IMG/VR virus record: IMGVR_UViG_3300027779_001649
Span: 24,824-88,823 of that record
Source of the DNA: a virus
DNA: 64,000 nucleotides
Strand: one strand, 5' to 3'
Shown: one piece after another, positions 1 to 64,000 of the stretch
Layout: each line of letters begins with the position of its first letter
Numbering within the stretch: position 1 is the first letter of the stretch
Translations under genes and position numbers: made by a program
The notes under the pieces: generated by a model
Database searches by the model: none
Told to the model about the DNA's origin: nothing
What the model saw: the letters and a program-made list of their open reading frames with translations, nothing else

Positions 1-7
1 CAGACAT
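1..7 (-). CDS. gp22: Start of probable prohead scaffold gp22 (runs off the window edge)
   Basis: ATG at 7 with AGGAG RBS and TATAAATA at 47-54; position directly after gp21 matches T4 order; only 2 codons visible. Confidence 0.45.
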
Positions 8-46
8 AGGGGGATCTCCTTTTTTATTCTAACTTCCTTATTTGTT

Positions 47-54
47 TATTTATA
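47..54 (-). promoter_or_regulatory. T4-type late promoter TATAAATA
   Basis: Exact consensus, intergenic after gp21. Confidence 0.75.
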
Positions 55-56
55 AA

Positions 57-713
57 TTACAACATTTTGAGGAATTTGGCGAACTCCAAAGCTTCGTTAT
101 TCGCCTCTTTATGACGCTTTTTAACGTCAATTCGTTTTTTCATATCCGCAAGTTGAGCTTCTACGATATTTCCATGATCCCAGACCCACTCTTTTCCCTC
201 CATAATACCTTCTACAAAGGCATTAGGAGCAGATGGATCTGCAACTATGTCAGCTGCTGTTGCGAGATAGAAATCATCTCTTACATAATTCGCACCGTTT
301 TTTGATTCTAAACTACCCATTCCTCTTGAAGAAACACCTAGTTTTGCACCCTCGTCCATTAAACTTTTAACTATCTTACCCATAGGTGTGTCCATTATCT
401 TAGCTTCACCAACAAAATTCTTACCATTAGGGGTTAAACTTGTAATCATGTGGGAAACTCTCTCCAGATTGACCGTTGGGCCGTCTGGATGTCCAAGTTC
501 ACCAAATGCACGTTTCTCTTTAATAAAATTCTTATTATACTTATCAACCTCAGTTTCAAGTATTTCCATAGGATATACACGACCATTACGGTTCTTAATG
601 TCCGCTTGCATGAAAATACCTTTAATCTTATAACTTTTCTTTCCGTTTTCCTTTTCTTCTACTAAATATTCGCAGCTTTCTACGGATTCGGATATTAATT
701 TTAGTGTTTGCAT
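57..713 (-). CDS. gp21: Prohead core protease
   Basis: Motifs IKGIFMQADIKNRNGRVYP, GELGHP, LGVSSRGMGSL, ADIVADPSAPNAFV. Confidence 0.97.
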   Translation of the reverse strand: MQTLKLISESVESCEYLVEEKENGKKSYKIKGIFMQADIKNRNGRVYPMEILETEVDKYNKNFIKEKRAFGELGHPDGPTVNLERVSHMITSLTPNGKNFVGEAKIMDTPMGKIVKSLMDEGAKLGVSSRGMGSLESKNGANYVRDDFYLATAADIVADPSAPNAFVEGIMEGKEWVWDHGNIVEAQLADMKKRIDVKKRHKEANNEALEFAKFLKML

Positions 714-717
714 GACT

Positions 718-1380
718 TTAATCCCATATTTCGTACTTAATTGGTTGTTTCCTCTTAGAGTTAAAGATGAAATCCCTTAAATGGTGTTTTTTACGATTAA
801 CACCCTCTTGGTTGTACCCTATACCCATTAACAATAACGGTTTTTCCTCTAAGTTTGCAATTTGTTTAATTGCTTGTGCATCAAAACATTGACAACACCC
901 TGTTCGGTATCCCAATAAAGAGGCAGTTAAGTTTAAATAACCAGTTGCAATACCTACTGCGACCTGTCTATCTCTCTCTAACTCTTTTAATTTCTTTTCA
1001 TCCCACTTACCTGTCTTAATATAACTTAGTGTAGCGGCATTTCTGTGCAAATCATCTGTTAAATCATTAGTAAAATCATAATTTTCAAAAATTACCAAGA
1101 GGTTTGCGAGTGTTTGAGGATTTGTTTCGTATCCTACAGGGTCACCTTTCTTTCTCTTAGTACTAAATCCTTCTGTGTGAGTATGAATTTCTTCAATAAC
1201 ATCACGGTCTTGTATAAAATGTACCTTATAAAACGCAATATTTTGTTTACTAGGACAGTTTGTTACCGAATGTAGTAGAGTTTTTACATCATCCTTCGGT
1301 ATTTCTTTAGTCAAATCCCAATTTCGTTGGGTATGTTGACTTTTAATTACTGCCTTTTCTATTTCAGTGTGCGTATACAT
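718..1380 (-). CDS. Nitroreductase-family flavoprotein
   Basis: HTQRNWD, CPSKQN, VGIATGYLNLTASLLGYRTGCCQCF and LLMGIGY fit the nitroreductase fold. Confidence 0.75.
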   Translation of the reverse strand: MYTHTEIEKAVIKSQHTQRNWDLTKEIPKDDVKTLLHSVTNCPSKQNIAFYKVHFIQDRDVIEEIHTHTEGFSTKRKKGDPVGYETNPQTLANLLVIFENYDFTNDLTDDLHRNAATLSYIKTGKWDEKKLKELERDRQVAVGIATGYLNLTASLLGYRTGCCQCFDAQAIKQIANLEEKPLLLMGIGYNQEGVNRKKHHLRDFIFNSKRKQPIKYEIWD

Positions 1381-1382
1381 TA

Positions 1383-1390
1383 TATTTAGT
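1383..1390 (-). promoter_or_regulatory. Late promoter variant ACTAAATA
   Basis: Same variant occurs upstream of gp20 and at 63076; only 2 nt from the annotated ATG. Confidence 0.45.
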
Positions 1391-2458
1391 CTATCCTATA
1401 CTTCTAATATCTTCTACTACATGGCGCATATCACCATCTATTGTTGCTTCATACTGTATTGGAGCAGACTGTTTTAATCTCTTTGTATCTTCTTCTGAGA
1501 TATCTACAATAGTACATCCATTAGCTACCGCATCGTCTTCATATTTCTTACAATCTTCCAGTGACCATTTTCGTTCTATCTTTGCAACCTTCTTAGCTGC
1601 AATAGTAAATGCTTCTTGTTGTTCAGAAGTCAAACTGTCAAATAGTGGTTGTCCTATCAAGATGGTAGTAAGAAACATACTATGATTAGATTTAAGTATA
1701 TTCTTACCAGAGAATCTAAGATACGTTGTTTCTACTGCACCTCCATTAGAAGCTGATTCTTTAATTTCCTGAATTTTTTGATTCATTCGTGGTTTTGCTA
1801 CAGCTCCAACATCACTAAATAATCTATCGGTATTAGGAGTTGTAACTAAATCTAATCCTTTAAGGTCATCCAAAGATGTTATTGGATGGTCAGACCCGAT
1901 AATACGGTATCCACCACTATAGGTAAATCCTAATCCCCTAACTCCACTGGTATCCCGACCATCTTTCTTATGGGTTGTAGAAGCCCATTCTCCCAGATGT
2001 AAGGTATCCAATAATTTCTGTCCTATAGAACCATCTAATGATTTTGTTACATGGTCATGGTCTTTAAATAAGAAGGGCAAATCTAAAAGAGAAAATCGTC
2101 TGTCAAGATGTCTACCAATAACAGTAACTTGAGTTTGACTCATATGAAATTTTTGTTCTCTAAGTCCTTGCCAAAATGCCGACCATTTCTTTCTGACATC
2201 CTTCCATTCAGAAGGAATAAACAACTTCTTTCTACCTTGGGGCATTTCCCAAGTTTCAAGAGATGTCTCTGCTGGTTTTAATCCTAATTCGGGAATATCA
2301 CCATATTTCTGGATATACTGTCCCATCATTAAAACCTCAACCTCAAACTGCCCAGGAAGTAACTTATCTAATTCCTTGGCAAATGCTTTTGCAGTTCGTA
2401 CAAAGAGGTATGCCGGTTGGTGGGCAATTAACCATCTTAAAACAACAGGATTACTCAT
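1391..2458 (-). CDS. DctP-like TRAP substrate-binding protein, no signal peptide
   Basis: LLDLPFLFKDHDHV, LGFTYSGGYRII, ITSLDDLKGL, NHSMFLT and FDSLTSEQQEAF match DctP; no hydrophobic N-terminus. Confidence 0.8.
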   Translation of the reverse strand: MSNPVVLRWLIAHQPAYLFVRTAKAFAKELDKLLPGQFEVEVLMMGQYIQKYGDIPELGLKPAETSLETWEMPQGRKKLFIPSEWKDVRKKWSAFWQGLREQKFHMSQTQVTVIGRHLDRRFSLLDLPFLFKDHDHVTKSLDGSIGQKLLDTLHLGEWASTTHKKDGRDTSGVRGLGFTYSGGYRIIGSDHPITSLDDLKGLDLVTTPNTDRLFSDVGAVAKPRMNQKIQEIKESASNGGAVETTYLRFSGKNILKSNHSMFLTTILIGQPLFDSLTSEQQEAFTIAAKKVAKIERKWSLEDCKKYEDDAVANGCTIVDISEEDTKRLKQSAPIQYEATIDGDMRHVVEDIRSIG

Positions 2459-2467
2459 TCTAACATC

Positions 2468-2848
2468 CTAAGTTATATTATCCCATCCAGATACTTTTTT
2501 CATACGTAACCAGACTGTTCCTACAGATGCAGAACCATTTGTCAGTTGTACATCTCCTGTGACACCACTTCCTCCATTATTGGGAATAGACGGCATACCA
2601 TCTCCGAAACCTACTTTACCACTTCCATTTAAGGACAGTGCAGCAACATTTGTTGTTGCGTCCCATTCTATATCTGTTGTTGATGAAACTGACCATGCAA
2701 TACCAGTAATAGTAGTACGTGGATCGGTTGCGGCACCAGCTGCATCCGAAGCATCAAAAACACTAGCAGAACTGTTAGTTCCACTAGTAGTAATTTTTAA
2801 AAAGTATTCAAAATCGCTATCCACGATCTCTTGTAATACTACGGCCAT
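2468..2848 (-). CDS. Small head-module virion protein (beta-rich)
   Basis: Between gp20 and gp21; RBS AGGAG; G/S/T-rich. Confidence 0.65.
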   Translation of the reverse strand: MAVVLQEIVDSDFEYFLKITTSGTNSSASVFDASDAAGAATDPRTTITGIAWSVSSTTDIEWDATTNVAALSLNGSGKVGFGDGMPSIPNNGGSGVTGDVQLTNGSASVGTVWLRMKKVSGWDNIT

Positions 2849-2858
2849 TGTTTAACTC

Positions 2859-3107
2859 CTATATTGATAACATCTCTTTCTCAAAATAACCCAGAAGTTT
2901 CTTCTCAGGAACCTTGTGTTTTTTAGATACTTCTTTTATTGTTTTTTCAAAACTATTTAGGAAATCTGTAGGTTTAGATTCCATCTTTTTAAAGATATCA
3001 TCAACGGCGTTCCGCATCTTAGGAGATAATCGCTTATACTCCTTAGATTTACGATGTTCGTCCTTCTCTACAACTGAATTTTCATATAATTCTAAAAAAT
3101 CAATCAT
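2859..3107 (-). CDS. Small basic helical protein of the head module (prohead core-associated, gp67/68 region)
   Basis: Overlap-coupled to neighbours; synteny. Confidence 0.6.
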   Translation of the reverse strand: MIDFLELYENSVVEKDEHRKSKEYKRLSPKMRNAVDDIFKKMESKPTDFLNSFEKTIKEVSKKHKVPEKKLLGYFEKEMLSI

Positions 3108-3292
3108 TCCTGTTCTTTCTCTGTATCAGGAGCATCCCTCATATCCTGTGCTTGTTGAACAAAGGTTTTTGCGACATCTCCTCTTTTAAGTTCTAAAGTA
3201 GCACCTACTTTTGTTACTATAGCTGTTGTAAATGCATCTTTAGCACCTATATTATCTCCATCAGAAACTTTATCTACAAATTCTCTACTCAT
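3104..3292 (-). CDS. Probable gp67-like prohead core protein (start MSREFVD at 3292)
   Basis: Upstream part of the track ORF overlaps the portal; short helical ORF directly after gp20 as in T4-like phages. Confidence 0.6.
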   Translation of the reverse strand: MSREFVDKVSDGDNIGAKDAFTTAIVTKVGATLELKRGDVAKTFVQQAQDMRDAPDTEKEQE

Positions 3293-4949
3293 TGTCATCT
3301 TCCTTTTCATCATTATTCTTTTTCTTTGCGAATGGATTTCCTCCACCATTTGCTGGAGCAGCTGGTTCGGGTTCTTCATAATCCGGCATATCAGGTGGTT
3401 TGATAACTTTTCCATCACCATCCTGTGGATAACGAGTAACACCATCACCACCGTCTGGCATGTCAATTCCACCATCTTCAACATCCATATCAGCTTCTTT
3501 CTTGATTTGGTCTTGCATCTTAGAAACATCACCATCATTCATACGTAATACTTTCTCCCAAACAAATTGTTTACTGAAGAATGTACCCATATATGATTGT
3601 ATAACGTCCATAGTTTCCAATCTTTCCTTTAGAAGTTCTGCTTCTTTTAACTCTGTAAAGTGACCATCCATTAAGAAATCATACTGTAGATGTTCTTTAA
3701 TACTAGTCCAATCCTCGTTTGCAATGATACCCTTCAACAATAACTGGGTCATAAGAATATCAGTGAATAGAGGTACGAATTTCTTACGTATTCTCTGCAC
3801 AAACTTAGTGAATTTTAGTTCATCTCTGGTAATTTCAGTAGATCGTCCAAGGTTAAATCCCGATTCAGATTCTAATCTGGATATAGGTACATTCAAGGAA
3901 CGGTATAGTTTCCTTTGAAAATACATAATATCATCTATTTCACCTAAATTCTGTCCACCAGGCAGAGTAGTTATCTCAGTTCCTCTACCACCTTCTCTTC
4001 GTGGTAACCAGAAATCTTCAAGCATTGACATATGATTTCTGTCATCTCGTATTTCACCAGTTGTTGCATCATACACCAACTTATTACGATATCGGTTCAT
4101 AACATCTTTTAGATACTGTTCTGCTTTAGCTTTTGGTAGATTACCAACGTCAATGTAGAAGATACGTCTTTCTGGAGCTCGGGAGATACGATAGATAACT
4201 AACGCATCTTCAATCATACGTAACTGATTGACAGATTTTATAGCTTTATGTAAATATGAACGAACTGCGCCATTATTCCCATCAATCACACCAGATGGAA
4301 CATAGGTAATAGAATCCTTTGCAATTTTAATACCCTCTGAGGTAGGTGAACCAGATTGTATTGAAAGTCCCTTTTCATTGTAGATATAGTATTCAGTAAT
4401 CTTTCGTACCATATCAACACCAGTTTTAGCATCAACTTTCTTATCTAACTCTCTAACTTTTCTAATTTTCATAGAATCTATCCAACGTAATTCGGTAATA
4501 CCCTTACGTGGATCATTAATGTCTATAACTTTGTGATAGTAGACCCTACCATCTACATACCATCTACGGAACACATCATGGCCTCTAGTATCAAAATCTA
4601 AAAGTCTTAATACCTCACCAAATTCGTGTCTAATTTTTCTCTTAATTTTCTCAGGATACGGTAATCCATCTAAAACTATGGATACAGCTTGATCGTTTTC
4701 ATTTGCAACGATAGATTCATTTACTATATCTTCAATTGCAGCATCACACTCAGGTTGTCCTGCAATATCCCTGTACCGTTTAATAAGGTCAATATCAGAC
4801 CGCTCACGCCCATCAGTGTCTAGGACTTGACCCCAGAAACCACCTCCGGCAACATCAATAGTGCCATCTTGAGGATCAGGAGCAGTAAACGTCTGCTCCT
4901 TCTCCTGTTCTTTTACCTTAGATAAACGGAACCCAAAAAGTTCTGCCAT
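3285..4949 (-). CDS. gp20: Portal vertex protein
   Basis: MAELFGF, WYVDGR, YRISRAPERRIFYIDVGNLPK, EDFWLPRREGGRGTEITTLPGGQNLG. Confidence 0.98.
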   Translation of the reverse strand: MAELFGFRLSKVKEQEKEQTFTAPDPQDGTIDVAGGGFWGQVLDTDGRERSDIDLIKRYRDIAGQPECDAAIEDIVNESIVANENDQAVSIVLDGLPYPEKIKRKIRHEFGEVLRLLDFDTRGHDVFRRWYVDGRVYYHKVIDINDPRKGITELRWIDSMKIRKVRELDKKVDAKTGVDMVRKITEYYIYNEKGLSIQSGSPTSEGIKIAKDSITYVPSGVIDGNNGAVRSYLHKAIKSVNQLRMIEDALVIYRISRAPERRIFYIDVGNLPKAKAEQYLKDVMNRYRNKLVYDATTGEIRDDRNHMSMLEDFWLPRREGGRGTEITTLPGGQNLGEIDDIMYFQRKLYRSLNVPISRLESESGFNLGRSTEITRDELKFTKFVQRIRKKFVPLFTDILMTQLLLKGIIANEDWTSIKEHLQYDFLMDGHFTELKEAELLKERLETMDVIQSYMGTFFSKQFVWEKVLRMNDGDVSKMQDQIKKEADMDVEDGGIDMPDGGDGVTRYPQDGDGKVIKPPDMPDYEEPEPAAPANGGGNPFAKKKNNDEKEDDNE

Positions 4950-4975
4950 TATATATTACTCCTACTGTCTATATC

Positions 4976-4983
4976 TATTTAGT
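4976..4983 (-). promoter_or_regulatory. Late promoter variant ACTAAATA upstream of gp20
   Basis: Intergenic, upstream of AGGAG RBS. Confidence 0.65.
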
Positions 4984-4987
4984 AGGT

Positions 4988-5521
4988 CTAGAAGTTCACA
5001 CCAGAAGCTTCAAAGTGTTGATATCTCCAACTTACATCAAATGTTTCTATCGTATCCGCTGTAGCGTTACTCAATTCAATAACAGTAATTGCCGTTGGCC
5101 AGGCACTCTTGAAAATATAACTTTTCAAAACAGTGTCATCCCTGTCCAATTGTTCTACTGTTAGATCTGATTGATAATCAGCAGGAGATATTACACCAGT
5201 ATTGTTAGCAAGATCATTAATACCGTTAGACCACCGTTCCATAGCGTTACGGATCATAAAGTCCGTATCGTTGTAGAAAGTAGTAGTCCAAGTTTCATCA
5301 AATGTCCTGTCTCCAGCAATATAGATATTCCGTCCACGAAACGGAATAGGAATCTCTGCTAAAGATTGTGCAGGAAGATTAGATGTCGTACATAGAAAAG
5401 AAGTTCTACGGACATCTAGTCCTATTGCAATACCAGGCGGTGGTGTAACTGTTACTCTAAACTGATTAGCACGAGCACCACCACCAATTAGATTTGCTTT
5501 AAAGTCATCTATATTAGCCAT
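4988..5521 (-). CDS. gp19: Tail tube protein
   Basis: GGARANQFRV, PFRGRNIYIAGDRTF, WTTTFYND, VEQLDR. Confidence 0.96.
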   Translation of the reverse strand: MANIDDFKANLIGGGARANQFRVTVTPPPGIAIGLDVRRTSFLCTTSNLPAQSLAEIPIPFRGRNIYIAGDRTFDETWTTTFYNDTDFMIRNAMERWSNGINDLANNTGVISPADYQSDLTVEQLDRDDTVLKSYIFKSAWPTAITVIELSNATADTIETFDVSWRYQHFEASGVNF

Positions 5522-5523
5522 GG

Positions 5524-7539
5524 TTATCCTCCTACTTCACTAAATGCAACACCAGTTCGTGTGGCGATGAAATTTAGTGTGATAAAGTTAATTGCACGAG
5601 CTGGTTTGATGTAAATATCACCAATAAACTCGTTGCGGTCAATAACTTCACCTGTGTTGTTTGTTGCATCAGCGACTACCTTAAAATCATAGATACCTCT
5701 GCGACCTTGAACGTCCCTCAAGAAAGGTTCTACCATGTTTCTAAACTGAGCTCTGGTGAATTCATCGTTGAATTCAAAGAGTTGATATTTAGAAGCAGTT
5801 GAGATTGCTTTCTCTAGTACCAAGAACAATCTACGCACGTTAATGCGATCAAATGCACTAGGTTTGGCTAGAGCAGTTTTATCTCCAAAGAGAACCACAC
5901 CTTGGCCTGGGAAGTTAGTTACTGGATTAATCCTTGAACGATAAAGTTGGTCTCTTTCACTGTTCTTAGGATTATATGCAAGTTTAATTGCACCTCTTAT
6001 ATTTCCACGATTAAATCCAGCTGGGGAATACCAAGGATCGGCAACCTTATCTGCATTTGCACAAAGACCGGCGATATCACCGTTCAAAGGAACATAACGA
6101 TAAACATCTGCATATTTGTCGTACATGTATTTGTATCCACTGTCATATACGATATATGAAGAGGATGGCAAAGTATCAAAACCGTTGATAACATTTGCGG
6201 TCTGTGAGATGGAACTAGAAACATTAACTACTGCGGCACGATATGGTGAAATAAATCCTACACAATCTTTGCGGTCTTCGCAAAGGTCAGTAACCATTGT
6301 TCCATGTGTGTCCATACCAGCTTGAGTATCAGCTACACCACCAGAGGGTCCAGATAATACCAAGTTAATATCTAAGGTTTCAGTATCTTTAAATAAATCA
6401 TAACCAGCACGAAGTTCACCATTAGTAACAGAATAATCATCCGTACCACCAGTAAGAGTACCAGCGTCTACTAGTGTTACAGCAGTATAGTCAGCAGTAA
6501 CATCAGTTCCCCAATTGGAACCAGCAGAAATATGATCTGTCCAGTAAATCCACTGAGATTGTCTAAAAATTATATCTGGGTAGTAATTAGAACCACCCTG
6601 AGCAGTTTTAGAAATTGGGTTTTTTGACGTATTATCATATGTTTCAATTACTGAACTAGTTCTCTGTCCAGCAACATCATTCTGATAACCAGTGATATCA
6701 CCTGTAGCGTCATAAACTGCAACATGCAGTTCATCGTTACTTCCACGACCATTATTAGTTGCCCACTGGGAAGTCCCAGGCGCACCGGCGAAGAGATCAT
6801 AAAATCTCCAACGTCTGCGTATAAACGAATTATCGGGAATTGCAACTTTCAAACCTTGACCATTTGGATCGTCTTTAAGACGAATGGTTAAGGCATCGGT
6901 AGCAATCGCAGTAACTTCATATTCATTACCTTCATCACCAGAGATATGTGCAAAAGCAGTGATATCAGAAGATGAATCGGCACTTGAGAATGAAATTAAA
7001 TCACCAACATTAAACGCATAACCAACAGAATCAGCATCGTCCACAGTGACCGTAGTGTCACCAAGGGTTGCAGCTGCATCATCAACGAGGTTACTTGTTC
7101 CCATGTGCTGTTCATATGAAGTAGCACTAGGACATAAGGAAACTCCAATAGAGTTACCCCAAGTACCAGCACTACGTGCAGCCCATTCACCATGAGAACC
7201 TTGTCCCCCAGAAAATGAACCATTATAGTGGTCATCATCACGAATGAGAATACCACTATTTGCACCAGCATTTAATATTGCACACTCGGTACGAACAACT
7301 TTCAATTGATCGGAGTATGTTAAAAAGTTTGCAGCAGTAAACCACCACTCAAAGTTTGAACCTTGAGGTTTACCAAATATCTGCACTAAGTCCTGTTCAC
7401 TACCGATTGTCGTAACTGACGAAACTGGACCTCTTTCAAATGGTCCTGCTATTGCACCAACGGTGGTGGCAACAGCCGGGACTATGTTTGTGAGGTCAAT
7501 TTCACGGACATGAACGCCAGGAGAAGATAGAAATGACAT
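5524..7539 (-). CDS. gp18: Tail sheath protein
   Basis: SPGVHVREID, WYSPAGFNRG, AFDRINVRRLF, FEFNDEFTR, IKPARAINFI. Confidence 0.98.
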   Translation of the reverse strand: MSFLSSPGVHVREIDLTNIVPAVATTVGAIAGPFERGPVSSVTTIGSEQDLVQIFGKPQGSNFEWWFTAANFLTYSDQLKVVRTECAILNAGANSGILIRDDDHYNGSFSGGQGSHGEWAARSAGTWGNSIGVSLCPSATSYEQHMGTSNLVDDAAATLGDTTVTVDDADSVGYAFNVGDLISFSSADSSSDITAFAHISGDEGNEYEVTAIATDALTIRLKDDPNGQGLKVAIPDNSFIRRRWRFYDLFAGAPGTSQWATNNGRGSNDELHVAVYDATGDITGYQNDVAGQRTSSVIETYDNTSKNPISKTAQGGSNYYPDIIFRQSQWIYWTDHISAGSNWGTDVTADYTAVTLVDAGTLTGGTDDYSVTNGELRAGYDLFKDTETLDINLVLSGPSGGVADTQAGMDTHGTMVTDLCEDRKDCVGFISPYRAAVVNVSSSISQTANVINGFDTLPSSSYIVYDSGYKYMYDKYADVYRYVPLNGDIAGLCANADKVADPWYSPAGFNRGNIRGAIKLAYNPKNSERDQLYRSRINPVTNFPGQGVVLFGDKTALAKPSAFDRINVRRLFLVLEKAISTASKYQLFEFNDEFTRAQFRNMVEPFLRDVQGRRGIYDFKVVADATNNTGEVIDRNEFIGDIYIKPARAINFITLNFIATRTGVAFSEVGG

Positions 7540-7583
7540 GTTATTACTCCTTTAAATTGCGAGTCTTTTGTATTGTTCATTGA

Positions 7584-7591
7584 TATTTATA
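7584..7591 (-). promoter_or_regulatory. Late promoter TATAAATA upstream of gp18
   Basis: Exact consensus, intergenic. Confidence 0.8.
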
Positions 7592-7633
7592 AAAATAAAG
7601 TTCTTAAAACCCACTTTTATAAGTGTTAAAACA

Positions 7634-7641
7634 TATAAATA
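7634..7641 (+). promoter_or_regulatory. Late promoter TATAAATA heading the HNH-like/TAXI operon
   Basis: Exact consensus 5 nt before ATG 7647; divergent from the gp18 promoter. Confidence 0.7.
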
Positions 7642-7646
7642 AACGT

Positions 7647-7949
7647 ATGGTAAATGCTCATTATGAAAAATATAAAGACACTATTAAGAAGTGTGCGAGA
7701 AGAAACTACCGCAAAAGGATAGTATTACTTAATGAGTTCTTAGCCGATAAACACTGTAAACATTGTGGAGAAATGGAGACTGTGTGTCTCAAATTTTACC
7801 CACATGACTCAGAAATCCGAAAAATTACAAAGAGAGTTGGAATTAGTGATGAAAGTCGTACTGAAATCACTAAATTAATGAGCGATTCCATCATTCTTTG
7901 TTCAAATTGTTGGATTAAATTAGATAATGATCTAATTGAATTTATATAG
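7647..7949 (+). CDS. HNH-like Zn-ribbon protein, apparently catalytically degenerate
   Basis: CKHCG ... LKFYPH ... LCSNCW; Cys pairs kept, expected His residues replaced. Confidence 0.65.
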   Translation: MVNAHYEKYKDTIKKCARRNYRKRIVLLNEFLADKHCKHCGEMETVCLKFYPHDSEIRKITKRVGISDESRTEITKLMSDSIILCSNCWIKLDNDLIEFI

Positions 7950-7966
7950 AAAGAGAGAGGAAAGAC

Positions 7967-8902
7967 ATGAATATATTAAAAGGGCTTATCTTCGTCCTAG
8001 CACTAATGATTCCCAATACATTGTATGCCTTAGAACTTGGTACTACAAAAGGTACTGCAAATTACCAAACGGGTATCGCATTGTCAAAAGTAATCACACA
8101 ACATGGAGTAAAAATACACCCTGTACCACATAGAGGAACTAATATCTACACAGAACGAGTAAATGTTGGTAAATTAGATTTTGCTATTGCGGGTGCATAT
8201 CATCTATATTGGGCAAGGACAGGGACAGGCCCAGTTAAATATCCCCATAAAAATCTTCGTTTTGTAGCTAATCTACAAAACTTTAGAACCACATATGCAG
8301 TTAGAAATAATTCTAACATTAAGACTTATGAAGATTTAGAGGGTAAAAGAGTACCTTCGGGATTTGCAGGAGCACCATCCTTTCATTGGATGATGGAAGC
8401 AAATCTAGCAAACGGTGGGTTAACTTGGGACGATGTAACTCCTGTGCCTGTTACTTCATTACCAAAATGTTGGGCTGGTCTTCAAATTGGTACTATTGAT
8501 GTTTGCACCTTTGCAATAGGTTCTGGTTCTGCGAAGAAATTTAATATCCTAACTCCAGGCGGTCTGAGAGGTTTAAGTTCAAATATCGGTCAAAAAGAAC
8601 AGGATATGTTCAGAAATTGGAAGGGAGTAAGTATTGTTACTCAAAATCCTTCTGATAACTTATCTCTAATAAGGGGTAAAACTAGAGTCACGCAGTTTTC
8701 ATATCAGCTTTTCACAAATAAAGATGTGCCTGTTGATGTTGTAAAGGATGTTGTTCTTGCACTATACGAGGGAGGAGAAGACTTTCAAAAGTCCTCTGGT
8801 TTCACTAAGTCCTTTAAAAAGGAAAACATGAACAAGAATGTTACAATTCCTATGCACTCAGGTGCAAAGAAGGCTTATAATGAACTTGGACTTTCTGAAT
8901 AA
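7967..8902 (+). CDS. TAXI-family TRAP substrate-binding protein
   Basis: Signal peptide; LGTTKGTANYQTG, GTNIY, DFAI, IKTYEDLEGKRV, IPMHSGAKKAYNELG (TAXI PxHxGA motif). Confidence 0.88.
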   Translation: MNILKGLIFVLALMIPNTLYALELGTTKGTANYQTGIALSKVITQHGVKIHPVPHRGTNIYTERVNVGKLDFAIAGAYHLYWARTGTGPVKYPHKNLRFVANLQNFRTTYAVRNNSNIKTYEDLEGKRVPSGFAGAPSFHWMMEANLANGGLTWDDVTPVPVTSLPKCWAGLQIGTIDVCTFAIGSGSAKKFNILTPGGLRGLSSNIGQKEQDMFRNWKGVSIVTQNPSDNLSLIRGKTRVTQFSYQLFTNKDVPVDVVKDVVLALYEGGEDFQKSSGFTKSFKKENMNKNVTIPMHSGAKKAYNELGLSE

Positions 8903-10217
8903 GCTACTAACTGTACTACTTCTTATTGGGGTATCTAACATAGATTTCTATGTTGGGTATCCCTTTATGGATGAACAGTTATACTTTTTATTACTTCTTG
9001 TTAGTTTAAGCTGTATATTTAATAATATACTACTAATTCTAGGAGGAATTATATTATTCTTTGCATATCCCTACTTATCTGAATATGCTCTTTCAGAAGT
9101 AACGACCTTACGATTACTCGCAATACCTTTACTATCACTTATTTTCTGGAGTTTGTATAGAACCAGTGGTAGGGGGTTTGCAATTATTTTTGGTCTATTC
9201 TTATTATACCCATTTTTAGTATATAATCCAATAAAGGCACTTGACATTTTATCATTCATCGTAATTGATAATACTGCTATGTTAGGTATCGCAATGTATA
9301 TAATATGTGGTATAGTGTTTATGTTTGTTATATTTGGACAATTAATGGTGCATATTGGTCTGATTGATAAGTTAATGTATTATATTACCAGACACATAAA
9401 ATCCCCTGCTAGGGTTGCAATTATGTCCTCTGCCGTGTTTGGTAGTGTATCTGGTGCAGCAGTATCTAATGTTATGAGTACAGGACAACTTACAATCCCT
9501 CTCATGATAAAATGCGGTTATTCTAAAGTTAAAGCAGCTGCATATGAAGCAGTCGCATCTACTGGAGGACAACTCATGCCTCCAATTATGGGTGCAGCTG
9601 CATTTCTTATGGCAGAAACTCTATCTATATCATATTGGGAGGTTGTTAGGGTTGCGATAATACCTTCACTCTTATTCTATTCTATATTACTTTTAACAGT
9701 ACCCAAGGAAGAAAAAAAACACAGCCCGAGGATTATAAAAAAACGACTTCGGTATCCCCCCCTTGGTCAATTGGTGCTTGACACGGGTAATATAATGTCT
9801 GGACTAATAATTTTAGGCGCAGCTATAGGTTTAATCATAGGAATAATGGATCAAACTGGACTATCTTTCCATATTTCAACTTATATTATAGAATTATCGG
9901 GGGGAAACTCCTTTTTATTACTTTTACTCACTGCAGCTCTCTGTATAGTCCTTGGAATGGGTATGCCAACGGTATCAACCTATCTTATTGTTAGTGTTGT
10001 CGCAGCCCCTGCATTAGTAGAATCAGGATTTACTGAAATATACGCACATCTTTTTGTATTATATTATGGGTGTTTATCTTTAATAACTCCACCAGTTGCA
10101 ATATGTTCTTTTGCAGCTGCAAAGTTAAGTGGTGCAAATCCTATGGCAGTCTCATTAGAATCTGTATATATTGGGTGGCCGTTATTTCTAGTTCCATTCC
10201 TCTTTATAATGATGTAA
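8880..10217 (+). CDS. TAXI TRAP fused permease (4TM/12TM type), shortened to ~445 aa
   Basis: SSAVFGSVSGAAVSNV, TIPLMIKCGY, EAVASTGGQLMPPIMGAAAFLMAE, LGMGMPT, ITPPVAI. Confidence 0.9.
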   Translation: MNLDFLNKLLTVLLLIGVSNIDFYVGYPFMDEQLYFLLLLVSLSCIFNNILLILGGIILFFAYPYLSEYALSEVTTLRLLAIPLLSLIFWSLYRTSGRGFAIIFGLFLLYPFLVYNPIKALDILSFIVIDNTAMLGIAMYIICGIVFMFVIFGQLMVHIGLIDKLMYYITRHIKSPARVAIMSSAVFGSVSGAAVSNVMSTGQLTIPLMIKCGYSKVKAAAYEAVASTGGQLMPPIMGAAAFLMAETLSISYWEVVRVAIIPSLLFYSILLLTVPKEEKKHSPRIIKKRLRYPPLGQLVLDTGNIMSGLIILGAAIGLIIGIMDQTGLSFHISTYIIELSGGNSFLLLLLTAALCIVLGMGMPTVSTYLIVSVVAAPALVESGFTEIYAHLFVLYYGCLSLITPPVAICSFAAAKLSGANPMAVSLESVYIGWPLFLVPFLFIMM

Positions 10218-11381
10218 GAAACCTCTCCAATCGTATTGTTCTATATTGTCTTTGGTTAGTATAGAACCATCATCCAGTATACCCCAAATTCTGTATGAAG
10301 ATTTATCTACAACTCTATTTACAAGGTGTTGTCCTCTCAGAAGACTTATCACTTTACCATGACCATATGCATATTCTTTATCCTTAGTGAATTTGTATAT
10401 ATGGTCACGTAAAGGCATTTTGTAAGTTAAATAATGTTCGTGTTTCATATCATTAACGCAAATGTAAGTATCTGGGTTGTTTTCATCCATATTCCCAAAT
10501 ATAGTTCCACATGCTTCACGCCATCCTTTTCTATGTTGATTGACCGCCCACTTCTCCATAGGGGGTTGGACATAAATCGGCAAATGATTACTCATATCCA
10601 TTTTATCTCCCTCCCATTCGTAAATATATCTCAGACTTCCTACACACCACTTCTGTTTTCTTTTCGCTTCCCAAGTTTCATAGATTTGTTGGGGCGAAGT
10701 TACATATATGTTTGCAGATTTTCCATTACCGTTAGAACCAAACACTTCATCTGCTGTACCACAGGGACATAGTATATGTTTATCTGGTGATGCTTCTTTA
10801 AATACATCGTGTGTTGTGTTGATTGTATGGTCTAAATGTTTTACTACTTTATCGTAATAGTCCTGATATTCCGTACTATGTCCAATAATAACATGAAGTT
10901 GTTCGGGACATACCTCATTTAACGCAATAAGAGCTGCCGTAGAATCTATACCACCAGACCAAAAGAAATCTATAGTCTTTCCTGTTGATGCAAGAATTTC
11001 AGCAGATGCTATCAAAACATCTGTTATATCTAAATTTTCTACTTCGGGGTAATGTTTGTATTCTAACCACGGCATGTTCAGAGATTTAACAGAACTATTA
11101 AATGTATATTGTTGTTCAGTATCTCTGTTTAGAAGTACACCACCATCAAATCCCATTTCATGTAAGGTAACTCGCTCTTTTCTCCAATCCTGCCATAAAT
11201 GTTTTATTTCGGGATGTCCTTTGAAAAAAAGGTTATGGGATTTATTGAAGTTATAATAGGCATTAGGGCCTGTCCAACTTTCTTTGATGTTGTCTTTAGA
11301 TACTCCAAAATGAGAATAACTTTTTTCTCTCATATATTTAATAAATGGCCGTCCATAGAAAACCAACCGATACTTATCCAT
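10188..11381 (-). CDS. Asparagine-synthetase-like PP-loop adenylating enzyme (paralog 1)
   Basis: WSGGIDST, CGTADEVFGS, YKMPLRDHIY. Confidence 0.75.
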   Translation of the reverse strand: MDKYRLVFYGRPFIKYMREKSYSHFGVSKDNIKESWTGPNAYYNFNKSHNLFFKGHPEIKHLWQDWRKERVTLHEMGFDGGVLLNRDTEQQYTFNSSVKSLNMPWLEYKHYPEVENLDITDVLIASAEILASTGKTIDFFWSGGIDSTAALIALNEVCPEQLHVIIGHSTEYQDYYDKVVKHLDHTINTTHDVFKEASPDKHILCPCGTADEVFGSNGNGKSANIYVTSPQQIYETWEAKRKQKWCVGSLRYIYEWEGDKMDMSNHLPIYVQPPMEKWAVNQHRKGWREACGTIFGNMDENNPDTYICVNDMKHEHYLTYKMPLRDHIYKFTKDKEYAYGHGKVISLLRGQHLVNRVVDKSSYRIWGILDDGSILTKDNIEQYDWRGFLHHYKEEWN

Positions 11382-11692
11382 TACGATTCTGTTTCAGATC
11401 TCTCTAAGTCAATGTTATTTGATACGTTGTGCGTGTCTCTTGCATTTAACATAGACTGTACAGTTTCATCCTCAACCCAATCATTCTTTGCATCTTGGTT
11501 AAGAAATGAGTAGGTAACAGTTTTAACCAAACCATCATCTGATATGGATTCTCCAAGACCACCTATTTTATAGACTCTTTTACCAGTGTCTATAAAATTA
11601 GTTTTAAGATATGCTGTAACATCATCTGTCAGAGAATGCCAAGCTGTATCGGTGTTTGGTCTAGTGAGTTTTATTGTTCCATTTATTGCCAT
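11381..11692 (-). CDS. Small TRPNTD-motif protein (paralog A)
   Basis: AGGAG RBS; TAATG coupling to PP-loop gene; shares LTRPNTD, GKR, ISDDGLV and NARD with 21870..22172. Confidence 0.75.
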   Translation of the reverse strand: MAINGTIKLTRPNTDTAWHSLTDDVTAYLKTNFIDTGKRVYKIGGLGESISDDGLVKTVTYSFLNQDAKNDWVEDETVQSMLNARDTHNVSNNIDLERSETES

Positions 11693-11702
11693 TTTAATTC
11701 TC

Positions 11703-13346
11703 CTACCAATCGTTTTTGTAGCTTCTAACTACTGGTGACCACTTAGTTCCATATTCGTCTACCATTAATCCTATATTTTCATCTTCTAAACCAGTAACAA
11801 CGAAACCAAATGGTGCCATGTCCTGTTCCATTGCATATTGGTTTTCTGCAATCATTTTCATTCGGACATCTAAATTAGTTAATTCCTTAAAGTACGTTTG
11901 GTCTGTAGCCCATGCAAATAGAAAACCACATGAAACTAAATCATCAGTACAACCATCGTCAGCTTCCCACGATTGTCCTTTCACTATAAAGGTAGATAAT
12001 TCATTAACAAAGTCGTAATCCTCTATAATTAATTTATCATCCTCTACCATTTGTTTTAGATTGGAACAACCAATCTTCTTTGTTGCCTTTGTAGTTCGTA
12101 CACCTAATTGAGCTTTACCCCCACTGAAACCTCCACCAAGTACCTGTCCTGACCTTCCACGCATACTTGTCATGCATAGGTTGTCATATTCCAAGTCAAA
12201 CTGCATAGTGTTTGCAACACCTTCTCCTATATCATTTATCTCTATCAATACATATGCTTGATTATATGCCCGTGCGAGATCGTATATCTTCTGTGGATAC
12301 ACAAGGGGTTTAATCTCATTGTCTCTGTACTTTGCGACTACTGTGTATGGCATTTGTGAGATATCAAATATAATAAATGCAGAGTAATCGTTAGATGTTC
12401 CTCTAGAAACATCACAAGTAATAAAATAAGTGTGGTCTTCTTCTGGGTTCTTATATACCTCTAATCCAGCATTTGACATTATCGGATCTATAAAGGACAG
12501 TGTTCTAAGTTTCCTTGCAGATATAAGAGTATCAATAGAACCTAAGAATTCACAACCAAACTCAGTATTAAACTGTTGTTCACTTGTATTCTTAATTGTT
12601 TCGGCTTTCCAGGCGTCATCTCTTCCAGGCACTTCACTCCAATGAACTTCTATGGGAATATATGAGTTTCTCTCATGTTCAGCATCAGTCCACATCTTGT
12701 AAAACATATTCATACCGTGTGGAGTAGAAACGATCATTACTTTACTTGTTTTACCAGAGGAAATAGTAGGATACACTGAACTAAAGAATTGTTCTGCTAC
12801 ATTAGCTGGTACATAAGCAAACTCGTCAAGGAAAATAATGTTATATGAACCACCACGAACCGCACTAGCACTAGTTGAACTCGCAAGTATTTTAGAACCA
12901 TTTTCTAACTCCAGACTACCCTTGTTCCAAGACATAACGCCTTGTTGTAACCATTTGGGTAAATGTTCATATGCTAACTGCAACCTTCCCAACAAATCTC
13001 TAGCAGTCGCAGCCTTATTCGCAAGAATGGCAACATTTACAGTCTCATTAAACAAAACATAATGCAGTAAGTAGGCGATGATAGTAGTAGATTTTCCAGA
13101 CTGTCTAGGAAGTTTACAAATGGTGAAACGATTGTTGTGAAATGTTCCTATCATCTCCTTCTGAAAATCATACAGTTTAAAAGGAACAAGACCCTCATCA
13201 ATATTAACAATCTTAATATATTCTTGTATAAAATATATTGGATCTTTCATACATTTAGTATATTCCTCTAGCTCTTCCTTTGTCCAATTCTGTTGGACAT
13301 TTGCTTTTTTGAGGTTAGGATTGCCGAGGTAGACTGAATCAGACAT
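11703..13346 (-). CDS. gp17: Terminase large subunit
   Basis: YLGNPNLK, Walker A PRQSGKST, Walker B IIFLDEFA, VSTPHG, nuclease DDLV. Confidence 0.98.
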   Translation of the reverse strand: MSDSVYLGNPNLKKANVQQNWTKEELEEYTKCMKDPIYFIQEYIKIVNIDEGLVPFKLYDFQKEMIGTFHNNRFTICKLPRQSGKSTTIIAYLLHYVLFNETVNVAILANKAATARDLLGRLQLAYEHLPKWLQQGVMSWNKGSLELENGSKILASSTSASAVRGGSYNIIFLDEFAYVPANVAEQFFSSVYPTISSGKTSKVMIVSTPHGMNMFYKMWTDAEHERNSYIPIEVHWSEVPGRDDAWKAETIKNTSEQQFNTEFGCEFLGSIDTLISARKLRTLSFIDPIMSNAGLEVYKNPEEDHTYFITCDVSRGTSNDYSAFIIFDISQMPYTVVAKYRDNEIKPLVYPQKIYDLARAYNQAYVLIEINDIGEGVANTMQFDLEYDNLCMTSMRGRSGQVLGGGFSGGKAQLGVRTTKATKKIGCSNLKQMVEDDKLIIEDYDFVNELSTFIVKGQSWEADDGCTDDLVSCGFLFAWATDQTYFKELTNLDVRMKMIAENQYAMEQDMAPFGFVVTGLEDENIGLMVDEYGTKWSPVVRSYKNDW

Positions 13347-13348
13347 TA

Positions 13349-13654
13349 TTATACTCCAAAACTTTCACCACATCCACAACTACTCGTAGATGTTGGATTT
13401 TTCACTGTTAGAAAACTACCACCGAGCTCGGTTATATAATCAATCTCACTACCCAAAACGTACATCTCAGCAAGTGGGTCAACCACAAGAACATCCTCTA
13501 TAGGCTCAGACCATTCAACATCAGGCAGATTGCTCTTCAGATTCCAGACATACTGGAAACCAGAACATCCTCCACCGACAACAGCCAGTGTTACAAAGTC
13601 TCCCTTAGATACAGACTTTAAGTAGTCTCTTGCAGATTGTGTTAATGTTACCAT
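13349..13654 (-). CDS. iscA: A-type Fe-S carrier (IscA/HesB family)
   Basis: GGGCSGFQY and C-terminal CGCGESF. Confidence 0.92.
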   Translation of the reverse strand: MVTLTQSARDYLKSVSKGDFVTLAVVGGGCSGFQYVWNLKSNLPDVEWSEPIEDVLVVDPLAEMYVLGSEIDYITELGGSFLTVKNPTSTSSCGCGESFGV

Positions 13655-13659
13655 ATCGT

Positions 13660-13667
13660 TATTTATG
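13660..13667 (-). promoter_or_regulatory. Late promoter CATAAATA, 5 nt before iscA ATG
   Basis: Overlaps gp16 stop; no RBS present. Confidence 0.6.
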
Positions 13668-14061
13668 TCTTTTCTTTCATTAATTTTTGTAACTCTGCTG
13701 TAGAACCAACAAATAAGGCGTTAGTTACATTCTTAGGTGCAGTATTAGGAACGTCCTGTAATCTTTTCATCTTCTCTTGTAAGTCACCTAGTTTTTCGGT
13801 AACTTCTGCGACCTGTTTGATAAGATTTCCAGCAACCTCATATCCTCTTGGATGTTCGCCTTCCTTTGCGAGTTCAAGTATTCCGTCAATCGCAACTGAA
13901 CCCTTTTCAACAAGTTCATGAAATTTTTGCCTTTGATATTCATAGTCTGTTTCAATATCCTGTTCCTTATCTGCGACAATTAGTTTTGTTACAGGAGTCT
14001 CTGTAACCTCTAATTCTTTTCCAATAACACCCAAGGCACTATCTATAGTTTTAGTATCCAT
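13663..14061 (-). CDS. gp16: Terminase small subunit
   Basis: DYEYQR, EHPRGYEV, NALFVGSTAELQK. Confidence 0.93.
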   Translation of the reverse strand: MDTKTIDSALGVIGKELEVTETPVTKLIVADKEQDIETDYEYQRQKFHELVEKGSVAIDGILELAKEGEHPRGYEVAGNLIKQVAEVTEKLGDLQEKMKRLQDVPNTAPKNVTNALFVGSTAELQKLMKEKT

Positions 14062-14442
14062 TTAGTTCACCTCTACTATCTCTTGGACTGATGTGGAATG
14101 AGAGTTATATGCTTCGCCAAATTCTTCTCTTAATTTGGTACTTATTGTAGTCGCACAATATTTTTTACATACCCTAGGAGCATTTTGTGGATCTTTTATT
14201 AAACCTTCATAAAATTCTGTCCATTCTTTAGAATTAATTATATCGTCAATAGTCTCTACATTACTTAGTTTTAAATGTTCTTTAAAGAATATTTCTTCAA
14301 TACCTATATGGTATGTTGGTGTTTGTCCATCAACAGTTTGATAGGGGTCTGTCCAACAACAAGGAATTAAATATCCCCTTGCAGAATAACCATAACCTTT
14401 ACCAGATAAACATCTGGGCTCTAATTTTCTTTTTACTGGCAT
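14062..14442 (-). CDS. Stand-alone SPASM/twitch-like Fe-S domain protein (start MPVKRK at 14442)
   Basis: PRCL...GYLIPCCW...PRVCKKYC; own GAGGAG RBS. Confidence 0.75.
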   Translation of the reverse strand: MPVKRKLEPRCLSGKGYGYSARGYLIPCCWTDPYQTVDGQTPTYHIGIEEIFFKEHLKLSNVETIDDIINSKEWTEFYEGLIKDPQNAPRVCKKYCATTISTKLREEFGEAYNSHSTSVQEIVEVN

Positions 14443-15290
14443 AATGAACTCCTCCTCAACCACTGTTCTTCATTCCAAGGAAGTTTATCATCCACATCCT
14501 TTACTCTATTATTAACTTCAGTAGTAGTAAATGGTTTGCTACTAATAAAATTTTTTGTATTTTTTGGTTTAAATTCATCATCATCTCCTCTCCATCTAGA
14601 AGAGTATAATTTTAAAAACCTAATACCAGCATCTGTTGCACGTTTCTGAACCTCATCTATGTGATCTTCATTATAACTAAAAACTATGCATTGTTGTTCA
14701 ACCTGTAACCCCATATATTTAGCTATCATCGCCATTTTCCAAAGTTTTTCACCGTCCTGATTAACTCTATACTTATGACTTTCTTCTGGTAATCCATCTA
14801 TACCAAATCTCCACACTGCTAGGGGATGTATTTCAAATGCCTTTTTATACCACTTCTCTGACCTATGTGAAGCTGCGGTTGCAATACATGTATAGACTTT
14901 TTCTTCATAACATCTACGTAAAATATCGTGGAACTTAGGATGGGCGGTTGGATCTGAAATTTGACCACAAAAAAGAATATTAGTAAAATGCATAAGAATC
15001 TTATCAAAATCTTCAAGGGACATATCGTGACCAGGCGGTTTCATGCCAGAGGCGGCATAATCCTGTCTCCTACATCTTGGACAGGCTAGAGGACATCTTG
15101 GAGATAAATCTATATTAATTTTAGTACGATACTTCGCTTTATATATTAATTCATCATTAGATAATTTATCGTTTGATCCCTTTGTCCAATGATCTCGTTG
15201 AGTGAGTATTGGTTTTTTTAAAGACCTTTTAGCTATCTGAGTTCTAAGATCTAGTTCTTTTAACTCACCTTTAGTGTATTCTACAGGCAT
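14433..15290 (-). CDS. Radical SAM enzyme (paralog 1)
   Basis: CPLACPRC (CxxxCxxC), CGQISDP, FGIDGL, YRVN. Confidence 0.9.
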   Translation of the reverse strand: MPVEYTKGELKELDLRTQIAKRSLKKPILTQRDHWTKGSNDKLSNDELIYKAKYRTKINIDLSPRCPLACPRCRRQDYAASGMKPPGHDMSLEDFDKILMHFTNILFCGQISDPTAHPKFHDILRRCYEEKVYTCIATAASHRSEKWYKKAFEIHPLAVWRFGIDGLPEESHKYRVNQDGEKLWKMAMIAKYMGLQVEQQCIVFSYNEDHIDEVQKRATDAGIRFLKLYSSRWRGDDDEFKPKNTKNFISSKPFTTTEVNNRVKDVDDKLPWNEEQWLRRSSLCQ

Positions 15291-15293
15291 AGT

Positions 15294-16094
15294 TTATTCA
15301 TCGTCACCTGTTACTGGATTAAATGTTTTAGCATCTTCAAAGAAAGAGGTTGCTTCATTAAATCCAAAATTATCATCAGCTTCAGCTGTCATGGGAGACG
15401 GTGTAACCACCAACCTTTGTTCTCTCTTAGGTGATGCATCTGGCATATCTGTATATTGATCTGCTTGCACTGTTTTAATAACTTTACTAGAGCTAACTGG
15501 ACCGTAGAGATAAAATTTACAAGTGAAAGCTAGTGTATATACTATTGCTCGTCTCGCAGTAAAGTCACCTTCATAACTATCTTCATATGAAACACTATTA
15601 AGAATTAAAGGAATGTCCCTTTTAATTCCCATATCTGCCATATCATTTATCGTCACCGTATAGTCTGGTTGAAAGTATGGTAGAATTTGTTCTACGATCT
15701 GTAATGCGTCCTCAGATTGTTTAGCCATTATGTAAAGCTCAAATGAGAGATTATAAGGAACAGGCATATATTGTGTATCTAGTTGAGTTGAATTTGCACC
15801 TTTAACTTTTTTGAATTTCTGTACACGATTAAGTTTACGAGCTGCATCGTATTCTAGATTCTTAATTTCAAATCCTATACGTGGAAGTGTAACTGCAACC
15901 TGTTTTGTAAGGTCTGCATCTTCACGTAATCGGACTAGAAATTTTTCTTTCGGGCCGTATGCAAGAGGAACTTTCATAGTTTGTACTACGGTTCCACTGC
16001 TATCTTTACGAACCAAGTGTATGTTGTTGAATATTGATCCAAACGCAACAACCACCTTTCTCATGGTTTCGTGGTAAAATTGTTGTCCTAACAT
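15294..16094 (-). CDS. gp15: Tail sheath stabilizer/tail terminator
   Basis: FYHETMRK, KVPLAYGPKEKFL, LPRIGFE, QIVEQILPYFQP. Confidence 0.95.
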   Translation of the reverse strand: MLGQQFYHETMRKVVVAFGSIFNNIHLVRKDSSGTVVQTMKVPLAYGPKEKFLVRLREDADLTKQVAVTLPRIGFEIKNLEYDAARKLNRVQKFKKVKGANSTQLDTQYMPVPYNLSFELYIMAKQSEDALQIVEQILPYFQPDYTVTINDMADMGIKRDIPLILNSVSYEDSYEGDFTARRAIVYTLAFTCKFYLYGPVSSSKVIKTVQADQYTDMPDASPKREQRLVVTPSPMTAEADDNFGFNEATSFFEDAKTFNPVTGDDE

Positions 16095-17104
16095 TATAAT
16101 CCTCCAGCATCACCGAAAGGATTTCTTTCGGAGAAGTCTAATACGTCATCATCAAGGGAATCAAACAGTTCATTTTGTGTAGTCTTGTCTTGCGACATAT
16201 CACCCACTACGTAATCTTCATTGAGTAAGTAAGAATCGTCACCACTGTCTGCTGGGTTCTCTAATATAATACTTTCACCAACACCACTTGTATCATTCTC
16301 ACCTATGAGATTATCTCCACTAGTCTCTTCTAATAGGAGTCCTTGATCTCCATTAGTACTTATACCGATTTCTAATCGTATATTCTCATTGACAAAGGCA
16401 GTTTGTTCTAAGGTCATCTGATAACCAAGAGCATCCATTGTATGTTCTGTTTCTATTGCATCTATAGCTGCAATGTCTGTGTCAATAACCTCAGAGCTGT
16501 AGTCAAATAATCTACATTGTAGTTTATATACTGGGTTATTATCCAGTTGATAAAAAGGTTCGTCATGGTCTACAAAATTTATTTGGAATATTTTATCCAG
16601 AACTGGATGGTATATTAAATCACCTTCCAATGGTCTATCTGCATCTGTAGAGGTAGCTTCTGAAATTAAATAACCCCCATCATAAGAACTACTAATATCT
16701 ACAACGGTACTATCTAAAGAGGCTGCTTCTAATTGAATAGAACCACTTAGAGTGGATGTACCACTTTCTATTGTCATTTGTTTTGTTAAATCTTGAAACC
16801 TTGTTTTACTTACAGTAAATGTAACCTGACTTAGATTTTGTAAACCAAACTGAGTCATCAGTTCTCGTTCACCAGCAAAACCTCCATCGCCGTTATCAAT
16901 ATACATCTCTATTTTATTTTGGGTAGTAAATTTTGCGAGGTTGTCTTCACCAAAAAGAGTGTCTTCATTAGTTAAAGTGCGATCAAGATAGTAGACATCA
17001 TGACCGAAAATTTGAATGGCTTCAGTAAGTAAATTTGAATACAGATTCTTCTCTGCGGTAATAGCATGAGAATTACTAGTATGAAAGAATGAATTGACTG
17101 ACAT
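16094..17104 (-). CDS. gp14: Neck protein with acidic insertions
   Basis: EAIQIFGHDVYYL, RPLEGDLIY, PFYQL, LDFSERNPFG. Confidence 0.9.
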   Translation of the reverse strand: MSVNSFFHTSNSHAITAEKNLYSNLLTEAIQIFGHDVYYLDRTLTNEDTLFGEDNLAKFTTQNKIEMYIDNGDGGFAGERELMTQFGLQNLSQVTFTVSKTRFQDLTKQMTIESGTSTLSGSIQLEAASLDSTVVDISSSYDGGYLISEATSTDADRPLEGDLIYHPVLDKIFQINFVDHDEPFYQLDNNPVYKLQCRLFDYSSEVIDTDIAAIDAIETEHTMDALGYQMTLEQTAFVNENIRLEIGISTNGDQGLLLEETSGDNLIGENDTSGVGESIILENPADSGDDSYLLNEDYVVGDMSQDKTTQNELFDSLDDDVLDFSERNPFGDAGGL

Positions 17105-17107
17105 AGT

Positions 17108-17926
17108 TTATCCTACATGAAACATTATTGGGGGTTCATTACTTAATATCGTTGTTTCTATTTCTCTAATTTCTTCCTGAGCTTGTGTAAAGATAGCTGC
17201 ACCATCCATACTAACACCCCCCAGCATCGTAACTCCATTGAACTTAGAAAGATTTGCACCCCATTGACGTTTAATTAAAGCTGTTGCATATCTTTTTAGA
17301 TGGATGTCATCATAAATGTCTGTGTAAACTGAGGGATCTAATTTACGGAAACACTCTATAACAACATAGTCCTCTCCACCCACAAAGTCTGTAGACCAAT
17401 CGGCGTCAATATATAAACGATTTTGATGTTCCTTAAAACGAATAGGAGCTTCACCAACAAGAATATGTTCTAGTAAATCTAAATTATTCATCATCATCTG
17501 GTAATGGATAACAGAAGTGGAAGTCAGATCAAACAAATCGTTTAGATGTAACTGATAACGAGCATCAAACATATTTGCACCAGTTCCAGTTCCAGTTAAA
17601 GGAAATACCTGTACTACAGAGATAACTGAACTAGGTAATGGTATATAATTATTACCCTCAGACCAATCTGCGGTAATAGTATCATCTACTGTATCTGTTC
17701 CTGTAGTGGTTGTATTTGTTTTAGCTCTAGTAACTTCTGCTTCAGTAACCAAATGTTTGAGATACATTCTTTCAACACCATCATAATGATACTGTGCAAA
17801 ATACTGTAGTGCTTCGTCAATACGGTCATCTGTTTGGTCATCTGACACATTAATGTCAATCACTCCATAACCCAATGCTCGTAGACAATAAGTCTTAAAT
17901 GTTGCTTTTGTTGTTGGTACTGCCAT
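17108..17926 (-). CDS. gp13: Neck protein
   Basis: YCLRALG, INVSDDQ, YHYDG, YATALIKRQWGANLSKF. Confidence 0.95.
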   Translation of the reverse strand: MAVPTTKATFKTYCLRALGYGVIDINVSDDQTDDRIDEALQYFAQYHYDGVERMYLKHLVTEAEVTRAKTNTTTTGTDTVDDTITADWSEGNNYIPLPSSVISVVQVFPLTGTGTGANMFDARYQLHLNDLFDLTSTSVIHYQMMMNNLDLLEHILVGEAPIRFKEHQNRLYIDADWSTDFVGGEDYVVIECFRKLDPSVYTDIYDDIHLKRYATALIKRQWGANLSKFNGVTMLGGVSMDGAAIFTQAQEEIREIETTILSNEPPIMFHVG

Positions 17927-17945
17927 AATTCCCTACCTTTTACTA

Positions 17946-17953
17946 TATTTATA
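17946..17953 (-). promoter_or_regulatory. Late promoter TATAAATA upstream of gp13
   Basis: Exact consensus. Confidence 0.75.
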
Positions 17954-18452
17954 AAAGAAGAGGTCTGGTTACTACGCAATTATCATCATCAAAGTAACTC
18001 TGTTTGACGAAATTTACCCCAGTATATGCGTATAAAGCACTCAATTTTGGATATGACCATATAATTTCACATCCTCTTTTTCTTCCATAATCCATAGTCT
18101 CATTTAATAACCAAGTTGATAGACCTAATCCTCTATGTTTAGGATGTACCCATAACCCCCTAGACCTATAAATTTTAAGTCCACATTGAGATCCTGAGTT
18201 AACACCCACTATTTCTTCATATGATTCTCCATAATGACTAACGTATTTTATTGCTATAAAGACAGAAGTTTTGAGATACCTTTTAATATCTAACTGTCTT
18301 ATAACTTTATTTCCCTCCAAAGCCCATGTACTATGGGGATAAATGGTTTTCTTATTTTTCCATAAGTCCGACTTCCATACCTTATATATCTCCTCAAACG
18401 ACACGGGTTCTAGATAGTACAGCTTATTTTCCCCAGTAATAATCTGCGGCAT
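17949..18452 (-). CDS. GNAT-family acetyltransferase
   Basis: RSRGLWVHPKHRGLGLSTWLL acetyl-CoA motif A; WSYPK. Confidence 0.8.
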   Translation of the reverse strand: MPQIITGENKLYYLEPVSFEEIYKVWKSDLWKNKKTIYPHSTWALEGNKVIRQLDIKRYLKTSVFIAIKYVSHYGESYEEIVGVNSGSQCGLKIYRSRGLWVHPKHRGLGLSTWLLNETMDYGRKRGCEIIWSYPKLSALYAYTGVNFVKQSYFDDDNCVVTRPLLL

Positions 18453-19500
18453 AATTATAAGGAGTAAATGCTTTGTTCTTATAAGGAACTACTTTACTTG
18501 CCCATTTCTTTTGACTCGCAAGAACTTTCCGAAACCATTTGTTCTTTTTGGATTCTTCTTTAAACATAATATCTATGGTTTTCAATTCTGCAACAAGAAT
18601 ATCAGGTGGTGTCTTCATGATACGCACCCCATGCTTTTCAACCATTCTTGATAACGCTCTTGCGTTTTCGGATTGTATCCAAGTGAGCCACCACAGATAG
18701 GACTCATATGCAGCAGAACGCACTGAGGCACGTTGAGAGTCAGATAGACTCCTCCAGATACCACCATTAATAAGAAGGTCACCAGTATTACTATGTTCAT
18801 GTAAACTATTTAGATAGTAATATTTCCAGATAGTTGGAAACCCTAGTCTTTCATCTTCTAATCCACCGACAAATTCTGCACAGTTGATTACACCTTTCTG
18901 TCCAGCAGCAAGAATCTCTCCACCAGGCATACCAATAGTCTGCATACCCATACGAGCATATAGTTCTACATTAATGCCTGTCTGTCTGCACTTAAAGTTT
19001 TTAAGGTCTGCAAGGTTTTCAATTGGACGATGGAACCACCCCAAAGGTTGATTCTGAGTAGGCATAACAGGGAAAGGGACTACATCCAGTTTCAACACTT
19101 CTTGATAAAATGTACGATACATCTCTAGTCCACCACCGTGAAACATCCATCCAAGAAAATCAATACCATCCATTCCATATGGGCCTCCTAAAGGAGAGTT
19201 AAATAGTCCTAGAGTTTTATCCTTACCCACCCAATAATAACTCTGTGTCCATGCACCTCCCACAGCACCAGATGCTGTTGCATCAAGAACTTGAAAGGCT
19301 GGGACTAAAGCACCAGCAGGTTTAATCTCCATCAGAACTTTACCATCAGTTAGAACTTTAACTTTATCTGCAATGAACTTTGCTTGTTCATTGAAAGTAC
19401 TAACAGCAGGATAAGAACTTGCGATTAAGATTTTTGTGCCCGCAGATGCAGGGGAAAAGGTTAATAGGATGGCAGCCGCAGCCATATAAATATATTTCAT
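18424..19500 (-). CDS. dctP: TRAP substrate-binding protein, TakP-like (2-oxo/monocarboxylate subgroup)
   Basis: Signal peptide; PAGALVPAFQVLDA, YYWVGK, QPLGWF, DLKNFKCRQTG (conserved Arg), MPGGEI, CAEFVG. Confidence 0.9.
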   Translation of the reverse strand: MKYIYMAAAAILLTFSPASAGTKILIASSYPAVSTFNEQAKFIADKVKVLTDGKVLMEIKPAGALVPAFQVLDATASGAVGGAWTQSYYWVGKDKTLGLFNSPLGGPYGMDGIDFLGWMFHGGGLEMYRTFYQEVLKLDVVPFPVMPTQNQPLGWFHRPIENLADLKNFKCRQTGINVELYARMGMQTIGMPGGEILAAGQKGVINCAEFVGGLEDERLGFPTIWKYYYLNSLHEHSNTGDLLINGGIWRSLSDSQRASVRSAAYESYLWWLTWIQSENARALSRMVEKHGVRIMKTPPDILVAELKTIDIMFKEESKKNKWFRKVLASQKKWASKVVPYKNKAFTPYNYAADYYWGK

Positions 19501-19526
19501 GATTACTCCTTATTCAAATCACTTCT

Positions 19527-20771
19527 CTAGTTATTTAGGTACGTTGGTAACCACGTTGCTATACTAGGAATCATAAAAATAATTATCACAGCAAGTACCT
19601 GTATCCACATAAACGGCATCATACCTTTAAATATCATACCCAAATCCCATTCTGGAACGACCTGTTTTATATAATATGATGTTAACGCAACGGGTGGTGT
19701 TAAGTAGGCAGTCTGTATAACTATCCCTAAACAAACTGCAAACCATAACATATCCACACCAGAACTAATAAGAACTGGTAAGAATATGGGAACAAATACC
19801 AACACTACCACAGGCCATTCAAACGGCCATCCCAATAGATGACATAGTACTAGTATACAACCGACTAATGCCCAAGGGGGTATTGGTAAAGAATTTAAGG
19901 TGTCCACTATCACGTTATCGCCGCCTAGTGCAGTAAAGACCGCACCAAATATTGTGGAGGAGATTGCGAGTAGCATAACCACAGCAGAAGTGTCTGTAGT
20001 TTTTAATAGAGTTTCTTTCAGTTCTAACTTACCGTTTAACAATGCAAGAACTAATGCACCGAAAGCACCAAACGCACCAGCTTCTGTAGACGTTGCAAGT
20101 CCAAATAACATAGAACCTAACACAGTAGATATAAGAACTGCTAGAGGGATAACATCTATTAAAACTCTACGATAGTCTGGTGTCTCTTGTTGTTTGGGTA
20201 CAGAATGAAATAGACAGTATATCGCATACATTGATGCAATCATTAATCCTGGCACTAATGCTCCAGCATAAAGATCAATAATACTAAGGTTCATAGTAGG
20301 AGCCATAACTATAAGAGGAACGGATGGTGGTATCATAATAAGAGAACCACCACCAGCAATAACTCCTGCCGTCAATTTCGGATTGTAACCTAGTTTCATC
20401 ATATGAGGAGCTGCCATAATACCAAGTAATGTTACAGACGCACCAACTACTCCTGTCGCAAGACTTATCAATACTGCAATAACAATAACAACTAAGTTAA
20501 GATTACCAACTATAGTTTTCATACTATAGAATAGTTTCTCAACTAATCCTGCCTTTTCGCAAATATAACCCATGAATATAAACATAGGTATAGCCATGAA
20601 TACTTCGTTTGATAATGCGCCGACTAAGTTATAGTACGCAAGATCAAATACATTCTCCCCCATAGAGAGAAATCCAAAACCTAATGCTAGAAATATAAGA
20701 GTGAAAGCTACAGGTAAACCCAAAAATATACCTATAATCATAGTCACTAACATCACAATCGCAAGCAACAC
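19527..20771 (-). CDS. dctM: TRAP large permease
   Basis: GLPVAF, AIPMFIFMG, IPPSVPLI, ATSTEAGAFGA, YLTPPVA. Confidence 0.92.
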   Translation of the reverse strand: MLLAIVMLVTMIIGIFLGLPVAFTLIFLALGFGFLSMGENVFDLAYYNLVGALSNEVFMAIPMFIFMGYICEKAGLVEKLFYSMKTIVGNLNLVVIVIAVLISLATGVVGASVTLLGIMAAPHMMKLGYNPKLTAGVIAGGGSLIMIPPSVPLIVMAPTMNLSIIDLYAGALVPGLMIASMYAIYCLFHSVPKQQETPDYRRVLIDVIPLAVLISTVLGSMLFGLATSTEAGAFGAFGALVLALLNGKLELKETLLKTTDTSAVVMLLAISSTIFGAVFTALGGDNVIVDTLNSLPIPPWALVGCILVLCHLLGWPFEWPVVVLVFVPIFLPVLISSGVDMLWFAVCLGIVIQTAYLTPPVALTSYYIKQVVPEWDLGMIFKGMMPFMWIQVLAVIIIFMIPSIATWLPTYLNN

Positions 20772-21196
20772 TTCCTCACTTCCTGTACACCATATATCAA
20801 TAACAAAATTAATCCTAAAGTAATAGAAAATTTATATGGCCATATTATTAATTGCGTCATTGTATTGGAACTCTTTTCCCATATAGAAATGCTTCTAAAA
20901 CTATCCATTGCAGAATAGTACGTGAGAATACCAATAGAGGGAAAGAATAGACAGTAACCTAGAAGATCTATGATTGATTTTGTTCTATCTGAAAAGTTCT
21001 TCCAGTAGATATCTGTTCGTATGTGAGTTCCTTTGGAAAGACTATAACTAGCACCTAATATAATTAATGCGCCATATAATTGTGGTACGATATCAACAGC
21101 AAAGTCAAATCTTAAATCAAAAAAAAATCTACCTAGAACATTGGTAACAGTTAGTAAAACGATTCCCAAAACAAACCATGAATATATTTTAATCAT
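20753..21196 (-). CDS. dctQ: TRAP small permease
   Basis: Four hydrophobic segments, GRFFF, LGASYSL, HIRTDI. Confidence 0.88.
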   Translation of the reverse strand: MIKIYSWFVLGIVLLTVTNVLGRFFFDLRFDFAVDIVPQLYGALIILGASYSLSKGTHIRTDIYWKNFSDRTKSIIDLLGYCLFFPSIGILTYYSAMDSFRSISIWEKSSNTMTQLIIWPYKFSITLGLILLLIYGVQEVRKCCLRL

Positions 21197-21877
21197 CTAC
21201 TTCTTAATTTGCATATGAGCATTAAAACTCATACTCCTTCTTTCACCTTTAACATGAAATGGATAGACAAAGTGTTTTAAATAGGACGGAAAAACTAATA
21301 ACTTTCCAACCTCTGGTTTAAATTTTACACCATCACTTCGCATATCACAAGCCTCTCCATACATAAATTCAATCAAACCATTCGCAGGGTAATGGTCTTC
21401 ACCATCCTCTTGATATTCTCCTTCCATCTCATCAGGTAATTTTAAATAGATGACGGCTGAAAAGTCACCACTATGTTTATGCCAAGGATTATACTCCCCA
21501 GCATATTGACTGACTATCCAGCTCTGTGTTAAATGGATGTTATCTAATTGGGGAACAGTACTATGTCCTGACATCTTGTACCAATTATATGCTCTATTCT
21601 TGTCTCTTATATAATTTAGGTAGTCCAGACATCCCCTCTTCATAGTATCAGAGAGATACTTCTTATCATCATCAGAGGAAATTGGTATCTGAATTTCCTT
21701 ATGAACCTTGCCTACCAGATTATCAGACCAATCCCATTGAGCACTTTGTTGCTCACTACTTAGTATCTTGTCTCCAACCTTATTTACAATTTTAACGAAC
21801 GTCTCTGGTACAGAGGTTTCTAAAATCGTAGGACTGAATACTTCATGCCAAATCTTATCCCCTCTTATCTTAGTCAT
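21197..21877 (-). CDS. 2OG-Fe(II) oxygenase (HxH...H...R type)
   Basis: YNPWHKHSG, FPSYLKHFVYPF, ERRSMSFN. Confidence 0.85.
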   Translation of the reverse strand: MTKIRGDKIWHEVFSPTILETSVPETFVKIVNKVGDKILSSEQQSAQWDWSDNLVGKVHKEIQIPISSDDDKKYLSDTMKRGCLDYLNYIRDKNRAYNWYKMSGHSTVPQLDNIHLTQSWIVSQYAGEYNPWHKHSGDFSAVIYLKLPDEMEGEYQEDGEDHYPANGLIEFMYGEACDMRSDGVKFKPEVGKLLVFPSYLKHFVYPFHVKGERRSMSFNAHMQIKK

Positions 21878-22172
21878 CTATTTCTTCATTTGCGGCAGAT
21901 GCGGTTATCTCATTTTCAATACAGTAAATATCTCTTGCATTAAAAAACTCTTGGGCATCTGCTTCTTCGTTAAAATTAAATCTACTTTCATAAGTATCAA
22001 ATAATGCTATTGCCGTCATTACCAAACCATCGTCTGAAATTATCTTAGAGACAATTCGCCGTTTTCCTGACTTATCATATTTCCAACTAAGTGTATGAAA
22101 TTTTTCTGACATTGGATACCATTCAACATCTGTGTTCGGACGGGTTAAAGTATACGTTTGTTTAACACTCAT
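21870..22172 (-). CDS. Small TRPNTD-motif protein (paralog B)
   Basis: LTRPNTDVEWY, SGKR, ISDDGLV, NARD shared with 11381..11692. Confidence 0.75.
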   Translation of the reverse strand: MSVKQTYTLTRPNTDVEWYPMSEKFHTLSWKYDKSGKRRIVSKIISDDGLVMTAIALFDTYESRFNFNEEADAQEFFNARDIYCIENEITASAANEEIDD

Positions 22173-22869
22173 TTAAATTGTTCTCCTTTACTGGGCTTCG
22201 TCTATTATAAAATACTTTTCCTTCAGAACTTATTCCATAGACACACCCCTGTTCATATTTATATGTTCTAATCATATGATTACTCATCTGGGGGCCTCTC
22301 TCTATGTATTTGTTGTTTGCCCAACCCTCAAATGATGGATGCAGATAAAATGGTTGAAAATTTTCTATAGGAAAAGAATCCCCTTGAAAATTACTAAGAA
22401 CATTCCAAGATTGTGTTAAAAGGAAATATCTAACTCTCTCTTTCCACCGTCTATCCACAAAGGTAAACAGAGTACTGTATTCATGGGGAGTAACAACTAC
22501 CCGTGTCAGTATACGAGGATTATTTATATTAAATTTAAATAATTGATCTGAAGGACATACTTCTTTAAGATATTTTGAGACAACATCATCCTCATACACC
22601 TCTATCTCCTTGTCCATATCTCTTAACTTACAGGCCCTTTCGTAACATAATTGTGTAAATCCTTTATCATCTAGATCATTATTATATTCATATGGTGGAG
22701 ATTTGTAGTATGTACCATCCATTTCAAATGGGGTATCAATAAACTCACCCTCTTTGTCATTCACATAACTGTAGGACGGTTGACCATACTTAATAATCAA
22801 GTCATGTTCTTTTATACTCTTCGCAGATTTGACATTGCGTAGCTCTGGTGTAACATAAACAAATTTCAT
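22162..22869 (-). CDS. PP-loop-family paralog lacking the SGGxDS motif
   Basis: RACKLRDMDKEIEVY...LKEVCPSDQL and RYFLLTQS...ENFQPF align to 25874..27031. Confidence 0.65.
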   Translation of the reverse strand: MKFVYVTPELRNVKSAKSIKEHDLIIKYGQPSYSYVNDKEGEFIDTPFEMDGTYYKSPPYEYNNDLDDKGFTQLCYERACKLRDMDKEIEVYEDDVVSKYLKEVCPSDQLFKFNINNPRILTRVVVTPHEYSTLFTFVDRRWKERVRYFLLTQSWNVLSNFQGDSFPIENFQPFYLHPSFEGWANNKYIERGPQMSNHMIRTYKYEQGCVYGISSEGKVFYNRRSPVKENNLNEC

Positions 22870-22874
22870 ATCAA

Positions 22875-22882
22875 TATATATA
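22875..22882. promoter_or_regulatory. Palindromic bidirectional late-type promoter TATATATA
   Basis: Centred in an 18 bp divergent gap, exactly 5 nt from each ATG (22869 minus, 22888 plus). Confidence 0.65.
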
Positions 22883-22887
22883 AGGGT

Positions 22888-23544
22888 ATGGAACCACCTT
22901 ATAGATTAGGTCTTGTTGCCACCAGTAGAAGTGGAAGTACATATTTTCGTAGATATCTTTGCGATAAATATGGTCTACACGATTCGGCCTCATGGTTAAA
23001 ACACAATCCCTATGAAAAGATAAATGAAGCCCCCTTTGCAAAGAAACATCATATTCTAAAAATTCTAACACACTATGTTCCTGATGATGAAATAGATGAA
23101 GTTATATCAGAATCAGAAACAGTATGGTTATATAGAAAGAATACGTTTAAGCAGTTTCTCTCTCATGTCTACCGACTAATAACCAAGATAAATTTGGTAT
23201 ATAAGAAGGAAGAAATAGAGTTTTTAAAAAATAGTATTCCAAACAATAGTATTGTAGCCACAACAGAACAATACGATACTTTCATGAGAAGACTTGAAAA
23301 ATTTTGGGATTTATTTTATAGTAGAAATAAAGGAACACTAGTAGAATATGAAAAATTTGTTTCTGATCCAAAAGAAGTTGGTTGGGAAATTATGGAAGAC
23401 TATAATTTAGAATGGATAACGTGGGAATCTATGGAGCCGGAATCACATGGATGGCCTGATATTAAAATACCATTGAAAATGTCCATAGATTATGAAAATA
23501 AATTTAAAAATATAGAGGAAATTAGGAAATGGTTTAATGGGTAG
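22888..23544 (+). CDS. Sulfotransferase-like P-loop protein (Stf0-like)
   Basis: ATSRSGSTYF 5'-PSB loop, LYRKN..KQFLS, VEYEKF. Confidence 0.7.
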   Translation: MEPPYRLGLVATSRSGSTYFRRYLCDKYGLHDSASWLKHNPYEKINEAPFAKKHHILKILTHYVPDDEIDEVISESETVWLYRKNTFKQFLSHVYRLITKINLVYKKEEIEFLKNSIPNNSIVATTEQYDTFMRRLEKFWDLFYSRNKGTLVEYEKFVSDPKEVGWEIMEDYNLEWITWESMEPESHGWPDIKIPLKMSIDYENKFKNIEEIRKWFNG

Positions 23545-24274
23545 ATATTGTTTAATTTGCACTCCACGGTCTGGTTCATTTTATGTTCAAAATTATATAT
23601 CCAAAATTTTTGACTTAGAATTTGGTAGTGAATGGTTTGGTAGAGTTAAGCATGTTGGATATAAAGGTATGGAGACTTCTTCAGTAGATATAGACCACAG
23701 TGTTAATGAAGACTTATTAACTAATGAAGAAATAAGTAAGAGATTAGTATATTTAAAAAACTACGAAACCTCATTTATTATTAAATGTATGCCGTTCCAA
23801 TTATCAAATACAATAGAGAGAAAAGACTTACCCGATAAAGAAAAAATGGAAGTTGCAACAAAAATTATGAAGAATTTTGATTTGATTTATATGGAAACTA
23901 AAGATAAAGTATCCCAGTTTTGTTTTGATGTTATATCTAAGAATCAAGATATTGGTAAAAGAAATTTCACCCACTACAATCCTGATATAAGACAAATACC
24001 CCTAGAAAACTCAATGACTGCAACTAGAGAAAACTACGAGAGTTTTTGTGAACGTCAAGACTTCGTTACTAGGTTTCAAGAAAAAAATTGGAAAGGTGAG
24101 CCCATAATAGTATGGGAAGATTTTATAAATAGTCCTAATATTGAAATGACAAAAATTAAAGATTGGTATAAAATTGATGAAAAAAATATTACAGTGAATA
24201 GACCCATCATCTCACATGCAGCTTATAAATTGGTCTTTAGTAATTATGGAGAAATTGAAAAATGGTTTGGATAG
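23537..24274 (+). CDS. Sulfotransferase-like P-loop protein
   Basis: CTPRSGSFY, SEWF, IIKCM, VWEDF. Confidence 0.65.
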   Translation: MGRYCLICTPRSGSFYVQNYISKIFDLEFGSEWFGRVKHVGYKGMETSSVDIDHSVNEDLLTNEEISKRLVYLKNYETSFIIKCMPFQLSNTIERKDLPDKEKMEVATKIMKNFDLIYMETKDKVSQFCFDVISKNQDIGKRNFTHYNPDIRQIPLENSMTATRENYESFCERQDFVTRFQEKNWKGEPIIVWEDFINSPNIEMTKIKDWYKIDEKNITVNRPIISHAAYKLVFSNYGEIEKWFG

Positions 24275-24834
24275 ACGGAAAAAATATGCCTAAATGGCAC
24301 AGGAATGATGATTTTCTACATGACCTTGCTATATCATTGGTAGAAGTTCATACCAGAGAACCTCAGAACGAACCAGAAACAAATATGTTTAAGATAGCAG
24401 ATGGTCTTGATACCTCTGATCCATTTGTTAAGGAAGCAGTAAGGCACTTCAATGTAATAAGAGAAGACTTAGCATGTAAGAGTGCAGTTCTACATGGTGA
24501 TTTGTGGAACGAGAATATAATCATAAAAGAAAATGGTAGATTATCAGGACTGATTGATTGGGAACACACTCAAATAGGCGACCCTCATTGGGACTTCCGT
24601 ATGATTAGAAGATTTATAGGCTGGGACGATTTACATTGGCTTATCACTTTGTATAATGCTAAGGCTCAATATAAAATTAATTCTGCTACTATTTACATCT
24701 TAGATAAACTAGCACTTTGCCATCAGTATCAATATAGACTAAGAAAAAATGATAGCCCTCTTTGGAACGACACCGCATTATTTAAAGAGTATATGGAAAG
24801 ATGGCCAGTGTGCGTTAATGAAATATCCGACTAG
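24262..24834 (+). CDS. APH/choline-kinase-like phosphotransferase (mainly C-lobe)
   Basis: LHGDLWNENII, GLIDWE, GDPHWDF. Confidence 0.85.
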   Translation: MVWIDGKNMPKWHRNDDFLHDLAISLVEVHTREPQNEPETNMFKIADGLDTSDPFVKEAVRHFNVIREDLACKSAVLHGDLWNENIIIKENGRLSGLIDWEHTQIGDPHWDFRMIRRFIGWDDLHWLITLYNAKAQYKINSATIYILDKLALCHQYQYRLRKNDSPLWNDTALFKEYMERWPVCVNEISD

Positions 24835-25414
24835 AACATATAACTTTTATAATAAGCCTATTAATCTAGATATAGTTCCCAGATGCACCCTCCTTTGTTC
24901 CAAGTGTATGAGACAATCAGATTTTTATAAGTTTGTAGATAAAAGTAAATTAGAAGAGATAAGTATAAAAGACTACGAAAAGATTCTCAACTGTTTTTCA
25001 TATGTTGAATGGTGTGGTCAAACTGGTGACCCCATATTTCATACTAAATTCTTTACTCTTCTTGAGATGAGCAGGGGTACTAAATTAGACATCCATACTG
25101 CCGCCTCACATAAACCTAAAGAATGGTATAAGAAAGCATTTAAAACTAATAAAGATGCAAAGTGGATATTTGGGGTAGATGGGTTACCAAAGGACAGCCA
25201 TATCTATAGAATAAATCAAGATGGTGAATTCCTATTTGAAGTTATGAAAATGGGATCAGATATGGGTTTAGAGATTCAGTGGCAGATGATAAAGTTTAAG
25301 TATAATCAAAATAACATAGATGAAGTAATGCAGCTCTGTAGAGATAATTCTATCAGTTTTAAATTAATAAGATCCTCAAGGTTCGTATCAGATGACCCAC
25401 TCAGACCAATTTAA
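24818..25414 (+). CDS. Radical SAM enzyme (paralog 2; start MKYPTR)
   Basis: CTLLCSKC, CGQTGDP, TAASH, FGVDGL, YRINQDGE. Confidence 0.88.
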   Translation: MKYPTRTYNFYNKPINLDIVPRCTLLCSKCMRQSDFYKFVDKSKLEEISIKDYEKILNCFSYVEWCGQTGDPIFHTKFFTLLEMSRGTKLDIHTAASHKPKEWYKKAFKTNKDAKWIFGVDGLPKDSHIYRINQDGEFLFEVMKMGSDMGLEIQWQMIKFKYNQNNIDEVMQLCRDNSISFKLIRSSRFVSDDPLRPI

Positions 25415-25892
25415 ACCAAGATGTATATCAGGACAATGTTTAGGGCATTCTAATAAGGGGTACTTAGTTCCTTGTTGTTTTGTAGATGCATTTTATGATA
25501 ATATTGAGAAAAAGAAACTCATACATCATGATAACGATAAACTTAATGCATTGTGGGATACATCCTTAAAAATTTCCAATAATAACCATATACATGATAT
25601 AACAATGAGTGATATATGGATGGATTTTTATACCATGTTACAGGATAAAGATCAAGAGAAACCTTTAATGTGTATTAAGTGTTGTGACCCTGTATATACT
25701 AAGGAGTTAAAAGAAGGTGAAATAGCTCCAACACGATTTAGCCAGAAGACTAATCCAGTACATGCTGTCAGCAGAAGAAGTACAGAAGTAACTCATGTGA
25801 TAAAGATTAATAGTATGTCAGTAAATGATGAACTTTTGGTGATGACCTCATCTGGCCGACCTAAGCCAAAAGATTATAAACAAAGAGAATGA
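25392..25892 (+). CDS. Stand-alone SPASM/twitch-like domain protein
   Basis: KPRCI...GYLVPCCF...PLMCIKCC. Confidence 0.75.
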   Translation: MTHSDQFKPRCISGQCLGHSNKGYLVPCCFVDAFYDNIEKKKLIHHDNDKLNALWDTSLKISNNNHIHDITMSDIWMDFYTMLQDKDQEKPLMCIKCCDPVYTKELKEGEIAPTRFSQKTNPVHAVSRRSTEVTHVIKINSMSVNDELLVMTSSGRPKPKDYKQRE

Positions 25893-27031
25893 CGGTCAAG
25901 ATAATCCATGATGTTATCCTTATGAACTATCGTTCCATCATTAACAATCGCCTTCACCCTAAAATCATTAGGTAATGGTGAGTAGAACTCTTTCTGAGCT
26001 CTTCCTTCCATCAATCTAGTTTTTCCTATACCATATGCAAATTCCCTATCATATAATGCAATGAAGTCTCTCAACATCATCTTTGCTTTCTGGAATCTTT
26101 CTGGGTCACTCCTAGGACTGTGATTATACCAAAACATATTTCTATTATAATGTTGATTAATTGACCACTTGTGTATATCTGGATCTCTAAAGAACGGCTG
26201 ATAATTTTCTAGGTCAATCTCATCTGCTTTTATATTTTGTAAGAAACGGAATGACTGTGTGATGAATGTATACCGTGTTATTGTCCACCACATTTCATAA
26301 TTCCATTCCTCATTTTCTGGGTCATCTAGATTTGGTTTCTTTCTTGGGTCTATTGCATACCCCAATGGTTTGTTGGGATCACGAACTGCGTCATCTACTT
26401 GTGGGGGGTAACCGACACTACCAAACAATCTATCAGCTTCGCACCCACTAGTATAAACATTAATATCTGGATTCGCCATACCATAAATGTTTCCTGTCAT
26501 ATCTAAACGATGCGGGCCTTTAATAACATAATCTTCCCATAACTTGGGATAATGTTTAATAACTGCGTCACCTCCAGCAATGATATGCAGCTGTTCTCTA
26601 GGACAAACTTCTTTCAGTGCGTATAACATAGCAGTACTATCTACACCACCAGAATAGAATACCTCAATATGTTTACCCATATCTCTTAATTCTTCTGCAC
26701 GTTTAATCATAAGGTCATTAAAGTCTGCGTTCTCTACCTCTGGATAATATTTGTAATCCAAAACAGGATAATACTTTTCCATATTATCCATATTAAACAC
26801 ATATTCATCTACACCCAAAGAATCACTTATGTATGAACTCTTAGGACGATGGCAATATTGAGTCATAAATTCTTCACGTTGTCTCGCTTCCTTATACTCT
26901 TCAAAGAACTCTTTCTCAAATTCAGGCCATCCGTACTGTCCCTTTCTAGGCGCACCTTTAACAACCTTATCCATAGCCCTTCTGAAGTCATCAGAAATAT
27001 ATACATACTTAATTGTGCTTTTCATAGTCAC
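25874..27031 (-). CDS. Asparagine-synthetase-like PP-loop enzyme (paralog 2)
   Basis: YSGGVDST, SGCEADRLFGS, AKMMLRDFI. Confidence 0.75.
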   Translation of the reverse strand: MTMKSTIKYVYISDDFRRAMDKVVKGAPRKGQYGWPEFEKEFFEEYKEARQREEFMTQYCHRPKSSYISDSLGVDEYVFNMDNMEKYYPVLDYKYYPEVENADFNDLMIKRAEELRDMGKHIEVFYSGGVDSTAMLYALKEVCPREQLHIIAGGDAVIKHYPKLWEDYVIKGPHRLDMTGNIYGMANPDINVYTSGCEADRLFGSVGYPPQVDDAVRDPNKPLGYAIDPRKKPNLDDPENEEWNYEMWWTITRYTFITQSFRFLQNIKADEIDLENYQPFFRDPDIHKWSINQHYNRNMFWYNHSPRSDPERFQKAKMMLRDFIALYDREFAYGIGKTRLMEGRAQKEFYSPLPNDFRVKAIVNDGTIVHKDNIMDYLDRHSLCL

Positions 27032-27710
27032 TCCAATTATGTGGTTTGTTTGCAGAATGCGTAAAGTGAACTAGTTTTATGTCTGGATGAAATTCTTCTC
27101 CTAGATATATGTACTCGTTACCTGTTACTTCCCTGTACTTCCTAGTAATCTGAACTTGCCAAGTAGACATCTTCTTACCGTAGTTAATACCAGAATCAAC
27201 TACCCACCTAGTAAACCATTCATTGGGTAGGGTAATTAATTCTAATCTCTCTTTAACCGAATCCTCTACAAAATACTGTTCACCATTTACGGGGCCTTTG
27301 GTCACACCATTTTCAATGTAGTGTCTCTGCCATCCGTTTATGTCTTTCATAAACTTATCGTAGATATATTTGCAGTCCTTCGGATAGTACTTAAAGAATC
27401 CACCGTTGATAGAGTATCCTTCTTTCTTTGTGTCTCTCCACCACCCAGGCATTGCAAGGAACTGTCCACGCATAATAGGGTAGTCAAATATCCTTTCATA
27501 GTCTCCCATAAGAAGAACGTCTATATCCATGACACAAATAGGTGTATCCTGATCTAGCTGCATACCCCACATCTTATTCCATTGCAACAGCACCTCTGGA
27601 TGATATGGTTCATGTATCCAATGCAGATCATAATTTGATAATTTACTTTCAAGATAATCTTCATATTCTTGTCCATACTTATCACCAATTCTTATTAATA
27701 TAACTTTCAT
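27009..27710 (-). CDS. GT-A fold glycosyltransferase-like protein
   Basis: IGDKYG, QWNKM, DxD motif MDIDV, INGGF, GEQYF, VHFTH. Confidence 0.72.
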   Translation of the reverse strand: MKVILIRIGDKYGQEYEDYLESKLSNYDLHWIHEPYHPEVLLQWNKMWGMQLDQDTPICVMDIDVLLMGDYERIFDYPIMRGQFLAMPGWWRDTKKEGYSINGGFFKYYPKDCKYIYDKFMKDINGWQRHYIENGVTKGPVNGEQYFVEDSVKERLELITLPNEWFTRWVVDSGINYGKKMSTWQVQITRKYREVTGNEYIYLGEEFHPDIKLVHFTHSANKPHNWSDYEKHN

Positions 27711-29065
27711 TTTTTAGTTTTCATGCAACGGGATTTCAGAGGATTAGTTCCAATCCAATAATAGAAATTTGCTTCATCTAACGCCTCAAAAAATTTATAA
27801 TATGACTTCCATATAATATCTAAGGGGTACTTTAATAAGACTTTATGATAACTGAAAATATTACTTGTGTTAACAAATACATTTTTTCCCTTGACTTTTT
27901 CAGCAAGTATGTTATAATCCATATTCAATAAGTCCCACTCATTATATGTAATAACAAACTTCTCTGTCATTTCTTTCTGTGCCTGTCTAACTTCTTCCCA
28001 AGTCCCGTACTCTACAAACCGTTCTTGTTGTCTAATTTCATGATTCCACACGAAATAAACATTGGAATAAACACGACCTAACATTTCAATCTCATCTTTA
28101 TCCATATTGAATTCTACAATTCTCCTTTTGACTCGTAGTATATCTTTATGTAGATCATAAAATGCAACTTCACCATCAAAATCTAATTTCTGTGCATACA
28201 CTTCGGTGCTATAACCAGCACAAGGCGACAGTATGAGATCAAATTTAAAATCCAACCAGTTAGTTATAAGTTTACTATTAATTTTTAGATGTTCATTGTT
28301 CTCTACATAAAAATTAGATCTATTAGTGGTGTTTTGTTGAAGTGTACGAAAATAAGAATCTCTATTTGGAGGCCCATCATATAAGAACTTACCTCGTTCT
28401 ATTGAATTCCAGATATCATTCTGTAATAGCCGTCTATTACTACCATATGAATAAGCCTTACTGCTTCTCTCTTCCTTATTAAAATTCACTATCTTTATTA
28501 AGCCCTTTGGTTTAATCCAAGGCGGAGTATAGTCATCGTGATAGTTATCTGAAGACCGAATATATTTGGGCCATCTTTCAAATAGGTTTGGTGACCCTAC
28601 CGATCTCCATATATCTAAATTTACTTCTAAGTGCTGTCGGTGTAAATACGCCTCTTTGTTTGGGTGGGATATTATGTGACCTCTACAATAAAGTTGAGTT
28701 TTAGTGAATTCTTCAAAGGAAGTAAGAGGAGTCGTTGCCTTCCCATCAATAACTTCTGTTACACGAAATATCATACCAACAGAACATATCATTGCATGGG
28801 TGTACCGGCGATTTTTCTTTAATGTCTTATCTAGTTCACTTTCCAAACATAATACAACATTGTGATTACTACCACCTCCAGTTGGTCCACCAGATATTTG
28901 CATATAAGTCATCTGTGTTTGTCTATAAACACCATGATCCCATTCTAATTTATCTGGATAAGTCACAACATATAAATGTGGTTTGCCCTGTAATCTACGT
29001 GTCAAGTCTCCCTTCTGCACTTCTTTATGTAGAAGTTTTTTAAAATCATCTAAAGAATTAACCAC
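27707..29065 (-). CDS. Hypothetical protein in modification cluster
   Basis: 452 aa ORF overlap-coupled on both sides; NYHDDYTP motif; possible Rossmann-like C-terminus. Confidence 0.6.
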   Translation of the reverse strand: MVNSLDDFKKLLHKEVQKGDLTRRLQGKPHLYVVTYPDKLEWDHGVYRQTQMTYMQISGGPTGGGSNHNVVLCLESELDKTLKKNRRYTHAMICSVGMIFRVTEVIDGKATTPLTSFEEFTKTQLYCRGHIISHPNKEAYLHRQHLEVNLDIWRSVGSPNLFERWPKYIRSSDNYHDDYTPPWIKPKGLIKIVNFNKEERSSKAYSYGSNRRLLQNDIWNSIERGKFLYDGPPNRDSYFRTLQQNTTNRSNFYVENNEHLKINSKLITNWLDFKFDLILSPCAGYSTEVYAQKLDFDGEVAFYDLHKDILRVKRRIVEFNMDKDEIEMLGRVYSNVYFVWNHEIRQQERFVEYGTWEEVRQAQKEMTEKFVITYNEWDLLNMDYNILAEKVKGKNVFVNTSNIFSYHKVLLKYPLDIIWKSYYKFFEALDEANFYYWIGTNPLKSRCMKTKK

Positions 29066-29750
29066 GGGTAATTTCTTTCAGAGCATCTGGACCAAATTGT
29101 TTAACAATAGACTTTTTCATTAACAATTCTCTTTCCTTATTACCACCGCCATGAATTATAAAGTGAAATCTATTTTCATTTGAACTGTTTAAGGCTTCAT
29201 GATTAACACCATTATCAAACCAAAACCCTGTACAATTTTCAAAAGGAAGTTCTTCTTTTGTAGAAGCACGTCTTAGGTAACAATTGTCTGGTTGATAAAA
29301 CGCAAGGTTAATAGCAGAAGAAATGTTACGTTTTCTACCTTCGGCTGTTCTTTTTTGATTGGAATCATTATGAGATTCTATACTACCGCCTGGTTTAAGT
29401 AACATAAACCTACAACGTCTGTATTGTTTGTGTGGGAAATCTTCTAACCATCTCTTAGTCTCAGGTGCTATTTCTTGTAATTCTGTCCAACCCCAATCAA
29501 CAGCATCTTCTTCTAGATTATATGCAGAAGGGTTTTTGGTATGATGCCATCCCACAGAAATGTCCTTACCTTTCTCAACAAAACCATGTAGTGCAGAAGA
29601 ACACCAACCATCACCTGTTCCATAACGATGGTCTACAAAGAACCCTTCGTCATAAACCTGTTGAGCTTCTTTGATACATGCCTCTGGTATTTCCAAATCA
29701 ATTTTAAGATACCATATGTCATTTGCTCTGCACCATTCTACTGCATTCAT
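29058..29750 (-). CDS. Aspartyl/asparaginyl beta-hydroxylase-like 2OG-Fe(II) oxygenase
   Basis: RCRFMLLKPGGSIESHND, HEALN, RFHFII. Confidence 0.8.
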   Translation of the reverse strand: MNAVEWCRANDIWYLKIDLEIPEACIKEAQQVYDEGFFVDHRYGTGDGWCSSALHGFVEKGKDISVGWHHTKNPSAYNLEEDAVDWGWTELQEIAPETKRWLEDFPHKQYRRCRFMLLKPGGSIESHNDSNQKRTAEGRKRNISSAINLAFYQPDNCYLRRASTKEELPFENCTGFWFDNGVNHEALNSSNENRFHFIIHGGGNKERELLMKKSIVKQFGPDALKEITRG

Positions 29751-30421
29751 TTTCCTATTACCATGAATCTTTCAAAACCGTTAAGTAATTTTTTACTACC
29801 AGAGTACCAAACATCCATCATTCGTGCCTGTTCTATTAACTCATCTACACTCTCTACAGTATTGATATGGTCTGGACAGTTTTCTTTTTGACTTGTTGAT
29901 TGTAGAACAAAAAGTGAATTTTCTAATTGTGGATTTATTTCTCTAAACTTCCACATAGGAAACATGTGTTCACAAGAAGTATTCACCACCACATCATAGA
30001 CTTGTGCATGTTTATCTTGCACATCTTCTAAATCTCTACAATATCTTAAAGACTTAAACATAACATCTCTTCGGAGAGAACGATACCTTTTTGGTTCATC
30101 CTTATACCTTCTGTTTAATTTGAAGCTGATAAAATGTGCATCGTGGTCTATTTCAAAATTTGTAACAAATTTAGCACCTACGTTATCAACCAGTATTGCA
30201 GTTATATAGTGGGCATACCATCCTCCCAGAAGGGCAACATGTTCTGGAACAATATTCAAATTGATTAATTCATTTCCTAACCACAACTTACCTTCTACCT
30301 GTGAGGCGTTCATGGATTCTACAAGTCTTTCAAATGCCCAAGGTCTCTCTCTTTGAGTTTCCATATAGGCTCGTGTCCAATTGTTTGCAGTCAGAGGGTT
30401 GTAAGGAATATGGTCTACCAT
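29747..30421 (-). CDS. Class I SAM-dependent methyltransferase-like protein
   Basis: LLGGWY, FEID, VVNTSCEHM, VLQS, RFMVIGK. Confidence 0.72.
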   Translation of the reverse strand: MVDHIPYNPLTANNWTRAYMETQRERPWAFERLVESMNASQVEGKLWLGNELINLNIVPEHVALLGGWYAHYITAILVDNVGAKFVTNFEIDHDAHFISFKLNRRYKDEPKRYRSLRRDVMFKSLRYCRDLEDVQDKHAQVYDVVVNTSCEHMFPMWKFREINPQLENSLFVLQSTSQKENCPDHINTVESVDELIEQARMMDVWYSGSKKLLNGFERFMVIGK

Positions 30422-31173
30422 AATTTCTTTAACTCCTCAATTTCAAACATATCTTCATAAGTCTCTTTGGTACTATTATTAAAAAGACAGATTTTTTGGT
30501 CTTCCCTTATCTTTCTTTCTTCCATATCCTCTGGAAATATGTTTCCTTTATACCAAGAATAAACGTCACCCTTTGGATATACATTCACATAAGAAACTTT
30601 CTCATCCCATACATTATACCAATGATGATTAAGATAATTATCTATAGTAGAATATGTAAAGAATATAACCTCTGGATTTTTTTCTATATGTGCATAGATA
30701 CTTCCCATTTGAGATTTATTCCATCTCAGTACTGATGAATTTAATGGAGTTGATTTTATCTGTCCATAATTTTTCCGACAGGTATCTATATCATTCCACC
30801 AACCTCTAACGATATAGGGCTTATTCATCCGTAATTCAAAGAAATATTTTAAGTCTTTTTGTATAAGACAGTCCAAATCTAGATACAAAAACATATCTCC
30901 ATTCATTGTTGGAAATAGGTTCTCGTTGAACATATACATTTTTCTATAAGCCCAAAACCTGTTAGTATCGGGATCATAATGTTTATCCCAAGTTGTGGGT
31001 AATTTTAAGTCAAAACTATTTTGGGGATTATCTGTTAGACAATAAAAATTGAAAGGTATAGAACAATGCTTTTCACATTGGTTCTTTAGGTTAAGAACAT
31101 AGTCATTACTATATTTGTCACCCCACTTCACACATAATATTGTGTTCACAGACATTTGTGATTCAAGATGCAT
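30415..31173 (-). CDS. GT-A fold glycosyltransferase-like protein
   Basis: CVKWGDKY, CLTD, YLDLD (DxD), NSSVLRW. Confidence 0.75.
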   Translation of the reverse strand: MHLESQMSVNTILCVKWGDKYSNDYVLNLKNQCEKHCSIPFNFYCLTDNPQNSFDLKLPTTWDKHYDPDTNRFWAYRKMYMFNENLFPTMNGDMFLYLDLDCLIQKDLKYFFELRMNKPYIVRGWWNDIDTCRKNYGQIKSTPLNSSVLRWNKSQMGSIYAHIEKNPEVIFFTYSTIDNYLNHHWYNVWDEKVSYVNVYPKGDVYSWYKGNIFPEDMEERKIREDQKICLFNNSTKETYEDMFEIEELKKLW

Positions 31174-31176
31174 TTA

Positions 31177-31686
31177 TTACTTCATAAAAGAATGATATAT
31201 TGATATAGCCTCTAATGGTGATGTAGATTTTCGTAGGTCTGCTTTTTTCTTTTTAGCTTTACTATTTTTTACTTCATCACGATCAAAGAATTTCAATTTG
31301 AGTTTAAAAAGTTCTTCTTTATTTTGACTGTCTTCGTCATCAAAATTAAAGATTAAGTCTTCTATATTTAAGAGGATAATTTCCTCTTTGTCTTTTTGGT
31401 CTGGTTCATTTCCCTCTTGGTCATATCCATATAGATTATTATCACGAGCATAATTTTCAAAAGAATTTCTGAATATTTGTTTCTCATTATCTATTTTGGC
31501 TGCTGTAGATTGGTCAAGACTCTCATAAGACCACTCTTCCAACAAAGAGTTGAACTGATCATCAGTTTCATCAACAAGCAGAAAATGTTCTCTTGCAATT
31601 TTACCATCGCTCCATAAAACACAAACAGTATCATGTTCGGGGTTTGAATAGTAAGCGTTAATTATTTTTTCAGAAAAGACCGCCAT
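31177..31686 (-). CDS. Hypothetical protein
   Basis: AGGAG RBS and late promoter upstream; acidic centre, basic C-terminus. Confidence 0.65.
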   Translation of the reverse strand: MAVFSEKIINAYYSNPEHDTVCVLWSDGKIAREHFLLVDETDDQFNSLLEEWSYESLDQSTAAKIDNEKQIFRNSFENYARDNNLYGYDQEGNEPDQKDKEEIILLNIEDLIFNFDDEDSQNKEELFKLKLKFFDRDEVKNSKAKKKKADLRKSTSPLEAISIYHSFMK

Positions 31687-31697
31687 TCTTTATCTCC

Positions 31698-32648
31698 TTA
31701 TCCTTTATTTATACGCAAGGCATATGTGGTAATGGTGGAATTTGATCCGTTTGGAAATTCTTGGGCACGATAATCATCCCCAACTTGTCTAGTCTGGTAG
31801 TTACCAGCACCACCAGTAAGTCTGGTGTTAACCATAGCTGTTCCTCTAGTATTACCACTACCTGAGGCTTCTATAGTGTAACTAATCTGATATCCATCTG
31901 ACGATTCTGAGGCAGTTTCTCGTATCCATTCAGTTAGAAGTGCATCTAATGTACCTTCGGTAAAAGTTTGTAAATGACGGGCACTATCCGTTATATAAAC
32001 AGGATATCTGGCAGGCGCCGTATCGGTTCCTGATCGTTTGTGTAAGTAATAACTTGTAATTGTTGTTGGTTGGTCTAAAGTTTCTGGAATTCCTCCGGCG
32101 GTATATGCACTTACATCAGCTCTTGTATCTATGAAAACAGGGTCAGTTGAAACTACTGCATAATTAGTTGCAGGGGTTACAGAAGTAGTAATACTATATG
32201 TTCCAGCCGTAGTAGCACTCTCTGTTCCAGAAATAAGTAGGTCTACAGCAGGATGTAAGAAGGTATCTTTAATGTCTGCGATAGTCATTGCTTGTAAGTC
32301 ATTATCCCCATTAATATATAGTGGCCAAGTTGTTCCTGTATCTGATGTAGGTGATACTGATGCTTTGGCTTGATCTACACGGTCATAACTAACCGTAACC
32401 TCAGCAGGTTCTGCCGTAGTAGCTTCACTAGGAAATGCAGTTGCAGACTGAGATGTTGCACCCGCCTTCAATCTAGTATCACTCATAGCAGTTAAGTCTC
32501 CAGCTACACTAGTAGATACAGTTAGAGTAACAGAAGGACTTGTTCCATAGAGATAACATATCTGATTAGTCCACTCAAGAACTTCAGCAGTTGTCATTTC
32601 TTGTATGTCATTAGAGCTAGTAATATATACTGGTTTTCTAACTGCCAT
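31698..32648 (-). CDS. Putative virion structural protein associated with the tail fibre
   Basis: T/S/A-rich; three PxYI..(N/R)(D/H)(I/L)QxxT repeats; coupled to fibre gene. Confidence 0.6.
   Translation of the reverse strand: MAVRKPVYITSSNDIQEMTTAEVLEWTNQICYLYGTSPSVTLTVSTSVAGDLTAMSDTRLKAGATSQSATAFPSEATTAEPAEVTVSYDRVDQAKASVSPTSDTGTTWPLYINGDNDLQAMTIADIKDTFLHPAVDLLISGTESATTAGTYSITTSVTPATNYAVVSTDPVFIDTRADVSAYTAGGIPETLDQPTTITSYYLHKRSGTDTAPARYPVYITDSARHLQTFTEGTLDALLTEWIRETASESSDGYQISYTIEASGSGNTRGTAMVNTRLTGGAGNYQTRQVGDDYRAQEFPNGSNSTITTYALRINKG
31706..31713 (-). promoter_or_regulatory. Late promoter TATAAATA heading the 31686-25874 gene run
   Basis: Exact consensus in the 3' end of the upstream gene. 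Confidence 0.6.
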
Positions 32649-35328
32649 TACTATCTCCAGCACAATATAAGGTTCTTAGGGTTGCACCAGTACTACTTAT
32701 TAATCTCATTCTATTTGGAAAAATACTCTTCATTTCTTCTCCCATTTCTCCCATCATCCTTTTCATAACATGACGGTCAGTTTGAGTTGTAAGTGCTACT
32801 GCTTCTTCAAATATAATATTACTGTCTGCATTGGTAGAACTACCATCAGTACCATTTAAGGTAATATCGTCACCAGCATTTGCACTACCGTTAGTACTAT
32901 CTATAAGGAGATTATCACCACCTTGTTTATTCGGGAATGATAACTCACCAGTAGAACTTAGTTCCATAGCAGTGGAAGCAGCTTCTGAAATACCAGTTGA
33001 GAATTGTAGTTTAGTTGCATTGTTAGAAGCACTAAAGTCACCTTCAGATACAGCAGAAAGAGCAGCTGCAACCGTAATTGCATCAGTACCAGCACCCTCA
33101 TCTGGAGCAGAGAAAGTTAACTTACCAAGAATATTATCTACAGCAATGTCATCATCACCACTTGCAAATGCTAGTGTTGGATACTTGTCATCTCCACTAG
33201 CTGCATGTTTAAGAGTAAGTCCAGTATTAAGAACGTGACTAAGAGTAATCTCCTGTGCATCTCCAAATTGGATAGATGCACTATCGGAATCTAATACAAT
33301 GTCATCACCGACCCAGATATCTCCAGCAACACCCAATCCACCGGCAACAGTTACTGCCGCAGTTGTTGTTGCACTAGCAGCTGTAGTTGCAGAGAAACCC
33401 ACAACACCAGCAGAACTGACAGAGATTGCATCCGTATCTGTAGTTGAACCAATAGTTCCATCATCGGCAATTACCAATCCACCACCAGTTATAGTTCCTG
33501 TCGTTGTTATTGCATTACCTGTACTAATAGTACCAAATCCAGAGGCGATAGAACCACCAACTAAAGCACCAACAGAAGTTATGTTTGTTTGTGCGGCGGT
33601 TACTATTGTTCCAGTTACGTTTCCTGTTAAATTACCAGAGAAAACAGTTGAAGTCAATGTCCCACTACTAGGATTATAGATAAGTCCTGTATCAGTTCTT
33701 ATATTTTCATTACCAGTAGCAGCATCGGTAAAGTTCATAAAGTGTGATGCATCTGTAGTATTTGTTGCAACTAAGGTTACTGTTGTTGCATTACTTCCTA
33801 CTGTACCAGAAAACGATAAATTACCAGCAGCATCAGAGACCAACGCATCACCAGTAGAAGAAGCATCGGATACAGGTAATTTGTAAATCTGATTTCCAGC
33901 AAGTGAGGTACTGGCGGCAAAACCAACATAGTTAACACCGTTATACCATCTTAATTCTTTCTCATCACCATTTAAATATAGATACTCAGAAAGTTCCATA
34001 CCTTGACTGAAGGTAGTTACACCAGAAGATGCAATTGCAATCGCATCTGTATCAGTTGCAGAACCTATGTTACCACCGTCAGAAACTATAATACTTCCTG
34101 TAGATGTTAGGGTTCCCCCAGTAATAATCCCAGTTGTCGTGATAGTAGACGAACCAGTATCTATAGTTCCAAAGTTAGATGTGATTGAACCCCCGTCCAA
34201 AGCACCAACTGAAGTAACATTAGTTTGTGCAGCTGTCTGTATGGTTCCTGTAAGATTACCTTCTACATTAGCAACAAGAGTTCCAGTAGTTATAGTTAAG
34301 TTACCAGTATCAACACCTGTGTTAGTAGTTGTTCCCATCACAAATGTGTCAGCACTTTCATCCCAACCCATAAATGCATTGTCACCAGTAGAACCACGTT
34401 CCATGACAAAACCCATGTCATTTGCGTTAGTAGTTGCACCAGTATTTAATTCTATGAGAGTATCTTCAATAACTGTATTAGCTGCTGAGTTTGTTACCGT
34501 TGCACCATTAACAGTTAAGTTTCCTGTAATAACTAGATCTTGAGATATACCAACTACACCAGTAGCAGATATTGAAATCGCATCCGTATCAGATGCAGAA
34601 CCTATATTACCATCGTCGGCAATAACCAATCCTGTTAGAGTGCCAACAGAAGTAATTTGAGTTTGAGCGGCATCTACACTAAGTGTATTCGTTGAAAGAG
34701 TAAGTCCAGTTCCATCCACAAGGGCAGTCTTTGACATTGCGATAGCGGCACTTGTGTTAACATCATCGTTAACAATAACACCACTACCAATCGCAGCTGT
34801 TCCTGTAACATTACCACTACCATCAAAGGATGCAGAAGTCCATGTCACATCTCCTGTGGATGCAATAGTTCTACCAGTTGCGAGTGCAGTAGCAGTAGTT
34901 GCATTACCAGACAATGCACCAGAGAATATAGTTGCGGCGACTGTTCCAGTACTTGGATTATAGTGTAAGTCTCCATCAGATTCTATGGAAACAGTACCAG
35001 TATAAGACGCATCGGCTGCAAAGAGAATTGCGTTATTCTCATTAGTTGATTCGTTGTCTGCTACTGAAATTGTAGAAGCTAATACAGATGTACCAGTAGT
35101 TAGTAAAGTGCCATCTTCGTTAGGAATCAAAACCGTTCTATCGGCAGTAGGGTTAACTACATTTAACGCAGTCTCATATGCATCAGCAGAAGAACCTTCA
35201 AAGTTAATTCCCACGCCAAATATATTATTATTCTTTACATCTACTACATCAGAAACTAAATTATTAAATTCCCTTCGGAATTCATCTAGAGTGTTTGCTG
35301 ATGTAATCTGCGAGGCTGTAATGGCCAT
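32638..35328 (-). CDS. Tail fibre protein
   Basis: N-terminal TLDEFRREFN; G/S/T-rich beta repeats AQTNITSVG and DGNIGSATDTDAI; ERG...WDESADTF fibre module. Confidence 0.8.
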   Translation of the reverse strand: MAITASQITSANTLDEFRREFNNLVSDVVDVKNNNIFGVGINFEGSSADAYETALNVVNPTADRTVLIPNEDGTLLTTGTSVLASTISVADNESTNENNAILFAADASYTGTVSIESDGDLHYNPSTGTVAATIFSGALSGNATTATALATGRTIASTGDVTWTSASFDGSGNVTGTAAIGSGVIVNDDVNTSAAIAMSKTALVDGTGLTLSTNTLSVDAAQTQITSVGTLTGLVIADDGNIGSASDTDAISISATGVVGISQDLVITGNLTVNGATVTNSAANTVIEDTLIELNTGATTNANDMGFVMERGSTGDNAFMGWDESADTFVMGTTTNTGVDTGNLTITTGTLVANVEGNLTGTIQTAAQTNVTSVGALDGGSITSNFGTIDTGSSTITTTGIITGGTLTSTGSIIVSDGGNIGSATDTDAIAIASSGVTTFSQGMELSEYLYLNGDEKELRWYNGVNYVGFAASTSLAGNQIYKLPVSDASSTGDALVSDAAGNLSFSGTVGSNATTVTLVATNTTDASHFMNFTDAATGNENIRTDTGLIYNPSSGTLTSTVFSGNLTGNVTGTIVTAAQTNITSVGALVGGSIASGFGTISTGNAITTTGTITGGGLVIADDGTIGSTTDTDAISVSSAGVVGFSATTAASATTTAAVTVAGGLGVAGDIWVGDDIVLDSDSASIQFGDAQEITLSHVLNTGLTLKHAASGDDKYPTLAFASGDDDIAVDNILGKLTFSAPDEGAGTDAITVAAALSAVSEGDFSASNNATKLQFSTGISEAASTAMELSSTGELSFPNKQGGDNLLIDSTNGSANAGDDITLNGTDGSSTNADSNIIFEEAVALTTQTDRHVMKRMMGEMGEEMKSIFPNRMRLISSTGATLRTLYCAGDSNGS

Positions 35329-35342
35329 TCTATTCTACTCCA

Positions 35343-35567
35343 CTAATTCACTAATTTCTGCAATAGACCTTTTATCTCATGCATCTCAGACTTAATGTTA
35401 TTTATCTCTCTTGTTGCATTACGAATATCATCTCTCTGAGATTGAGCTTCTTGAGCCCTTTTTTTTGCCATATCATAAGCAGAGGTATTTCGGTTAATAA
35501 TAGCATTAGAGCTAGTATCCCTAATTAAATCTGGTCTTTCTTCTACGTTTAAAAATCTTTCTGTCAT
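35343..35567 (-). CDS. Small coiled-coil protein
   Basis: LIRDTSSNAIIN...EINNIKSEMHEIKGLL; typical neighbour of the large baseplate gene. Confidence 0.65.
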   Translation of the reverse strand: MTERFLNVEERPDLIRDTSSNAIINRNTSAYDMAKKRAQEAQSQRDDIRNATREINNIKSEMHEIKGLLQKLVN

Positions 35568-35568
35568 T

Positions 35569-38500
35569 TTATGTAGCTAGTGCTATGCACCTTAAATCCT
35601 TTATTCTTATTGGTTGAGAAGAATTAGTTCCCTTCATCACAATCTTAATTGAGAAGGATATAAATTCATCTAGTGAGGAATCTGTTCCATCATCTTTAAC
35701 TCCAGCAGTAAATTTATATTGTTGTAAATCATCATATGTTAATGATGGGTTCGTAACAGTATCAGTAGCACCTGTAGAATTAAAATTAGTCCAACCTAAA
35801 TCATCAAAGTCAGATGCATCATCAGTTCTTAATATCTTATACATGACTTGGATAGTAGCAGAGGTATGTCTGTAACCAGCAAAGAATACTCTCAATGCGG
35901 TAGCAGGATTTTCCAAAGTAACTTTCTTAGTCATATAAATTGCACTGTTATTATCACCTTCTGGGTCTGTAGATGCAACGAAATCTGATGTTGGATAAAC
36001 ATCTGTTGAATCATCAATAGCATTAATTCTGTTGGCAACTGCAACAAAAGACATTCTCTGTGCATCTATTATCGGAGACACATATGAATTGTTACTAGTA
36101 AGAGTAAGAGGCATTATAAGTGATTTAGAACCAGACAATTCGTTTGTTTCATTTATAAGAGAACAAACCATTTGTGTAGCATCTAACTCAAAATTTTCTT
36201 GCAGAGTCATCACTGAAGCGTTACTTAAAGTAGTTTTGGTAAAGGAAACTTCTGTTCCACTTGCACTTGTGCCAGTAGTTGGTTGAAGTTTAGCAGAAAT
36301 AGCGGTTCCATCTACTGCAAGAGTTGAAATATTTGGTTGACAAGTATTATATATTGCGTTCTGTGATGCAGTAACCATACTACCACCATTCTCAGCTGTG
36401 GTCACTCCACCACTAATACTTGGAGCAACAAGTAATGTTACAGTATACGAATCTATCGTTATATTAGAAAGGGCAGTATGAGTTTTATTAATATTTGTAA
36501 AAGGAACTTTATGTATCATGTATAATTCTACTTCTGTCCCATCAGCGTGAGATGCAGCTGTTGTATTATCCATACCCCTAGTTACACCAGATACACCAGC
36601 AGTAGTTATTGTATTGTACTTTAAAATCTCATCGTCAATTTTAATATACCAATCACTACTAGCGTCATATGCAAATTTACCAGTGGTATCATCAAAATCT
36701 GAATTAGATGCCAACAAGAATGATGTTGATTCTGGGGATATAGCACCATTCAAAGTTGTAACTGCATTTGATTTTACACCACTAATTGTGACATTATTTG
36801 CGGTAGAATACATATGGTGATCTGGTTGTTTAACCCTTAGTGTTGTAGAACCATTTTCAAAGGTTAATGGATTATCTTGTAATGCTTTCACTTCAACGTC
36901 ACTATTAATAAGGTCTACCACACCAGGCGTTCCAATATCAAATTTAGCTCTCCTCATAACATACTTAACATCCTCCATTAATGATGGAGCCCAAGTTCTG
37001 TTGTTATGACTCTTGAACATTACACCACTATGAGGTTGTTTAGATACTTGTCTACTACCCCCAATTTCTGTTTCTCCCATTCGTGAAATCCATACCTTAT
37101 GATTAGGAGAATGTGATTTCATAACAAAACAATATTCAGTATTATTCATTAAATATACTGGAGATGGAAATGTATATGTCGTTGCAACTGTGGCTGTTTG
37201 GGATAAATTAATCTCAGATGGTTGCTTCGCAACCCTTCCAAAAGGAATTACCTTTGTACCTGGCGTACCGTTAACAACATTTCTAATTTCTAATGATGTT
37301 TGAAGTAGGTCATCCTTTTCTGCAAAAAAGATATCTATACTTGTTATAAAAACACCTGGCGTTTGTTGTGTTCCTTCAGATGTAGTGTCAACTGCTACAG
37401 GCAATTCTTCTATGAAGAAAGTCTGGGCAAGAGGATCTGTACCTCCGTCTCCGTCCCAACCATCATCACCGTCAGTAGCAGCTGCTACATTAGGGGATAC
37501 AGATAGAATCTGTGAAGTGGAAGAAGATCTAGATGTATTTTCTGATACTGATCTACGAACAACCTCGGCATTTCGTACTGCAAGGATAGTTTCCTGTTCT
37601 GTTTCTAGTATACCTTTTGCATAATAGATAGTCTCACCAGCTGTTGCAGGATCTATACTAGTAGTATTTGTATCACTAGAAGTCAATCTAAATTGTAGCT
37701 CTCCAGATTGCCATACTGGGTTTCCAGCTGCCAGTGGGTTAGGGATTTGAAATGTTCCTTTAATCAGACCACTTGCACTAATAACCATCGCTACACCTTG
37801 AACGATACTCTCATCATTTGTAGAGTACCCAACACCAGGCGTGCAATATTTTGAAACGGCTTTATTATCAAAGAAAGCATAAACTCTTGTATTTGGATAA
37901 AAACCATGACCTTCAAAGGCGATATTTCTTGATCTAATATATGGTATTACTGCACGAGCAATGACCTTAGAACCTTGAGATTCCATATCAATCTTTTGAA
38001 CTACATCAGTTCTCATACCAGTTCTACGTAAATCGGTTCTCGTTGTTTGTATAGCACGGGTAACTGTATTAGCACCTTCTACACCACTACTCTGTCTTGA
38101 GGATGTAACACCAGACCATTGAGTCTGCCATGCATTCCATATCGTCCCTATAGCATTCCTATTATTATTAAATACTGTATCAAAGTTACCATCAACATTA
38201 ACAACCAAAGCTGGAGCAATTTCAGTTTCAAACCATTCATCTGAGGTAGGAGTTATTGATAAATCTCCAACCCAGTTTGATAACAATACTGGAGTTAACC
38301 GTTCTATTCGTGTTGCATATGGTTGTTCATCTAAGAGAACCTCAGTATAAGGTAGACTAATAATGTCACCAGTTTTTGAATAACCAGAACCCGCTCGTTC
38401 CACATCCGTAGATACTGATTCTGTTAACGTAATACCTTTCATCTTATGCTGTGGTCTTAGTTCTTTAGCTTCCATATCAATAGAGTTTTTATAATCGGGA

Positions 38501-41500
38501 TGACCTACATCACCAACCCTATGACCAGTAAAATTATCTACCACAAACCCAGATTTAAATCTACTAAGACCATTTGAATCTTGTATTTCAAAACTCTCTG
38601 CATCCCTTTCTAAAAGAGACAACGCAGTATAATATTCTACATTCTCTATACGATCTTCAAGTCTACCAATATCTCTCATGGTATATCTTTGATTTTTCAT
38701 CTTCACAGTTCTAACAACTTGAGGACGCATAGTATAGGCTGGTAAGAATATTTCTAAAAGTTTCATCATACCATCTGGTTCTTTTGGTTTTTTTGGAAGT
38801 TCTGCTGATTCACCTTCAGTGATAACCACTAAACCAGCATTAGTCATATGCACTAACGTCCATCTAGGTAGATAGTATTCAAAATCACTTTGGACTAAAG
38901 CACCAGGCGGTGGAAAGTTAACCGTGGAAGAACCCGTACCATCAAACTGTCTATGATAGAAATCAAATGTATTACTTGTAACTTCATCGGTAACACCCAC
39001 TGTGGAACTTGTACCAGAAGCATCTTCAACCCTAGGACGGAAATCAAAAACATCCTGTAGAGGATATTGACCAGTAGGTTGTGGATCATCTGGATCAACT
39101 TTAGATGCAGAGTATATTGGAATATCTTCATAATCCATTTGATTTGCGACATCAATATAAGAATCAGCCGTGAAAACATCGCCGGGGCCGTGTTCCATGT
39201 AATCGTAAATAACGGAAAGTCTACCCAAAGGCGATTCGGAACCAGGCCGTCTAATTATTCTTGAGAAATCATAAAAGTTATCTCTCATACCAGTATCTAA
39301 AAGATACCTACTGGTTACTGGAACACTACCTCTTGTCAAGGAAGATATAACACCTGTTGCACTAGAGTCTGTTCCCTTTATGGTTTCTCCAACTATAAAT
39401 TCCACAGAATTCTTTTGTAGCACGTATTTGATTGGACTTGCGATATTAATGAGTCTAGCTTTCGCACCAGAAGTTTGTCCTATAATTTGTTCACCCTGAG
39501 TAAATACATTAATCATAGAACTCAAAAGTATAACTGGTAGAACTGCATCTACAGCTGGATCTTCTGAGTCAAAAATACCGACTATCTTAAACACATCAGC
39601 ACGACCCACAGATATTGATTTATCAGTAGGTCTTGTTCCATAAGCATCAGTAGCACCTGGCTTCACATCTAATTGTTTACATAACTTAACAGTTTTACTT
39701 TTTGCATTAATTGAAGTTTTAAGTAGTGTAGCAATAACCTTAACCTTTGCACCATTACCTAATGCAGTCACGTTAGATATAGTAACTGTTCCAGTTCCAG
39801 CACCAGAGAAACCAGTTCCAGCACTTATGATTTCTCCTTGTTGTGCAGAACCATTAACTCCTGCTGTAAGGACAGTCAAGGCATAAGCTGTTTCTGAGTG
39901 TGAAACAAATGTTTCATTTACCTCACCATTAATAGATATTGCACCCAGAGAACTTGCGTTTGTAATATACTGTCTACGAATTTGAAATTGGGTGTCACTA
40001 GTTCCACTATTGTTTGTGGTTAAATGAGTTTTAATTGTTCTTTTCGCCATCTTGAATATGGAAACATTCTTTTCTGAATCATACAAGGCAGCAACCTTCT
40101 TCTGGGAACCAGTTCCAGCCGAGGCACCTCTTTCTATAGATACATTGTCACCCAAACTTGTACTAACAGTAGTACCATCTTCCATTCTCAATAAGTCATC
40201 TGAATCACTTAGATCTGCATCGGTTCCATCCAGACGAGCAAAAGATGCATCCGTATTCTGTGTACTTAATGCAACGTCAGCACTGAAATCTTGTCCCGTA
40301 TCAGGGTCATCCATAAAGAATTGACGAACACTTGAAAAAGAGTTTATCTTAATACTAGAGATGGTTAAATCTGTATTACCAGAATCTTCAACTATTAAAT
40401 CTGCTTCTGCACCATCAGAGACTTTAATTTTTTCACCAGTTTGAAAATTACCAGCAACATTCGTTAAAATTACTTTAGAACCAGTGGTTCCATCTCCAAA
40501 CACAAATCCTGTAGCACCAGTTGTTACACCAGTTATCTGTACACCACCATTAGAATGATTTGCAATAAGAGTTGGACTAGGGGTAGCAGTTAGAGTTAAG
40601 AATGTAAATGGTCTAATATCAAATATGTATAATCTATATACTGATTCTATAGAACCAACTGCACCTGATGAATATTGCATAGTTCTTCCACGAGCTAGTC
40701 CGATTTTAGTTCCAGAAGAAGAACCTCTTGAAGTTGTTGGAGTATCATAAAGTTCTAACATCTTATAGGCGCTGGCTTCACCACTAATAAATGCAACATC
40801 AGGTTGACCATATATGTTAGTAATATTAACATAGTTACCAATCTCAAAGGTAGTAATTCCTGCATTTACCGTATTATAGTCTCTTGCTTTATTGAAATCT
40901 TTAAATGTTGGAGCTAACTTTTCTAGTTCAAAACCCTTAACATAAGCTTTACCAGGCGACATTTTCAGTGATAGTAAATCAGTTGAGGCTGCATTCCCAT
41001 CGTGGGTAGTTGAACCCGCTTCAAATACACCTTCATTCTCATTGTTCGTGACACACTCTTGAACTTCAAATTGGAATGGACGGACAGTATAATCCCCACT
41101 CTCATCAAAGGTTCTTCGTGCAAAGGTTCCTTCAATAGTACCGAATTCTGATTCACGAACCGCAGTTAAAATATGACCATCTCTAAGTGATAATAGAGTA
41201 ACAAATTCATCATCAGCAGTTGAACTTTCTGACAAAGAACTAAGTTTAGCTTCAATTTTTAATCTGTGAGCACCTTTCGCAGCAAAGTTAGACGAACCAG
41301 CTGCATTATCTGTAAGAGTACTATCTGCTTCTGGAGTAATAGTTGTTTCTGTAATTGCAAGACCAATCCTACCAGAAAATCTTGCATTGTATTTATCTAC
41401 TATAATTGTTTCTTCAGCTACCCTAACATAAGATCCTCTAATAAAATATACACCTTCTCCTATTGTCGCAGAAGCAGTATGTCCCTTAGATACGGCATCG

Positions 41501-42021
41501 CCAGTTCCACCTTGAGTGACTGTGCAAGATACAACATTAGAGGAATAAGAACTAGTATGAGTTATTCCTATATCAGCAGAAAGATTTTCCCCGGCAGTAA
41601 ATGCAGAGTCAGTAAGGTTAGTTCCACTTTGAATATATGTAATAAAAAGTGTCGCCGAATCTGTTGTGGTTGCGGCAGTGGATTTTATAACCATTGCCTT
41701 TACACCAGAAGTTGCACCAGTAACAATTACTGGAGTGTCTGCTATATATTGTGTAACATCAACTCCCTCGTTATTAAAATTTGTTTCTAATTTGACAAAA
41801 CTTAAAACTTGGAAACTAGCTTGACCAGGCACAACCATTGCACCCTCTTTAAAAAGATGTCTACCACTCGTTTCTATTTGATTTTTTAACAACGACTGTA
41901 GTTGAGTTAATTCTCTAGCTTGAACCGCAAAGCCTGGGCGAAAGAGTACTTGTTGAAAATTATCCCCGTATTCAAAGTCGTCATAATACGGGGCAACATT
42001 AAGATTTGATTTTTGAGCCAT
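35569..42021 (-). CDS. Large baseplate/virion structural protein (DUF4815/VrlC-like)
   Basis: NLNVAPYYDDF, VLFRPGFAVQARELTQLQS, ARRTFDESGDY, RYTMRDIGRLE, FKSGFVVDNF, DPLAQTF, IKDLRCIALA. Confidence 0.88.
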   Translation of the reverse strand: MAQKSNLNVAPYYDDFEYGDNFQQVLFRPGFAVQARELTQLQSLLKNQIETSGRHLFKEGAMVVPGQASFQVLSFVKLETNFNNEGVDVTQYIADTPVIVTGATSGVKAMVIKSTAATTTDSATLFITYIQSGTNLTDSAFTAGENLSADIGITHTSSYSSNVVSCTVTQGGTGDAVSKGHTASATIGEGVYFIRGSYVRVAEETIIVDKYNARFSGRIGLAITETTITPEADSTLTDNAAGSSNFAAKGAHRLKIEAKLSSLSESSTADDEFVTLLSLRDGHILTAVRESEFGTIEGTFARRTFDESGDYTVRPFQFEVQECVTNNENEGVFEAGSTTHDGNAASTDLLSLKMSPGKAYVKGFELEKLAPTFKDFNKARDYNTVNAGITTFEIGNYVNITNIYGQPDVAFISGEASAYKMLELYDTPTTSRGSSSGTKIGLARGRTMQYSSGAVGSIESVYRLYIFDIRPFTFLTLTATPSPTLIANHSNGGVQITGVTTGATGFVFGDGTTGSKVILTNVAGNFQTGEKIKVSDGAEADLIVEDSGNTDLTISSIKINSFSSVRQFFMDDPDTGQDFSADVALSTQNTDASFARLDGTDADLSDSDDLLRMEDGTTVSTSLGDNVSIERGASAGTGSQKKVAALYDSEKNVSIFKMAKRTIKTHLTTNNSGTSDTQFQIRRQYITNASSLGAISINGEVNETFVSHSETAYALTVLTAGVNGSAQQGEIISAGTGFSGAGTGTVTISNVTALGNGAKVKVIATLLKTSINAKSKTVKLCKQLDVKPGATDAYGTRPTDKSISVGRADVFKIVGIFDSEDPAVDAVLPVILLSSMINVFTQGEQIIGQTSGAKARLINIASPIKYVLQKNSVEFIVGETIKGTDSSATGVISSLTRGSVPVTSRYLLDTGMRDNFYDFSRIIRRPGSESPLGRLSVIYDYMEHGPGDVFTADSYIDVANQMDYEDIPIYSASKVDPDDPQPTGQYPLQDVFDFRPRVEDASGTSSTVGVTDEVTSNTFDFYHRQFDGTGSSTVNFPPPGALVQSDFEYYLPRWTLVHMTNAGLVVITEGESAELPKKPKEPDGMMKLLEIFLPAYTMRPQVVRTVKMKNQRYTMRDIGRLEDRIENVEYYTALSLLERDAESFEIQDSNGLSRFKSGFVVDNFTGHRVGDVGHPDYKNSIDMEAKELRPQHKMKGITLTESVSTDVERAGSGYSKTGDIISLPYTEVLLDEQPYATRIERLTPVLLSNWVGDLSITPTSDEWFETEIAPALVVNVDGNFDTVFNNNRNAIGTIWNAWQTQWSGVTSSRQSSGVEGANTVTRAIQTTRTDLRRTGMRTDVVQKIDMESQGSKVIARAVIPYIRSRNIAFEGHGFYPNTRVYAFFDNKAVSKYCTPGVGYSTNDESIVQGVAMVISASGLIKGTFQIPNPLAAGNPVWQSGELQFRLTSSDTNTTSIDPATAGETIYYAKGILETEQETILAVRNAEVVRRSVSENTSRSSSTSQILSVSPNVAAATDGDDGWDGDGGTDPLAQTFFIEELPVAVDTTSEGTQQTPGVFITSIDIFFAEKDDLLQTSLEIRNVVNGTPGTKVIPFGRVAKQPSEINLSQTATVATTYTFPSPVYLMNNTEYCFVMKSHSPNHKVWISRMGETEIGGSRQVSKQPHSGVMFKSHNNRTWAPSLMEDVKYVMRRAKFDIGTPGVVDLINSDVEVKALQDNPLTFENGSTTLRVKQPDHHMYSTANNVTISGVKSNAVTTLNGAISPESTSFLLASNSDFDDTTGKFAYDASSDWYIKIDDEILKYNTITTAGVSGVTRGMDNTTAASHADGTEVELYMIHKVPFTNINKTHTALSNITIDSYTVTLLVAPSISGGVTTAENGGSMVTASQNAIYNTCQPNISTLAVDGTAISAKLQPTTGTSASGTEVSFTKTTLSNASVMTLQENFELDATQMVCSLINETNELSGSKSLIMPLTLTSNNSYVSPIIDAQRMSFVAVANRINAIDDSTDVYPTSDFVASTDPEGDNNSAIYMTKKVTLENPATALRVFFAGYRHTSATIQVMYKILRTDDASDFDDLGWTNFNSTGATDTVTNPSLTYDDLQQYKFTAGVKDDGTDSSLDEFISFSIKIVMKGTNSSQPIRIKDLRCIALAT

Positions 42022-42025
42022 TGTC

Positions 42026-43522
42026 TTAGAATTCCACTATAAGTTTAATGTCCTCAGTCTGATCAGAGGAACGACTAATTGGTTTACGATTTTCAATATA
42101 AATTACTTCACCACTATCTGGTGCTAATTCTGGATTTGCAAACCCATTAGTAAAGGTAATCGTATTACCTCCGGCGAGAGTTACGGCTGAATCTGCACCG
42201 GCATCAGGTGTTCCTGTAGCAGCAGAAGTTGCACCTGTAATCTCATTCGCACCACTAAATGCAACATAAGCACCTGTGGTAGTTGCAGTTCCGTAATCTC
42301 CATATTTTTCCTGTTGATAATAGAGGATAGAATTTGAATTATCCCAATCCACTACTTTACCAATTGCACCCGTTGAAATTTGAGATATCTTTTCATCAAC
42401 ATCAAATGTCCCTGAGACAGAAGTAAGTTTCATACATCTTGTCATTCTTAATGTAGAGTCACTTGCAACTGTGGTGGTTCCATAATTATAAGGATTAACA
42501 ACAACACCAACTCTTCGGAAATCATTGGCAACGGTAAAGTCATCTCCCTCAGCTTGAGTGATTGTTGCGTTCATCATTATGTAATGTCCACCCAATTCTT
42601 CTATTGCATTATATCCATGTCCACCTTTAGGTGCAATTATAACACTTACAGAGGCACCACTAATGTTCATATTCGCAGTAGTCGTTAATGCGGAGTCTGA
42701 AAATGTATAACCAGAAGCAAGATTAACTGTTCCGAATGTGTACCCTGCACCAGCGTCATGAACCGTAGAATCTGTTCCAGCAGTCATTCCGAAAGATGCT
42801 ATCGCACCACCACTAATCACTAGACTTAGAACTGCACCAGAGGATGTTCCAGCACTTGTACCATCACCGTAAATTGGAACATAATAAGTTGCATCTGTTC
42901 CACCAGAACCAGCTGTTACTGCAATGGAGTCTATTGCACCATCTGTTGCAGCAGCACTTACTGTTGCATTAGTTGCTACGGGCATAAAATCTGTAGTTAA
43001 AAACTTTTCTACTTGTGAAGTATTAAGAGTATATACGTATTGAATGACATATCCACCAATCGCAAAGGGGTCAGTAGAAGTAGATGTCGGAGCAGAACCA
43101 CTATATGCAGCTCCAGCATTATTATCAAGAACTTTATAAACTCTATATGCATCTGTCATAAAGAAAAAGGTAGAGTCATATAAACTTGATGCACCAGAGG
43201 TTGCAGTAACAGAAGCACTTATGTTATGTTTGTACATATCATAAACTGTTCCGTTAACCCAATTTCTACGAGGTATTGAATAAGTAACATCACTGGAAGA
43301 TATTTTCTTGGCAGCAAGCATATCATCCCAATAGTAATACTCAGACGCAACATCATCAGAAGGAGTTGGGGGTGAGGTATCCGTTCCACCACTTGTTCCT
43401 GTGGTATAGGCTGTAGATTTTCCTAAAAAAATGTAATAGGAATCTGCCGATGCTTCACTAAACGATTCGTAAAACTGATTCGCATTGTGAATTCTAAATT
43501 TTTCTGTAATTATAGCTGCCAT
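42026..43522 (-). CDS. gp8: Baseplate wedge subunit
   Basis: MAAIITEKFR, IPRRNWVNGTVYDMY, VYKVLDN, PKGGHG, EDIKLIVEF. Confidence 0.9.
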   Translation of the reverse strand: MAAIITEKFRIHNANQFYESFSEASADSYYIFLGKSTAYTTGTSGGTDTSPPTPSDDVASEYYYWDDMLAAKKISSSDVTYSIPRRNWVNGTVYDMYKHNISASVTATSGASSLYDSTFFFMTDAYRVYKVLDNNAGAAYSGSAPTSTSTDPFAIGGYVIQYVYTLNTSQVEKFLTTDFMPVATNATVSAAATDGAIDSIAVTAGSGGTDATYYVPIYGDGTSAGTSSGAVLSLVISGGAIASFGMTAGTDSTVHDAGAGYTFGTVNLASGYTFSDSALTTTANMNISGASVSVIIAPKGGHGYNAIEELGGHYIMMNATITQAEGDDFTVANDFRRVGVVVNPYNYGTTTVASDSTLRMTRCMKLTSVSGTFDVDEKISQISTGAIGKVVDWDNSNSILYYQQEKYGDYGTATTTGAYVAFSGANEITGATSAATGTPDAGADSAVTLAGGNTITFTNGFANPELAPDSGEVIYIENRKPISRSSDQTEDIKLIVEF

Positions 43523-43538
43523 TTTCTCTTCCTCGTTT

Positions 43539-43546
43539 TATTTATG
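43539..43546 (-). promoter_or_regulatory. Late promoter CATAAATA upstream of gp8
   Basis: NATAAATA overlapping the upstream stop. Confidence 0.6.
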
Positions 43547-44237
43547 CACCAGCACCATATATGGTTTTAAGTGTAGTTCCCCCAGAATTTTTTAATAATA
43601 GTGTTGCAACTGATTTTAATTGAGCTGCACCTATGGCATCATCTGCCATATTTGCTTCTGCGACTGTATCTAATGCAATCATCGTCCCTGTAACTGTCCT
43701 TGAGTCACCAGAGGTAATAATATTACCTGTTACATCAGGAAAAGTGAGAGTACGATCAGCAGTAGGGTCAGTAACATCCAAGGTTGTTTCAAAACTATCG
43801 GCTTCCCCTTCTATTAATGCAAGGTCTACCGTTCCAGCAGATGCGGCTGTGGTTATATTTAGGACTGCATTTGTGGTGATTTGACCACTTGTCAATGTTC
43901 CTGTAGTAGTTAAATTCTCATCGTCAAAGGATATTGCACCAGAACTATCGGATATAGTTCCACCGATAAGTGTCATAGTACCTGGCTTCACAGTTGTACT
44001 TGTAACTGTTGATATCGTAGCTGAAACTTGAGTTCCTCCTACAATTCCATTAATGGTTGGAGCACTAAGAGTAATCACTGTATCCGTAGCTTCTATACCA
44101 CTAGAAAGAGTAGTCCCATCACCCAGTTTAGTATAGATTTCTAGTGTGTTATCATTAACTTTATCCATACCGTCACGTAGGTTGTCGCCTGTGCCGTCAT
44201 CTGCAGCTGAACCCAAATTTACATTTTGTCTGGACAT
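43542..44237 (-). CDS. gp9/gp10-like baseplate-fibre connector
   Basis: N-terminal NLGSAADDGTGDNLRDGMDKVNDN is the gp9/gp10 N-motif. Confidence 0.78.
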   Translation of the reverse strand: MSRQNVNLGSAADDGTGDNLRDGMDKVNDNTLEIYTKLGDGTTLSSGIEATDTVITLSAPTINGIVGGTQVSATISTVTSTTVKPGTMTLIGGTISDSSGAISFDDENLTTTGTLTSGQITTNAVLNITTAASAGTVDLALIEGEADSFETTLDVTDPTADRTLTFPDVTGNIITSGDSRTVTGTMIALDTVAEANMADDAIGAAQLKSVATLLLKNSGGTTLKTIYGAGA

Positions 44238-44256
44238 GATTACTCCTTTATTCCTT

Positions 44257-44264
44257 TATTTATA
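44257..44264 (-). promoter_or_regulatory. Late promoter TATAAATA
   Basis: Exact consensus, intergenic. Confidence 0.75.
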
Positions 44265-44269
44265 AGACA

Positions 44270-47200
44270 CTAAACCGTGGCATCGTAAGTTTGTTGCGTT
44301 GTATCATAAGTAGTTTGAGTAGAATCGTAAGTCGCATCAAACTCATCACTTTGTAATGTATAGTCAAATGGTGGTCTTGTACCTATTTCAAAGTCAACAT
44401 ATTCTCCAGCATTACTAGAACTACCATCTGTACCATTCAATAAGACAAAGCCTGGATGATGTTGTTCTAATATTATATGTATCATAGTCTCGCCTTCAAT
44501 TTTAGAACCAGCATTTCCTCCGATACCAGTAGTACCATCTAATACTAAACTATCTTGTGGACCTATTCCTTCTTGCATTAGTCCTACAGGTTGTCGTTCA
44601 TCTTGTAGTGCAATTCTACCAACTGCTTCTTTTCTAATAACTGCTGGTCTAGTAAAATGTACCAAATTTGAATCTTGAAAATTAATATCAGGTGCAACTG
44701 TTCCAGTTGCGTCTTCAGCTTCTAATGCAACAGATTCTAATTTGAATATTCCACCTAACTGTGGAGTGGTTGCATTTTCTACTATCATATTTTGACCTAA
44801 ACCTTCACTCTCACCATCCTCTTGAGCCATGCCACCATCACTCTCGGACATCACCCTACCCCAAGTATCCCCTTCTATTAGGAACACATCAAATCTAGAT
44901 TCTAAAATAACCTCCCCATCTTCATTACTTGTATCTACACTCTCTGCGAGAATTCGGCCGCCGGAACCACTGTCTCCGATACCCTTACCTTCTAAAGCCA
45001 AAGTAAATGCGGTTTCAATTTCATTAATAGAAATTTCACCATTAAGAATATCCTCTGAAACAATTTTCGCACCAGCACCTGTAGATGAACTGTCAATACC
45101 ATCTAGGACTAAATCATCTCCATAAGAATTAACATCATCTTGATTTAATAATCTGGAATTCGCATTAGAACTTGAACCATCTGTTCCATTTAATAACAAT
45201 AGGTTTGGTGTATTGACATCAACCCAAGTATCGGTAGCATATTCTAATGCAACTATATCATTAAAGGTTGCAGATTGTTCAAGAACAATATCATCATTGC
45301 TTCTGTATTGTAAGTCTTCTATACTTAGATCAGTACCATAGTCTGGGTCAGTTTCCTCTTCCCACACTAAATAATCACCAATATCGGCGACAGCACCAGA
45401 ACCTTGTTCAACACCGTCAAGTAGAATTACATCTCTCACTATGGTTGGAATTCTTCCAGAACTACCGTCTTCCATTTCCATATTATGAGAAGAACTATAA
45501 CCATCCTTAATTAAAGGCAGACCACCTGTCCACCCTCCTGCTTTTGCATAATAAATTGCTTGTGGTAGATTGACTGTTACTTTAACTTTCTGTAGAAGTT
45601 CTAATTCTTTATTATATGATGGGGCTGATGATCTTTCCGTACCCATGAGTACATTGTGATAATAATCTTCTGCAATTATATGTTCAGAACTGTCACTTAG
45701 TTCTCCCAAATAAAAACTACCAGCATTATCAACATTAGAATAAATGTAATCACCGGCGTTAGTAGAAGAACCATCAGTTCCATTTAAAACAATATAGTCA
45801 GAACTATTTTCTTGTTGTATTATATCTCCAGATTCATTTATGGTAAGATAACCAGTGTCATCCTCCATTCTAAAGAGATATGGAGATTCCATTCCTATTT
45901 TATCAAACACTTCACCTTCATTCCACCTACCTACTGATAACCTTCTTGGTATCTGTATTTGGAATATGTTATCAAACATAGAAGCTAGAGTTGGAGTAAA
46001 TAAGTCAGTATCACCTGTATAATCTATAACTCCTGTTGCGGTTGGGGTTTGTATAGATGCGGCAACTTGAGTTGCAATTGTAACCCTACCAAAAGCAGCA
46101 AATCCCGTGGGATGAATTGCTTTCTTTAATTCATTCATATAAAGATTGACTGATTGTCCTAGTCTTATCTCATAAGAAAAGTCTTGATAGAAATATGAAT
46201 CCTGTAGTTTAATAACACCATCACTAATATGGTGATCTGTATTTCTATAATAACCAGGCTTATCGGAAATAACATCCGTTCCAAATGTTAAAGTACCTGT
46301 ATCAGAAGATACAATTGTTGCAGTTGCACCATCATTATCTGTAATAGTTCCTCCAACAAAATCAGGTGCAGTTTCTTCTATTAAATAACTACCAGCATGT
46401 GAACCACTAGAATCCATACCATCTAAAAGTATGAAACATGTAGATGACCAATCTTCACCCTCATCTATAAATGCATCACCTGTCACATCAGGATAGTCAC
46501 CTATATTAAGACCACTCTCTTGCATGATTGAAGCACCCCAATCTTCTGCAAGAATAAAGTCTCCAGCATCAGCTTGTGGATAATTTCCATCTGTTCCTTC
46601 CATAACAATTCTAATATCATTTATTGCACCGTCAATAAAATCATTATCTATGGTTAGGTAGGTTCCCTCGCCGATAGTTACGTTCATACTATCTTCTAAA
46701 ATAAAGCCTTCTAGGTTTTCTCCCATTAATCTTGTGACATCACTAAATGACCCATCCAAAGAGATAGTAGCACTTCCATGATTAATAGTTTTGGAGGAAT
46801 CTACTACATATCTACCAAAGACATCTGGTTCATCTATTTTTACAGCAGTACGGTCTACAACTACTTTATGATGAGGATTTTCCATTAACAAATATTCTTG
46901 AGTATTATTAGTCGTATCTGCACACGCATCTTCTAATAGAAAATGTTCTGTATCATCAACACTTCTTTGATATCCTAATATTGGATCTGGAGTTGCCTGG
47001 AGAGTTCCTATAACTCTATCTTTATTAATCCAACCACCGCTCGTATGTAGCTGTATAGAACTTCCATCTAATTGTAATCTATCACCTCTAGAGAGAAATC
47101 CTCTTGGATACATAAGAGCATTTTCAAAGACGATCATATCCCCCTCAAAACGAGATTGTTGGGAGACAATAGGATTACCGAGATTATCTTCCATAATAAG

Positions 47201-49486
47201 ATCATCACCAGCATTAGTAGAAGAACCATCGGTTCCGTTTAGAACTATATTTCCTAGGTCAGCATACCCATCCATCATTAAACGATAACCACGACCAATA
47301 CTATGACTACTGGTAACATCCTCTAGAGTACCTGTAATTCTTCCCAATGCCTGAGCGTTGGTAAATCCTGTGAACTCACCCAAAGAGATTTCACTTGCTT
47401 GATTTTCTAATTCAACATATTCATTAATAGAGTTAAATGGTCCCTCAATATTAATCTGATTAACATATGTTTCTAGGGCATTTGATATAAGAAAACCAGA
47501 GTTATCTTCTAATGCGAACTTCCCACCCTGATTGTCATAAATATTATTAATAGCTAAATATTTGGCTGGAGTTACTGTGCCAGGGAATTCTGCACGTTCC
47601 AATTCTAATGTTTGAGTAAAATCGGAACCTGTCATTTCTAATTGTGTTCTTACTCTATTCTCTACTAGAACCTCAAGATGTTTATTGGTACTATTATAAT
47701 AAACAACTTTACCAACATGACCTGTGCTTGTTAATGGTGAGCTGGGAGTAAATGTTCCTGTAACATTTTTTAGAACCATATGTGTATTCATTAAACCAAC
47801 AGGTTCCCCTGTATATTTAAAACCACCATCAAGAATTTTAACTTCTATTACTTTACCTATATCTGTGGACAATGCTTGTAGTGATACACCAGACCCTAAA
47901 CCTGTTTGACTTGTTACAGTTACAGTTGGTAGTTTGGAATAACCACTACCCTTGTTATTGAATCTCACCCTGTGTATGGAACCTTCTGTGTCAGCTGCAC
48001 CAACATCTAACATAAAACGATCATCATCACCGCCATACCTATCTAATTGCAAGACAGTTTGTTCTGTTATAAATCTATAATTCTCATCTAGAGATGAACC
48101 ATTGGTGGCATCAAATATTAAGTATGAACCCTCATTAGACTTTTCGGAATCTGTTCCTTCTAAAATAATATTAAGATGTTCTACAGAATGAACTGAGTCT
48201 GGTTCTAAAATTAGGTAATCATCATTCCCCACTGTATCTTCTAATAATAATGCACCATCTGTAACAGATATAAATCCTAATGCTTCTGCTACTGTATTAG
48301 CATCTCCACTGTCTTTTGTAAAGGTAACAACATCACCAACCCTATAACCTGCCCCAACCGCATCTATAGAAACTCCACTAACTTCGCCAGTACTTACTGC
48401 ACTGACTTCAGCTTCTGCCATATCATTACCAGTGTCAGATGTAATTCTAACACTGTCGGTAGGTTTATATTTTCCCCCACCAGATACAATTGTTGCAGTC
48501 GTTATAAAAGACCTAACCGTAAAGAACATCTCAACATCTTTAGTATTAGAATTTGCAGTAACAGTCTCTCCGATATCAAATGTTCCAAAGGTATTATCTT
48601 TATCAATTTCAAGTTCAGAAACACTTTCAATCCCTTGGAAGAAAACTATAGCATTAAGAACTACAGTTGTCGCACCAGATGTTTTACCTGTAATAGTTTG
48701 TCCTATAATATCTAGAGCATCAGAACTTGCCTGAGATTCAATTCTCATTATAGTAGGTTCTGTCCAGTTACCTTTAGAGGCACGTAACATAAATTTGTTA
48801 GGATAAACAATCTCAGCTTCTTCTGCAAACATTAATCTTAGAAAAAACTTATGACCTTCTGAAGTTCCCTTAGCTGCATACAAATCATTAATACTTTTAA
48901 CTAAGTCTCTTTTACTTGTACCACTCGCAAGGGATCTAGGAATAGCTTCTAGAAACTGATTAAACATCTCATCCAGAAAAATAGATGTGGTATTATCAGT
49001 GTTTGCAAATTCTAATAGTTGTTGAATGGTTTGGACAGGGTTTCCCCTATATTTCGTGATAGTGGCCTGAGCACCACTTGTCCCACCATCTACGATTTCA
49101 CCTTCTGCAAATTTTTGTTGGGAGGAAATAAATATTCTTGGTTGTACTGTATTCGTGAGGTCATCCACAAGAACCGTTGCGGTTGCTTTGGATATCCTAC
49201 CAGTAATAGTTTCCCCGACATCAAATTTACCAGTAGACCCTGTTCCTATTTCTGTATTAAATTTAACAGGGACATCACCTTCAGAAATTATAAAACTATC
49301 TGAAATAGTTTCCATTCTGAGACTGTCTATAACAACAGTAACTTGTAATTCACCAGCCTCTAAGAATTCATAGTATGACTTTAGAAAACTTACAAAGGTA
49401 GGATGTTCTGCTTGTACAAAGTCAGGTACTTGACCTTCAATCAGAGGTGATATTTTATCTGTTAACTTTCCATCAAAAGGAGCCAT
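44270..49486 (-). CDS. gp7: Baseplate wedge initiator gp7-like, expanded with acidic repeats
   Basis: QVPDFV...FLKSYYEFLE, LYAAKGT, LQDSYFYQDFSYEI, HPTGF; located between gp6 and gp8. Confidence 0.8.
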   Translation of the reverse strand: MAPFDGKLTDKISPLIEGQVPDFVQAEHPTFVSFLKSYYEFLEAGELQVTVVIDSLRMETISDSFIISEGDVPVKFNTEIGTGSTGKFDVGETITGRISKATATVLVDDLTNTVQPRIFISSQQKFAEGEIVDGGTSGAQATITKYRGNPVQTIQQLLEFANTDNTTSIFLDEMFNQFLEAIPRSLASGTSKRDLVKSINDLYAAKGTSEGHKFFLRLMFAEEAEIVYPNKFMLRASKGNWTEPTIMRIESQASSDALDIIGQTITGKTSGATTVVLNAIVFFQGIESVSELEIDKDNTFGTFDIGETVTANSNTKDVEMFFTVRSFITTATIVSGGGKYKPTDSVRITSDTGNDMAEAEVSAVSTGEVSGVSIDAVGAGYRVGDVVTFTKDSGDANTVAEALGFISVTDGALLLEDTVGNDDYLILEPDSVHSVEHLNIILEGTDSEKSNEGSYLIFDATNGSSLDENYRFITEQTVLQLDRYGGDDDRFMLDVGAADTEGSIHRVRFNNKGSGYSKLPTVTVTSQTGLGSGVSLQALSTDIGKVIEVKILDGGFKYTGEPVGLMNTHMVLKNVTGTFTPSSPLTSTGHVGKVVYYNSTNKHLEVLVENRVRTQLEMTGSDFTQTLELERAEFPGTVTPAKYLAINNIYDNQGGKFALEDNSGFLISNALETYVNQINIEGPFNSINEYVELENQASEISLGEFTGFTNAQALGRITGTLEDVTSSHSIGRGYRLMMDGYADLGNIVLNGTDGSSTNAGDDLIMEDNLGNPIVSQQSRFEGDMIVFENALMYPRGFLSRGDRLQLDGSSIQLHTSGGWINKDRVIGTLQATPDPILGYQRSVDDTEHFLLEDACADTTNNTQEYLLMENPHHKVVVDRTAVKIDEPDVFGRYVVDSSKTINHGSATISLDGSFSDVTRLMGENLEGFILEDSMNVTIGEGTYLTIDNDFIDGAINDIRIVMEGTDGNYPQADAGDFILAEDWGASIMQESGLNIGDYPDVTGDAFIDEGEDWSSTCFILLDGMDSSGSHAGSYLIEETAPDFVGGTITDNDGATATIVSSDTGTLTFGTDVISDKPGYYRNTDHHISDGVIKLQDSYFYQDFSYEIRLGQSVNLYMNELKKAIHPTGFAAFGRVTIATQVAASIQTPTATGVIDYTGDTDLFTPTLASMFDNIFQIQIPRRLSVGRWNEGEVFDKIGMESPYLFRMEDDTGYLTINESGDIIQQENSSDYIVLNGTDGSSTNAGDYIYSNVDNAGSFYLGELSDSSEHIIAEDYYHNVLMGTERSSAPSYNKELELLQKVKVTVNLPQAIYYAKAGGWTGGLPLIKDGYSSSHNMEMEDGSSGRIPTIVRDVILLDGVEQGSGAVADIGDYLVWEEETDPDYGTDLSIEDLQYRSNDDIVLEQSATFNDIVALEYATDTWVDVNTPNLLLLNGTDGSSSNANSRLLNQDDVNSYGDDLVLDGIDSSSTGAGAKIVSEDILNGEISINEIETAFTLALEGKGIGDSGSGGRILAESVDTSNEDGEVILESRFDVFLIEGDTWGRVMSESDGGMAQEDGESEGLGQNMIVENATTPQLGGIFKLESVALEAEDATGTVAPDINFQDSNLVHFTRPAVIRKEAVGRIALQDERQPVGLMQEGIGPQDSLVLDGTTGIGGNAGSKIEGETMIHIILEQHHPGFVLLNGTDGSSSNAGEYVDFEIGTRPPFDYTLQSDEFDATYDSTQTTYDTTQQTYDATV
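44276..48200 (-). repeat. Dispersed protein-level repeats (L-[ND]-G-T-D-G-S-S-x-N-A-G and phi-phi-phi-E-[DE]) plus C-terminal YDxTxxT repeats in gp7
   Basis: About ten copies in the translation; nucleotide copies near 44408, 45163, 45756 and 47212. Confidence 0.75.
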
Positions 49487-49497
49487 TTGTTATTACC

Positions 49498-51402
49498 CTA
49501 AAAACTATCTGTTTCAGGCGTAGAGGAATATGAAACATATTGAGCAGCTGCACCTGGCGTTCCCACCGCAACTGTATCAACCTCTCCTAAAATACTAGTA
49601 TTAATAAAATCAATTTCTAGAACTTGGTTTCTTACTGCAACAATATCCTTAGAAGAAGGTACAACCGCAATCCTTATCTTAGTAGAAGCTACACCATCTA
49701 CATCTTCTACAGCTGTTATAATTAATAAATTTACTTTTACATGACCACCAGTATAATCTACCGTTCCAGCTGCGTTGTCCATATATGTTCTTGTATTACC
49801 TATCAGATAATATCTACGCAAATTTCCGTTTCCGTCATCATCATAAAATTGTTTATTAACTGCATCCCCACTAACCTTAAATCCTGTAGATGCAATAACA
49901 CCACCATTAGCACTATTATGTCCCGCCACTGGATGGTAAAATTTGTTATTAAAATATAGATTATATCCTGTTCCAATATCTAGTGTAGGTTCAATAAATT
50001 TACCCATCGTAACATTTGTTATATTATTCAAAATAGAATTATCAACTTCATCTATTAACCCTGCTAATTCTGAGTGTCTAAACATCTTATTAAAATCTGT
50101 TAATGTATTTTTATTGTAACTTGTTAGAACAGCTTGCACATCTGTTTGTAATGTGGATCTATCTTTAGTGGTTAAACTAGAATTGAATTTAAACCTAACT
50201 CCCAGTATTAAGAAAGTAGTTTCTGGATCTATGATAACAGGAGTAATAGAAGCAACATTATAGTTTTTAAGATCTGTGACTAATTGTTCTTTCTGAGTTA
50301 TAGTTAAGTTATTTCCTGTAATAGACTTAATAGAAATAAATACTTTACCAAATTCCTGAGTTGATACAACTCCTAAACTAGAATCAAAGGAACCATCTTC
50401 TCCTCCAAACACTTGAACAGATTTGGTTTGGGGAAACAACTTCCGTGCATATAGTTGATAATCTCCAACAGTAACACATCTTCCCTGAGATGCATAATCT
50501 AAAGGTGCATTAAGTTTAATAGAGTTTATGGATTCTCTCTCACCACCACCCTTTGCACTATCTACAGTAGTGACTAGGATAGATGGTTCTCCATCAATTG
50601 CTCCTGTGGAACTAAATGTATGGGCACCATTTGCTAGGGCTTTATTTGTTGCAACAAATTCTAATAGTACAATGTTTGCATTTGAAATGGCTTTACTAAC
50701 TACACCATCACCAAAGTATACTTGGTATTTTCCAGATTCAACTTCTTGTAACCAGTAAACCAAACTCTCTGAATTTAATTGAGTGACATCAGTAGCTTTA
50801 ATGAATGTGGTTGTAGTCGTATCGGCAGAAGAGTTTTGAACAGAAACAGACAGGGTTCTTAAATCAATTCTATTATCATTAATAACAAACCTCTGATCAG
50901 CATCTGTTGAGTCTACAGTATATCTCTGTGTGACAAATGTTCCTTCGTAAACAAGTAAATTATCAAATACAATATCGGTTCCGTTCTTTGTCATAGTAGT
51001 ATCCGCAATAGTAACAAATTGATACGAATCATTATCTACTGTCGCACCGAATGTAGTACCTTTTGGTATTGTACGTGTAGAGTTTGATACATCAGATAAA
51101 GTTATGTCTAAAATTGCGGTAGGAGCTGTTACAGAAGTTGGTTCATAACCTAAAGTCTTTGCATGGGATACAACACTAGAACGTAAACTTGCACTATCCA
51201 AAAACATTTCGTTTGCAAGCATATTTGCATTGAACCCAAGGTAATGAGTATTATATGCTAGAACATCTAATAGTATATTCATCCCAGACCCTTCAAAGTT
51301 ATAGTCTGAGAATTCAGACTGTCCTCTAAGAAAAGTTTTTAAGTTATCCTTAACTTCATCAAAATCAAATTCTGTTACATCTAATCTTTTTAAATTGGCC
51401 AT
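49498..51402 (-). CDS. gp6: Baseplate wedge subunit
   Basis: DFDEVKDNLK, DYNFEGS, LAYNTHY, EMFLDSA, QGRCVTVGDY. Confidence 0.95.
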   Translation of the reverse strand: MANLKRLDVTEFDFDEVKDNLKTFLRGQSEFSDYNFEGSGMNILLDVLAYNTHYLGFNANMLANEMFLDSASLRSSVVSHAKTLGYEPTSVTAPTAILDITLSDVSNSTRTIPKGTTFGATVDNDSYQFVTIADTTMTKNGTDIVFDNLLVYEGTFVTQRYTVDSTDADQRFVINDNRIDLRTLSVSVQNSSADTTTTTFIKATDVTQLNSESLVYWLQEVESGKYQVYFGDGVVSKAISNANIVLLEFVATNKALANGAHTFSSTGAIDGEPSILVTTVDSAKGGGERESINSIKLNAPLDYASQGRCVTVGDYQLYARKLFPQTKSVQVFGGEDGSFDSSLGVVSTQEFGKVFISIKSITGNNLTITQKEQLVTDLKNYNVASITPVIIDPETTFLILGVRFKFNSSLTTKDRSTLQTDVQAVLTSYNKNTLTDFNKMFRHSELAGLIDEVDNSILNNITNVTMGKFIEPTLDIGTGYNLYFNNKFYHPVAGHNSANGGVIASTGFKVSGDAVNKQFYDDDGNGNLRRYYLIGNTRTYMDNAAGTVDYTGGHVKVNLLIITAVEDVDGVASTKIRIAVVPSSKDIVAVRNQVLEIDFINTSILGEVDTVAVGTPGAAAQYVSYSSTPETDSF

Positions 51403-51854
51403 TATCGTAATCTCTCTAAAAATACATCTACGGTTTGTAGTTCTGTAGGAGCATTCACTACATAAAATTCTATAGTCATTTCATAAATATTACGATCTAA
51501 GTCCGGCCGTGCTTTCACTCCAATAAGTCTTGCTCTTGGTTCATAATTCTCAATAACATCCTGTACCTTTTTACTAAGGATAATAGATGTAAGAGGAGTC
51601 ATGTTCTCAAATAACATTTCTCTAACACCAGAACCAATTTCTGGATGAAAGGGTTTTTCATAATGGTTTAGTAATACTAGGTTACGAACAGACCTTTTAA
51701 CAGCCTGTACATCCGTGACTTTATTAATATCTTTAGTTGAAGGCTTCTTCTGAAAAAATAAATCTAAATCCGCTATGTTACGAGCATTGCGAGCTGAGTT
51801 ATTCTGTGACTGAGCATCTATAAATGCAGCTTCATTAGTCGGATTTGCAACCAT
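51402..51854 (-). CDS. gp25: Baseplate wedge subunit
   Basis: AVKRSVRNLV, EKPFHPEIGS, IENYEPR. Confidence 0.93.
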   Translation of the reverse strand: MVANPTNEAAFIDAQSQNNSARNARNIADLDLFFQKKPSTKDINKVTDVQAVKRSVRNLVLLNHYEKPFHPEIGSGVREMLFENMTPLTSIILSKKVQDVIENYEPRARLIGVKARPDLDRNIYEMTIEFYVVNAPTELQTVDVFLERLR

Positions 51855-51874
51855 TAATTAAACTCCTACTTAGT

Positions 51875-51882
51875 TATTTATA
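51875..51882 (-). promoter_or_regulatory. Late promoter TATAAATA upstream of gp25
   Basis: Exact consensus, intergenic. Confidence 0.8.
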
Positions 51883-51884
51883 AG

Positions 51885-52136
51885 TTAATCATTCGTTTGT
51901 TTCATTCTAAATGGTTCAAATTTTCTCCAAATGTGATCTGCTGGCACCCGAATGAACGGTTTAGCAGTTTCAGACTTAATAGGATTAGGAATAGTAAGGA
52001 ATACCTTCTTTCCTTTCATCCATGCTTTTAATTTATGATTTAGTTCTTGCATAGGAGTCCAACTTGTTCCCCTACCATTTACCACATTTCTTCGTTCACC
52101 TTTTGATGTATATTGTGTTCTTGATTTTTTTCCCAT
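51885..52136 (-). CDS. Small basic hypothetical protein
   Basis: YTSKGERRNV, LTIPNP..ETAKPFIRV; clean spacing. Confidence 0.65.
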   Translation of the reverse strand: MGKKSRTQYTSKGERRNVVNGRGTSWTPMQELNHKLKAWMKGKKVFLTIPNPIKSETAKPFIRVPADHIWRKFEPFRMKQTND

Positions 52137-52157
52137 AATTATTTCCTATTATATTGT

Positions 52158-53459
52158 TTAAGCTTTAGGGCCACGGGGTTCACCTACCCCTGGCACTGGT
52201 TTAGACCAATGTTTTTTTATCTCGTCATAGGCATCGTTCCCAGCCTTCGTGACTTTTGCAAATTCGGCTGTAGTTTTTTCAACTTCGGATTTCATATGTC
52301 TAAGAACTCCTTTGACTTCGGTTGGTTTCCATACCCAAAACAAGTCCTTGATTGCTTTGCGGCGATGCTTTTGCCATTTATTTGTATGTTTTATTTGTCC
52401 CCTTAACTTCTCCTGATAAGCGTCAGTAGGCTGAAACCAAACATAAGTTACCCCGTCCTTCTCTTCCGAAATATTTTCTGGATATTCTTTACTCATACCC
52501 TGACTAGCATCTAAAAGTTTTTTCTTCATAATTGATACAGATGTATCCGCAGACATAAAACTTTTTTCTAAATCTGCAATCAACATTTCCCCATTAGTAA
52601 GTTTAACCTTTTGATCTCCAACACCAGCTGGTTTAGTATTCGCATCAGACTTTTCTGGATTGGCTATAGCTTTATCGGCATCTACATTATTGAAGGCTTT
52701 ATTTTCACCGGCAATCTTTTCCTTCTTCTTTAACTGTGGGTGAGTTACACCTATCGCAGCCTTTATCTTTGCATCTGCTTCTCTTGCTAAGTCCAAAGTC
52801 TTTGCGTTAACTACTCCATCATTACCACCGAGATGTTGCACTATCTTGGACATATTACTTAATACTATTGGTCCTGCCGTTTTCAACATATTAGCAGCAC
52901 TTGCAAAGGCTTCGTTTAAGGATTTAGAAGGAACACTCAGAGTAGACTCAACTTCTACCAAAGACTCTTTAACGGGAGTAACAGGATTTTCGGGTTTTTC
53001 CTTTACCGCACCATCTGCACCTATCATCATATTAGGTACACCGCAATTACAACCAGTACCACCCCCTGCGATATTAGATTGTATACTTTTAAGTGCTGTA
53101 TCAAGAGAAGTCCCAGCAGCTTCTAATGCTTTACCAAACTTACTAGTCAGGTCTGCTTTCTTTAGATCATGAAGAATTTTTCCAGCAGCACTACTTTGAC
53201 TAATTCCTGATAGAGATTTTAATGACGATTGCAAATTAAGATCTACTGACGTAGGCATTTCTGGAGCAAGTTTTTTTATTTTCTGTTGTAAGTCTTTTAA
53301 ACCGACATCCATCTTCTCTTTTAGAACAGACGCATCCAACTCCAAACCAGCTTCAAGTTCTTTCATCAGTTCATTTTTTTTCTTCGCCATATCATTCAAT
53401 GCTGCGGAAGCACCACAGAGATTTGGAATATTAAACTCAGAGACTGAAGGTATACCCAT
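52158..53459 (-). CDS. Helical hypothetical protein downstream of PAAR
   Basis: 433 aa K/A-rich ORF abutting the PAAR gene. Confidence 0.65.
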   Translation of the reverse strand: MGIPSVSEFNIPNLCGASAALNDMAKKKNELMKELEAGLELDASVLKEKMDVGLKDLQQKIKKLAPEMPTSVDLNLQSSLKSLSGISQSSAAGKILHDLKKADLTSKFGKALEAAGTSLDTALKSIQSNIAGGGTGCNCGVPNMMIGADGAVKEKPENPVTPVKESLVEVESTLSVPSKSLNEAFASAANMLKTAGPIVLSNMSKIVQHLGGNDGVVNAKTLDLAREADAKIKAAIGVTHPQLKKKEKIAGENKAFNNVDADKAIANPEKSDANTKPAGVGDQKVKLTNGEMLIADLEKSFMSADTSVSIMKKKLLDASQGMSKEYPENISEEKDGVTYVWFQPTDAYQEKLRGQIKHTNKWQKHRRKAIKDLFWVWKPTEVKGVLRHMKSEVEKTTAEFAKVTKAGNDAYDEIKKHWSKPVPGVGEPRGPKA

Positions 53460-53461
53460 TA

Positions 53462-53737
53462 CTAATCTCCTACATTAACATTCGCAGAACCAGCTGCGGT
53501 TGGGGTGGACGGATGACCTGCTGAGTCACCTAATCCGGCATCGGGTGTATGATTTACAACAGCGATTCCTTTTATGAATACGTTTCTAGACCCAGCAACT
53601 AATGGCCCTGATCCATGAGTGTTAAGATTACCATGTACCGCAATAAGTTTAGTATTTGCAAATACATTAGTGTTTACGCTTACTACAGTGGTTGCACCAC
53701 ATGATCTTGCATCTCCATGTCTATGAACGGCGGCCAT
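53462..53737 (-). CDS. PAAR-like spike tip protein (gp5.4-like)
   Basis: AAVHRHGDARSCGA, GSRNVF, GSANVNVG; follows gp5. Confidence 0.85.
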   Translation of the reverse strand: MAAVHRHGDARSCGATTVVSVNTNVFANTKLIAVHGNLNTHGSGPLVAGSRNVFIKGIAVVNHTPDAGLGDSAGHPSTPTAAGSANVNVGD

Positions 53738-53745
53738 TGTTTCTC

Positions 53746-55143
53746 CTATGGGTTCAATTCAATATTAGCTGCACCAGAATCAATTGTAATATCAGCAGTC
53801 GCATCAATATTAATCGTTCCTGTAACATTAGTATCTTGGGCTGCGGAGAAGTTCTCTGTAACCAATCCAACAGAATCTATCGTCAATCCATCCGCTTCTG
53901 TTTTAATATGCATTGCCTTTGCAGATTTCATATTCAACTTATCCCCTGTCTTGAATGACATAATACCTGATACTGTCGTTAATGTTAAATTGACAGCACT
54001 CGTAATCTTTGCATCAATCATAGAGAATAGAGTATAGTTTGCATCAGTGTATATATCCACATTACCAACAATATTCCTATCTTCGTTACCACCAATAGTT
54101 TGTTTGTAATCTTTCGGACCTTCGGTAGCTGTACCTACTGCACCAATGTATGCGTTGTTGATATTTAGGGAGTGACTCCCACGGATTTCTTCTTCACGAT
54201 TACCCCCAGCTTCCCCGTAACCCACTTTGACCTGATGATTCTTTCCTATTTTCTCCGTATAGTTTCCTTCTACCTCCAGAACATAATCACCTTTAATCAA
54301 TTGTCTGCAATCCCCCTCAACCGTGATAGTGAGATTCCCTGCTTCCATCTCACCAGCATCGTTCTCCCGTTTGTGGATAAAGATATTACTGTCTCCAGCT
54401 ATGATCTCGTAATTATCATGGACAGTATGTAGAACCCTTGCACCGTCAGGATGCCATTCTTCAAAGGTTCCAATCCTATGTTGTCTATGCATCCGTTCTC
54501 CACCAACGGTATCATCAATTTCGGATACATGTCCTGATTCAGTTTCATGAACATGATTAAATGGATATAGAGTAGGAGCATTAGATTTTGCGTCCCTCTC
54601 ACTATAGCTAGTTCGTGGATCTGCTTCGGTAAGTGTTTGACTAGTTTCTTTTAGATGTGGTTTGGTGGCTTTGGGTATGGAGGTTTGTCTTATACTCCTT
54701 CTTAACTCTACAGAAGGATGTGACTCTGCAAGAGAACCTCTTCCTAGGCTATTAACATCATCCATACCTAATACGGATGGGTATATACCATCAGGATCAA
54801 AGAATCCTTTGTCTGAATCAGGTTCTACGGTATTATATCCTGGCAGGGTTCCCATGATTATGGGTTGTTGTTGTTCCTCTCCATCTTTAAAGAAACCGAT
54901 AACCTGTGAACCTTGAACTATGAAGTGTGGAGTCTCACCCAAACCTTGCATGGAAGAGGTAGTGGTAGGAGCCATAACATACGCCCAAGGAAGGGATTCC
55001 GTTGGTATCTTTGACAAATCGTCAGTGTGTATTCCTAGACAACGGACTCGTATACGACCCATTTTAAGGGGGTCTTCTCTATCCTCACAAACTCCTATAA
55101 ACCATTGGAATCCGTTTTGTCCCATAAAATGTGATTCAGGCAA
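53746..55143 (-). CDS. gp5: Baseplate hub/central spike (OB fold + beta-helix, no lysozyme domain)
   Basis: WFIGVCEDREDPLKMGRIRVR, LPWA, QPIIMGT, YPFNHVHETESGH; TTG start with AGGAG. Confidence 0.92.
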   Translation of the reverse strand: MPESHFMGQNGFQWFIGVCEDREDPLKMGRIRVRCLGIHTDDLSKIPTESLPWAYVMAPTTTSSMQGLGETPHFIVQGSQVIGFFKDGEEQQQPIIMGTLPGYNTVEPDSDKGFFDPDGIYPSVLGMDDVNSLGRGSLAESHPSVELRRSIRQTSIPKATKPHLKETSQTLTEADPRTSYSERDAKSNAPTLYPFNHVHETESGHVSEIDDTVGGERMHRQHRIGTFEEWHPDGARVLHTVHDNYEIIAGDSNIFIHKRENDAGEMEAGNLTITVEGDCRQLIKGDYVLEVEGNYTEKIGKNHQVKVGYGEAGGNREEEIRGSHSLNINNAYIGAVGTATEGPKDYKQTIGGNEDRNIVGNVDIYTDANYTLFSMIDAKITSAVNLTLTTVSGIMSFKTGDKLNMKSAKAMHIKTEADGLTIDSVGLVTENFSAAQDTNVTGTINIDATADITIDSGAANIELNP

Positions 55144-55170
55144 AGTAATCTCCTCATATACTGATGAAAG

Positions 55171-55178
55171 TATTTATA
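55171..55178 (-). promoter_or_regulatory. Late promoter TATAAATA upstream of gp5
   Basis: Exact consensus, intergenic. Confidence 0.8.
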
Positions 55179-55182
55179 AGGA

Positions 55183-55371
55183 TTACTTGGATAGATGTAA
55201 GTCTGTATCTCTTCCTAGAGATTTGGGAACATAATCTTCAATGATCAAATTAGTCTGTCCTTGAGCTTCAAGGTTTGCAAGTAGGTAATGTGCATCTTCT
55301 TCTGAGAGATGCTCTTCTATCACTTCCCGACTGACGACTCTATATTGTATTAGATTCGTTGGATTTATCAT
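55183..55371 (-). CDS. Small hypothetical protein
   Basis: Fills the gap; TCTAAATA at 55381-55388 upstream; C-terminal LGRDTDLH. Confidence 0.55.
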   Translation of the reverse strand: MINPTNLIQYRVVSREVIEEHLSEEDAHYLLANLEAQGQTNLIIEDYVPKSLGRDTDLHLSK

Positions 55372-55383
55372 GGTGATGGTTAT

Positions 55384-56037
55384 TTAGACAATCCTATGGT
55401 TCTGATGATTGTCTTTTTTCAATCCAATGTTCCCAGCAATCATGATTCTGTTGTGTTCACATGCTTGAATAGGGACATTATGTAGAATCCATGAAGGAAA
55501 TATGGTTAAACATCCTATTTTTGGGGTAATTTTATAATTATCAGTGGAAGGAAACTTTAAAGGAGCACATTTATCACAACAATCAACATAGAATACAAAA
55601 CTCCATAAAAAGGGCCAGTGTTCGTGTACCTTACTATAGTCTCCCTTATGATAATCCGCACCCCACATCTCAGTTACTTCCATGTCTACCTTATGGGGGT
55701 TATGTCTTTGTGCAAGGTCTAAGGCCTTGGAACCCAACCAATCAAAACAACTATGATCTTCACACACAGATTTAAATCTTGGATTATCCTTCTCCTTAGA
55801 GTATACACCAAAGAATTTATTAAGATAGAAGCTGGTCATAGCAGCTTGGACATTGGTTCGTCTTTTCTGGACATCACCATGCTCCAGTATAATTCTTTTC
55901 ATGTCATCTTGCCATTCAAGAAATTCCCGTTCATAGTTAATCGTAATAATAGGAAACTTATCAGTCATTTCCACTGAATTCATATTTTGACGAAGAACCG
56001 TATTGGATCTTATAAGTGACGAAAGTTTAGCTGTCAT
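55384..56037 (-). CDS. 2OG-Fe(II) oxygenase
   Basis: YSKVHEHWP, FPSWILHNV, RIMIAGN. Confidence 0.82.
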   Translation of the reverse strand: MTAKLSSLIRSNTVLRQNMNSVEMTDKFPIITINYEREFLEWQDDMKRIILEHGDVQKRRTNVQAAMTSFYLNKFFGVYSKEKDNPRFKSVCEDHSCFDWLGSKALDLAQRHNPHKVDMEVTEMWGADYHKGDYSKVHEHWPFLWSFVFYVDCCDKCAPLKFPSTDNYKITPKIGCLTIFPSWILHNVPIQACEHNRIMIAGNIGLKKDNHQNHRIV

Positions 56038-56648
56038 ACCACAACTCCATTACCCCAATTAGTATCTATGTTGCCTGCAATCTTGATTCTGGAATGGTGT
56101 TCACAGGTCTGTTCTGAAACATAGTGATTCAGCCATGCAGGAAATAGTAACAGTTGACCATTCTTAGGAAAGAACTGTCTATGCTCGTTCATCTGGTCAA
56201 ATATAAGGGGAGAGCACTGTTCACATGCGTCCACAGTGTACACATAGCCCCATGAGGAGGGCCAATGACTGTGAAGGGATGTATAATTACCCTTTTCATA
56301 GATAAGACCCCATGACTCCTTAATTTGCCAAGGAATGGGGTCAGGAGTCCCATCAGGGTTACTTCTACCGGCAAGGGGATGACGATTTGCGAGTGCTATT
56401 GCGAATTTTCCTAGTACATTGAAGTTAGGATATACTTCGTGCATATCCCAACGAGTACGATAGCATTTTGCTTGAGTAATCGCATCAAGTGACCCACTCG
56501 CCCGTATATCACTTTCAAAGTCCAGATCCATAAGTTCGGGTACGTGTTGTTCAATAATCGGAAACTTAATAGAGAACGAATACACAGAAGTCTTTCTTCG
56601 TATATTCTCGTTCTCTATTGAATCAGCTAATCCTTTAAGTGTAGTCAT
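56034..56648 (-). CDS. 2OG-Fe(II) oxygenase (tandem paralog)
   Basis: YTSLHSHWP, FPAWLNHYV, RIKIAGN. Confidence 0.82.
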   Translation of the reverse strand: MTTLKGLADSIENENIRRKTSVYSFSIKFPIIEQHVPELMDLDFESDIRASGSLDAITQAKCYRTRWDMHEVYPNFNVLGKFAIALANRHPLAGRSNPDGTPDPIPWQIKESWGLIYEKGNYTSLHSHWPSSWGYVYTVDACEQCSPLIFDQMNEHRQFFPKNGQLLLFPAWLNHYVSEQTCEHHSRIKIAGNIDTNWGNGVVV

Positions 56649-56687
56649 AATTCACAGACTCTTCACACGACCAAAATTGCGATTTTT

Positions 56688-56978
56688 TTAAGCAGCTTCA
56701 AGTACAACCTCTATTACCTCTTCAAAGAGAACATAGTTTGACTTCTTATAAGAATTCTCACCTGTCATCACAGTCAGAAACACCGAGGCCTTTGTCTTTT
56801 CCTTTACAGGTTTCCACGTGCCAGTCTTCTTGGAATAGTACATTGCGACTCCGTCTTTCAGCTTCATGACTTCATATGAATCCATATCAGAGGAAACCTC
56901 CTTGATTACCCCTGTACCTACAGAACCATCATAGTCATTAAACTTGATTGTGTCATTATAATTAAAATTAAACATCAT
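56688..56978 (-). CDS. Small hypothetical protein (probably early)
   Basis: Coupled to the ligase-Ia-like gene downstream of a sigma70 promoter. Confidence 0.6.
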   Translation of the reverse strand: MMFNFNYNDTIKFNDYDGSVGTGVIKEVSSDMDSYEVMKLKDGVAMYYSKKTGTWKPVKEKTKASVFLTVMTGENSYKKSNYVLFEEVIEVVLEAA

Positions 56979-57285
56979 TTGGTATATTACCTAATACTGC
57001 CATTGCAGCACCCTTTACTCTTGTTGGGTAATTTTTAATGGCATACCCAGAACCAGCTGACAGACCATCTCTGTCTATAAAACTTTTGTGCCAATGAGAT
57101 ATCTCGTCCCATCTCTCATCCAGCTGACTGCAAATCCAGTCATAATCTCCATCAGAGACAATACTCTCATCCTTCTCGTAGTAAAGATAAGAGGTCATTA
57201 GATACCAAGGAACTAACAGATTGTGTGCAGAGGATGTCTTCTTCTCCAAGCCGTCTATTCCCAATTGTGTTTTTATGTCATACAT
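56968..57285 (-). CDS. Stand-alone NAD-dependent DNA ligase domain Ia-like protein
   Basis: YLYYEKDESIVSDGDYD resembles LigA YY..D.P.I.DAEYD; no KxDG adenylation domain. Confidence 0.7.
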   Translation of the reverse strand: MYDIKTQLGIDGLEKKTSSAHNLLVPWYLMTSYLYYEKDESIVSDGDYDWICSQLDERWDEISHWHKSFIDRDGLSAGSGYAIKNYPTRVKGAAMAVLGNIPNDV

Positions 57286-57324
57286 TCTTTACTTTTAGTT
57301 CCTCAGAATCTAGCTGTCTATTAT

Positions 57325-57353
57325 AGTATACAGTTAAGTGACCAATAAGTCAA
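57325..57353 (-). promoter_or_regulatory. Sigma70-type (early) promoter TTGACT-N17-TATACT
   Basis: -35 at 57348-57353, -10 at 57325-57330. Confidence 0.7.
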
Positions 57354-57399
57354 GGGAAAAAGGGGGTAGGGGTCTTTTTTTCTCTGGATACTTATTGCA

Positions 57400-57710
57400 T
57401 TTATAGATTAGATATAGAAACGGGGTACATAACCCACACCCTATGTCTCTCCTGTGAATGCATCTCACAGTATGTCTCCTCATCAGTCCACCTAGCAATT
57501 CAGCAATATACGTAAGACCATTCGTGATGGGGAGACTCTGTAGTGTCATCCGTGTTCTGAGAGCTGATCCAACAACGGTTTCAACTCTCCCCCATGTCCC
57601 ACTCCGATCCCATAGCTTTCAATTCACATGGGGTGAACCTACTCACGGTTTATCTGGGATTAACTCTAATTCGTCATGTCTTGATGTCTAACCTCTCTTT
57701 CTCACTCTAT
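57400..57710 (-). ncRNA. Candidate structured ncRNA A (family not recognised)
   Basis: Downstream of a near-consensus promoter; GC-richer; stems GAGAGUUGA/UCAGCUCUC, AUCCCA/UGGGAU, CUGUGA/UCACAG; no credible ORF. Confidence 0.4.
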
Positions 57711-57716
57711 ACTTAC

Positions 57717-57745
57717 AGTATAGTACACTCAGAGAGGTTTGTCAA
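57717..57745 (-). promoter_or_regulatory. Sigma70-type promoter TTGACA-N17-TATACT
   Basis: -35 at 57740-57745, -10 at 57717-57722. Confidence 0.75.
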
Positions 57746-57837
57746 CAGTTCATTTCATTTATTTCTCTTTTATTTCATAGTGATGCATTAATATCACACA
57801 TATACTCTAAGCTATTTCATACTCACTCAACATACTT

Positions 57838-57866
57838 AATATACCACACAAAAAACCACTTGTCAA
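57838..57866 (-). promoter_or_regulatory. Sigma70-type promoter TTGACA-N17-TATATT with extended -10 TG
   Basis: -35 at 57861-57866, -10 at 57838-57843. Confidence 0.7.
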
Positions 57867-57931
57867 GTCCCTTTGTGATATAAACAAATAAACAACAAAG
57901 TCCAGTGAATTCTCTCAGGGTGAATCAGGGG

Positions 57932-57960
57932 TTGACAGTTCGTGCAAGACAGTCTATACT
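57932..57960 (+). promoter_or_regulatory. Sigma70-type promoter TTGACA-N17-TATACT on the plus strand
   Basis: -35 at 57932-57937, -10 at 57955-57960. Confidence 0.72.
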
Positions 57961-57965
57961 CTGTA

Positions 57966-58250
57966 TGAAGAGTACACATAGAGAAAGAACTGTATCCATT
58001 CTCTGAATACAGCTCTGTTCGTGTTAATATTGGAGATACTGTGAGATTATTACTGAGAGTCTGTGGACTTTAAACACAAGAGACTCATGTTTATTTGTAC
58101 CTTTTTAATGAATCAGTAAATTATGCATAATCTCAGTAATTTGCAGAATTAGTTCCGCAATACCCATTCTCGTAACAACAGAATACCAAATGAGAGTATC
58201 AGAGTAATAGCTAATACCTGTTTATTAGTCAGGTCAGGTCTTATAAAGGG
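57966..58250 (+). ncRNA. Candidate structured ncRNA B / nested inverted repeat
   Basis: Nested stems TGAGATTAT/ATAATCTCA, TACTGA/TCAGTA and GAGTCT/AGACTC within 58037-58138; 3' end uncertain. Confidence 0.4.
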
Positions 58251-58309
58251 GATGAAAAAGTATATTCCCAACCCCATAAGAAATGAGTATATGTTAAGCA
58301 TAATCATAT

Positions 58310-59548
58310 TTAGACAATACCATCCAAGAGTTCACCTTTAGGATATCTCACCTTATAATCATTAATGATATCATCAAAAGAGACAACAGAACCAAATTCA
58401 AGAGTATCAATTTCTTTTACCTGCTGAAATGCACCTACAAGTTTATGATTGTGTCTATGATAAATACCAATCTCTTCATAATACTTCTCTTCTATGAACT
58501 TATGTACTCTTATAAACTCTTGATAAAACTTCAGATATGTCGTAAAAAAGTTTAAAATAGGGTCTTGTGGGTCAGGTGTTCCCATATGAATAACCACGCA
58601 TACTGTTACATCACCAGGCTTGGGTGCATTGGCGATACCATTATTGTATGCATCCTGTAAGTTTCTCTCTTTGATACTTAATCCGTCAAACCATTTGTCC
58701 ATATTTGCAGAAATTCCATGATAATGCAAGTGCTTACTTGAAGTCCACTCTGATGGTCTATTCTTCACCAACCATTTCAACATTTCAACACCACTACTGC
58801 ACATCAAGAGATCTTCTTCTCCTGTAGCATTCTTAATCGTATCAATCTTAAACTGTTTTATCTGGTTCTTTTCAAGACCTTGGCGTCCATTACTCACAAA
58901 CGTAAACTTTTTATCAATAATCACTAAAAATTCGTCTTGTGAAATTAGTCCCTTCTTAAATCTCTCAGTAATACCTGATTCTGACAAATATTCCTTTACA
59001 ATCTTGGATAGATCAGTAAATGATAATAGTCCACTGGGATAATCAAGTGAGTTAGAATAACCACCAATCAATCTTAAATTTGGAATACTGAAATACTTGT
59101 TCTTCTTATATACTGCAACCAAACGATTTTGTACATTTGTGAATTTACTCAAAACTCTATGCATAGTATTACCATTGAATAGGTATTCATACGCACCATC
59201 CTCATCAAGTAAGGCTTGTAGTGGTTTTTGACGTAAATCATAATCAGTCATCAGCACACTATTTTTGATGTTCATAATTTCTGGATTATTACCCTTACGA
59301 AACATCTGGAGACCTAGACCCTGCTGACACGCATCAATTGGGGTGGATTCCTCCATTATGGTCTCTGTATAGTCTATCCCATAAGGATGCAAGTCTTGAA
59401 AATATTCAGGCCTGTTCTCTTCATTGAAGTGTTTTTTATGTATGTTTAGATGATCTTGGGTGAATTCTATAATTCCACCCTTTGCGACTTTCACAAGAAA
59501 GTCCTTTTTAGTAGCTATTGGCCCAGATGGGTTAATTGAAAACGACAT
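58310..59548 (-). CDS. Hypothetical early protein with possible degenerate ParB/Srx-like domain (start MSFSINP)
   Basis: GGAG RBS; IKNSVL..DYDLRQKPLQALL...YLFNGNTMHRVL loosely matches ParB-N. Confidence 0.6.
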   Translation of the reverse strand: MSFSINPSGPIATKKDFLVKVAKGGIIEFTQDHLNIHKKHFNEENRPEYFQDLHPYGIDYTETIMEESTPIDACQQGLGLQMFRKGNNPEIMNIKNSVLMTDYDLRQKPLQALLDEDGAYEYLFNGNTMHRVLSKFTNVQNRLVAVYKKNKYFSIPNLRLIGGYSNSLDYPSGLLSFTDLSKIVKEYLSESGITERFKKGLISQDEFLVIIDKKFTFVSNGRQGLEKNQIKQFKIDTIKNATGEEDLLMCSSGVEMLKWLVKNRPSEWTSSKHLHYHGISANMDKWFDGLSIKERNLQDAYNNGIANAPKPGDVTVCVVIHMGTPDPQDPILNFFTTYLKFYQEFIRVHKFIEEKYYEEIGIYHRHNHKLVGAFQQVKEIDTLEFGSVVSFDDIINDYKVRYPKGELLDGIV

Positions 59549-59640
59549 TGGTTTATCTCCTTTTGTACGTTTTGTGATATTAAACACAATATGTAATTCG
59601 GTTTATCTCCATCCTTACAAAATGTGTGTCATTATATACA

Positions 59641-59669
59641 ATAATAGAGTAAAAAGAGGGATTTGTCAA
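59641..59669 (-). promoter_or_regulatory. Sigma70-type promoter TTGACA-N17-TATTAT
   Basis: -35 at 59664-59669, -10 at 59641-59646. Confidence 0.7.
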
Positions 59670-60238
59670 GTACCCTTTTGATTAAAATCTTGTGGTTCCG
59701 TGGAGTATCCGAATCTACGAAACTCCTCAGCATATGCATTCTTTACTGCATTCTTTGTGTCTTCATTATAGAATTCTTCAATGTTCTTGCCATGACTAGT
59801 ACTGTTCATGATGGTATCCGAGAATGAAACACCAACATACTCTTCTAACTCTGGCATGTCCTCAAAATAAAAAACCCTGCACTCATGAGCTCCTATCTTA
59901 TCAGTTATATGCATCCACATGATGTTATCGGTTTTCTGACTTGTTACTAATTGTATATACTGGTCAAATGTCAGAATCTTCTTCCATCTACGATAATACC
60001 ATGAAACTAATCGTGAATAGGGGTTGCGTACCATCGTAATCCATGTTATACTGTCCGAAATGTGATGTTCTTTCTTCCAATAGTCTATCGTCTGATGTAT
60101 CCATTGGTCTCTGGTGTATTTGGACTGTTTCGTGTACACTGGGTGACTGACCTCTATCTGGTCAGATACACGATGTTTGAAATTGTGACCACCGCATCGT
60201 GCGTTATGCATGAATGCCCAATCTTTAGTCCATATCAT
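59666..60238 (-). CDS. Sulfotransferase family 2-like protein (start MIWTKD)
   Basis: FMHNARCGG, VRNPYSRLVSWY, FYFED, YAEEFRRFGY. Confidence 0.78.
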   Translation of the reverse strand: MIWTKDWAFMHNARCGGHNFKHRVSDQIEVSHPVYTKQSKYTRDQWIHQTIDYWKKEHHISDSITWITMVRNPYSRLVSWYYRRWKKILTFDQYIQLVTSQKTDNIMWMHITDKIGAHECRVFYFEDMPELEEYVGVSFSDTIMNSTSHGKNIEEFYNEDTKNAVKNAYAEEFRRFGYSTEPQDFNQKGT

Positions 60239-60767
60239 GACAATTCCAAATAAAATGTGTGCGACTCTGATCAGAGTCACAATTGATGAATGTATGAGGC
60301 TCTTTCGTATTGACTCTGTACACATATCCATCCCTTGGTATGTGAAAGACCTCATTATGAGTCGGGAATACGAAATATGCATTTGGATTTGTGTCCAATG
60401 CGATATGATATCGTGAAGCTGGATCAGTATGCACACTATAGACAGACTTTGGTTTTATGGTCATGAGTCGTGACCGAAATCCGTTATGTTCTGAGATTAT
60501 TCTCTCAAACAGAGTGTTCTCATACAGGTCGTTTATGAGATTGAATTGTGACTCAGATTTTATGACTGAGTACCTGTCTTGTATTGCGTCCTTACCATTT
60601 GCAGTGAATTTACCACACGAATCAGTATAGGGGTCATCAAGATCATATTCTGAACACTGAACACTAATCTGACCGTATCGTGCCTTCGGATGTGAAATGG
60701 ATTCCCATTCCTCTACTAGTTGTTCATGGTCATAATGAAAATCAGTCTTTTCAAATAAGTTCCACAT
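60225..60767 (-). CDS. Aspartyl/asparaginyl beta-hydroxylase-like 2OG-Fe(II) oxygenase
   Basis: RSRLM, YSVHTD, RYHIAL, HTFIN, RTHFI. Confidence 0.78.
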   Translation of the reverse strand: MWNLFEKTDFHYDHEQLVEEWESISHPKARYGQISVQCSEYDLDDPYTDSCGKFTANGKDAIQDRYSVIKSESQFNLINDLYENTLFERIISEHNGFRSRLMTIKPKSVYSVHTDPASRYHIALDTNPNAYFVFPTHNEVFHIPRDGYVYRVNTKEPHTFINCDSDQSRTHFIWNCHDMD

Positions 60768-61158
60768 ATTCCCTATTCTTTAGATGTTCTTCTGCAATGT
60801 CATCCTTGGATTGACCCATGTAACGTACTGCATGGTGTTTCTCAATCATGTATTCGTTAATACTCTTGTCTGCATAATCGGTTGTTCTCCACAGTTCACC
60901 AAGAATACGTCCAAACTTACCAGCCTTGTCCCTATGAGTCTTCAGTATTATATCATCATCCAACATACCAGTAAGAAAGTCCTTGGCGGCGTACCCATAT
61001 TTCTTTTCTTCAAGGTCTCTTGTCCTTGACTCAGGCGTGTCAATACCGTATAGTCTTATTCGTTCCTTCCTCAGCCAGATACCAAAACCAAGGTCAATGT
61101 CAACATCAACTGTGTCTCCATCAACTATGTGAACGACTGTACATTTGTATTCATGCAT
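60751..61158 (-). CDS. Thermonuclease (SNase-like)
   Basis: IVDGDTVD, IRLYGIDTPESRT, GKFGRILG. Confidence 0.92.
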   Translation of the reverse strand: MHEYKCTVVHIVDGDTVDVDIDLGFGIWLRKERIRLYGIDTPESRTRDLEEKKYGYAAKDFLTGMLDDDIILKTHRDKAGKFGRILGELWRTTDYADKSINEYMIEKHHAVRYMGQSKDDIAEEHLKNREYVELI

Positions 61159-61487
61159 TATTCTACCTCCTCTATTTTATCTTCTTTACAATAAGGGTGG
61201 TCTAACCAATTCCATGCGATAGTCTCACAATTCAGTGATAGCAAGAATTCTCTTTCCTCTTCTGGTGTCTGACACACTCTTTGACCGTTAATAACTCTAG
61301 ACCATCTGCAATCCTTTCCAGACATACCTGATGCGAGATGTTCAGTACTTGTCTTGCCCGTCTCCGCCGACATGACGATATCAGTACCCGTATGTAGTAT
61401 TGATAACCAAGGAGGAACAATACCGCAACCACTAATCATCAAACATGTGCTTACTAATATTATCAAACGTCTTTTTATTAAAGACAT
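61158..61487 (-). CDS. Putative lipoprotein
   Basis: Basic N-terminus, hydrophobic stretch, lipobox ISGC; TGKTSTEH..S..SGKDC. Confidence 0.65.
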   Translation of the reverse strand: MSLIKRRLIILVSTCLMISGCGIVPPWLSILHTGTDIVMSAETGKTSTEHLASGMSGKDCRWSRVINGQRVCQTPEEEREFLLSLNCETIAWNWLDHPYCKEDKIEEVE

Positions 61488-62766
61488 CCCAAACTCCTAT
61501 CTTGTTGTGATCCAATATCTCATTTCTCTTCAAATACTGACCATCGTCCATGATGAGTTTATTCCTAATCTGTCCAAGACCGACAGGGACAGTTTTAGGA
61601 AATGACGTTTCTTTCGTCTTATTGTGTAGATAATTAGAATCTTTATTGAACTCATAGATGAATTCCTTTGCGGGCCATTTATAAGTCTTCCATGTACCCT
61701 TGTGCTTCAAATCGTGATTAAGAATAGACCACCTCTGAAAATCATCGCAATTGAAGAAACTTTCCATATTTCTCCAATCGGTAGGTGGTTCAAGATAACC
61801 GAATAGTCTTCGGTCAATCCATCCCCATTTAATACTGAACGCCAACCACCATGTGAAATCAAATGTAGTCTTCACCTCAAATGGACATAGCTTATTGAAC
61901 TCTTCGCACCATTCTATGAACTTACCATAGAGTGGTCTGTTCAGTGGTCTGTCATCTCTTATCTCATATATGTTACCTGAGTCTTCCCAATTGAATAGTT
62001 CCTTCCAAGGTTCGTTGATATTCTCAATATGGTTCTCTACCACGAATGTCCCAAACATAGGGTCACCACATTCACCAGTGATATTGAGTGTTTGGTCTTG
62101 AAATCTACCTACGTCCCACATATTATCTTTGGTTGACCACTCAAATGCCGTATTCATCTTCTTGAGTAGTTCATAGTATGTGGGGTTCTCTTCTATACTC
62201 TTCTCTGAAAGTAGTACTCTTAGTTTTGGGATACCAGTATATTCATCGTCTGGTTGATTCTGTATCAGTGCAGTAAGGGCTGTCGTTGAATCAATTCCAC
62301 CTGACCACCAGACTCGTACATTATCACTCTTCTTCCATATCTCTTGAGCCCTCTTATGACATACCTCTGGGAAGGTCATGTTCCAATTGTCTGTTGATGG
62401 GATTGCATCGTGAAGTGTGTTGAATATGTTCCAAGTGTCTGTTCGGTCAAATGGTAATGGACAACTGACGAGTCTACCAGCTGCATATAGGAAATTGTCT
62501 CCCAATTCTCCTACCCTTCTCCAATCCCCCGCATAGGGGTTGCGACTTATACCGTTACGGCGTGCTTTCTTATATGGATCCTTAGCTGTGACTATGATTT
62601 GTCCCTTAGTCCAATGGGGATCTCCTGTCACCACATTGATGGGTTTACCCAGAGTCTTCCAATCTCGTTCATACTCTTTCCAATCGGGATGCATTTCAAT
62701 TCCCAATGGATTCCATTCAATCATTTCTGGATAGAAGGTTGTGGAGAAAAATACCACTTTACTCAT
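61432..62766 (-). CDS. Asparagine-synthetase-like PP-loop enzyme (paralog 3)
   Basis: WSGGIDST, TGECGDPMFG, FQRWS, YKWPAKEFIY. Confidence 0.78.
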   Translation of the reverse strand: MSKVVFFSTTFYPEMIEWNPLGIEMHPDWKEYERDWKTLGKPINVVTGDPHWTKGQIIVTAKDPYKKARRNGISRNPYAGDWRRVGELGDNFLYAAGRLVSCPLPFDRTDTWNIFNTLHDAIPSTDNWNMTFPEVCHKRAQEIWKKSDNVRVWWSGGIDSTTALTALIQNQPDDEYTGIPKLRVLLSEKSIEENPTYYELLKKMNTAFEWSTKDNMWDVGRFQDQTLNITGECGDPMFGTFVVENHIENINEPWKELFNWEDSGNIYEIRDDRPLNRPLYGKFIEWCEEFNKLCPFEVKTTFDFTWWLAFSIKWGWIDRRLFGYLEPPTDWRNMESFFNCDDFQRWSILNHDLKHKGTWKTYKWPAKEFIYEFNKDSNYLHNKTKETSFPKTVPVGLGQIRNKLIMDDGQYLKRNEILDHNKIGVWDVFNKKTFDNISKHMFDD

Positions 62767-62783
62767 AATTATTCACCTTATGC

Positions 62784-63056
62784 TTAGACTCCCGTTAGAT
62801 GTTTTTTGCGTAACTCGTTGAGTCTCTTTGAAAATAAGTCTCTTTCAATACAATAGAATAGATTGGGGTTATCCAATCTATACTTGTAATTCTTATTGAC
62901 ATGTATGTTTAGTTCGTTATAATGTTCCTTAACATATATAGTGCATTCTTCTTTGGTATCAAATGTGGGTTTATTAAATACATAGTTGTCCTCACCGTCA
63001 CCACCCGTGAAGGCTGCGACAATAATGACAACTATATTTAGTGTTAAACTATCCAA
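62784..63056 (-). CDS. Small hypothetical protein with N-terminal hydrophobic segment
   Basis: TTG start with AGGAG; FDTKEEC...C motif. Confidence 0.6.
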   Translation of the reverse strand: MDSLTLNIVVIIVAAFTGGDGEDNYVFNKPTFDTKEECTIYVKEHYNELNIHVNKNYKYRLDNPNLFYCIERDLFSKRLNELRKKHLTGV

Positions 63057-63075
63057 TTCTATGCTCCTACTAATT

Positions 63076-63083
63076 TATTTAGT
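63076..63083 (-). promoter_or_regulatory. Late promoter variant ACTAAATA heading the 63056-59666 gene run
   Basis: Intergenic, upstream of RBS. Confidence 0.6.
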
Positions 63084-63097
63084 AGTGTAGAATTAGT

Positions 63098-63238
63098 TTA
63101 GTTCAGTCGGTTGGCTTTCCTCAGTAGATAAGCCAAGACAGTATCCCAATACTGTTTAGCCCAATCAGTCTGACAATTATCCCTCACCGTCACAACACTC
63201 TCTATCTTCTTCTCTATTAAGTCTATCAAGTTCTTCAT
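63098..63238 (-). CDS. 46 aa small protein missed by the ORF track (MKNLIDLIEKKIESVVTVRDNCQTDWAKQYWDTVLAYLLRKANRLN)
   Basis: Hand-translated; AAGGAG RBS; fills an otherwise empty gap. Confidence 0.6.
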   Translation of the reverse strand: MKNLIDLIEKKIESVVTVRDNCQTDWAKQYWDTVLAYLLRKANRLN

Positions 63239-63440
63239 ACTCCTTAATGCGATCAATCATATTTATGAAAATGTCAAACATCTCTTTCATCTTATCAGTC
63301 TCAGACGCCTTGGGTATGCACAAGGATTTGATTGACGCATCCTGTGACATGATTGCATCTCTTGCCTTCAAACATGAGTCCATGTCAGGCATCTCTGTAT
63401 TGATACCTAGACTTGCAACTATTAACATTGCTTTAATCAT
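63177..63440 (-). CDS. Small hypothetical protein
   Basis: TAATG coupling; C..C pair. Confidence 0.55.
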   Translation of the reverse strand: MIKAMLIVASLGINTEMPDMDSCLKARDAIMSQDASIKSLCIPKASETDKMKEMFDIFINMIDRIKEYEELDRLNREEDRECCDGEG

Positions 63441-63634
63441 TAGTTTAACACCTTACTTTCACTTGTTTCTAATACCTCAATCTCAGCAAATGTTTCAGTC
63501 AGATCACGTATAGCATACATCAATCCTCTTACGTCCTCAGATAACTGTTCCATCTGCAAACTATTTGACTTAATTTCCTCAATGAGGGAAGCTTCCCTCA
63601 TTGCTTTTAATTTCTCATTCATCTTCTTATGCAA
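63440..63634 (-). CDS. Small coiled-coil hypothetical protein
   Basis: Coupled to neighbours. Confidence 0.5.
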   Translation of the reverse strand: MHKKMNEKLKAMREASLIEEIKSNSLQMEQLSEDVRGLMYAIRDLTETFAEIEVLETSESKVLN

Positions 63635-63818
63635 CTTCCTTTAAAAACATTTTTCTACCATCATATGTACGTATACCAATCAATTTATGATTTTTGGTTT
63701 TAGTTCTACTCTTTCTTTTAAAATCCAACTTTTTAGATTTCCTGAAGCTAGCACCAGTTGACATTTTGTAGAATTTTTTATTTTTCATCTCCTTTATATT
63801 AAACTCATCATAATACAT
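63627..63818 (-). CDS. Small basic hypothetical protein (start MYYDEF)
   Basis: TAATG overlap with upstream partial ORF. Confidence 0.5.
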   Translation of the reverse strand: MYYDEFNIKEMKNKKFYKMSTGASFRKSKKLDFKRKSRTKTKNHKLIGIRTYDGRKMFLKEVA

Positions 63819-64000
63819 TATACTAAACTCCAACCCGAAGAATCACATTTATACTTCTCTTTACCGATTAGTACCATATCACCTACACTGGTAGACCGAC
63901 AACCCTCACCATCAAACATTTTGGTGATTTCCTTGTTGTTATACCACGCATCGTTAATAGAGTTCGTCAACATGAACGCCTTCTCTAATTTCGCAGAGGT
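63818..64000 (-). CDS. Partial small protein with YodL-like RSTSVGD motif
   Basis: Hand translation ...FDGEGCRSTSVGDMVLIGKEKYKCDSSGWSLV*; truncated by window end. Confidence 0.55.
   Translation of the reverse strand, partial: TSAKLEKAFMLTNSINDAWYNNKEITKMFDGEGCRSTSVGDMVLIGKEKYKCDSSGWSLV

Follow-up and report, generated by a model that had tools for sequence, protein, structure and literature searches.

A leaderless DctP-fold protein with an altered ligand pocket from an almost purely viral clade

The gene and its place in the head/tail block

The window, i.e., the whole 64,000-nucleotide stretch of viral DNA analyzed here, carries a gene for a DctP-like protein that lies between the genes for the portal and the prohead protease. 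It belongs to a co-oriented block of sheath, tube, portal, small open reading frames (ORFs), the DctP-like gene, a nitroreductase-family gene, and the protease. The features around it are as follows.

57-713, prohead protease gene (profile search)
718..1380, minus strand, nitroreductase-family gene (PF00881, 2.5e-13), 10 nt downstream of the DctP-like gene
1391..2458 including the stop codon, minus strand, gene for the leaderless DctP-fold protein, 355 aa (ORF list, PF03480, NF037995, AF2, Foldseek)
2459..2470, minus strand, TAG stop of an upstream 126-aa ORF plus a 9-nt spacer (sequence, in-frame translation)
3285-4949, portal gene (profile search)
7584..7591, minus strand, late-promoter-type motif TATAAATA, upstream of the sheath gene

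The protein begins MSNPVVLRWLIAHQP, which places its start at the first beta strand and agrees with the claim of an earlier note on this DNA that it begins directly at the mature fold. That note had also reported no signal peptide, and we looked for one upstream in frame. The in-frame translation reads ...GWDNIT*DVR-M, with the TAG stop three codons 5' of the ATG and an AGGA across the stop/spacer junction, about 8 nt 5' of the ATG. With this stop and a gap of only 9 nt, an in-frame signal peptide or leader is impossible. A 90%-identical relative (L003) also has an in-frame stop, 7 codons upstream of its start. The 126-aa ORF lies in the same frame as the DctP-like gene in the window, and a read-through fusion of the two was considered. 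We rejected it because the upstream gene of L003 is in another frame, and we regard the shared frame as a coincidence. Decay into a pseudogene was ruled out by the intact gene, the high-confidence structural model, and a dN/dS of 0.30 against L003, a single pair, which indicates purifying selection.

The earlier note placed the gene inside the head module, which is true of its position. In L003, it is likewise co-oriented between portal and prohead protease, and this placement in both genomes speaks for a binding protein of the virion, either in the capsid or internal, that would be assembled in the cytoplasm and hence be leaderless. However, the syntenic block of Pelagibacter phage Mosig has small ORFs alone between portal and protease, and the neighbors of other relatives vary: ribonucleotide reductase (RNR), PP-loop, TctC-like, or DUF2061 genes, or none where the gene stands alone. 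A position that is not conserved, together with the lack of the gene in Mosig, argues against a structural role. Cellular relatives also exist, informal inspection showed no feature of capsid targeting or of a protease site, and we consider a virion protein very improbable. The synteny with Mosig shows that the DctP-like gene is cargo, inserted into the head/tail block of a marine T4-like myovirus. Relatives of this phage have OM43 and SAR11-type hosts.

The motif at 7584..7591, which we take to be the T4-type late promoter motif, is the nearest of its kind upstream of the co-oriented block. Based on this motif, the DctP-like gene is probably expressed late. Such motifs are no more numerous in the window than chance would give (12 were found, and 20 of 100 shuffles reached 12). 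Logan contigs from three metatranscriptome runs, belonging to three studies, contain short exact pieces of the window. For example, X15 record 3 matches 2411-2667, crossing the start of the DctP-like gene, and X21 record 21 matches 1405-1560, each with 0 differences. These pieces are a hint and no more, as such libraries may contain DNA and contigs cannot show transcription.

We also considered the nitroreductase as a dedicated partner. The pair was seen just in the window and L003, where the proteins are 90% identical, and the sole phage homolog of the nitroreductase, 27% identical, is in Mosig, elsewhere in that genome. With the pairing confined to two near-identical loci, a dedicated partnership was not established.

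Fold, ligand pocket, and insertions

Solute-binding proteins are textbook extracytoplasmic receptors. The product of 1391-2458 matched PF03480 at 2.4e-24 (86.6 bits against a cutoff of 23.4), with residues 97-333 on profile positions 48-276, and scored 65.3 bits with NF037995 (TRAP_S1), above the curated threshold of 50. It fell below the cutoff of the stricter TIGR00787 dctP subfamily model (56.2 bits against 175.05). In PHROGs, the sole match was phrog_31178, annotated "unknown function." The AF2 model of the 355-aa protein had a pLDDT of 92.6 and a pTM of 0.91. Every PDB match listed by Foldseek was a TRAP binding protein (best 4p47, E of 3.2e-21), with TM scores of 0.75-0.80 normalized to target length and 14-21% identity to the solved structures. 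By AF2 and Foldseek, the product has the complete two-lobe DctP/TRAP binding-protein fold.

This fold is common over the whole length to the phage protein and solved DctPs (4p47, 4p9k/4pak, 4nhb, SiaP 2cex/3b50, and IseP 8t9t). Kept from them are "xRWLIAH" in the first strand, DLPFLF, the Arg of "GGYR," and the His of "NHS." Unlike the solved proteins, the phage protein has no signal peptide, has Val in place of an Arg and Thr in place of the Asn of "QEN," and carries two insertions. Unlike the genes of DctP-family TRAP receptors, its gene is not adjacent to dctQM. The altered sites are located as follows.

1844..1846, minus strand, codon of Val205, the site of the carboxylate-binding Arg in DctPs (alignments to 4p9k and 4pdh)
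2174..2311, minus strand, insertion 1, about aa 50-95 (alignment), common to the viral Arg-less clade and variable in length
1943..1996, minus strand, insertion 2, about aa 155-172 (alignment), in the closest relatives only (P0002, P0010)

The phmmer alignment to 4p9k/4pdh sets the query "dlkgldlvttpn" over "dlkglkmrtmen," with Val205 opposite the Arg. This bears out the earlier observation that DLKGLDLVTT stands in place of DLKGLKxR and that the carboxylate-binding Arg is gone. PDB entry titles name residue R147 of SiaP, and based on the SiaP numbering, we equate this residue with the Arg aligned to Val205. In the same alignment, Thr244 is at the position of the Asn in the DctP "GQEN," presumably N187. 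The lack of the canonical carboxylate clamp suggests that the ligand would be bound differently or that another ligand would be bound. Loss of the Arg is no proof that acid binding was lost, since R185, R224, and R248 are still there.

Both insertions that the earlier note described were borne out by segment lengths. Tyr48-Ser107 spans 59 aa here, whereas Arg-retaining relatives have a median of 27 and the canonical DctP of the same phage has 21; segment 150-176 has 26 aa versus 12. Insertion 1 is modeled confidently (block-mean pLDDT of 84-97 in AF2), and insertion 2 is predicted to be disordered (pLDDT below 50 at residues 159-165).

In the family column of Val205, R occurs in just 60 of 135 rows. 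Near invariant family-wide are W9, H13, Q108, D126, H134, H136, Y180, R185, E243, T245, R248, H259, and S260, and the window protein carries W9, H13, Q108, H134, H136, Y180, R185, E243, T245, R248, H259, and S260. Enzymes have evolved from periplasmic-binding-protein folds, e.g., MqnA/MqnD, THI5, and cyclohexadienyl dehydratase. The phage protein could likewise be an enzyme that catalyzes a step in a phage tailoring network, and the conserved H134, H136, E243, R248, H259, and S260, a set not common to ordinary DctPs, would fit. So would its presumed cytoplasmic setting near PP-loop, nitroreductase, BKACE, SDR, and desaturase-like proteins. However, none of the listed Foldseek matches is an enzyme, alignments to solved DctPs show that H13, DLPFLF, and H259 resemble general positions of the fold, and no catalytic motif is known for the DctP fold. 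We regard an enzyme as unlikely.

Transporter genes and the leaderless clade

The window encodes two importers of its own.

20753-21196, dctQ
19527-20771, dctM
18424-19500, canonical dctP (the dctQ-dctM-dctP operon spans 18424-21196)
7967-10217, TAXI receptor and fused permease (profile matches)

The dctQM genes lie about 17 kb from the DctP-like gene, whose immediate neighbors are the 126-aa ORF and the nitroreductase, so the statement that it has no adjacent permease is literally true. The description of the gene as an orphan stands in part. The gene is not adjacent to dctQM, but dctQMP and TAXI are encoded by the same phage, and a sister phage lineage has the ortholog directly beside dctQM.

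The phage's own canonical DctP, of the TakP/ketoacid-binding type, matches 7ug8, a "ketoacid-binding protein," at 7.6e-41. It belongs to the same Pfam family and the same genome as the leaderless protein but has a signal peptide and keeps the Arg at the aligned site; the leaderless protein has neither. The two are very distant, with the canonical DctP forming an outgroup branch of length 3.0.

The leaderless protein might still cooperate with the TRAP membrane subunits of the phage, either on the cytoplasmic side, as an acceptor for or a regulator of DctQM, or through unconventional export. Besides the presence of dctQMP and TAXI in the same phage, the sister lineage is in keeping with this: in L008-L016 and L062, the ortholog is directly upstream of csp-dctQ-dctM-dctP, and a second leaderless copy follows. 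However, these dctQM-linked operons already include a canonical, signal-peptide-bearing DctP, and a leader of any kind, be it a signal peptide or a lipobox, is absent from the protein. Routine pairing of the homologs with dctQM, which the earlier note had named as evidence against its reading, was not found, as DctQ/M occurred within the fetched flanks of just 9 of 80 viral loci, which represent about 4 lineages, and of none of the 61 cellular loci. A partnership with the TRAP subunits is improbable. The lack of both a classical N-terminal export signal and the carboxylate clamp supports the view that the protein is not an ordinary TRAP receptor.

Of 422 candidate stretches from IMG/VR, 401 encode relatives. 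In the 50%-identity protein library, matches at an E value of 1e-30 or below come from 40 representative clusters. In the nearest clusters of the ESM Atlas, all members (100%) for which a taxon is recorded are viral. There was no close homolog in 50,697 GenBank phage records, and the absence of the gene from the cultured phages of that collection explains why the family has escaped experiment. In the tree, the window protein falls in a leaderless clade of 52 rows, nearly all of them viral, with an SH-like support of 95; this is a phylogeny from FastTree only, with its root on a single, very long outgroup branch, the phage's canonical DctP. The Val205 site is non-basic (no Arg or Lys) in 48 of the 52 rows. 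Leaders were called with a hydrophobicity heuristic on N termini. Among 92 full-length viral copies, 74 have fewer than 18 aa ahead of the Trp of the first strand, 16 are overextended ORFs in which a hydrophobic stretch is absent, and the 2 flagged as signal-peptide-like have an internal Met where the protein usually begins and look like ORF overextensions. Among 60 full-length cellular relatives, the same heuristic flagged 39 as having a signal-peptide-like N terminus. The exported, Arg-bearing relatives are mainly from Bdellovibrionota and Elusimicrobia. The missing leader and missing clamp thus hold throughout the clade of the window protein.

Full-text searches of the literature, noisy in part through the collision of "DctP" with "dCTP," found no leaderless or phage-encoded DctP-like protein. 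The leaderless phage clade is undescribed so far, and the window protein is not a lone oddity.

Recurrent neighbors and a possible role in the infected cell

Among 59 nonredundant viral loci, 22 have a PP-loop-type gene within 2 genes, 16 have a TctC-like gene at this distance, and 13 have a DUF2061 gene. The PP-loop frequency drops with distance, being 12/115 at offset 1 and 1/85 at offset 6, with gene offsets being rough because ORF calling takes in spurious ORFs. Assignment to the PP-loop type is based on an SGGxDS motif with GG and D invariant and S near invariant in 40 sequences, together with weak profile matches of these neighbors to the PDB (E of 0.003-1). With the exception of one hemagglutinin row (E of 0.17), those matches were all to PP-loop enzymes, LarE, QueC, and TtuA among them. 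In one viral locus (L051), a PP-loop protein is encoded just upstream of the leaderless DctP-like gene. Leaderless cellular relatives adjoin the same PP-loop family and occur in apparently metabolic clusters, in Bdellovibrionota and others, with a carrier protein, an AMP-binding enzyme, MBOAT, and BKACE. The window contains three PP-loop genes (10188-11381, 25874-27031, and 61432-62766), none adjacent to the DctP-like gene and the nearest 7.7 kb away, a spacing that means little when 64 kb contain at least three copies. DUF2061 and TctC, frequent neighbors in other phages, were not found in this record, which is about 49% complete.

T4-like marine phages are described as using adenylate-forming amide ligases to join small amines to a DNA base that carries a carboxyl group, with CmoY of Synechococcus phage S-B43 being an asparagine-synthetase-like, ATP-dependent amide ligase, in sections of the CmoY paper that leave binding proteins unmentioned (PMC12783734). 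The recurrent PP-loop neighbors may have a comparable ligase role, a functional analogy that applies to the neighbors only. In the 88.8-kb record, CmoX (PF00145), CmoA (TIGR00740), and Asn_synthase (PF00733) had no match, which does not exclude those genes given the partial completeness of the record.

PstS is an exported protein. A phage-borne solute-binding protein is not new to marine T4-like phages, and PstS of cyanophages and pelagimyophages can, as described, replace host PstS and raise phosphate uptake (PMC12379486). In contrast to this transporter role, the leaderless DctP-like protein could not be exported and would have no matching role.

A cytoplasmic sponge would sequester a host metabolite or signal, rewiring regulation or blunting a defense signal. 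A nonexported, probably late, phage-specific protein whose gene stands alone in many phages, with variable neighbors, would suit this. The metabolic-looking clusters around leaderless cellular relatives fit metabolism better than counterdefense, however, and we know of no sponge with a DctP fold. We hold a sponge to be quite unlikely.

The explanation that we favor, tentatively and at somewhat less than even confidence, is a cytoplasmic, probably late-made ligand binder with a rebuilt pocket that is tied to the phage's genes for import and for PP-loop ligases. Its large clade, carried almost exclusively by phages, would first have lost the signal peptide and later the canonical Arg/Asn carboxylate clamp, with other conserved polar residues both retained and gained. 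Rather than serving a transporter as its periplasmic receptor, the protein would capture, buffer, or hand over a metabolite in the cytoplasm of the infected cell. This metabolite may be a substrate of the phage TRAP/TAXI importers or of the phage PP-loop (adenylate-forming) enzymes. Counting against the ligase link, the PP-loop association holds in just about a third of loci.

A more specific proposal, which we think possible but doubtful, is that leaderless DctP-fold proteins are phage-invented cytoplasmic carriers that feed an amine or acid to PP-loop ligases for hypermodification of DNA or protein. The ligand would be imported via phage TRAP/TTT/TAXI systems or drawn from the host pool. Under such a scheme, a transporter receptor would have been recruited as a metabolic channeling subunit, and the Arg-less clade would be specialized for a noncarboxylate ligand.

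A large clade without export would show that a solute-binding fold can be reused inside the cell, and in the Arg-less branch, the signature ligand clamp of the family would have been given up as well. The gene sits among an apparent import-plus-tailoring program of TRAP/TAXI importers, PP-loop ligases, and 2OG oxygenases, and its ligand would therefore offer a direct way into the late-infection products of these abundant, uncultured T4-like phages of marine and fresh waters.

Position and sequence of the DctP-like gene

The source record is 88,823 bp long and about 49% complete (CheckV). The phage is a T4-like myovirus that also encodes tail tube, tail sheath and large terminase genes, and its portal shares 66.9% identity with the one in Methylophilales phage Melnitz and 64.6% with the one in Pelagibacter phage Mosig. 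The region of interest is arranged as follows.

57-713, prohead protease, a T4-like structural gene
718-1380, nitroreductase-family gene, starting 10 nt past the DctP-like gene
1391-2458, minus strand, DctP-like gene, 355 aa
2468-2848, upstream ORF, 126 aa, Ser/Thr/Gly-rich, no family match; it ends in TAG, in frame with the DctP-like ATG and three codons before it (the frame relation differs in L003, the locus of a 90% identical relative)
3285-4949, gp20 portal (Pfam 1.9e-181)

The DctP-like gene thus sits between portal and prohead protease, with two small ORFs before it and the nitroreductase-family gene after it, and the earlier note was right to place it inside the head module. In phage Mosig, the block reads terminase, sheath, tube, portal, five small ORFs, protease, scaffold, capsid; therefore, the DctP-like and nitroreductase genes are insertions into a conserved structural block. 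That the product is itself a virion protein is, in our judgment, very unlikely. The only homolog of the nitroreductase-family gene in the phage collection (27% identity) is in phage Mosig, at another genome position. The closest upstream TATAAATA on the gene's strand is at 7584-7591, before the sheath gene; we infer late co-expression only provisionally, since this motif is no more frequent across the window than expected by chance. Three marine metatranscriptome libraries, each from a different study, contain short contigs that match parts of window 1-5200 exactly; one contig (2411-2667) spans the start of the DctP-like gene, with DNA carry-over possible in each case.

Membership in the DctP family was supported by PF03480, with 86.6 bits (cut-off 23.4) and residues 97-333 aligned to profile positions 48-276, and by NF037995; the protein scored under the cut-off of the stricter TIGR00787 model. 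AlphaFold2, given a 46-sequence alignment, predicts the DctP fold (pLDDT 92.6, pTM 0.91). The in-frame upstream reading is ...GWDNIT*DVR-MSNPVVLRW. With a stop three codons before the start and a gap of only 9 nt to the 126-aa ORF, there is no hidden leader, and the proposed absence of a signal peptide was borne out.

The missing carboxylate-binding arginine was likewise confirmed. In phmmer alignments, “DLKGLDLVTT” lies opposite “DLKGLKMRTM” of the solved TRAP binding proteins 4p9k and 4pdh, which therefore puts Val205 in place of the arginine; in the same alignments, Thr244 lies opposite the Asn of “GQEN.” PDB entry titles name the arginine in question as R147 in SiaP, and, by SiaP numbering, we take this to be the residue opposite Val205. 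Both insertions named in the earlier note were also confirmed: the Tyr48-Ser107 segment has 59 aa versus a family baseline of 27, and segment 150-176 has 26 aa versus 12. The first is confidently modelled and the second is disordered in the model. Compared with the L003 protein, dN/dS was 0.30, versus 0.10 to 0.11 for two neighbouring genes (a single pair).

Distribution and loss of the leader and clamp

A word-indexed protein search gave 574 relatives from 2264 candidates. The closest are 75 to 90% identical, a large group of 340- to 345-aa proteins is at 45 to 59%, and all 12 relatives that were fetched and read begin at the same beta strand of the fold. An exhaustive search of a 50%-identity representative library returned 759 representatives with E<=0.001, of which 264 have E<=1e-10 and 40 have E<=1e-30. 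In IMG/VR, a relative is encoded in 401 of 422 candidate stretches, and 80 loci were retained; in GTDB (one genome per species), the figure is 63 of 75 stretches, giving 61 cellular loci. The latter come chiefly from MAGs of Bdellovibrionota/Bacteriovoracaceae and Elusimicrobia, with a few from Myxococcota, Gammaproteobacteria and others, all at 25 to 42% identity. Members of the nearest ESM Atlas clusters with a taxon record are 100% viral. No cultured phage within 50,697 GenBank phage records carries the leaderless protein: tblastn gave just four weak matches (24 to 26% identity), to ordinary DctPs.

ORFs were called in all loci, yielding 172 family members, and leaders were called by a simple hydrophobicity heuristic, not SignalP. 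Among 92 full-length viral copies, 74 begin fewer than 18 residues ahead of the first-strand Trp, 16 owe their extra length to an alternative start further upstream and contain no hydrophobic stretch, and 2 were flagged as signal-peptide-like yet carry an internal Met where the start usually lies. The 60 full-length cellular copies comprise 39 with signal-peptide-like N-termini, 15 leaderless and 6 unclear.

Once 12 hits of less than 280 aa had been removed and duplicates collapsed (160 to 135 rows), the clamp column was Arg in 60 of 135 rows. Family-wide, W9, H13, Q108, D126, H134, H136, Y180, R185, E243, T245, R248, H259, and S260 are kept. An enzyme derived from the binding-protein fold seems fairly unlikely; among the Foldseek matches listed, all were TRAP binding proteins (best 4p47, E 3.2e-21). 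The tree (FastTree, SH-like supports) was rooted on the phage's canonical DctP, whose very long branch makes the deep order uncertain. At its base are exported, mostly Arg-bearing cellular proteins, followed by a leaderless Arg-retaining clade of 34 rows (18 viral, 16 cellular; support 99). The window protein falls in a clade of 52 rows (support 95), 50 of them viral and the two “cellular” ones being MAG contigs of 7 to 9 kb. Here, the heuristic scores 51 rows as leaderless (the other, in which no first-strand motif was found, went unscored), and the clamp position is neither Arg nor Lys in 48 of 52. This clade-wide distribution implies that leader loss and Arg loss are old, selected states, not defects of the window copy. 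The insertions, too, are specific to this clade.

In several phages, an Arg-retaining leaderless protein is encoded by a pair of adjacent ORFs, each of about 160 aa, one for the N-terminal and one for the C-terminal half.

Split DctP-like ORF pairs (locus and coordinates)
L023:3653-4610
L055:5982-6939
L020:7328-8312
L064:5925-7432

TRAP systems and other neighbours

The window also carries a complete dctQ-dctM-dctP operon with flanking genes, within 17949-21877, and a TAXI system.

7967-10217, TAXI receptor (signal-like N-terminus) and fused permease
17949-18452, GNAT
18424-19500, canonical dctP, signal peptide and Arg kept
19527-20771, dctM
20753-21196, dctQ
21197-21877, 2OG-Fe(II) oxygenase

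The canonical DctP matches the ketoacid-binding protein 7ug8 (7.6e-41). The TAXI permease ORF has 459 aa, with the better of two stretches on positions 65-339 of the 615-position TIGR02123, and may be truncated or atypical. The gene had been called an orphan with no adjacent permease. Its adjoining genes are indeed a small ORF and the nitroreductase, but the phage itself has both dctQMP and TAXI genes.

Routine pairing with dctQM had been named as an observation that would count against the orphan reading. Of the 80 viral loci, 9 (about four lineages) had a DctM or DctQ relative in the fetched flanks, and of the 61 cellular loci none did, so pairing is not routine; however, one sister lineage (L008-L016, L062) is directly paired: there the ortholog immediately precedes a cold-shock-like gene, which is followed by dctQ, dctM, a canonical dctP with leader and a second leaderless copy. 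We consider a role as an accessory of DctQM quite unlikely.

The gene's position among relatives is highly variable. Outside the TRAP lineage, the commonest neighbours are two related families of 360- to 440-aa proteins. Pfam gave no match for either, nor for three window paralogs of about 390 to 440 aa (10188-11381, 25874-27031 and 61432-62766) that align with these PP-loop-type neighbours. An SGGxDS motif is common to all, with GG and D invariant and both S near-invariant. Against PDB, the joint profile weakly matched PP-loop ATP-utilising enzymes (LarE, QueC, TtuA, GMP synthase; E 0.003 to 1), the sole other match being a haemagglutinin (E 0.17). Of 59 non-redundant viral loci, 22 have a PP-loop-type gene no more than two genes away from the DctP-like gene; at that distance, 16 have a TctC-like gene with signal peptide and 13 a DUF2061 membrane protein. 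PP-loop-type genes become rarer with distance, from 12/115 for gene offset 1 down to 1/85 for offset 6, offsets being rough because the ORF list includes spurious ORFs.

Leaderless cellular relatives also adjoin PP-loop family genes, as well as BKACE enzyme, carrier protein with AMP-binding enzyme, MBOAT, SDR and desaturase-like genes; exported ones adjoin AMP-binding, MBOAT and ABC-transporter genes. In Bdellovibrionota MAGs (L084, L087, L092, L088, L137), the relatives cluster with genes for a small carrier protein, an AMP-binding enzyme and MBOAT, a layout that may resemble the Dlt system. Further members of these clusters are an NMT1-type ABC transporter or BKACE, SDR and desaturase-like genes, and the flanks have no DctQ/M.

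Proposed role

Taken together, the protein keeps the TRAP-type binding fold intact, lacks an export signal and has a rebuilt clamp, and belongs to an old, mostly viral clade with cargo-like mobility; its nearness to PP-loop enzymes, exported binding proteins or importers is recurrent, not universal. From these features we infer that the protein binds a ligand in the cytoplasm and is probably produced late. A sponge for a metabolite or signal is an unlikely alternative. The cytoplasmic binder we favour would most likely capture, retain or pass on a small molecule tied to the phage import and ligase genes.

Marine T4-like phages have been shown to use asparagine-synthetase-like ligases in late chemistry, with CmoY ligating glycine to 5-carboxymethylcytosine in DNA (PMC12783734). 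CmoX, CmoA and Asn_synthase gave no match in this record, about half a genome, so the CmoY comparison is an analogy, not an assignment.

Our literature search found no description of leaderless phage DctP-like proteins. The scaffold is common to SiaP/DctP-type receptors, whereas two features that define a functional TRAP receptor, namely export and the Arg clamp, are missing. We therefore class the leaderless protein as a member of the DctP-fold family, not as a TRAP receptor.

What the first reader, a model, noticed from the sequence alone, without database searches (positions are those of the whole stretch)
14062..25892. Radical SAM enzyme with its SPASM/twitch domain as a separate gene, present twice
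Seen: pairs 14433..15290 + 14062..14442 (minus) and 24818..25414 + 25392..25892 (plus) are paralogous (TAASH..WYKKAF; FG(I/V)DGLP..SH.YR.NQDGE; PRC.SG....S..GYL.PCC). The downstream ORF is in the -1 frame in one pair and +1 in the other, and the first has its own GAGGAG RBS. So the split is real, not one frameshift error. Known: these domains are normally fused in peptide- and sugar-modifying enzymes. Inference: a heterodimeric, possibly mix-and-match, enzyme.
Basis: partly seen in the sequence, partly recalled or inferred. Interest (0 to 1): 0.7.

Follow-up and report, generated by a model that had tools for sequence, protein, structure and literature searches.

The report
Radical SAM enzyme split in two genes
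A marine T4-like phage encodes, twice, a radical SAM enzyme whose iron-sulfur "twitch" domain is a separate overlapping gene; this split is the usual state of a large phage enzyme family.

Summary
Two paralogous gene pairs lie at 14433..15290 + 14062..14442 (minus) and 24818..25414 + 25392..25892 (plus). Each is a radical SAM core gene followed by an overlapping small gene. The small proteins carry five conserved cysteines, including the CX11GX4C start of the SPASM/twitch motif and a later CX3C. Their best structural and sequence match in the PDB is the twitch domain of BtrN, but both matches are weak.

The split is not an error. Contigs from another sample and study cover both junctions without indels. 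Pelagibacter phage Mosig has the same split. Among 74 unique family members in 80 IMG/VR loci, 54 have the small gene directly downstream, in either other frame and usually overlapping. Seven have it upstream or about 1.6 kb away, and 9 are fused. In 8 loci the small domain is instead fused to a glycosyltransferase-like domain.

A complex model supports docking of pair 1 (0.83 against 0.01 for controls), possibly by likeness to fused structures. Core and small subunit co-diverge (r 0.86). That fits co-inherited pairs but does not exclude mix-and-match, which was not tested. Gene neighbours suggest a sugar or glycan substrate; this is inferred. Verdict: a new variant of a known kind.

The parts
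14433..15290 (-). Radical SAM core subunit, pair 1 (285 aa; CX3CX2C motif CPLACPRC; about 50-aa N-terminal and 45-aa C-terminal extensions relative to most homologs)
   Evidence: PF04055, 29.6 bits against cut-off 29.5; phrog_21308, E 5.8e-16; 176 homologs; dN/dS 0.21 against L012
14062..14442 (-). Separate twitch-like auxiliary Fe-S subunit, pair 1 (126 aa; C11-x11-G23-x4-C28, C29, C92-x3-C96)
   Evidence: invariant Cys and Gly; AF2 pLDDT 86.2; best of 48,161 chains is BtrN 162..236, Z 2.7; 47 of 114 relatives hit Pfam SPASM; dN/dS 0.23
14449..14457 (-). Shine-Dalgarno sequence GAGGAGGAG, 6 nt upstream of the ATG of the small subunit and inside the end of the core gene
   Evidence: the same position carries a motif in relatives L011 and L012
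24818..25414 (+). Radical SAM core subunit, pair 2 (198 aa from 24818; an ATG at 24749 is also open; CTLLCSKC)
   Evidence: phrog_21308, E 4.3e-13; 43% identity to pair 1
25392..25892 (+). Separate twitch-like subunit, pair 2 (166 aa; same C11-x11-G23-x4-C28/C29 and CX3C; extra C-terminal tail)
22888..24834 (+). Three co-directional genes overlapping each other and pair 2 by 8 to 17 nt: two sulfotransferase-like genes and an APH-family kinase. Probably one operon with pair 2.
   Evidence: coordinates; APH PF01636, E 7e-13; Sulfotransfer_3 E 5.5e-4, below cut-off; no hit for the second gene
27009..27710 (-). Glycosyltransferase-like protein, homologous to the domain that is fused to the twitch domain in other phages
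   Evidence: 28% identity, E 1e-17 to L023:3642-4733; that protein hits phrog_1962 glycosyltransferase, E 4e-13; the window protein itself has no PHROG or Pfam hit
13349..13654 (-). IscA/HesB-type Fe-S cluster biogenesis protein, one gene away from pair 1 (context only)
   Evidence: PF01521, 32.4 bits against cut-off 26.3

Best explanation
Each pair encodes a two-subunit radical SAM enzyme. The larger protein is the partial-barrel core. It binds the SAM-cleaving [4Fe-4S] cluster through its CX3CX2C motif. The small protein is a free-standing twitch domain. It would bind one auxiliary [4Fe-4S] cluster through one Cys before its beta-hairpin, one after it, and the CX3C after the long helix, as in BtrN. 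The small gene starts inside the end of the core gene, so the two are probably translationally coupled. The small subunit is modelled to dock beside strand beta-1 of the core, rebuilding the architecture of the fused enzymes. Shown here: the split is real, conserved and under purifying selection, and fused relatives exist with the break in the interdomain linker. Inferred: cluster binding, heterodimer formation and the chemistry. My best guess for the chemistry is BtrN/DesII/BlsE-like hydrogen abstraction on a sugar or glycan intermediate within phage-encoded sugar-modifying cassettes. I give that guess about 0.3 to 0.4 on its own.
For: Real split. Logan contigs of run X2 (another sample and study) span both junctions with 0 gaps. 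X3 spans junction 1. No indels are listed. Mosig_00084 and Mosig_00085 show the same split with an 8-nt overlap in the +1 frame.

IMG/VR survey. 543 stretches encode relatives, and I analysed the best 80 loci. Of 74 unique family domains, 54 have the small ORF directly downstream, 9 are fused, 4 have it directly upstream, 3 have it about 1.6 kb upstream, and 4 have none; all 4 of those lie within 66 nt of the locus end. For the 54, the frame offset is +1 in 31, -1 in 22 and 0 in 1, and the spacing runs from -65 to +1 nt. All but one of the 57 starts listed are ATG. A GGAG/GAGG/AGGA motif lies upstream in 16 of 57, against 6% background. dN/dS is 0.21 for A and 0.23 for B.

Protein clusters. 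The profile of the small protein finds 445 clusters at 50% identity. Of the best 150, 138 are 178 aa or shorter and 8 are fused forms of 304 to 335 aa.

Twitch identity. Fused homologs P0041, P0044, P0045 and P0046 carry the same Cys pattern C-terminally. C11-x11-G23-x4-C28 fits the CX9-15GX4C motif quoted in PMC6231123 (passages read). 47 of 114 stand-alone relatives hit Pfam SPASM at E <= 0.01, and no other family is hit by more than 1. The profile of fused forms hits BtrN at E 1.5e-3, aligning the CX3C to BtrN C232/C235. The model of B alone has BtrN 162..236 as its top match among 48,161 chains (Z 2.7, rmsd 2.8, 74 aligned). The model of a fused homolog (pLDDT 81.6) matches SuiB Z 17.4, DesII 16.8, MoaA, SkfB and BlsE 16.5, and BtrN 14.4 (rmsd 3.2, 199 aligned). 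Those alignments run to about model residue 312-318.

Docking. Complex prediction of A(50-245) with B scored 0.83 in all 3 runs, against 0.01 for the best of 3 controls. That mark was reached by 58 of 80 solved complexes and 2 of 110 mismatched pairs. The runs agree in at least 59% of contacts, and partner pLDDT is at least 66. A 58-61 (just before the CX3CX2C motif) contacts B 17-21. This may pass by likeness to solved fused enzymes.

Sugar context. An IscA-like gene lies nearby. In the 80 loci, a DegT aminotransferase occurs in 25, a glycosyltransferase-like ORF in 19 and an NAD epimerase in 5. The twitch domain is fused to a glycosyltransferase-like domain in one clade of 8.
Against: No experiment shows cluster binding or complex formation. 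Direct Pfam support for the window proteins is marginal or below cut-off. Foldseek with B alone found nothing at E <= 0.001. The BtrN match of B alone has Z of only 2.7. All NCBIfam matches fall far below their curated cut-offs, so no characterised orthologue exists. Pair 2 lacks a clear Shine-Dalgarno motif. The substrate is inferred from neighbours only; the window itself has no DegT gene beside either pair. The PMC6231123 passages state that fold or function is hard to predict from sequence similarity in this subfamily.
Confidence: 0.75

Rival explanations
1. Mix-and-match: the small subunits are exchangeable, so that B or D can serve either core (or the third, fused paralog). This would give combinatorial enzymes.
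For: Several paralogous pairs per genome are common, for example this window and L085, L086 and L089. Some loci carry an extra small-subunit gene: L090 has two in tandem after one core, and L085 has three small-domain ORFs for two cores. Gene order is flexible (upstream, about 1.6 kb away). The twitch domain can be attached to another protein.
Against: Core and small-subunit identities co-vary (r 0.857; 0 of 999 permutations reach it). For 60 of 72 pairs, the nearest core relative is among the 3 nearest small-subunit relatives. None of the 70 members with sequence available beyond the core gene lacks a small-subunit gene in its locus. B and D share only 30% identity. Shared descent alone could produce the correlation, so this evidence is weak. 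No non-cognate complex was modelled.
Confidence: 0.12
2. One fused protein is made after all, by programmed ribosomal frameshifting or another recoding event at the junction.
For: The ORFs overlap, and fused homologs exist.
Against: The required shift would be -1 in pair 1 and +1 in pair 2. Across relatives it is +1 in 31, -1 in 22 and 0 (a stop between) in 1. All but one of the listed small ORFs begin with ATG, and they are enriched for Shine-Dalgarno motifs. In 7 unique loci the small gene lies upstream or about 1.6 kb away. In 8 it continues into a glycosyltransferase-like domain. The junction sequences listed differ between clades; no slippery-site search was run.
Confidence: 0.03
3. Sequencing or assembly frameshift, or decaying pseudogenes.
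For: A single window cannot exclude an indel. Metagenome assemblies do contain such errors.
Against: Contigs from a second sample and study show no gaps at either junction (contigs only, and X1 may be the source). The split recurs in a cultured phage genome and in most relatives. Both halves show dN/dS of about 0.2.
Confidence: 0.02
4. The small Cys-rich protein is not a domain of the enzyme. It is its substrate (a RiPP-like precursor) or an unrelated small metalloprotein.
For: Small Cys-rich ORFs next to radical SAM genes are typical of RiPP clusters (general knowledge). The structural match of B alone is weak.
Against: The same sequence is the C-terminal domain of fused enzymes. It has the CX11GX4C signature, SPASM hits in 47 of 114 relatives and a confident fold of about 100 residues. 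It is modelled docking onto the core.
Confidence: 0.04

Closest known systems
BtrN (butirosin 2-deoxy-scyllo-inosamine dehydrogenase; PDB 4M7S/4M7T), the archetypal twitch-domain radical SAM enzyme
   Same: One auxiliary cluster's worth of Cys: one before and one after a beta-hairpin, plus two after a helix. It is the best PDB hit by sequence for the C-domain (E 1.5e-3). It is the top structural hit for B alone (Z 2.7, B 3..96 to BtrN 162..236). Against the fused model it scores Z 14.4, rmsd 3.2, with 199 of 214 residues aligned. Its substrate is sugar-like, as the gene neighbours suggest here.
   Different: BtrN is a single polypeptide. It has CX2C where this family has CX3C plus an extra adjacent Cys (CC). 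Identity is only about 16-18%. No functional equivalence was tested.
Other fused SPASM/twitch radical SAM enzymes: SuiB, DesII, MoaA, SkfB, BlsE, PqqE, anSME
   Same: Overall fold of the fused family member (Z 15.4 to 17.4; Foldseek top hit BlsE at E 2.2e-9). The auxiliary Fe-S domain is C-terminal.
   Different: All are single chains. The SPASM members carry the second-cluster motif CX2CX5CX3C, which is absent here. None is a close sequence relative (all NCBIfam hits are far below cut-off).
Pelagibacter phage Mosig EXVC030M genes Mosig_00084 and Mosig_00085
   Same: The same family and the same split (211 aa + 112 aa, 8-nt overlap). 47% identity to A over 158 residues.
   Different: They are annotated as 'putative molybdenum cofactor biosynthesis enzyme' and 'hypothetical protein', so the record does not link the two. 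Their neighbours are a DegT aminotransferase, a nitroreductase and a carbamoyltransferase rather than structural genes.
Campylobacter phage CP220 gp080 and the window genome's own third paralog (L005 1174..2187)
   Same: Distant relatives of the core (29-30% identity) with a C-terminal Cys-rich region.
   Different: Both are fused single proteins. My C-domain profile does not detect their C-terminal regions at E <= 1e-3.
CofG/CofH versus FbiC (F0 synthase), a known radical SAM system found either as two genes or fused (recalled, not checked here)
   Same: A precedent that one radical SAM system can be encoded as separate or fused polypeptides.
   Different: There, each part is a complete radical SAM domain. 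Here the cut separates the core from its auxiliary-cluster domain.

Membership tests
Radical SAM superfamily (PF04055) | CX3CX2C cluster motif near the N-terminus of the core | tested here: met
   A has CPLACPRC and C has CTLLCSKC. The three Cys are invariant in 19 aligned homologs.
Radical SAM superfamily (PF04055) | Pfam model above its gathering score | tested here: inconclusive
   A scores 29.6 bits against a cut-off of 29.5. C has no hit at E <= 1. C is 43% identical to A and hits phrog_21308, a radical SAM family, at E 4.3e-13.
Radical SAM superfamily (PF04055) | Partial (beta/alpha)6 barrel fold | tested here: met
   The AF2 model of fused homolog P0046 (pLDDT 81.6, pTM 0.85) matches many radical SAM structures at Z 12 to 17. 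This was tested on a homolog, not on A or C themselves.
SPASM/twitch auxiliary-cluster domain | CX9-15GX4C at the start of the domain (motif as quoted in PMC6231123) | tested here: met
   B and D both read C11-x11-G23-x4-C28. G23 and C28 are invariant in 114 relatives, and C11 is conserved in at least 90%.
SPASM/twitch auxiliary-cluster domain | Beta-hairpin followed by a helix, with further Cys ligands after it | tested here: inconclusive
   The AF2 model of B has strand residues at 18-19 and 24-26, helix 72-83, and then C92/C96. Its top hit among 48,161 chains is the BtrN twitch region, but at Z 2.7. Foldseek found nothing.
SPASM/twitch auxiliary-cluster domain | Pfam SPASM (PF13186) above its gathering score | tested here: not met
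   B scores 18.3 bits against a cut-off of 21.5; D has E 0.12. At family level, 47 of 114 relatives match at E <= 0.01, best 4.8e-6.
SPASM proper (two auxiliary clusters) | Second motif CX2CX5CX3C and a seventh Cys | tested here: not met
   Only five Cys are conserved (C11, C28, C29, C92, C96). Hence twitch-like, not SPASM.
SPASM/twitch radical SAM enzymes as described | Auxiliary domain is the C-terminal part of the same polypeptide as the core | tested here: not met
   The two are separate overlapping ORFs in both window pairs and in 61 of 74 unique relatives. This is the point of the finding.
SPASM/twitch auxiliary-cluster domain | Binds an Fe-S cluster | not testable with these tools
   Needs reconstitution, iron and sulfide quantification, and EPR or Moessbauer spectroscopy.
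BtrN-type radical SAM dehydrogenases | Oxidises a secondary alcohol of a sugar or cyclitol, with the auxiliary cluster as electron acceptor | not testable with these tools
   Only context is available: DegT aminotransferase in 25 of 80 loci, glycosyltransferase-like ORF in 19, epimerase in 5.

The most novel reading that the evidence does not exclude
The twitch domain of this family is a free module that evolution attaches in three ways: fused to the radical SAM core, free-standing, or fused to a glycosyltransferase. If so, it acts as a docking and electron-handling adaptor. It would couple radical chemistry to glycosyl transfer, and paralogous cores in one phage might share it. Because the two clusters then sit on separate polypeptides, the system would also be a natural tool for labelling and studying the auxiliary cluster alone.
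Probability: 0.3. Interest if true: 0.65.

Novelty: new variant of a known kind. Interest (0 to 1): 0.55.

Why it matters
SPASM and twitch domains are described as C-terminal parts of the radical SAM polypeptide. The PMC6231123 passages I read say the role of the auxiliary clusters is not fully established and their coordination state has long been debated. This family places the SAM cluster and the auxiliary cluster on two natural polypeptides. Each could be expressed, isotopically labelled and examined spectroscopically alone and then recombined, which fused enzymes do not allow. The family is abundant in marine phages: 543 stretches in IMG/VR and 445 clusters at 50% identity for the small subunit. 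The small subunit is 'hypothetical protein' in the Mosig record, the one annotated record I examined. Recognising it improves annotation of phage auxiliary metabolic genes. The glycosyltransferase fusions and DegT neighbours point to phage-driven sugar or cell-surface glycan modification.

Tried and rejected
Near-identical DNA in the phage collection: none.

Foldseek with the model of B alone: no match at E <= 0.001.

PDB sequence search with the small-protein profile alone: nothing below E 0.35, with BtrN second at E 0.56.

Polarity of the split. A quick IQ-TREE tree of 72 core domains plus an outgroup put the fused forms in three supported clades. The backbone is unresolved and some long branches join. 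I therefore do not claim whether split or fused is ancestral within the family. The minimum is 3 changes, and starred branches force only 1.

Cellular genomes. 11 loci in 185,579 species genomes, of which 10 are split and 1 is fused (L098, on a 4.15 Mb Rhizobiaceae MAG contig). Most lie on short MAG contigs that may be binned phage, so I draw no host conclusion.

Expression. The one RNA run (X11) gave four short contig pieces, one of which (14003..14155) overlaps the 3' end of B. This does not show transcription.

Habitat. Small-share runs were not used.

Literature. Searches of the held library found no description of a stand-alone or split SPASM/twitch domain: 'radical SAM' + SPASM + 'separate polypeptide'; twitch/split/heterodimer terms; 'standalone SPASM' variants; 'SPASM domain' + 'encoded separately' variants. 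I read search listings only. Subscription journals are not covered, so this is not proof of absence.

PMC7029224 (passages read) mentions radical SAM gene cassettes in pelagimyophage hypervariable regions but not the split. No supplementary file was requested. Supplements of that paper could list these genes.

Full report
SETTING. The window is bases 24824-88823 of an 88.8 kb IMG/VR virus record that CheckV estimates to be 49% complete. It is a T4-like marine myophage. It encodes a T4-type large terminase (PF03237/PF17289), the gp15 tail sheath stabiliser (PF16724, E 5.5e-84) and a small terminase (phrog_445). G+C content is 32-40%. No near-identical DNA exists in the phage collection. The nearest named relative for the genes in question is Pelagibacter phage Mosig EXVC030M.

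OBSERVATION. The four ORFs are present as described.
- A (14433..15290, minus) and C (24818..25414, plus) share 43% identity, E 6e-51.
- B (14062..14442, minus) and D (25392..25892, plus) share 30% identity, E 7e-21.
- A and C carry CX3CX2C motifs.
- At junction 1, the ATG of B overlaps the end of A by 10 nt in the -1 frame. GAGGAGGAG lies 6 nt upstream.
- At junction 2, the ATG of D overlaps the end of C by 23 nt in the +1 frame, without a strong Shine-Dalgarno motif.
- Direct family hits are weak. A reaches Pfam Radical_SAM at 29.6 bits against a cut-off of 29.5. B hits SPASM at E 0.003, below the cut-off, and D at E 0.12. A and C hit phrog_21308, a radical SAM family, at 5.8e-16 and 4.3e-13. 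All NCBIfam hits are radical SAM/SPASM-type families far below their cut-offs.

IS THE SPLIT REAL? Four lines of evidence say yes.

First, independent assemblies agree. Logan contigs of run X2 (another sample and study, though possibly the same campaign) span 14000-15347 and 21220-26000 with no gaps. A contig of X3 spans 14314-14516. No insertions or deletions are listed. X1 may be the source sample. Contigs cannot show rare variants.

Second, phage Mosig has the same arrangement. Mosig_00084 (211 aa) and Mosig_00085 (112 aa) overlap by 8 nt in the +1 frame.

Third, the split dominates in IMG/VR. A scan with an alignment of 19 homologs found 543 stretches that encode relatives, and the best 80 loci were kept. 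I scored their plus-strand stop-to-stop ORFs with HMMs of the core and of the small protein. This gave 86 family core domains, of which 74 are unique:
- 54 have the small ORF directly downstream;
- 9 are fused in one ORF;
- 4 have the small ORF directly upstream;
- 3 have it about 1.6 kb upstream;
- 4 have none, and all four lie within 66 nt of the end of the locus.

Among the 54, the small ORF is in the +1 frame in 31, the -1 frame in 22 and the same frame (separated by a stop) in 1. Spacing runs from a 65-nt overlap to a 1-nt gap. All but one of the 57 starts listed (the 54, a Mosig pair and the two window pairs) are ATG. A GGAG/GAGG/AGGA motif lies 5-17 nt upstream in 16 of 57, against 6% at in-gene control positions.

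Fourth, both halves are under purifying selection and most relatives of the small protein stand alone. dN/dS against the closest relative is 0.21 for A and 0.23 for B. A profile of 12 small proteins, searched against 1.84 billion cluster representatives, found 445 clusters at E <= 1e-3 and 238 at E <= 1e-10. Of the best 150, 138 are 82-178 aa. Eight are 304-335 aa with the domain at the C-terminus. Four others are 220-335 aa with other layouts.

A frameshift error, a pseudogene or a single programmed frameshift cannot account for these data.

WHAT THE SMALL PROTEIN IS. Fused relatives exist at about 46% identity to A: P0041, P0044, P0045 and P0046, plus nine ORFs in six IMG/VR loci. They carry the same sequence C-terminally. 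The break in the split forms falls in the linker between the core and that domain.

Five cysteines are conserved: C11, C28, C29, C92 and C96 in B numbering (the equivalent five are invariant in 20 fused sequences). C11-x11-G23-x4-C28 fits the CX9-15GX4C opening of the SPASM motif as quoted in PMC6231123 (passages read). The second-cluster motif CX2CX5CX3C is absent, so the domain is twitch-like, with one auxiliary cluster.

Further support, mostly weak taken singly:
- Of 114 stand-alone relatives, 47 match Pfam SPASM at E <= 0.01 (best 4.8e-6). No other family is matched by more than one.
- The profile of fused forms hits BtrN (4M7S) at E 1.5e-3, with the CX3C aligned to BtrN C232 and C235.
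- An AF2 model of B alone (114-row alignment, pLDDT 86.2, pTM 0.72) has strand residues at 18-19 and 24-26 followed by helices.
- Foldseek found nothing for that model.
- An exhaustive VIA-align pass over 48,161 chains returned only two chains at Z >= 2. The best is BtrN residues 162..236, at Z 2.7, rmsd 2.8 and 74 aligned residues. This is weak on its own but coincides with the sequence hit.
- The AF2 model of fused P0046 (pLDDT 81.6, pTM 0.85) matches SuiB (Z 17.4), DesII (16.8), MoaA, SkfB and BlsE (16.5), PqqE (16.2), anSME (15.4) and BtrN (14.4; rmsd 3.2; 199 aligned of 214). The alignments extend through the C-domain. Foldseek's top hit is BlsE at E 2.2e-9.

DO THE HALVES BIND? One complex job was available. 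A residues 50-245 (19-row alignment) with B (12-row alignment) scored 0.83 in all three runs, against 0.01 for the best of three controls. That mark was reached by 58 of 80 solved complexes and 2 of 110 mismatched pairs in the tool's calibration; those counts hold only roughly with my own alignments. The runs agree in at least 59% of contacts, and partner pLDDT is at least 66. The closest contacts pair A 58-61, just before the CX3CX2C motif, with B 17-21 in the hairpin region. Others pair A 90-102 with B 59-65. Halves of a split enzyme whose fused relatives are solved can pass from memory, so this shows likeness to the fused architecture rather than binding.

COGNATE OR MIX-AND-MATCH? Across 72 pairs, core-domain and small-domain pairwise identities correlate at r 0.857; 0 of 999 permutations reach that value. 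For 60 of 72 pairs, the nearest core relative is among the three nearest small-domain relatives. Paralogs within one genome have diverged: cores share 40-47% identity and small domains 29-40%. This fits pairs inherited as units, but shared descent alone could give it. Some loci carry an extra small-domain gene, for example L090 with two in tandem after one core. Exchange is therefore not excluded, and it was not tested.

FUNCTION. No curated family claims these proteins. The context points to sugar chemistry.
- Pair 2 ends a run of five overlapping co-directional genes: two sulfotransferase-like genes (one weak Pfam hit, one without any), an APH-family kinase (E 7e-13), the core and the small subunit.
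- In one clade of 8 unique IMG/VR loci, the small domain continues into a domain of about 250 aa. That domain matches phrog_1962 glycosyltransferase (E 4e-13). It is homologous to the window protein at 27009..27710 (E 1e-17). A ninth long small-domain ORF (L041, 284 aa) has a different extension.
- Clustering the other ORFs of the 80 loci gave the following counts: a DegT/DnrJ/EryC1 aminotransferase in 25 loci (Pfam E 3.7e-80 for the representative); further radical SAM proteins in 26 and 15 loci; a family without Pfam hit that I read as glycosyltransferase-like from its DxD-type motif in 19; a GDSL-like protein in 19 (weak hit); a nitroreductase in 9 (below cut-off); an NAD epimerase/dehydratase in 5.
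- Pair 1 sits between gp15 and the small terminase. This position is shared by a clade of relatives: gp15-, gp14- and gp13-like and small-terminase ORFs occur in 14-17 loci.
- An IscA/HesB Fe-S biogenesis gene (PF01521, above cut-off) lies one gene away.

The nearest structural relatives that act on small molecules (BtrN, DesII, BlsE) all work on sugar-like substrates. An alcohol-to-ketone oxidation followed by DegT transamination is the logic of amino-sugar and aminocyclitol pathways; this is general knowledge and was not tested. I therefore propose hydrogen abstraction on a sugar or glycan intermediate, at roughly 0.3-0.4 probability. PMC6231123 warns that fold or function is hard to predict from sequence similarity in this subfamily.

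EVOLUTION. On a quick maximum-likelihood tree, the fused forms fall into three supported clades and the glycosyltransferase fusions into one clade of eight. The backbone is open, so the direction of change within the family is undetermined. More distant relatives are fused: the genome's third paralog (L005, 337 aa; PF04055 at 31.3 bits) and Campylobacter phage CP220 gp080. In 185,579 species genomes, 11 loci were found, 10 split and 1 fused. Most lie on short MAG contigs.

NOVELTY. Pelagimyophage papers mention radical SAM cassettes (PMC7029224, passages read). The Mosig record annotates the core as a 'putative molybdenum cofactor biosynthesis enzyme' and the small gene as 'hypothetical protein'. 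Four full-text searches found no description of a stand-alone or split SPASM/twitch domain (listings only; the library is limited to open-access papers and preprints). I rate this a new variant of a known kind: a known enzyme architecture that is naturally and predominantly divided between core and auxiliary-cluster domain, with an alternative fusion of the latter to a glycosyltransferase. First-reader notes on this same genome made the same observation. The sequence look-up found no such note on other DNA.

Noticed in passing
window 18424..21196 (minus): A complete TRAP transporter lies directly after the neck and tail genes of a lytic-type phage: DctP (PF03480, E 2e-27), DctM (PF06808, E 8e-60) and DctQ (PF04290, E 5e-19). 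It is flanked by a GNAT acetyltransferase (17949..18452) and a 2OG-Fe(II) oxygenase (21197..21877).
   Followed up: partly
window 13349..13654 (minus): An IscA/HesB-type Fe-S cluster biogenesis protein (PF01521, 32.4 bits against cut-off 26.3) sits between the large and small terminase genes, one gene from radical SAM pair 1.
   Followed up: partly
L023:3642-4733, also L024, L027, L029, L033, L035, L060, L062, L068, L070, L075: In these IMG/VR phage contigs the twitch-like domain is the N-terminus of a protein of 352-376 aa. The rest of that protein matches phrog_1962 glycosyltransferase. The radical SAM core remains a separate upstream gene.
   Followed up: partly
G000:C1:15119-15781 region (outside the window; L005 1174..2187): A third, distant radical SAM paralog in the same phage genome (337 aa, 30% identity to A) is a single fused protein with a Cys-rich C-terminus.
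   Followed up: partly
L090 2118..3000; L085 1094..5983: Some phage loci carry more small-subunit genes than cores: two in tandem after one core in L090, and three for two cores in L085. Pfam gives no hit for the extra L090 copy.
   Followed up: no
window 25874..27031 (minus) and 27707..29065 (minus): Two large proteins without a Pfam family lie next to pair 2. The first has an SGGxDS-like PP-loop motif (read from the translation) and only a weak PHROG hit to QueC-like proteins (E 8e-4).
   Followed up: no
L098 2447..3442 (Rhizobiaceae MAG, 4.15 Mb contig): This is the only family member found on a chromosome-sized bacterial contig, and it is the fused form. L094 and L097 (Hyphomicrobiales MAGs, 174 and 228 kb contigs) carry split forms.
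   Followed up: no

What the first reader, a model, noticed from the sequence alone, without database searches (positions are those of the whole stretch)
17949..21877. Complete DctQMP transporter co-transcribed with a 2OG-Fe(II) oxygenase and a GNAT
Seen: the oxygenase stop (21197) abuts the dctQ start (21196), dctP overlaps the GNAT gene, DctP keeps its signal peptide and Arg, and a CCTAAATA box (19532-19539) may boost dctP. Known: TakP-like DctPs bind 2-oxoacids/monocarboxylates. Inference: the phage imports the co-substrate or carbon skeleton for its oxygenases, or secures pyruvate-type carbon for an oligotrophic host. A second full TRAP in one phage is striking.
Basis: partly seen in the sequence, partly recalled or inferred. 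Interest (0 to 1): 0.8.

Follow-up and report, generated by a model that had tools for sequence, protein, structure and literature searches.

The report
Complete TRAP acid importer in phage
An uncultured marine T4-like phage carries all three genes of a bacterial-type, binding-protein-dependent importer for small organic acids, a cassette that a whole group of related phages keeps intact, whereas the neighbouring oxygenase gene is only a chance, dispensable neighbour.

Summary
Observation confirmed. Window 18424-21196 (- strand) encodes intact dctQ, dctM and dctP. A 2OG-Fe(II) oxygenase gene abuts it upstream and a GNAT gene overlaps it downstream. Phage genes lie on both sides (neck genes gp13-15; portal 67% identical to Methylophilales phage Melnitz).

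DctP is TakP-type. The best PDB matches are 2HZL and 7UG8, and all six TakP ligand/cation positions are kept. Two pocket residues, Q86 and N238, are invariant in the phage clade and differ from TakP and from the cellular relatives.

The cassette recurs on 21 IMG/VR contigs at 75-99% DctP identity, in at least five genome positions. It is under purifying selection. The phage sequences form a clade with no cellular relative above 55% identity, so contamination is excluded.

The proposed link to the oxygenase is not supported:
- Contigs of three other runs, and locus L008, join dctQ directly to the upstream small gene, skipping 681-691 bases, that is, the 681-base oxygenase ORF.
- TakP does not bind 2-oxoglutarate.
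- The CCTAAATA box is the last codons of dctM.

The "second TRAP" is a TAXI-type pair at 7967-10217. The substrate is unknown; the head group is probably an alpha-keto or alpha-hydroxy acid. This scan had already found the same kind of cassette on other phage genomes (e1-5882961, e1-5882972).

The parts
20753..21196 (-). dctQ, small TRAP membrane subunit (147 aa)
   Evidence: PF04290, 4.9e-19, profile 1-127 of 132. 55-80% identical copies lie in 10 phage loci, and dN/dS is 0.08-0.17 where dS is not saturated.
19527..20753 (-). dctM, large TRAP permease (408 aa from ATG 20753; alternative GTG start at 20771 gives 414 aa)
   Evidence: PF06808, 7.6e-60, profile 1-412 of 413. TIGR00786 scores 217.6 bits, below its cut-off of 268. 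The ATG overlaps the dctQ stop by 1 nt. dN/dS is 0.07-0.15.
18424..19500 (-). dctP, periplasmic solute-binding protein of the TakP type (358 aa, with signal peptide)
   Evidence: PF03480, 2.2e-27. PDB sequence hits 7ug8 at 7.6e-41 and 2hzk at 1.4e-38. The AF2 model has pLDDT 88.7, and TM-score is 0.85/0.91 to 2hzl_B. Ligand residues Y89, Q151, R172, E209 and E235 are invariant.
19506..19511 (-). AAGGAG ribosome-binding site 5 nt before the dctP ATG
   Evidence: Read. A GGAG-type site 5-9 nt before the ATG is present in most related loci.
19532..19539 (-).
   Evidence: The window's late genes are preceded by a perfect TATAAATA.
21197..21877 (-). 2OG-Fe(II) oxygenase gene (226 aa), a variable insert rather than part of the conserved cassette
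   Evidence: PF13759, 1.7e-17; phrog_81, 2.8e-28. Contigs of runs X3 and X8 join 21200 to 21882 (skip of 681), and a contig of X13 joins 21212 to 21904. The gene is absent from L008.
17949..18452 (-). GNAT acetyltransferase gene (167 aa), translationally coupled to dctP
   Evidence: PF00583, 5.2e-08. It overlaps dctP by 29 nt here. In L006, L007 and L008 one base fewer puts the GNAT body in frame directly after the dctP stop, with no ATG, GTG or TTG. dN/dS is 0.29 against L008.
21870..22172 (-). 100-aa protein of unknown family, directly upstream of dctQ in relatives that lack the oxygenase
   Evidence: No Pfam, PHROG or NCBIfam match. A 49% identical copy abuts dctQ in L008.
22256..22263 (-). 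TATAAATA, candidate T4-type late promoter for the run from the small gene through the oxygenase and dctQMP to GNAT
   Evidence: It lies 84-91 nt upstream of the small gene's ATG. L008 has TATAAATA at the corresponding distance of 91 nt. It lies inside coding sequence, so it is only a candidate.
17946..17953 (-). TATAAATA late promoter of gp13, which closes the unit
   Evidence: It lies 20 nt before the gp13 ATG. 7 of the 9 minus-strand TATAAATA sites in the window lie 20-45 nt before a gene start.
7967..10217 (+). Second TRAP system, TAXI type: binding protein 7967-8902 and fused permease 8838-10217
   Evidence: PF16868, 4.3e-22; TIGR02122 and TIGR02123 are both above their cut-offs. The pair is conserved in L009 at 47% and 58% identity.
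1391..2458 (-). Leaderless DctP-like protein with no adjacent permease
   Evidence: PF03480, 2.4e-24. It has no N-terminal hydrophobic stretch. Relatives lie next to the dctQMP cassette in L010, L014, L018, L021, L024 and L025.

Best explanation
The region holds a self-sufficient TakP-type TRAP transporter that is maintained by phages. DctQ and DctM form the sodium-gradient-driven membrane unit. DctP is exported by its signal peptide to the periplasm, binds a small alpha-keto or alpha-hydroxy monocarboxylate together with a cation, and delivers it to DctQM.

The three genes are translationally coupled. In this phage they are probably read as part of a late transcript that starts upstream of the small 100-aa gene and ends before the gp13 late promoter. 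Installed in the infected cell, the system gives the cell an uptake capacity that the phage brings with it, most simply extra carbon or energy for a nutrient-poor marine host.

Shown here: gene integrity, family membership, conserved ligand-head-group residues, conservation and purifying selection across phages, and mobility of the cassette. Inferred: export, assembly in the host membrane, timing, the substrate and the benefit.

The oxygenase gene is an independent, dispensable insert. The GNAT gene belongs to the slot next to gp13. Neither is part of the conserved transport unit.
For: Integrity and family.

TakP type:
- PDB sequence hits 7ug8 and 2hzk.
- AF2 model with pLDDT 88.7; Foldseek TM-score 0.85/0.91 and rmsd 1.9 A to 2hzl_B; next hits are 7ug8 (alpha-ketovalerate plus Ca) and 2zzv (lactate plus Ca).
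- TakP residues Y100, Q156, R177, E214, W215 (backbone) and E240 (PMC1839085, passages read) map to Y89, Q151, R172, E209, F210 and E235. The five side-chain positions are invariant in 45 of 45 phage-clade rows and 52 of 52 cellular rows.

Phage context:
- Neck proteins gp13, gp14 and gp15 lie directly downstream.
- The portal is 66.9% identical to Melnitz and 64.6% to Mosig.
- GC is 0.35-0.39, like the rest of the window.
- Contigs of run X2 with 0 differences bridge every junction.

Conservation:
- 21 IMG/VR contigs carry DctP at 75-99% identity.
- Q-M-P order is kept in all 10 distinct loci that cover all three genes.
- T4 portal is present in 3 of 5 large records.
- The 44 rows with 72% identity or more form a starred clade (SH-aLRT 96) and all 45 lie on one side of a branch (support 76), with no cellular row inside.
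- Identity drops from 62% or more (30 clusters) to 55% or less for DctP. DctM behaves the same way, 56% or more against 51% or less.
- dN/dS is 0.07-0.17 for Q, M and P, like gp15 (0.09) and terL (0.05-0.06).

Mobility:
- The cassette lies next to gp13 (window, L008), terL (L009), gp23 (L010, L012), a DnaB-like helicase (L016) and a radical SAM gene (L026).
- Between the window and L006, dctP is 96-99% identical in nucleotides while gp13 to terL is 71-90%.

Late expression in relatives: TATAAATA lies 13 and 28 nt before dctQ in L010 and L012.
Against: - No expression data.
- No ligand or transport assay exists for any member of the phage clade.
- The tail pocket differs from TakP: Q86 for V97, N238 for P243, G240 for V245, F36 for I47 and Y30 for F40. 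The TakP substrate range therefore cannot be transferred.
- DctP and DctM score below NCBIfam's own cut-offs (46.9 against 50; 217.6 against 268), although above Pfam's.
- Late-gene timing is an odd choice for a nutrient importer.
- Most dS values exceed 1, so the dN/dS ratios are rough.
- The host is unknown.
- The phage-clade proteins that are not on IMG/VR contigs are assumed, not shown, to be viral. Only the most distant one, P0030, was examined, and its context looks phage-like.
Confidence: 0.75

Rival explanations
1. Supply line for a phage tailoring pathway. The importer brings in an organic acid that is not burnt but is used as a building block. It would be taken over in the cytoplasm by leaderless DctP-like binders and activated by the phage's PP-loop-type enzymes, with radical SAM enzymes, oxygenases, sulfotransferases and the GNAT acting further on.
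For: - Leaderless DctP-like genes lie within about 1.5 kb of the cassette in L010, L014, L018, L021, L024 and L025, which represent about 3 lineages.
- They occur in 4 of 5 large records that carry the cassette.
- They are not found among 50,697 GenBank phage records, apart from 4 weak hits at 24-26% identity.
- Paralogs of the window's SGGVDS-motif proteins lie next to dctQ in the window (a degenerate copy), L008, L009 (5 copies) and L014 (3 copies).
- The cassette sits among about 25 non-structural enzyme genes.
Against: - Record G003 (85% complete) has the cassette but no DctP-like second gene.
- L012, L016, L026 and L042 show neither neighbour.
- These phages carry several PP-loop-like paralogs, 4 in this window, so some adjacency is expected by chance.
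- The leaderless proteins are not TakP-type: they lack the Q151 and E235 equivalents (a low-identity alignment).
- The PP-loop assignment rests on a motif and one weak PHROG hit at 8e-4. There is no Pfam or PDB sequence hit.
Confidence: 0.15
2. One reading: the transporter imports 2-oxoglutarate (or its carbon skeleton) for the phage's 2OG-Fe(II) oxygenases and forms an operon with one of them.
For: - The oxygenase stop abuts the dctQ start.
- The window holds at least three PF13759 genes.
- The phage-clade pocket has two invariant polar residues, Q86 and N238, that could contact a polar tail.
Against: - The oxygenase ORF is absent in contigs of X3 and X8 (skip of 681) and, give or take ten bases, in a contig of X13 (skip of 691 with 10 other bases in its place). 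These come from three studies. It is also absent from L008.
- None of the 9 other distinct loci has an oxygenase homolog next to dctQ. Neighbours were identified by blastp to this genome's proteins for all loci, and by Pfam for 4 upstream neighbours.
- TakP shows no binding of alpha-ketoglutarate (PMC1839085).
- There is no basic residue at the pocket positions examined.
- 2-oxoglutarate is a central intracellular metabolite (general knowledge).
Confidence: 0.07
3. Host contamination or a chimeric assembly: the TRAP genes belong to a bacterium and were joined to phage DNA by the assembler.
For: - TRAP genes are typical cellular genes.
- PHROGs v4 holds no family for any of the three.
- No isolate phage in GenBank has a homolog.
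Against: - The same junctions appear in independent IMG/VR contigs from other samples (L006, L007, L008) and in contigs of runs X2, X3, X8 and X13.
- Phage genes lie on both sides.
- No cellular protein exceeds 55% identity among 5.8 billion clusters.
- Composition matches the phage.
- Divergence of dctP between phages tracks that of terL and gp15 in L008.
Confidence: 0.01

Closest known systems
TakPQM of Rhodobacter sphaeroides (TakP structures PDB 2HZK/2HZL)
   Same: - Three-component TRAP system.
- Same fold: TM-score 0.85/0.91, rmsd 1.9 A.
- All six residues that hold the carboxylate, the 2-oxo group and the bridging cation are kept.
- The sequence alignment runs into the long C-terminal helical region.
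   Different: - 29% identity.
- The hydrophobic tail pocket of TakP is replaced by Q86, N238, G240, F36 and Y30.
- Encoded by a lytic-type phage.
- Dimerisation and ligand are untested.
Ketoacid-binding TRAP solute receptor of Synechococcus CC9311 (PDB 7UG8, alpha-ketovalerate plus calcium)
   Same: - Best sequence hit in the PDB, 7.6e-41.
- Marine organism.
- Same head-group residues, and Phe after the cation-binding Glu, as in the phage.
   Different: - It has Ala, Pro and Leu where the phage clade has Q86, N238 and G240.
- Cellular gene.
- No paper on this entry was found in the library; the entry title is.
Phage-encoded PstS of cyanophages and pelagimyophages
   Same: A phage carries a periplasmic binding protein of a host-type nutrient uptake system, thought to raise uptake during infection (PMC12379486, passages read).
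   Different: - PstS is a single component that plugs into the host's own ABC transporter, and it is about 60% identical to the host protein according to that paper.
- Here the phage brings the binding protein and both membrane subunits.
- No cellular relative exceeds 55% identity.
Lactate-binding TTHA0766 of Thermus thermophilus (PDB 2ZZV)
   Same: Same subfamily and fold (TM-score 0.81/0.88). A cation-bridged alpha-hydroxy acid binder according to the entry title.
   Different: 25% identity. The pocket was not compared residue by residue, because its alignment was not printed.

Membership tests
TRAP transporter, DctPQM type | Family-7 extracytoplasmic solute-binding protein (PF03480) | tested here: met
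   96.6 bits against a cut-off of 23.4. NCBIfam TRAP_S1 scores 46.9 against 50, just below.
TRAP transporter, DctPQM type | Full-length large permease DctM and small subunit DctQ, adjacent to the binding protein | tested here: met
   PF06808 covers profile positions 1-412 of 413. PF04290 covers 1-127 of 132. The genes are contiguous in Q-M-P order.
TRAP transporter, DctPQM type | Export signal on the binding protein | tested here: met
   An N-terminal basic, hydrophobic, Ala-x-Ala stretch is present. Comparable leaders are seen in the N-termini printed for all 45 phage-clade rows. The AF2 model is disordered at residues 12-19 before the first strand. No dedicated signal-peptide predictor was available.
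TRAP transporter, DctPQM type | Conserved arginine that pairs with the substrate carboxylate | tested here: met
   R172 aligns with TakP Arg177 and is invariant in 101 of 101 rows.
TRAP transporter, DctPQM type | Sodium-gradient-driven, binding-protein-dependent uptake | not testable with these tools
   Needs a transport assay.
TakP-type cation-dependent alpha-keto acid binding proteins | Cation and 2-oxo-acid head-group ligands (Tyr100, Gln156, Arg177, Glu214, Trp215 carbonyl, Glu240) | tested here: met
   The equivalents are Y89, Q151, R172, E209, F210 (backbone) and E235.
TakP-type cation-dependent alpha-keto acid binding proteins | Fold and C-terminal helical extension | tested here: met
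   Top Foldseek hits are 2hzl_B and 7ug8. Helices 299-319, 321-344 and 351-356 are present in the model. Helix swapping and dimer formation are not testable here.
TakP-type cation-dependent alpha-keto acid binding proteins | Hydrophobic pocket for an aliphatic tail (Y99, F40, V97, V245, A212, P243, T153, I47) | tested here: not met
   The phage has Y88, Y30, Q86, G240, C207, N238, T148 and F36. Q86 and N238 are invariant in 45 of 45 phage-clade rows. Cellular relatives have V or I in 50 of 52 rows at the first position and no Asn at the second.
TakP-type cation-dependent alpha-keto acid binding proteins | Measured binding of 2-oxo monocarboxylates | not testable with these tools
   Needs DSF or ITC.
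Phage auxiliary metabolic gene | Host-type metabolic gene inside a bona fide phage genome, conserved among phages and under selection | tested here: met
   Contigs of X3 and X8 skip 681 bases, exactly the ORF, and a contig of X13 skips 691 bases. The gene is absent in L008, and other genes lie upstream of dctQ in 9 further distinct loci.
T4-type late transcription unit | TATAAATA shortly upstream of the first gene | tested here: inconclusive
   In the window the nearest site lies inside the upstream gene, 84-91 nt before the small ORF. Perfect sites lie 13 and 28 nt before dctQ in L010 and L012. The count of 12 sites in the window is not above chance (9.08 expected; 20 of 100 shuffles reach 12).

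The most novel reading that the evidence does not exclude
The importer is the entry point of an undescribed late phage pathway. A small polar alpha-keto or alpha-hydroxy acid taken from seawater would be captured in the cytoplasm by leaderless DctP-like proteins and activated by the phage's PP-loop-type enzymes. It would then be built into a phage product, such as a modified small protein, virion component or metabolite, instead of serving as fuel. The phage-specific pocket (Q86, N238) would mark a substrate that no characterised TRAP system carries.
Probability: 0.15. Interest if true: 0.85.

Novelty: new variant of a known kind. Interest (0 to 1): 0.6.

Why it matters
Known phage uptake genes are mostly single binding proteins, such as PstS, that borrow the host's transporter. 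Here a group of abundant marine T4-like phages, relatives of phages that infect SAR11 and OM43, carries a whole secondary transporter of its own. These phages keep it under selection, move it as a cassette between genome positions and exchange it between backbones.

It has no close cellular counterpart and a binding pocket of its own. That means infected cells may take up a compound that uninfected cells handle differently or not at all, which bears on how viral infection redirects dissolved organic carbon in the ocean.

The work also gives a clean test case: one soluble protein to express and screen.

Gene abutment in the hypervariable region of these phages is not evidence of a shared function.

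Tried and rejected
- Nucleotide search of the 3.9-kb region against GenBank phages: no match.
- DctP by tblastn against the same collection: only two unannotated short Listeria-labelled records at 25% identity.
- PHROGs: no family for DctP, DctM or DctQ.
- GTDB pattern scan: 13 loci, best 52% identity (Burkholderiales-type MAGs); Pelagibacteraceae hits only about 30%. No donor lineage could be named, and the pattern method sees only relatives that share exact peptides.
- Context of the most distant clade member, P0030 (62% identity): metagenome contigs with many tiny ORFs, 7 of 10 larger ORFs without any Pfam family, plus ClpP and radical SAM. This looks phage-like but is not proven.
- Sigma-70 promoter scan at chance level (29 found, 32.2 expected). 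Terminator-like sites: 6 found against 3.3 expected, none in an intergenic spacer of the unit.
- No tRNA genes in the window.
- Expression: no RNA holder listed, so nothing can be said about transcription.
- Read laying also listed one joint, 17883 to 22926 (skip of 5042), in a single X2 contig with a 41-letter side and unknown letters between. It is too weak to claim a variant that lacks the whole block.
- PDB sequence searches with two of the PP-loop-like proteins found nothing.
- Literature searches found no paper that describes a phage-encoded TRAP transporter.
  - PMC7029224 (passages read) says only that freshwater pelagimyophages lack genes related to 'substrate transport'. It has no occurrence of 'TRAP' in the main text.
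  - A search for the PDB code 7UG8 found no paper.
- Rows left out of the tree: even-numbered P0032-P0120; redundant IMG/VR loci L011, L015, L019, L020, L022 and L023; L038 (no open frame found); L039 (short).

Full report
**What is there**

Pfam assigns them as follows:
- GNAT acetyltransferase, 17949-18452.
- DctP, 18424-19500.
- DctM, 19527-20771, full-length against the profile.
- DctQ, 20753-21196, full-length against the profile.
- A PF13759 2OG-Fe(II) oxygenase, 21197-21877.

The junctions, read from the sequence:
- The oxygenase stop codon is followed directly by the dctQ ATG.
- The dctQ TGA shares its A with an in-frame dctM ATG at 20753. This ATG is probably the real start. Pfam position 1 aligns just after it, and several database relatives are 408 aa long.
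- A 26-nt spacer with AAGGAG precedes dctP.
- The GNAT ATG lies 29 nt inside dctP.

The CCTAAATA word is real, but it is made of the last codons of dctM.

**Is it phage?**

The window is the larger part of an 88.8-kb IMG/VR record, which CheckV rates 49% complete.
- Directly downstream of GNAT lie the T4-type neck genes gp13, gp14 and gp15, followed by the terminase, tail sheath, tail tube, portal and prohead protease genes.
- The portal protein is 66.9% identical to that of Methylophilales phage Melnitz and 64.6% to Pelagibacter phage Mosig.
- In Melnitz, tail-fibre genes lie directly upstream of gp13. The cassette therefore sits at the neck-side edge of the hypervariable 'host recognition cluster' described for pelagimyophages (PMC7029224, passages read).
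- GC content across the cassette (0.35-0.39) matches the rest of the window.
- Contigs of an independent run (X2), identical to the window, bridge all junctions. Diverged contigs of three further runs cover the same arrangement.

Contamination or chimerism is excluded.

**Which kind of TRAP?**

- The best PDB sequence hits of DctP are the ketoacid-binding receptor 7UG8 (7.6e-41) and TakP, 2HZK (1.4e-38).
- An AlphaFold2 model built from 61 aligned sequences has pLDDT 88.7 and pTM 0.85.
- Its best Foldseek match is the closed, pyruvate-bound TakP (2hzl_B; TM-score 0.85/0.91; rmsd 1.9 A). Next come 7UG8 (alpha-ketovalerate plus calcium) and, further down, the lactate-plus-calcium binder 2ZZV.
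- The TakP paper (PMC1839085, passages read) names the residues that hold the carboxylate, the 2-oxo group and the bridging cation: Arg177, Tyr100, Gln156, Glu214, the Trp215 carbonyl and Glu240.
- In the pairwise alignment these are R172, Y89, Q151, E209, F210 and E235 of the phage protein.
- The five side-chain positions are invariant in all 45 phage-clade rows, all 52 cellular rows and nearly all of the 4 outgroup rows.

The tail pocket is different.
- TakP lines it with Y99, F40, V97, V245, A212, P243, T153 and I47.
- The phage has Y88, Y30, Q86, G240, C207, N238, T148 and F36.
- Q86 and N238 are invariant in 45 of 45 phage-clade rows.
- The cellular relatives have Val or Ile in 50 of 52 rows at the first position and never Asn at the second.
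- None of the four solved relatives whose alignments were printed has Gln or Asn there.

The head group is therefore very probably an alpha-keto or alpha-hydroxy carboxylate bound with a cation. The rest of the substrate cannot be read off. TakP itself shows no binding of alpha-ketoglutarate.

**Relatives**

- Two scans of IMG/VR, one with the protein and one with the alignment, return the same 21 contigs, with DctP at 75-99% identity.
- All 10 distinct loci that cover the three genes keep the order Q-M-P.
- Three of the five large records examined (116-244 kb) have a T4-type portal.
- The cassette lies in at least five different places:
  - beside gp13 (window, L008; L006 and L007 show the dctP-GNAT-gp13 side);
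  - beside the large terminase (L009);
  - behind the major capsid gene gp23 (L010, L012/L013);
  - behind a DnaB-like helicase and a RecA-like gene (L016);
  - behind a radical SAM gene (L026).
- Among 5.8 billion protein clusters, DctP relatives fall into 30 clusters at 62-100% identity, and the next best is at 55% or less. DctM behaves the same way: 56% or more, then 51% or less.
- In a quick maximum-likelihood tree of 101 rows, the 44 rows with at least 72% identity form a starred clade (SH-aLRT 96). P0030 sits at its base. No cellular row lies inside. The 52 cellular rows, which include Burkholderiales-type and other MAG proteins, form the other side.
- The context of P0030 looks phage-like.
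- Nei-Gojobori dN/dS against 11 loci, where dS was not saturated:
  - dctQ: 0.08-0.17 (6 of 11 pairs).
  - dctM: 0.07-0.15 (8 of 11 pairs).
  - dctP: 0.08-0.12 (7 of 11 pairs).
  - For comparison: gp15 0.09, terL 0.05-0.06, gp13 0.14-0.18, GNAT 0.29.
  - dS is mostly above 1, so these ratios are rough.
- Between the window and L006, dctP is 96-99% identical in nucleotides. So is a PP-loop-like gene 8 kb away (95-99%). The structural genes between them are 71-90% identical. Accessory blocks are evidently exchanged between backbones.

**The oxygenase and the GNAT**

- Contigs of runs X3 and X8 join position 21200 to 21882, skipping 681 bases. That is the length of the oxygenase ORF, 21197-21877, to within the 5 shared letters at the joint.
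- A contig of X13 joins 21212 to 21904. These contigs are 84-88% identical to the window.
- IMG/VR locus L008 has the same oxygenase-free arrangement: the 100-aa gene directly abuts dctQ.
- Short contigs matching the inside of the oxygenase ORF are also present in X3, X8 and X13.
- The oxygenase is therefore a dispensable insert, not part of the conserved unit.
- The other distinct loci have a variety of genes upstream of dctQ: PP-loop-like paralogs, a nitronate-monooxygenase-like gene, gp23, a helicase, a radical SAM gene or unknown genes.
- GNAT lies beside dctP only in the window, L006, L007 and L008. In L014 a 38% identical GNAT stays with gp13, five genes away from dctP.
- An oddity at the dctP/GNAT junction:
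  - The window has one extra A at the dctP stop, which brings the ATG at 18452 into the GNAT frame.
  - L006, L007 and L008 lack this base, as do the contigs of X3, X8 and X13.
  - In those relatives the GNAT body follows the dctP stop in the same frame, without any ATG, GTG or TTG, and starts with an invariant CTG.

**Promoters**

- Seven of the nine minus-strand TATAAATA words in the window lie 20-45 nt before a gene start, among them gp13, gp18 and gp5 (with the ORF list).
- The nearest one upstream of the cassette (22256-22263) lies inside the preceding gene, 84-91 nt before the 100-aa ORF. L008 has one at the matching distance.
- In L010 and L012 a perfect TATAAATA lies 13 and 28 nt before dctQ.
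- In L010, L014 and L016 one lies 74-81 nt before dctP.
- Late expression is therefore likely in relatives and plausible here.
- The window's own CCTAAATA differs at two positions and is conserved only where the DctM C-terminus is conserved.
- What is widely conserved before dctP is a strong ribosome-binding site.

**The other TRAP genes**

- The window also holds a TAXI-type binding protein with a leader, and a fused permease, at 7967-10217. Both score above NCBIfam cut-offs, and the pair is conserved in L009.
- It also holds a leaderless DctP-like gene at 1391-2458.
- Leaderless relatives of that gene lie next to the dctQMP cassette in L010, L014, L018, L021, L024 and L025, and occur in 4 of 5 large carrier records.
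- They are absent from GenBank phages, apart from four weak hits.
- This, together with the recurrent PP-loop-like neighbours, is the basis of the bolder pathway reading. I rate that reading at about 0.15.

**Verdict**

- The TakP-type assignment is right for the head group.
- The link to the oxygenase, the 2-oxoglutarate idea and the promoter box are not supported.
- No paper describing a phage TRAP transporter turned up in seven library searches.
- Earlier follow-ups of this scan reached the same general reading on other phage genomes.
- New here:
  - the dispensability of the oxygenase;
  - the phage-specific pocket residues;
  - the number of insertion sites;
  - the mosaic exchange between backbones;
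  - the junction oddity at GNAT.

Noticed in passing
window 18424-18452; L006 1340-1350; L008 5806-5815: A one-base difference at the dctP stop. Only the window (and the identical X2 contig) gives GNAT an ATG start. In L006, L007 and L008, and in the contigs of X3, X8 and X13, the GNAT body follows the dctP stop (TAG or TAA) in the same frame, with an invariant CTG and no usual start codon. The cause could be termination-reinitiation, an unusual start codon or read-through; this is unresolved.
   Followed up: partly
window 10538-11437 and 18569-19768, compared with L006: Mosaic identity. dctP and a PP-loop-like gene are 95-99% identical in nucleotides between the two phages, while gp13 to terL between them are 71-90% identical. 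Accessory blocks seem to be exchanged between backbones.
   Followed up: partly
window 7967-10217 (+): A TAXI-type TRAP pair: a binding protein with a leader, and a shortened fused permease of 459 aa against a 615-position model. A TATAAATA lies at 7634-7641 upstream. The pair is conserved next to terL in L009.
   Followed up: partly
window 1391-2458 (-): A leaderless DctP-like protein between the prohead protease and the portal gene. It lacks the TakP-type Gln and Glu equivalents, and a Val stands at the Arg position in a low-identity alignment. Two subfamilies of such proteins flank the dctQMP cassette in other phages.
   Followed up: partly
window 22162-22869 (-), compared with 25874-27031 (-): The gene upstream of the 100-aa ORF is a shortened paralog of a protein that carries an SGGVDS motif. 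In the shortened copy the motif is replaced and 5 residues are missing. None of these proteins has a Pfam family or a PDB sequence hit.
   Followed up: partly
window 21870-22172 and 11381-11692 (-): Two paralogous proteins of about 100 aa and no known family, each directly downstream of a PP-loop-like gene. One abuts dctQ in relatives that lack the oxygenase.
   Followed up: no
L012 480-548: Behind gp23 there is a G+C-rich hairpin with a T run, and then TATAAATA 28 nt before dctQ. This is a clean terminator-plus-late-promoter arrangement for the cassette in that phage.
   Followed up: no
window 13349-15290 (-): An IscA-like Fe-S assembly gene, a SPASM-domain gene and a radical SAM gene are wedged between the terminase and neck genes. 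They are conserved in L006-L008.
   Followed up: no
runs X3-X10: Runs labelled as hydrothermal vent metagenomes hold 23-31% of the region's sampled words. Laid contigs from X3 and X8 are 85-94% identical relatives. This hints that the phage group is common in deep or plume water.
   Followed up: partly
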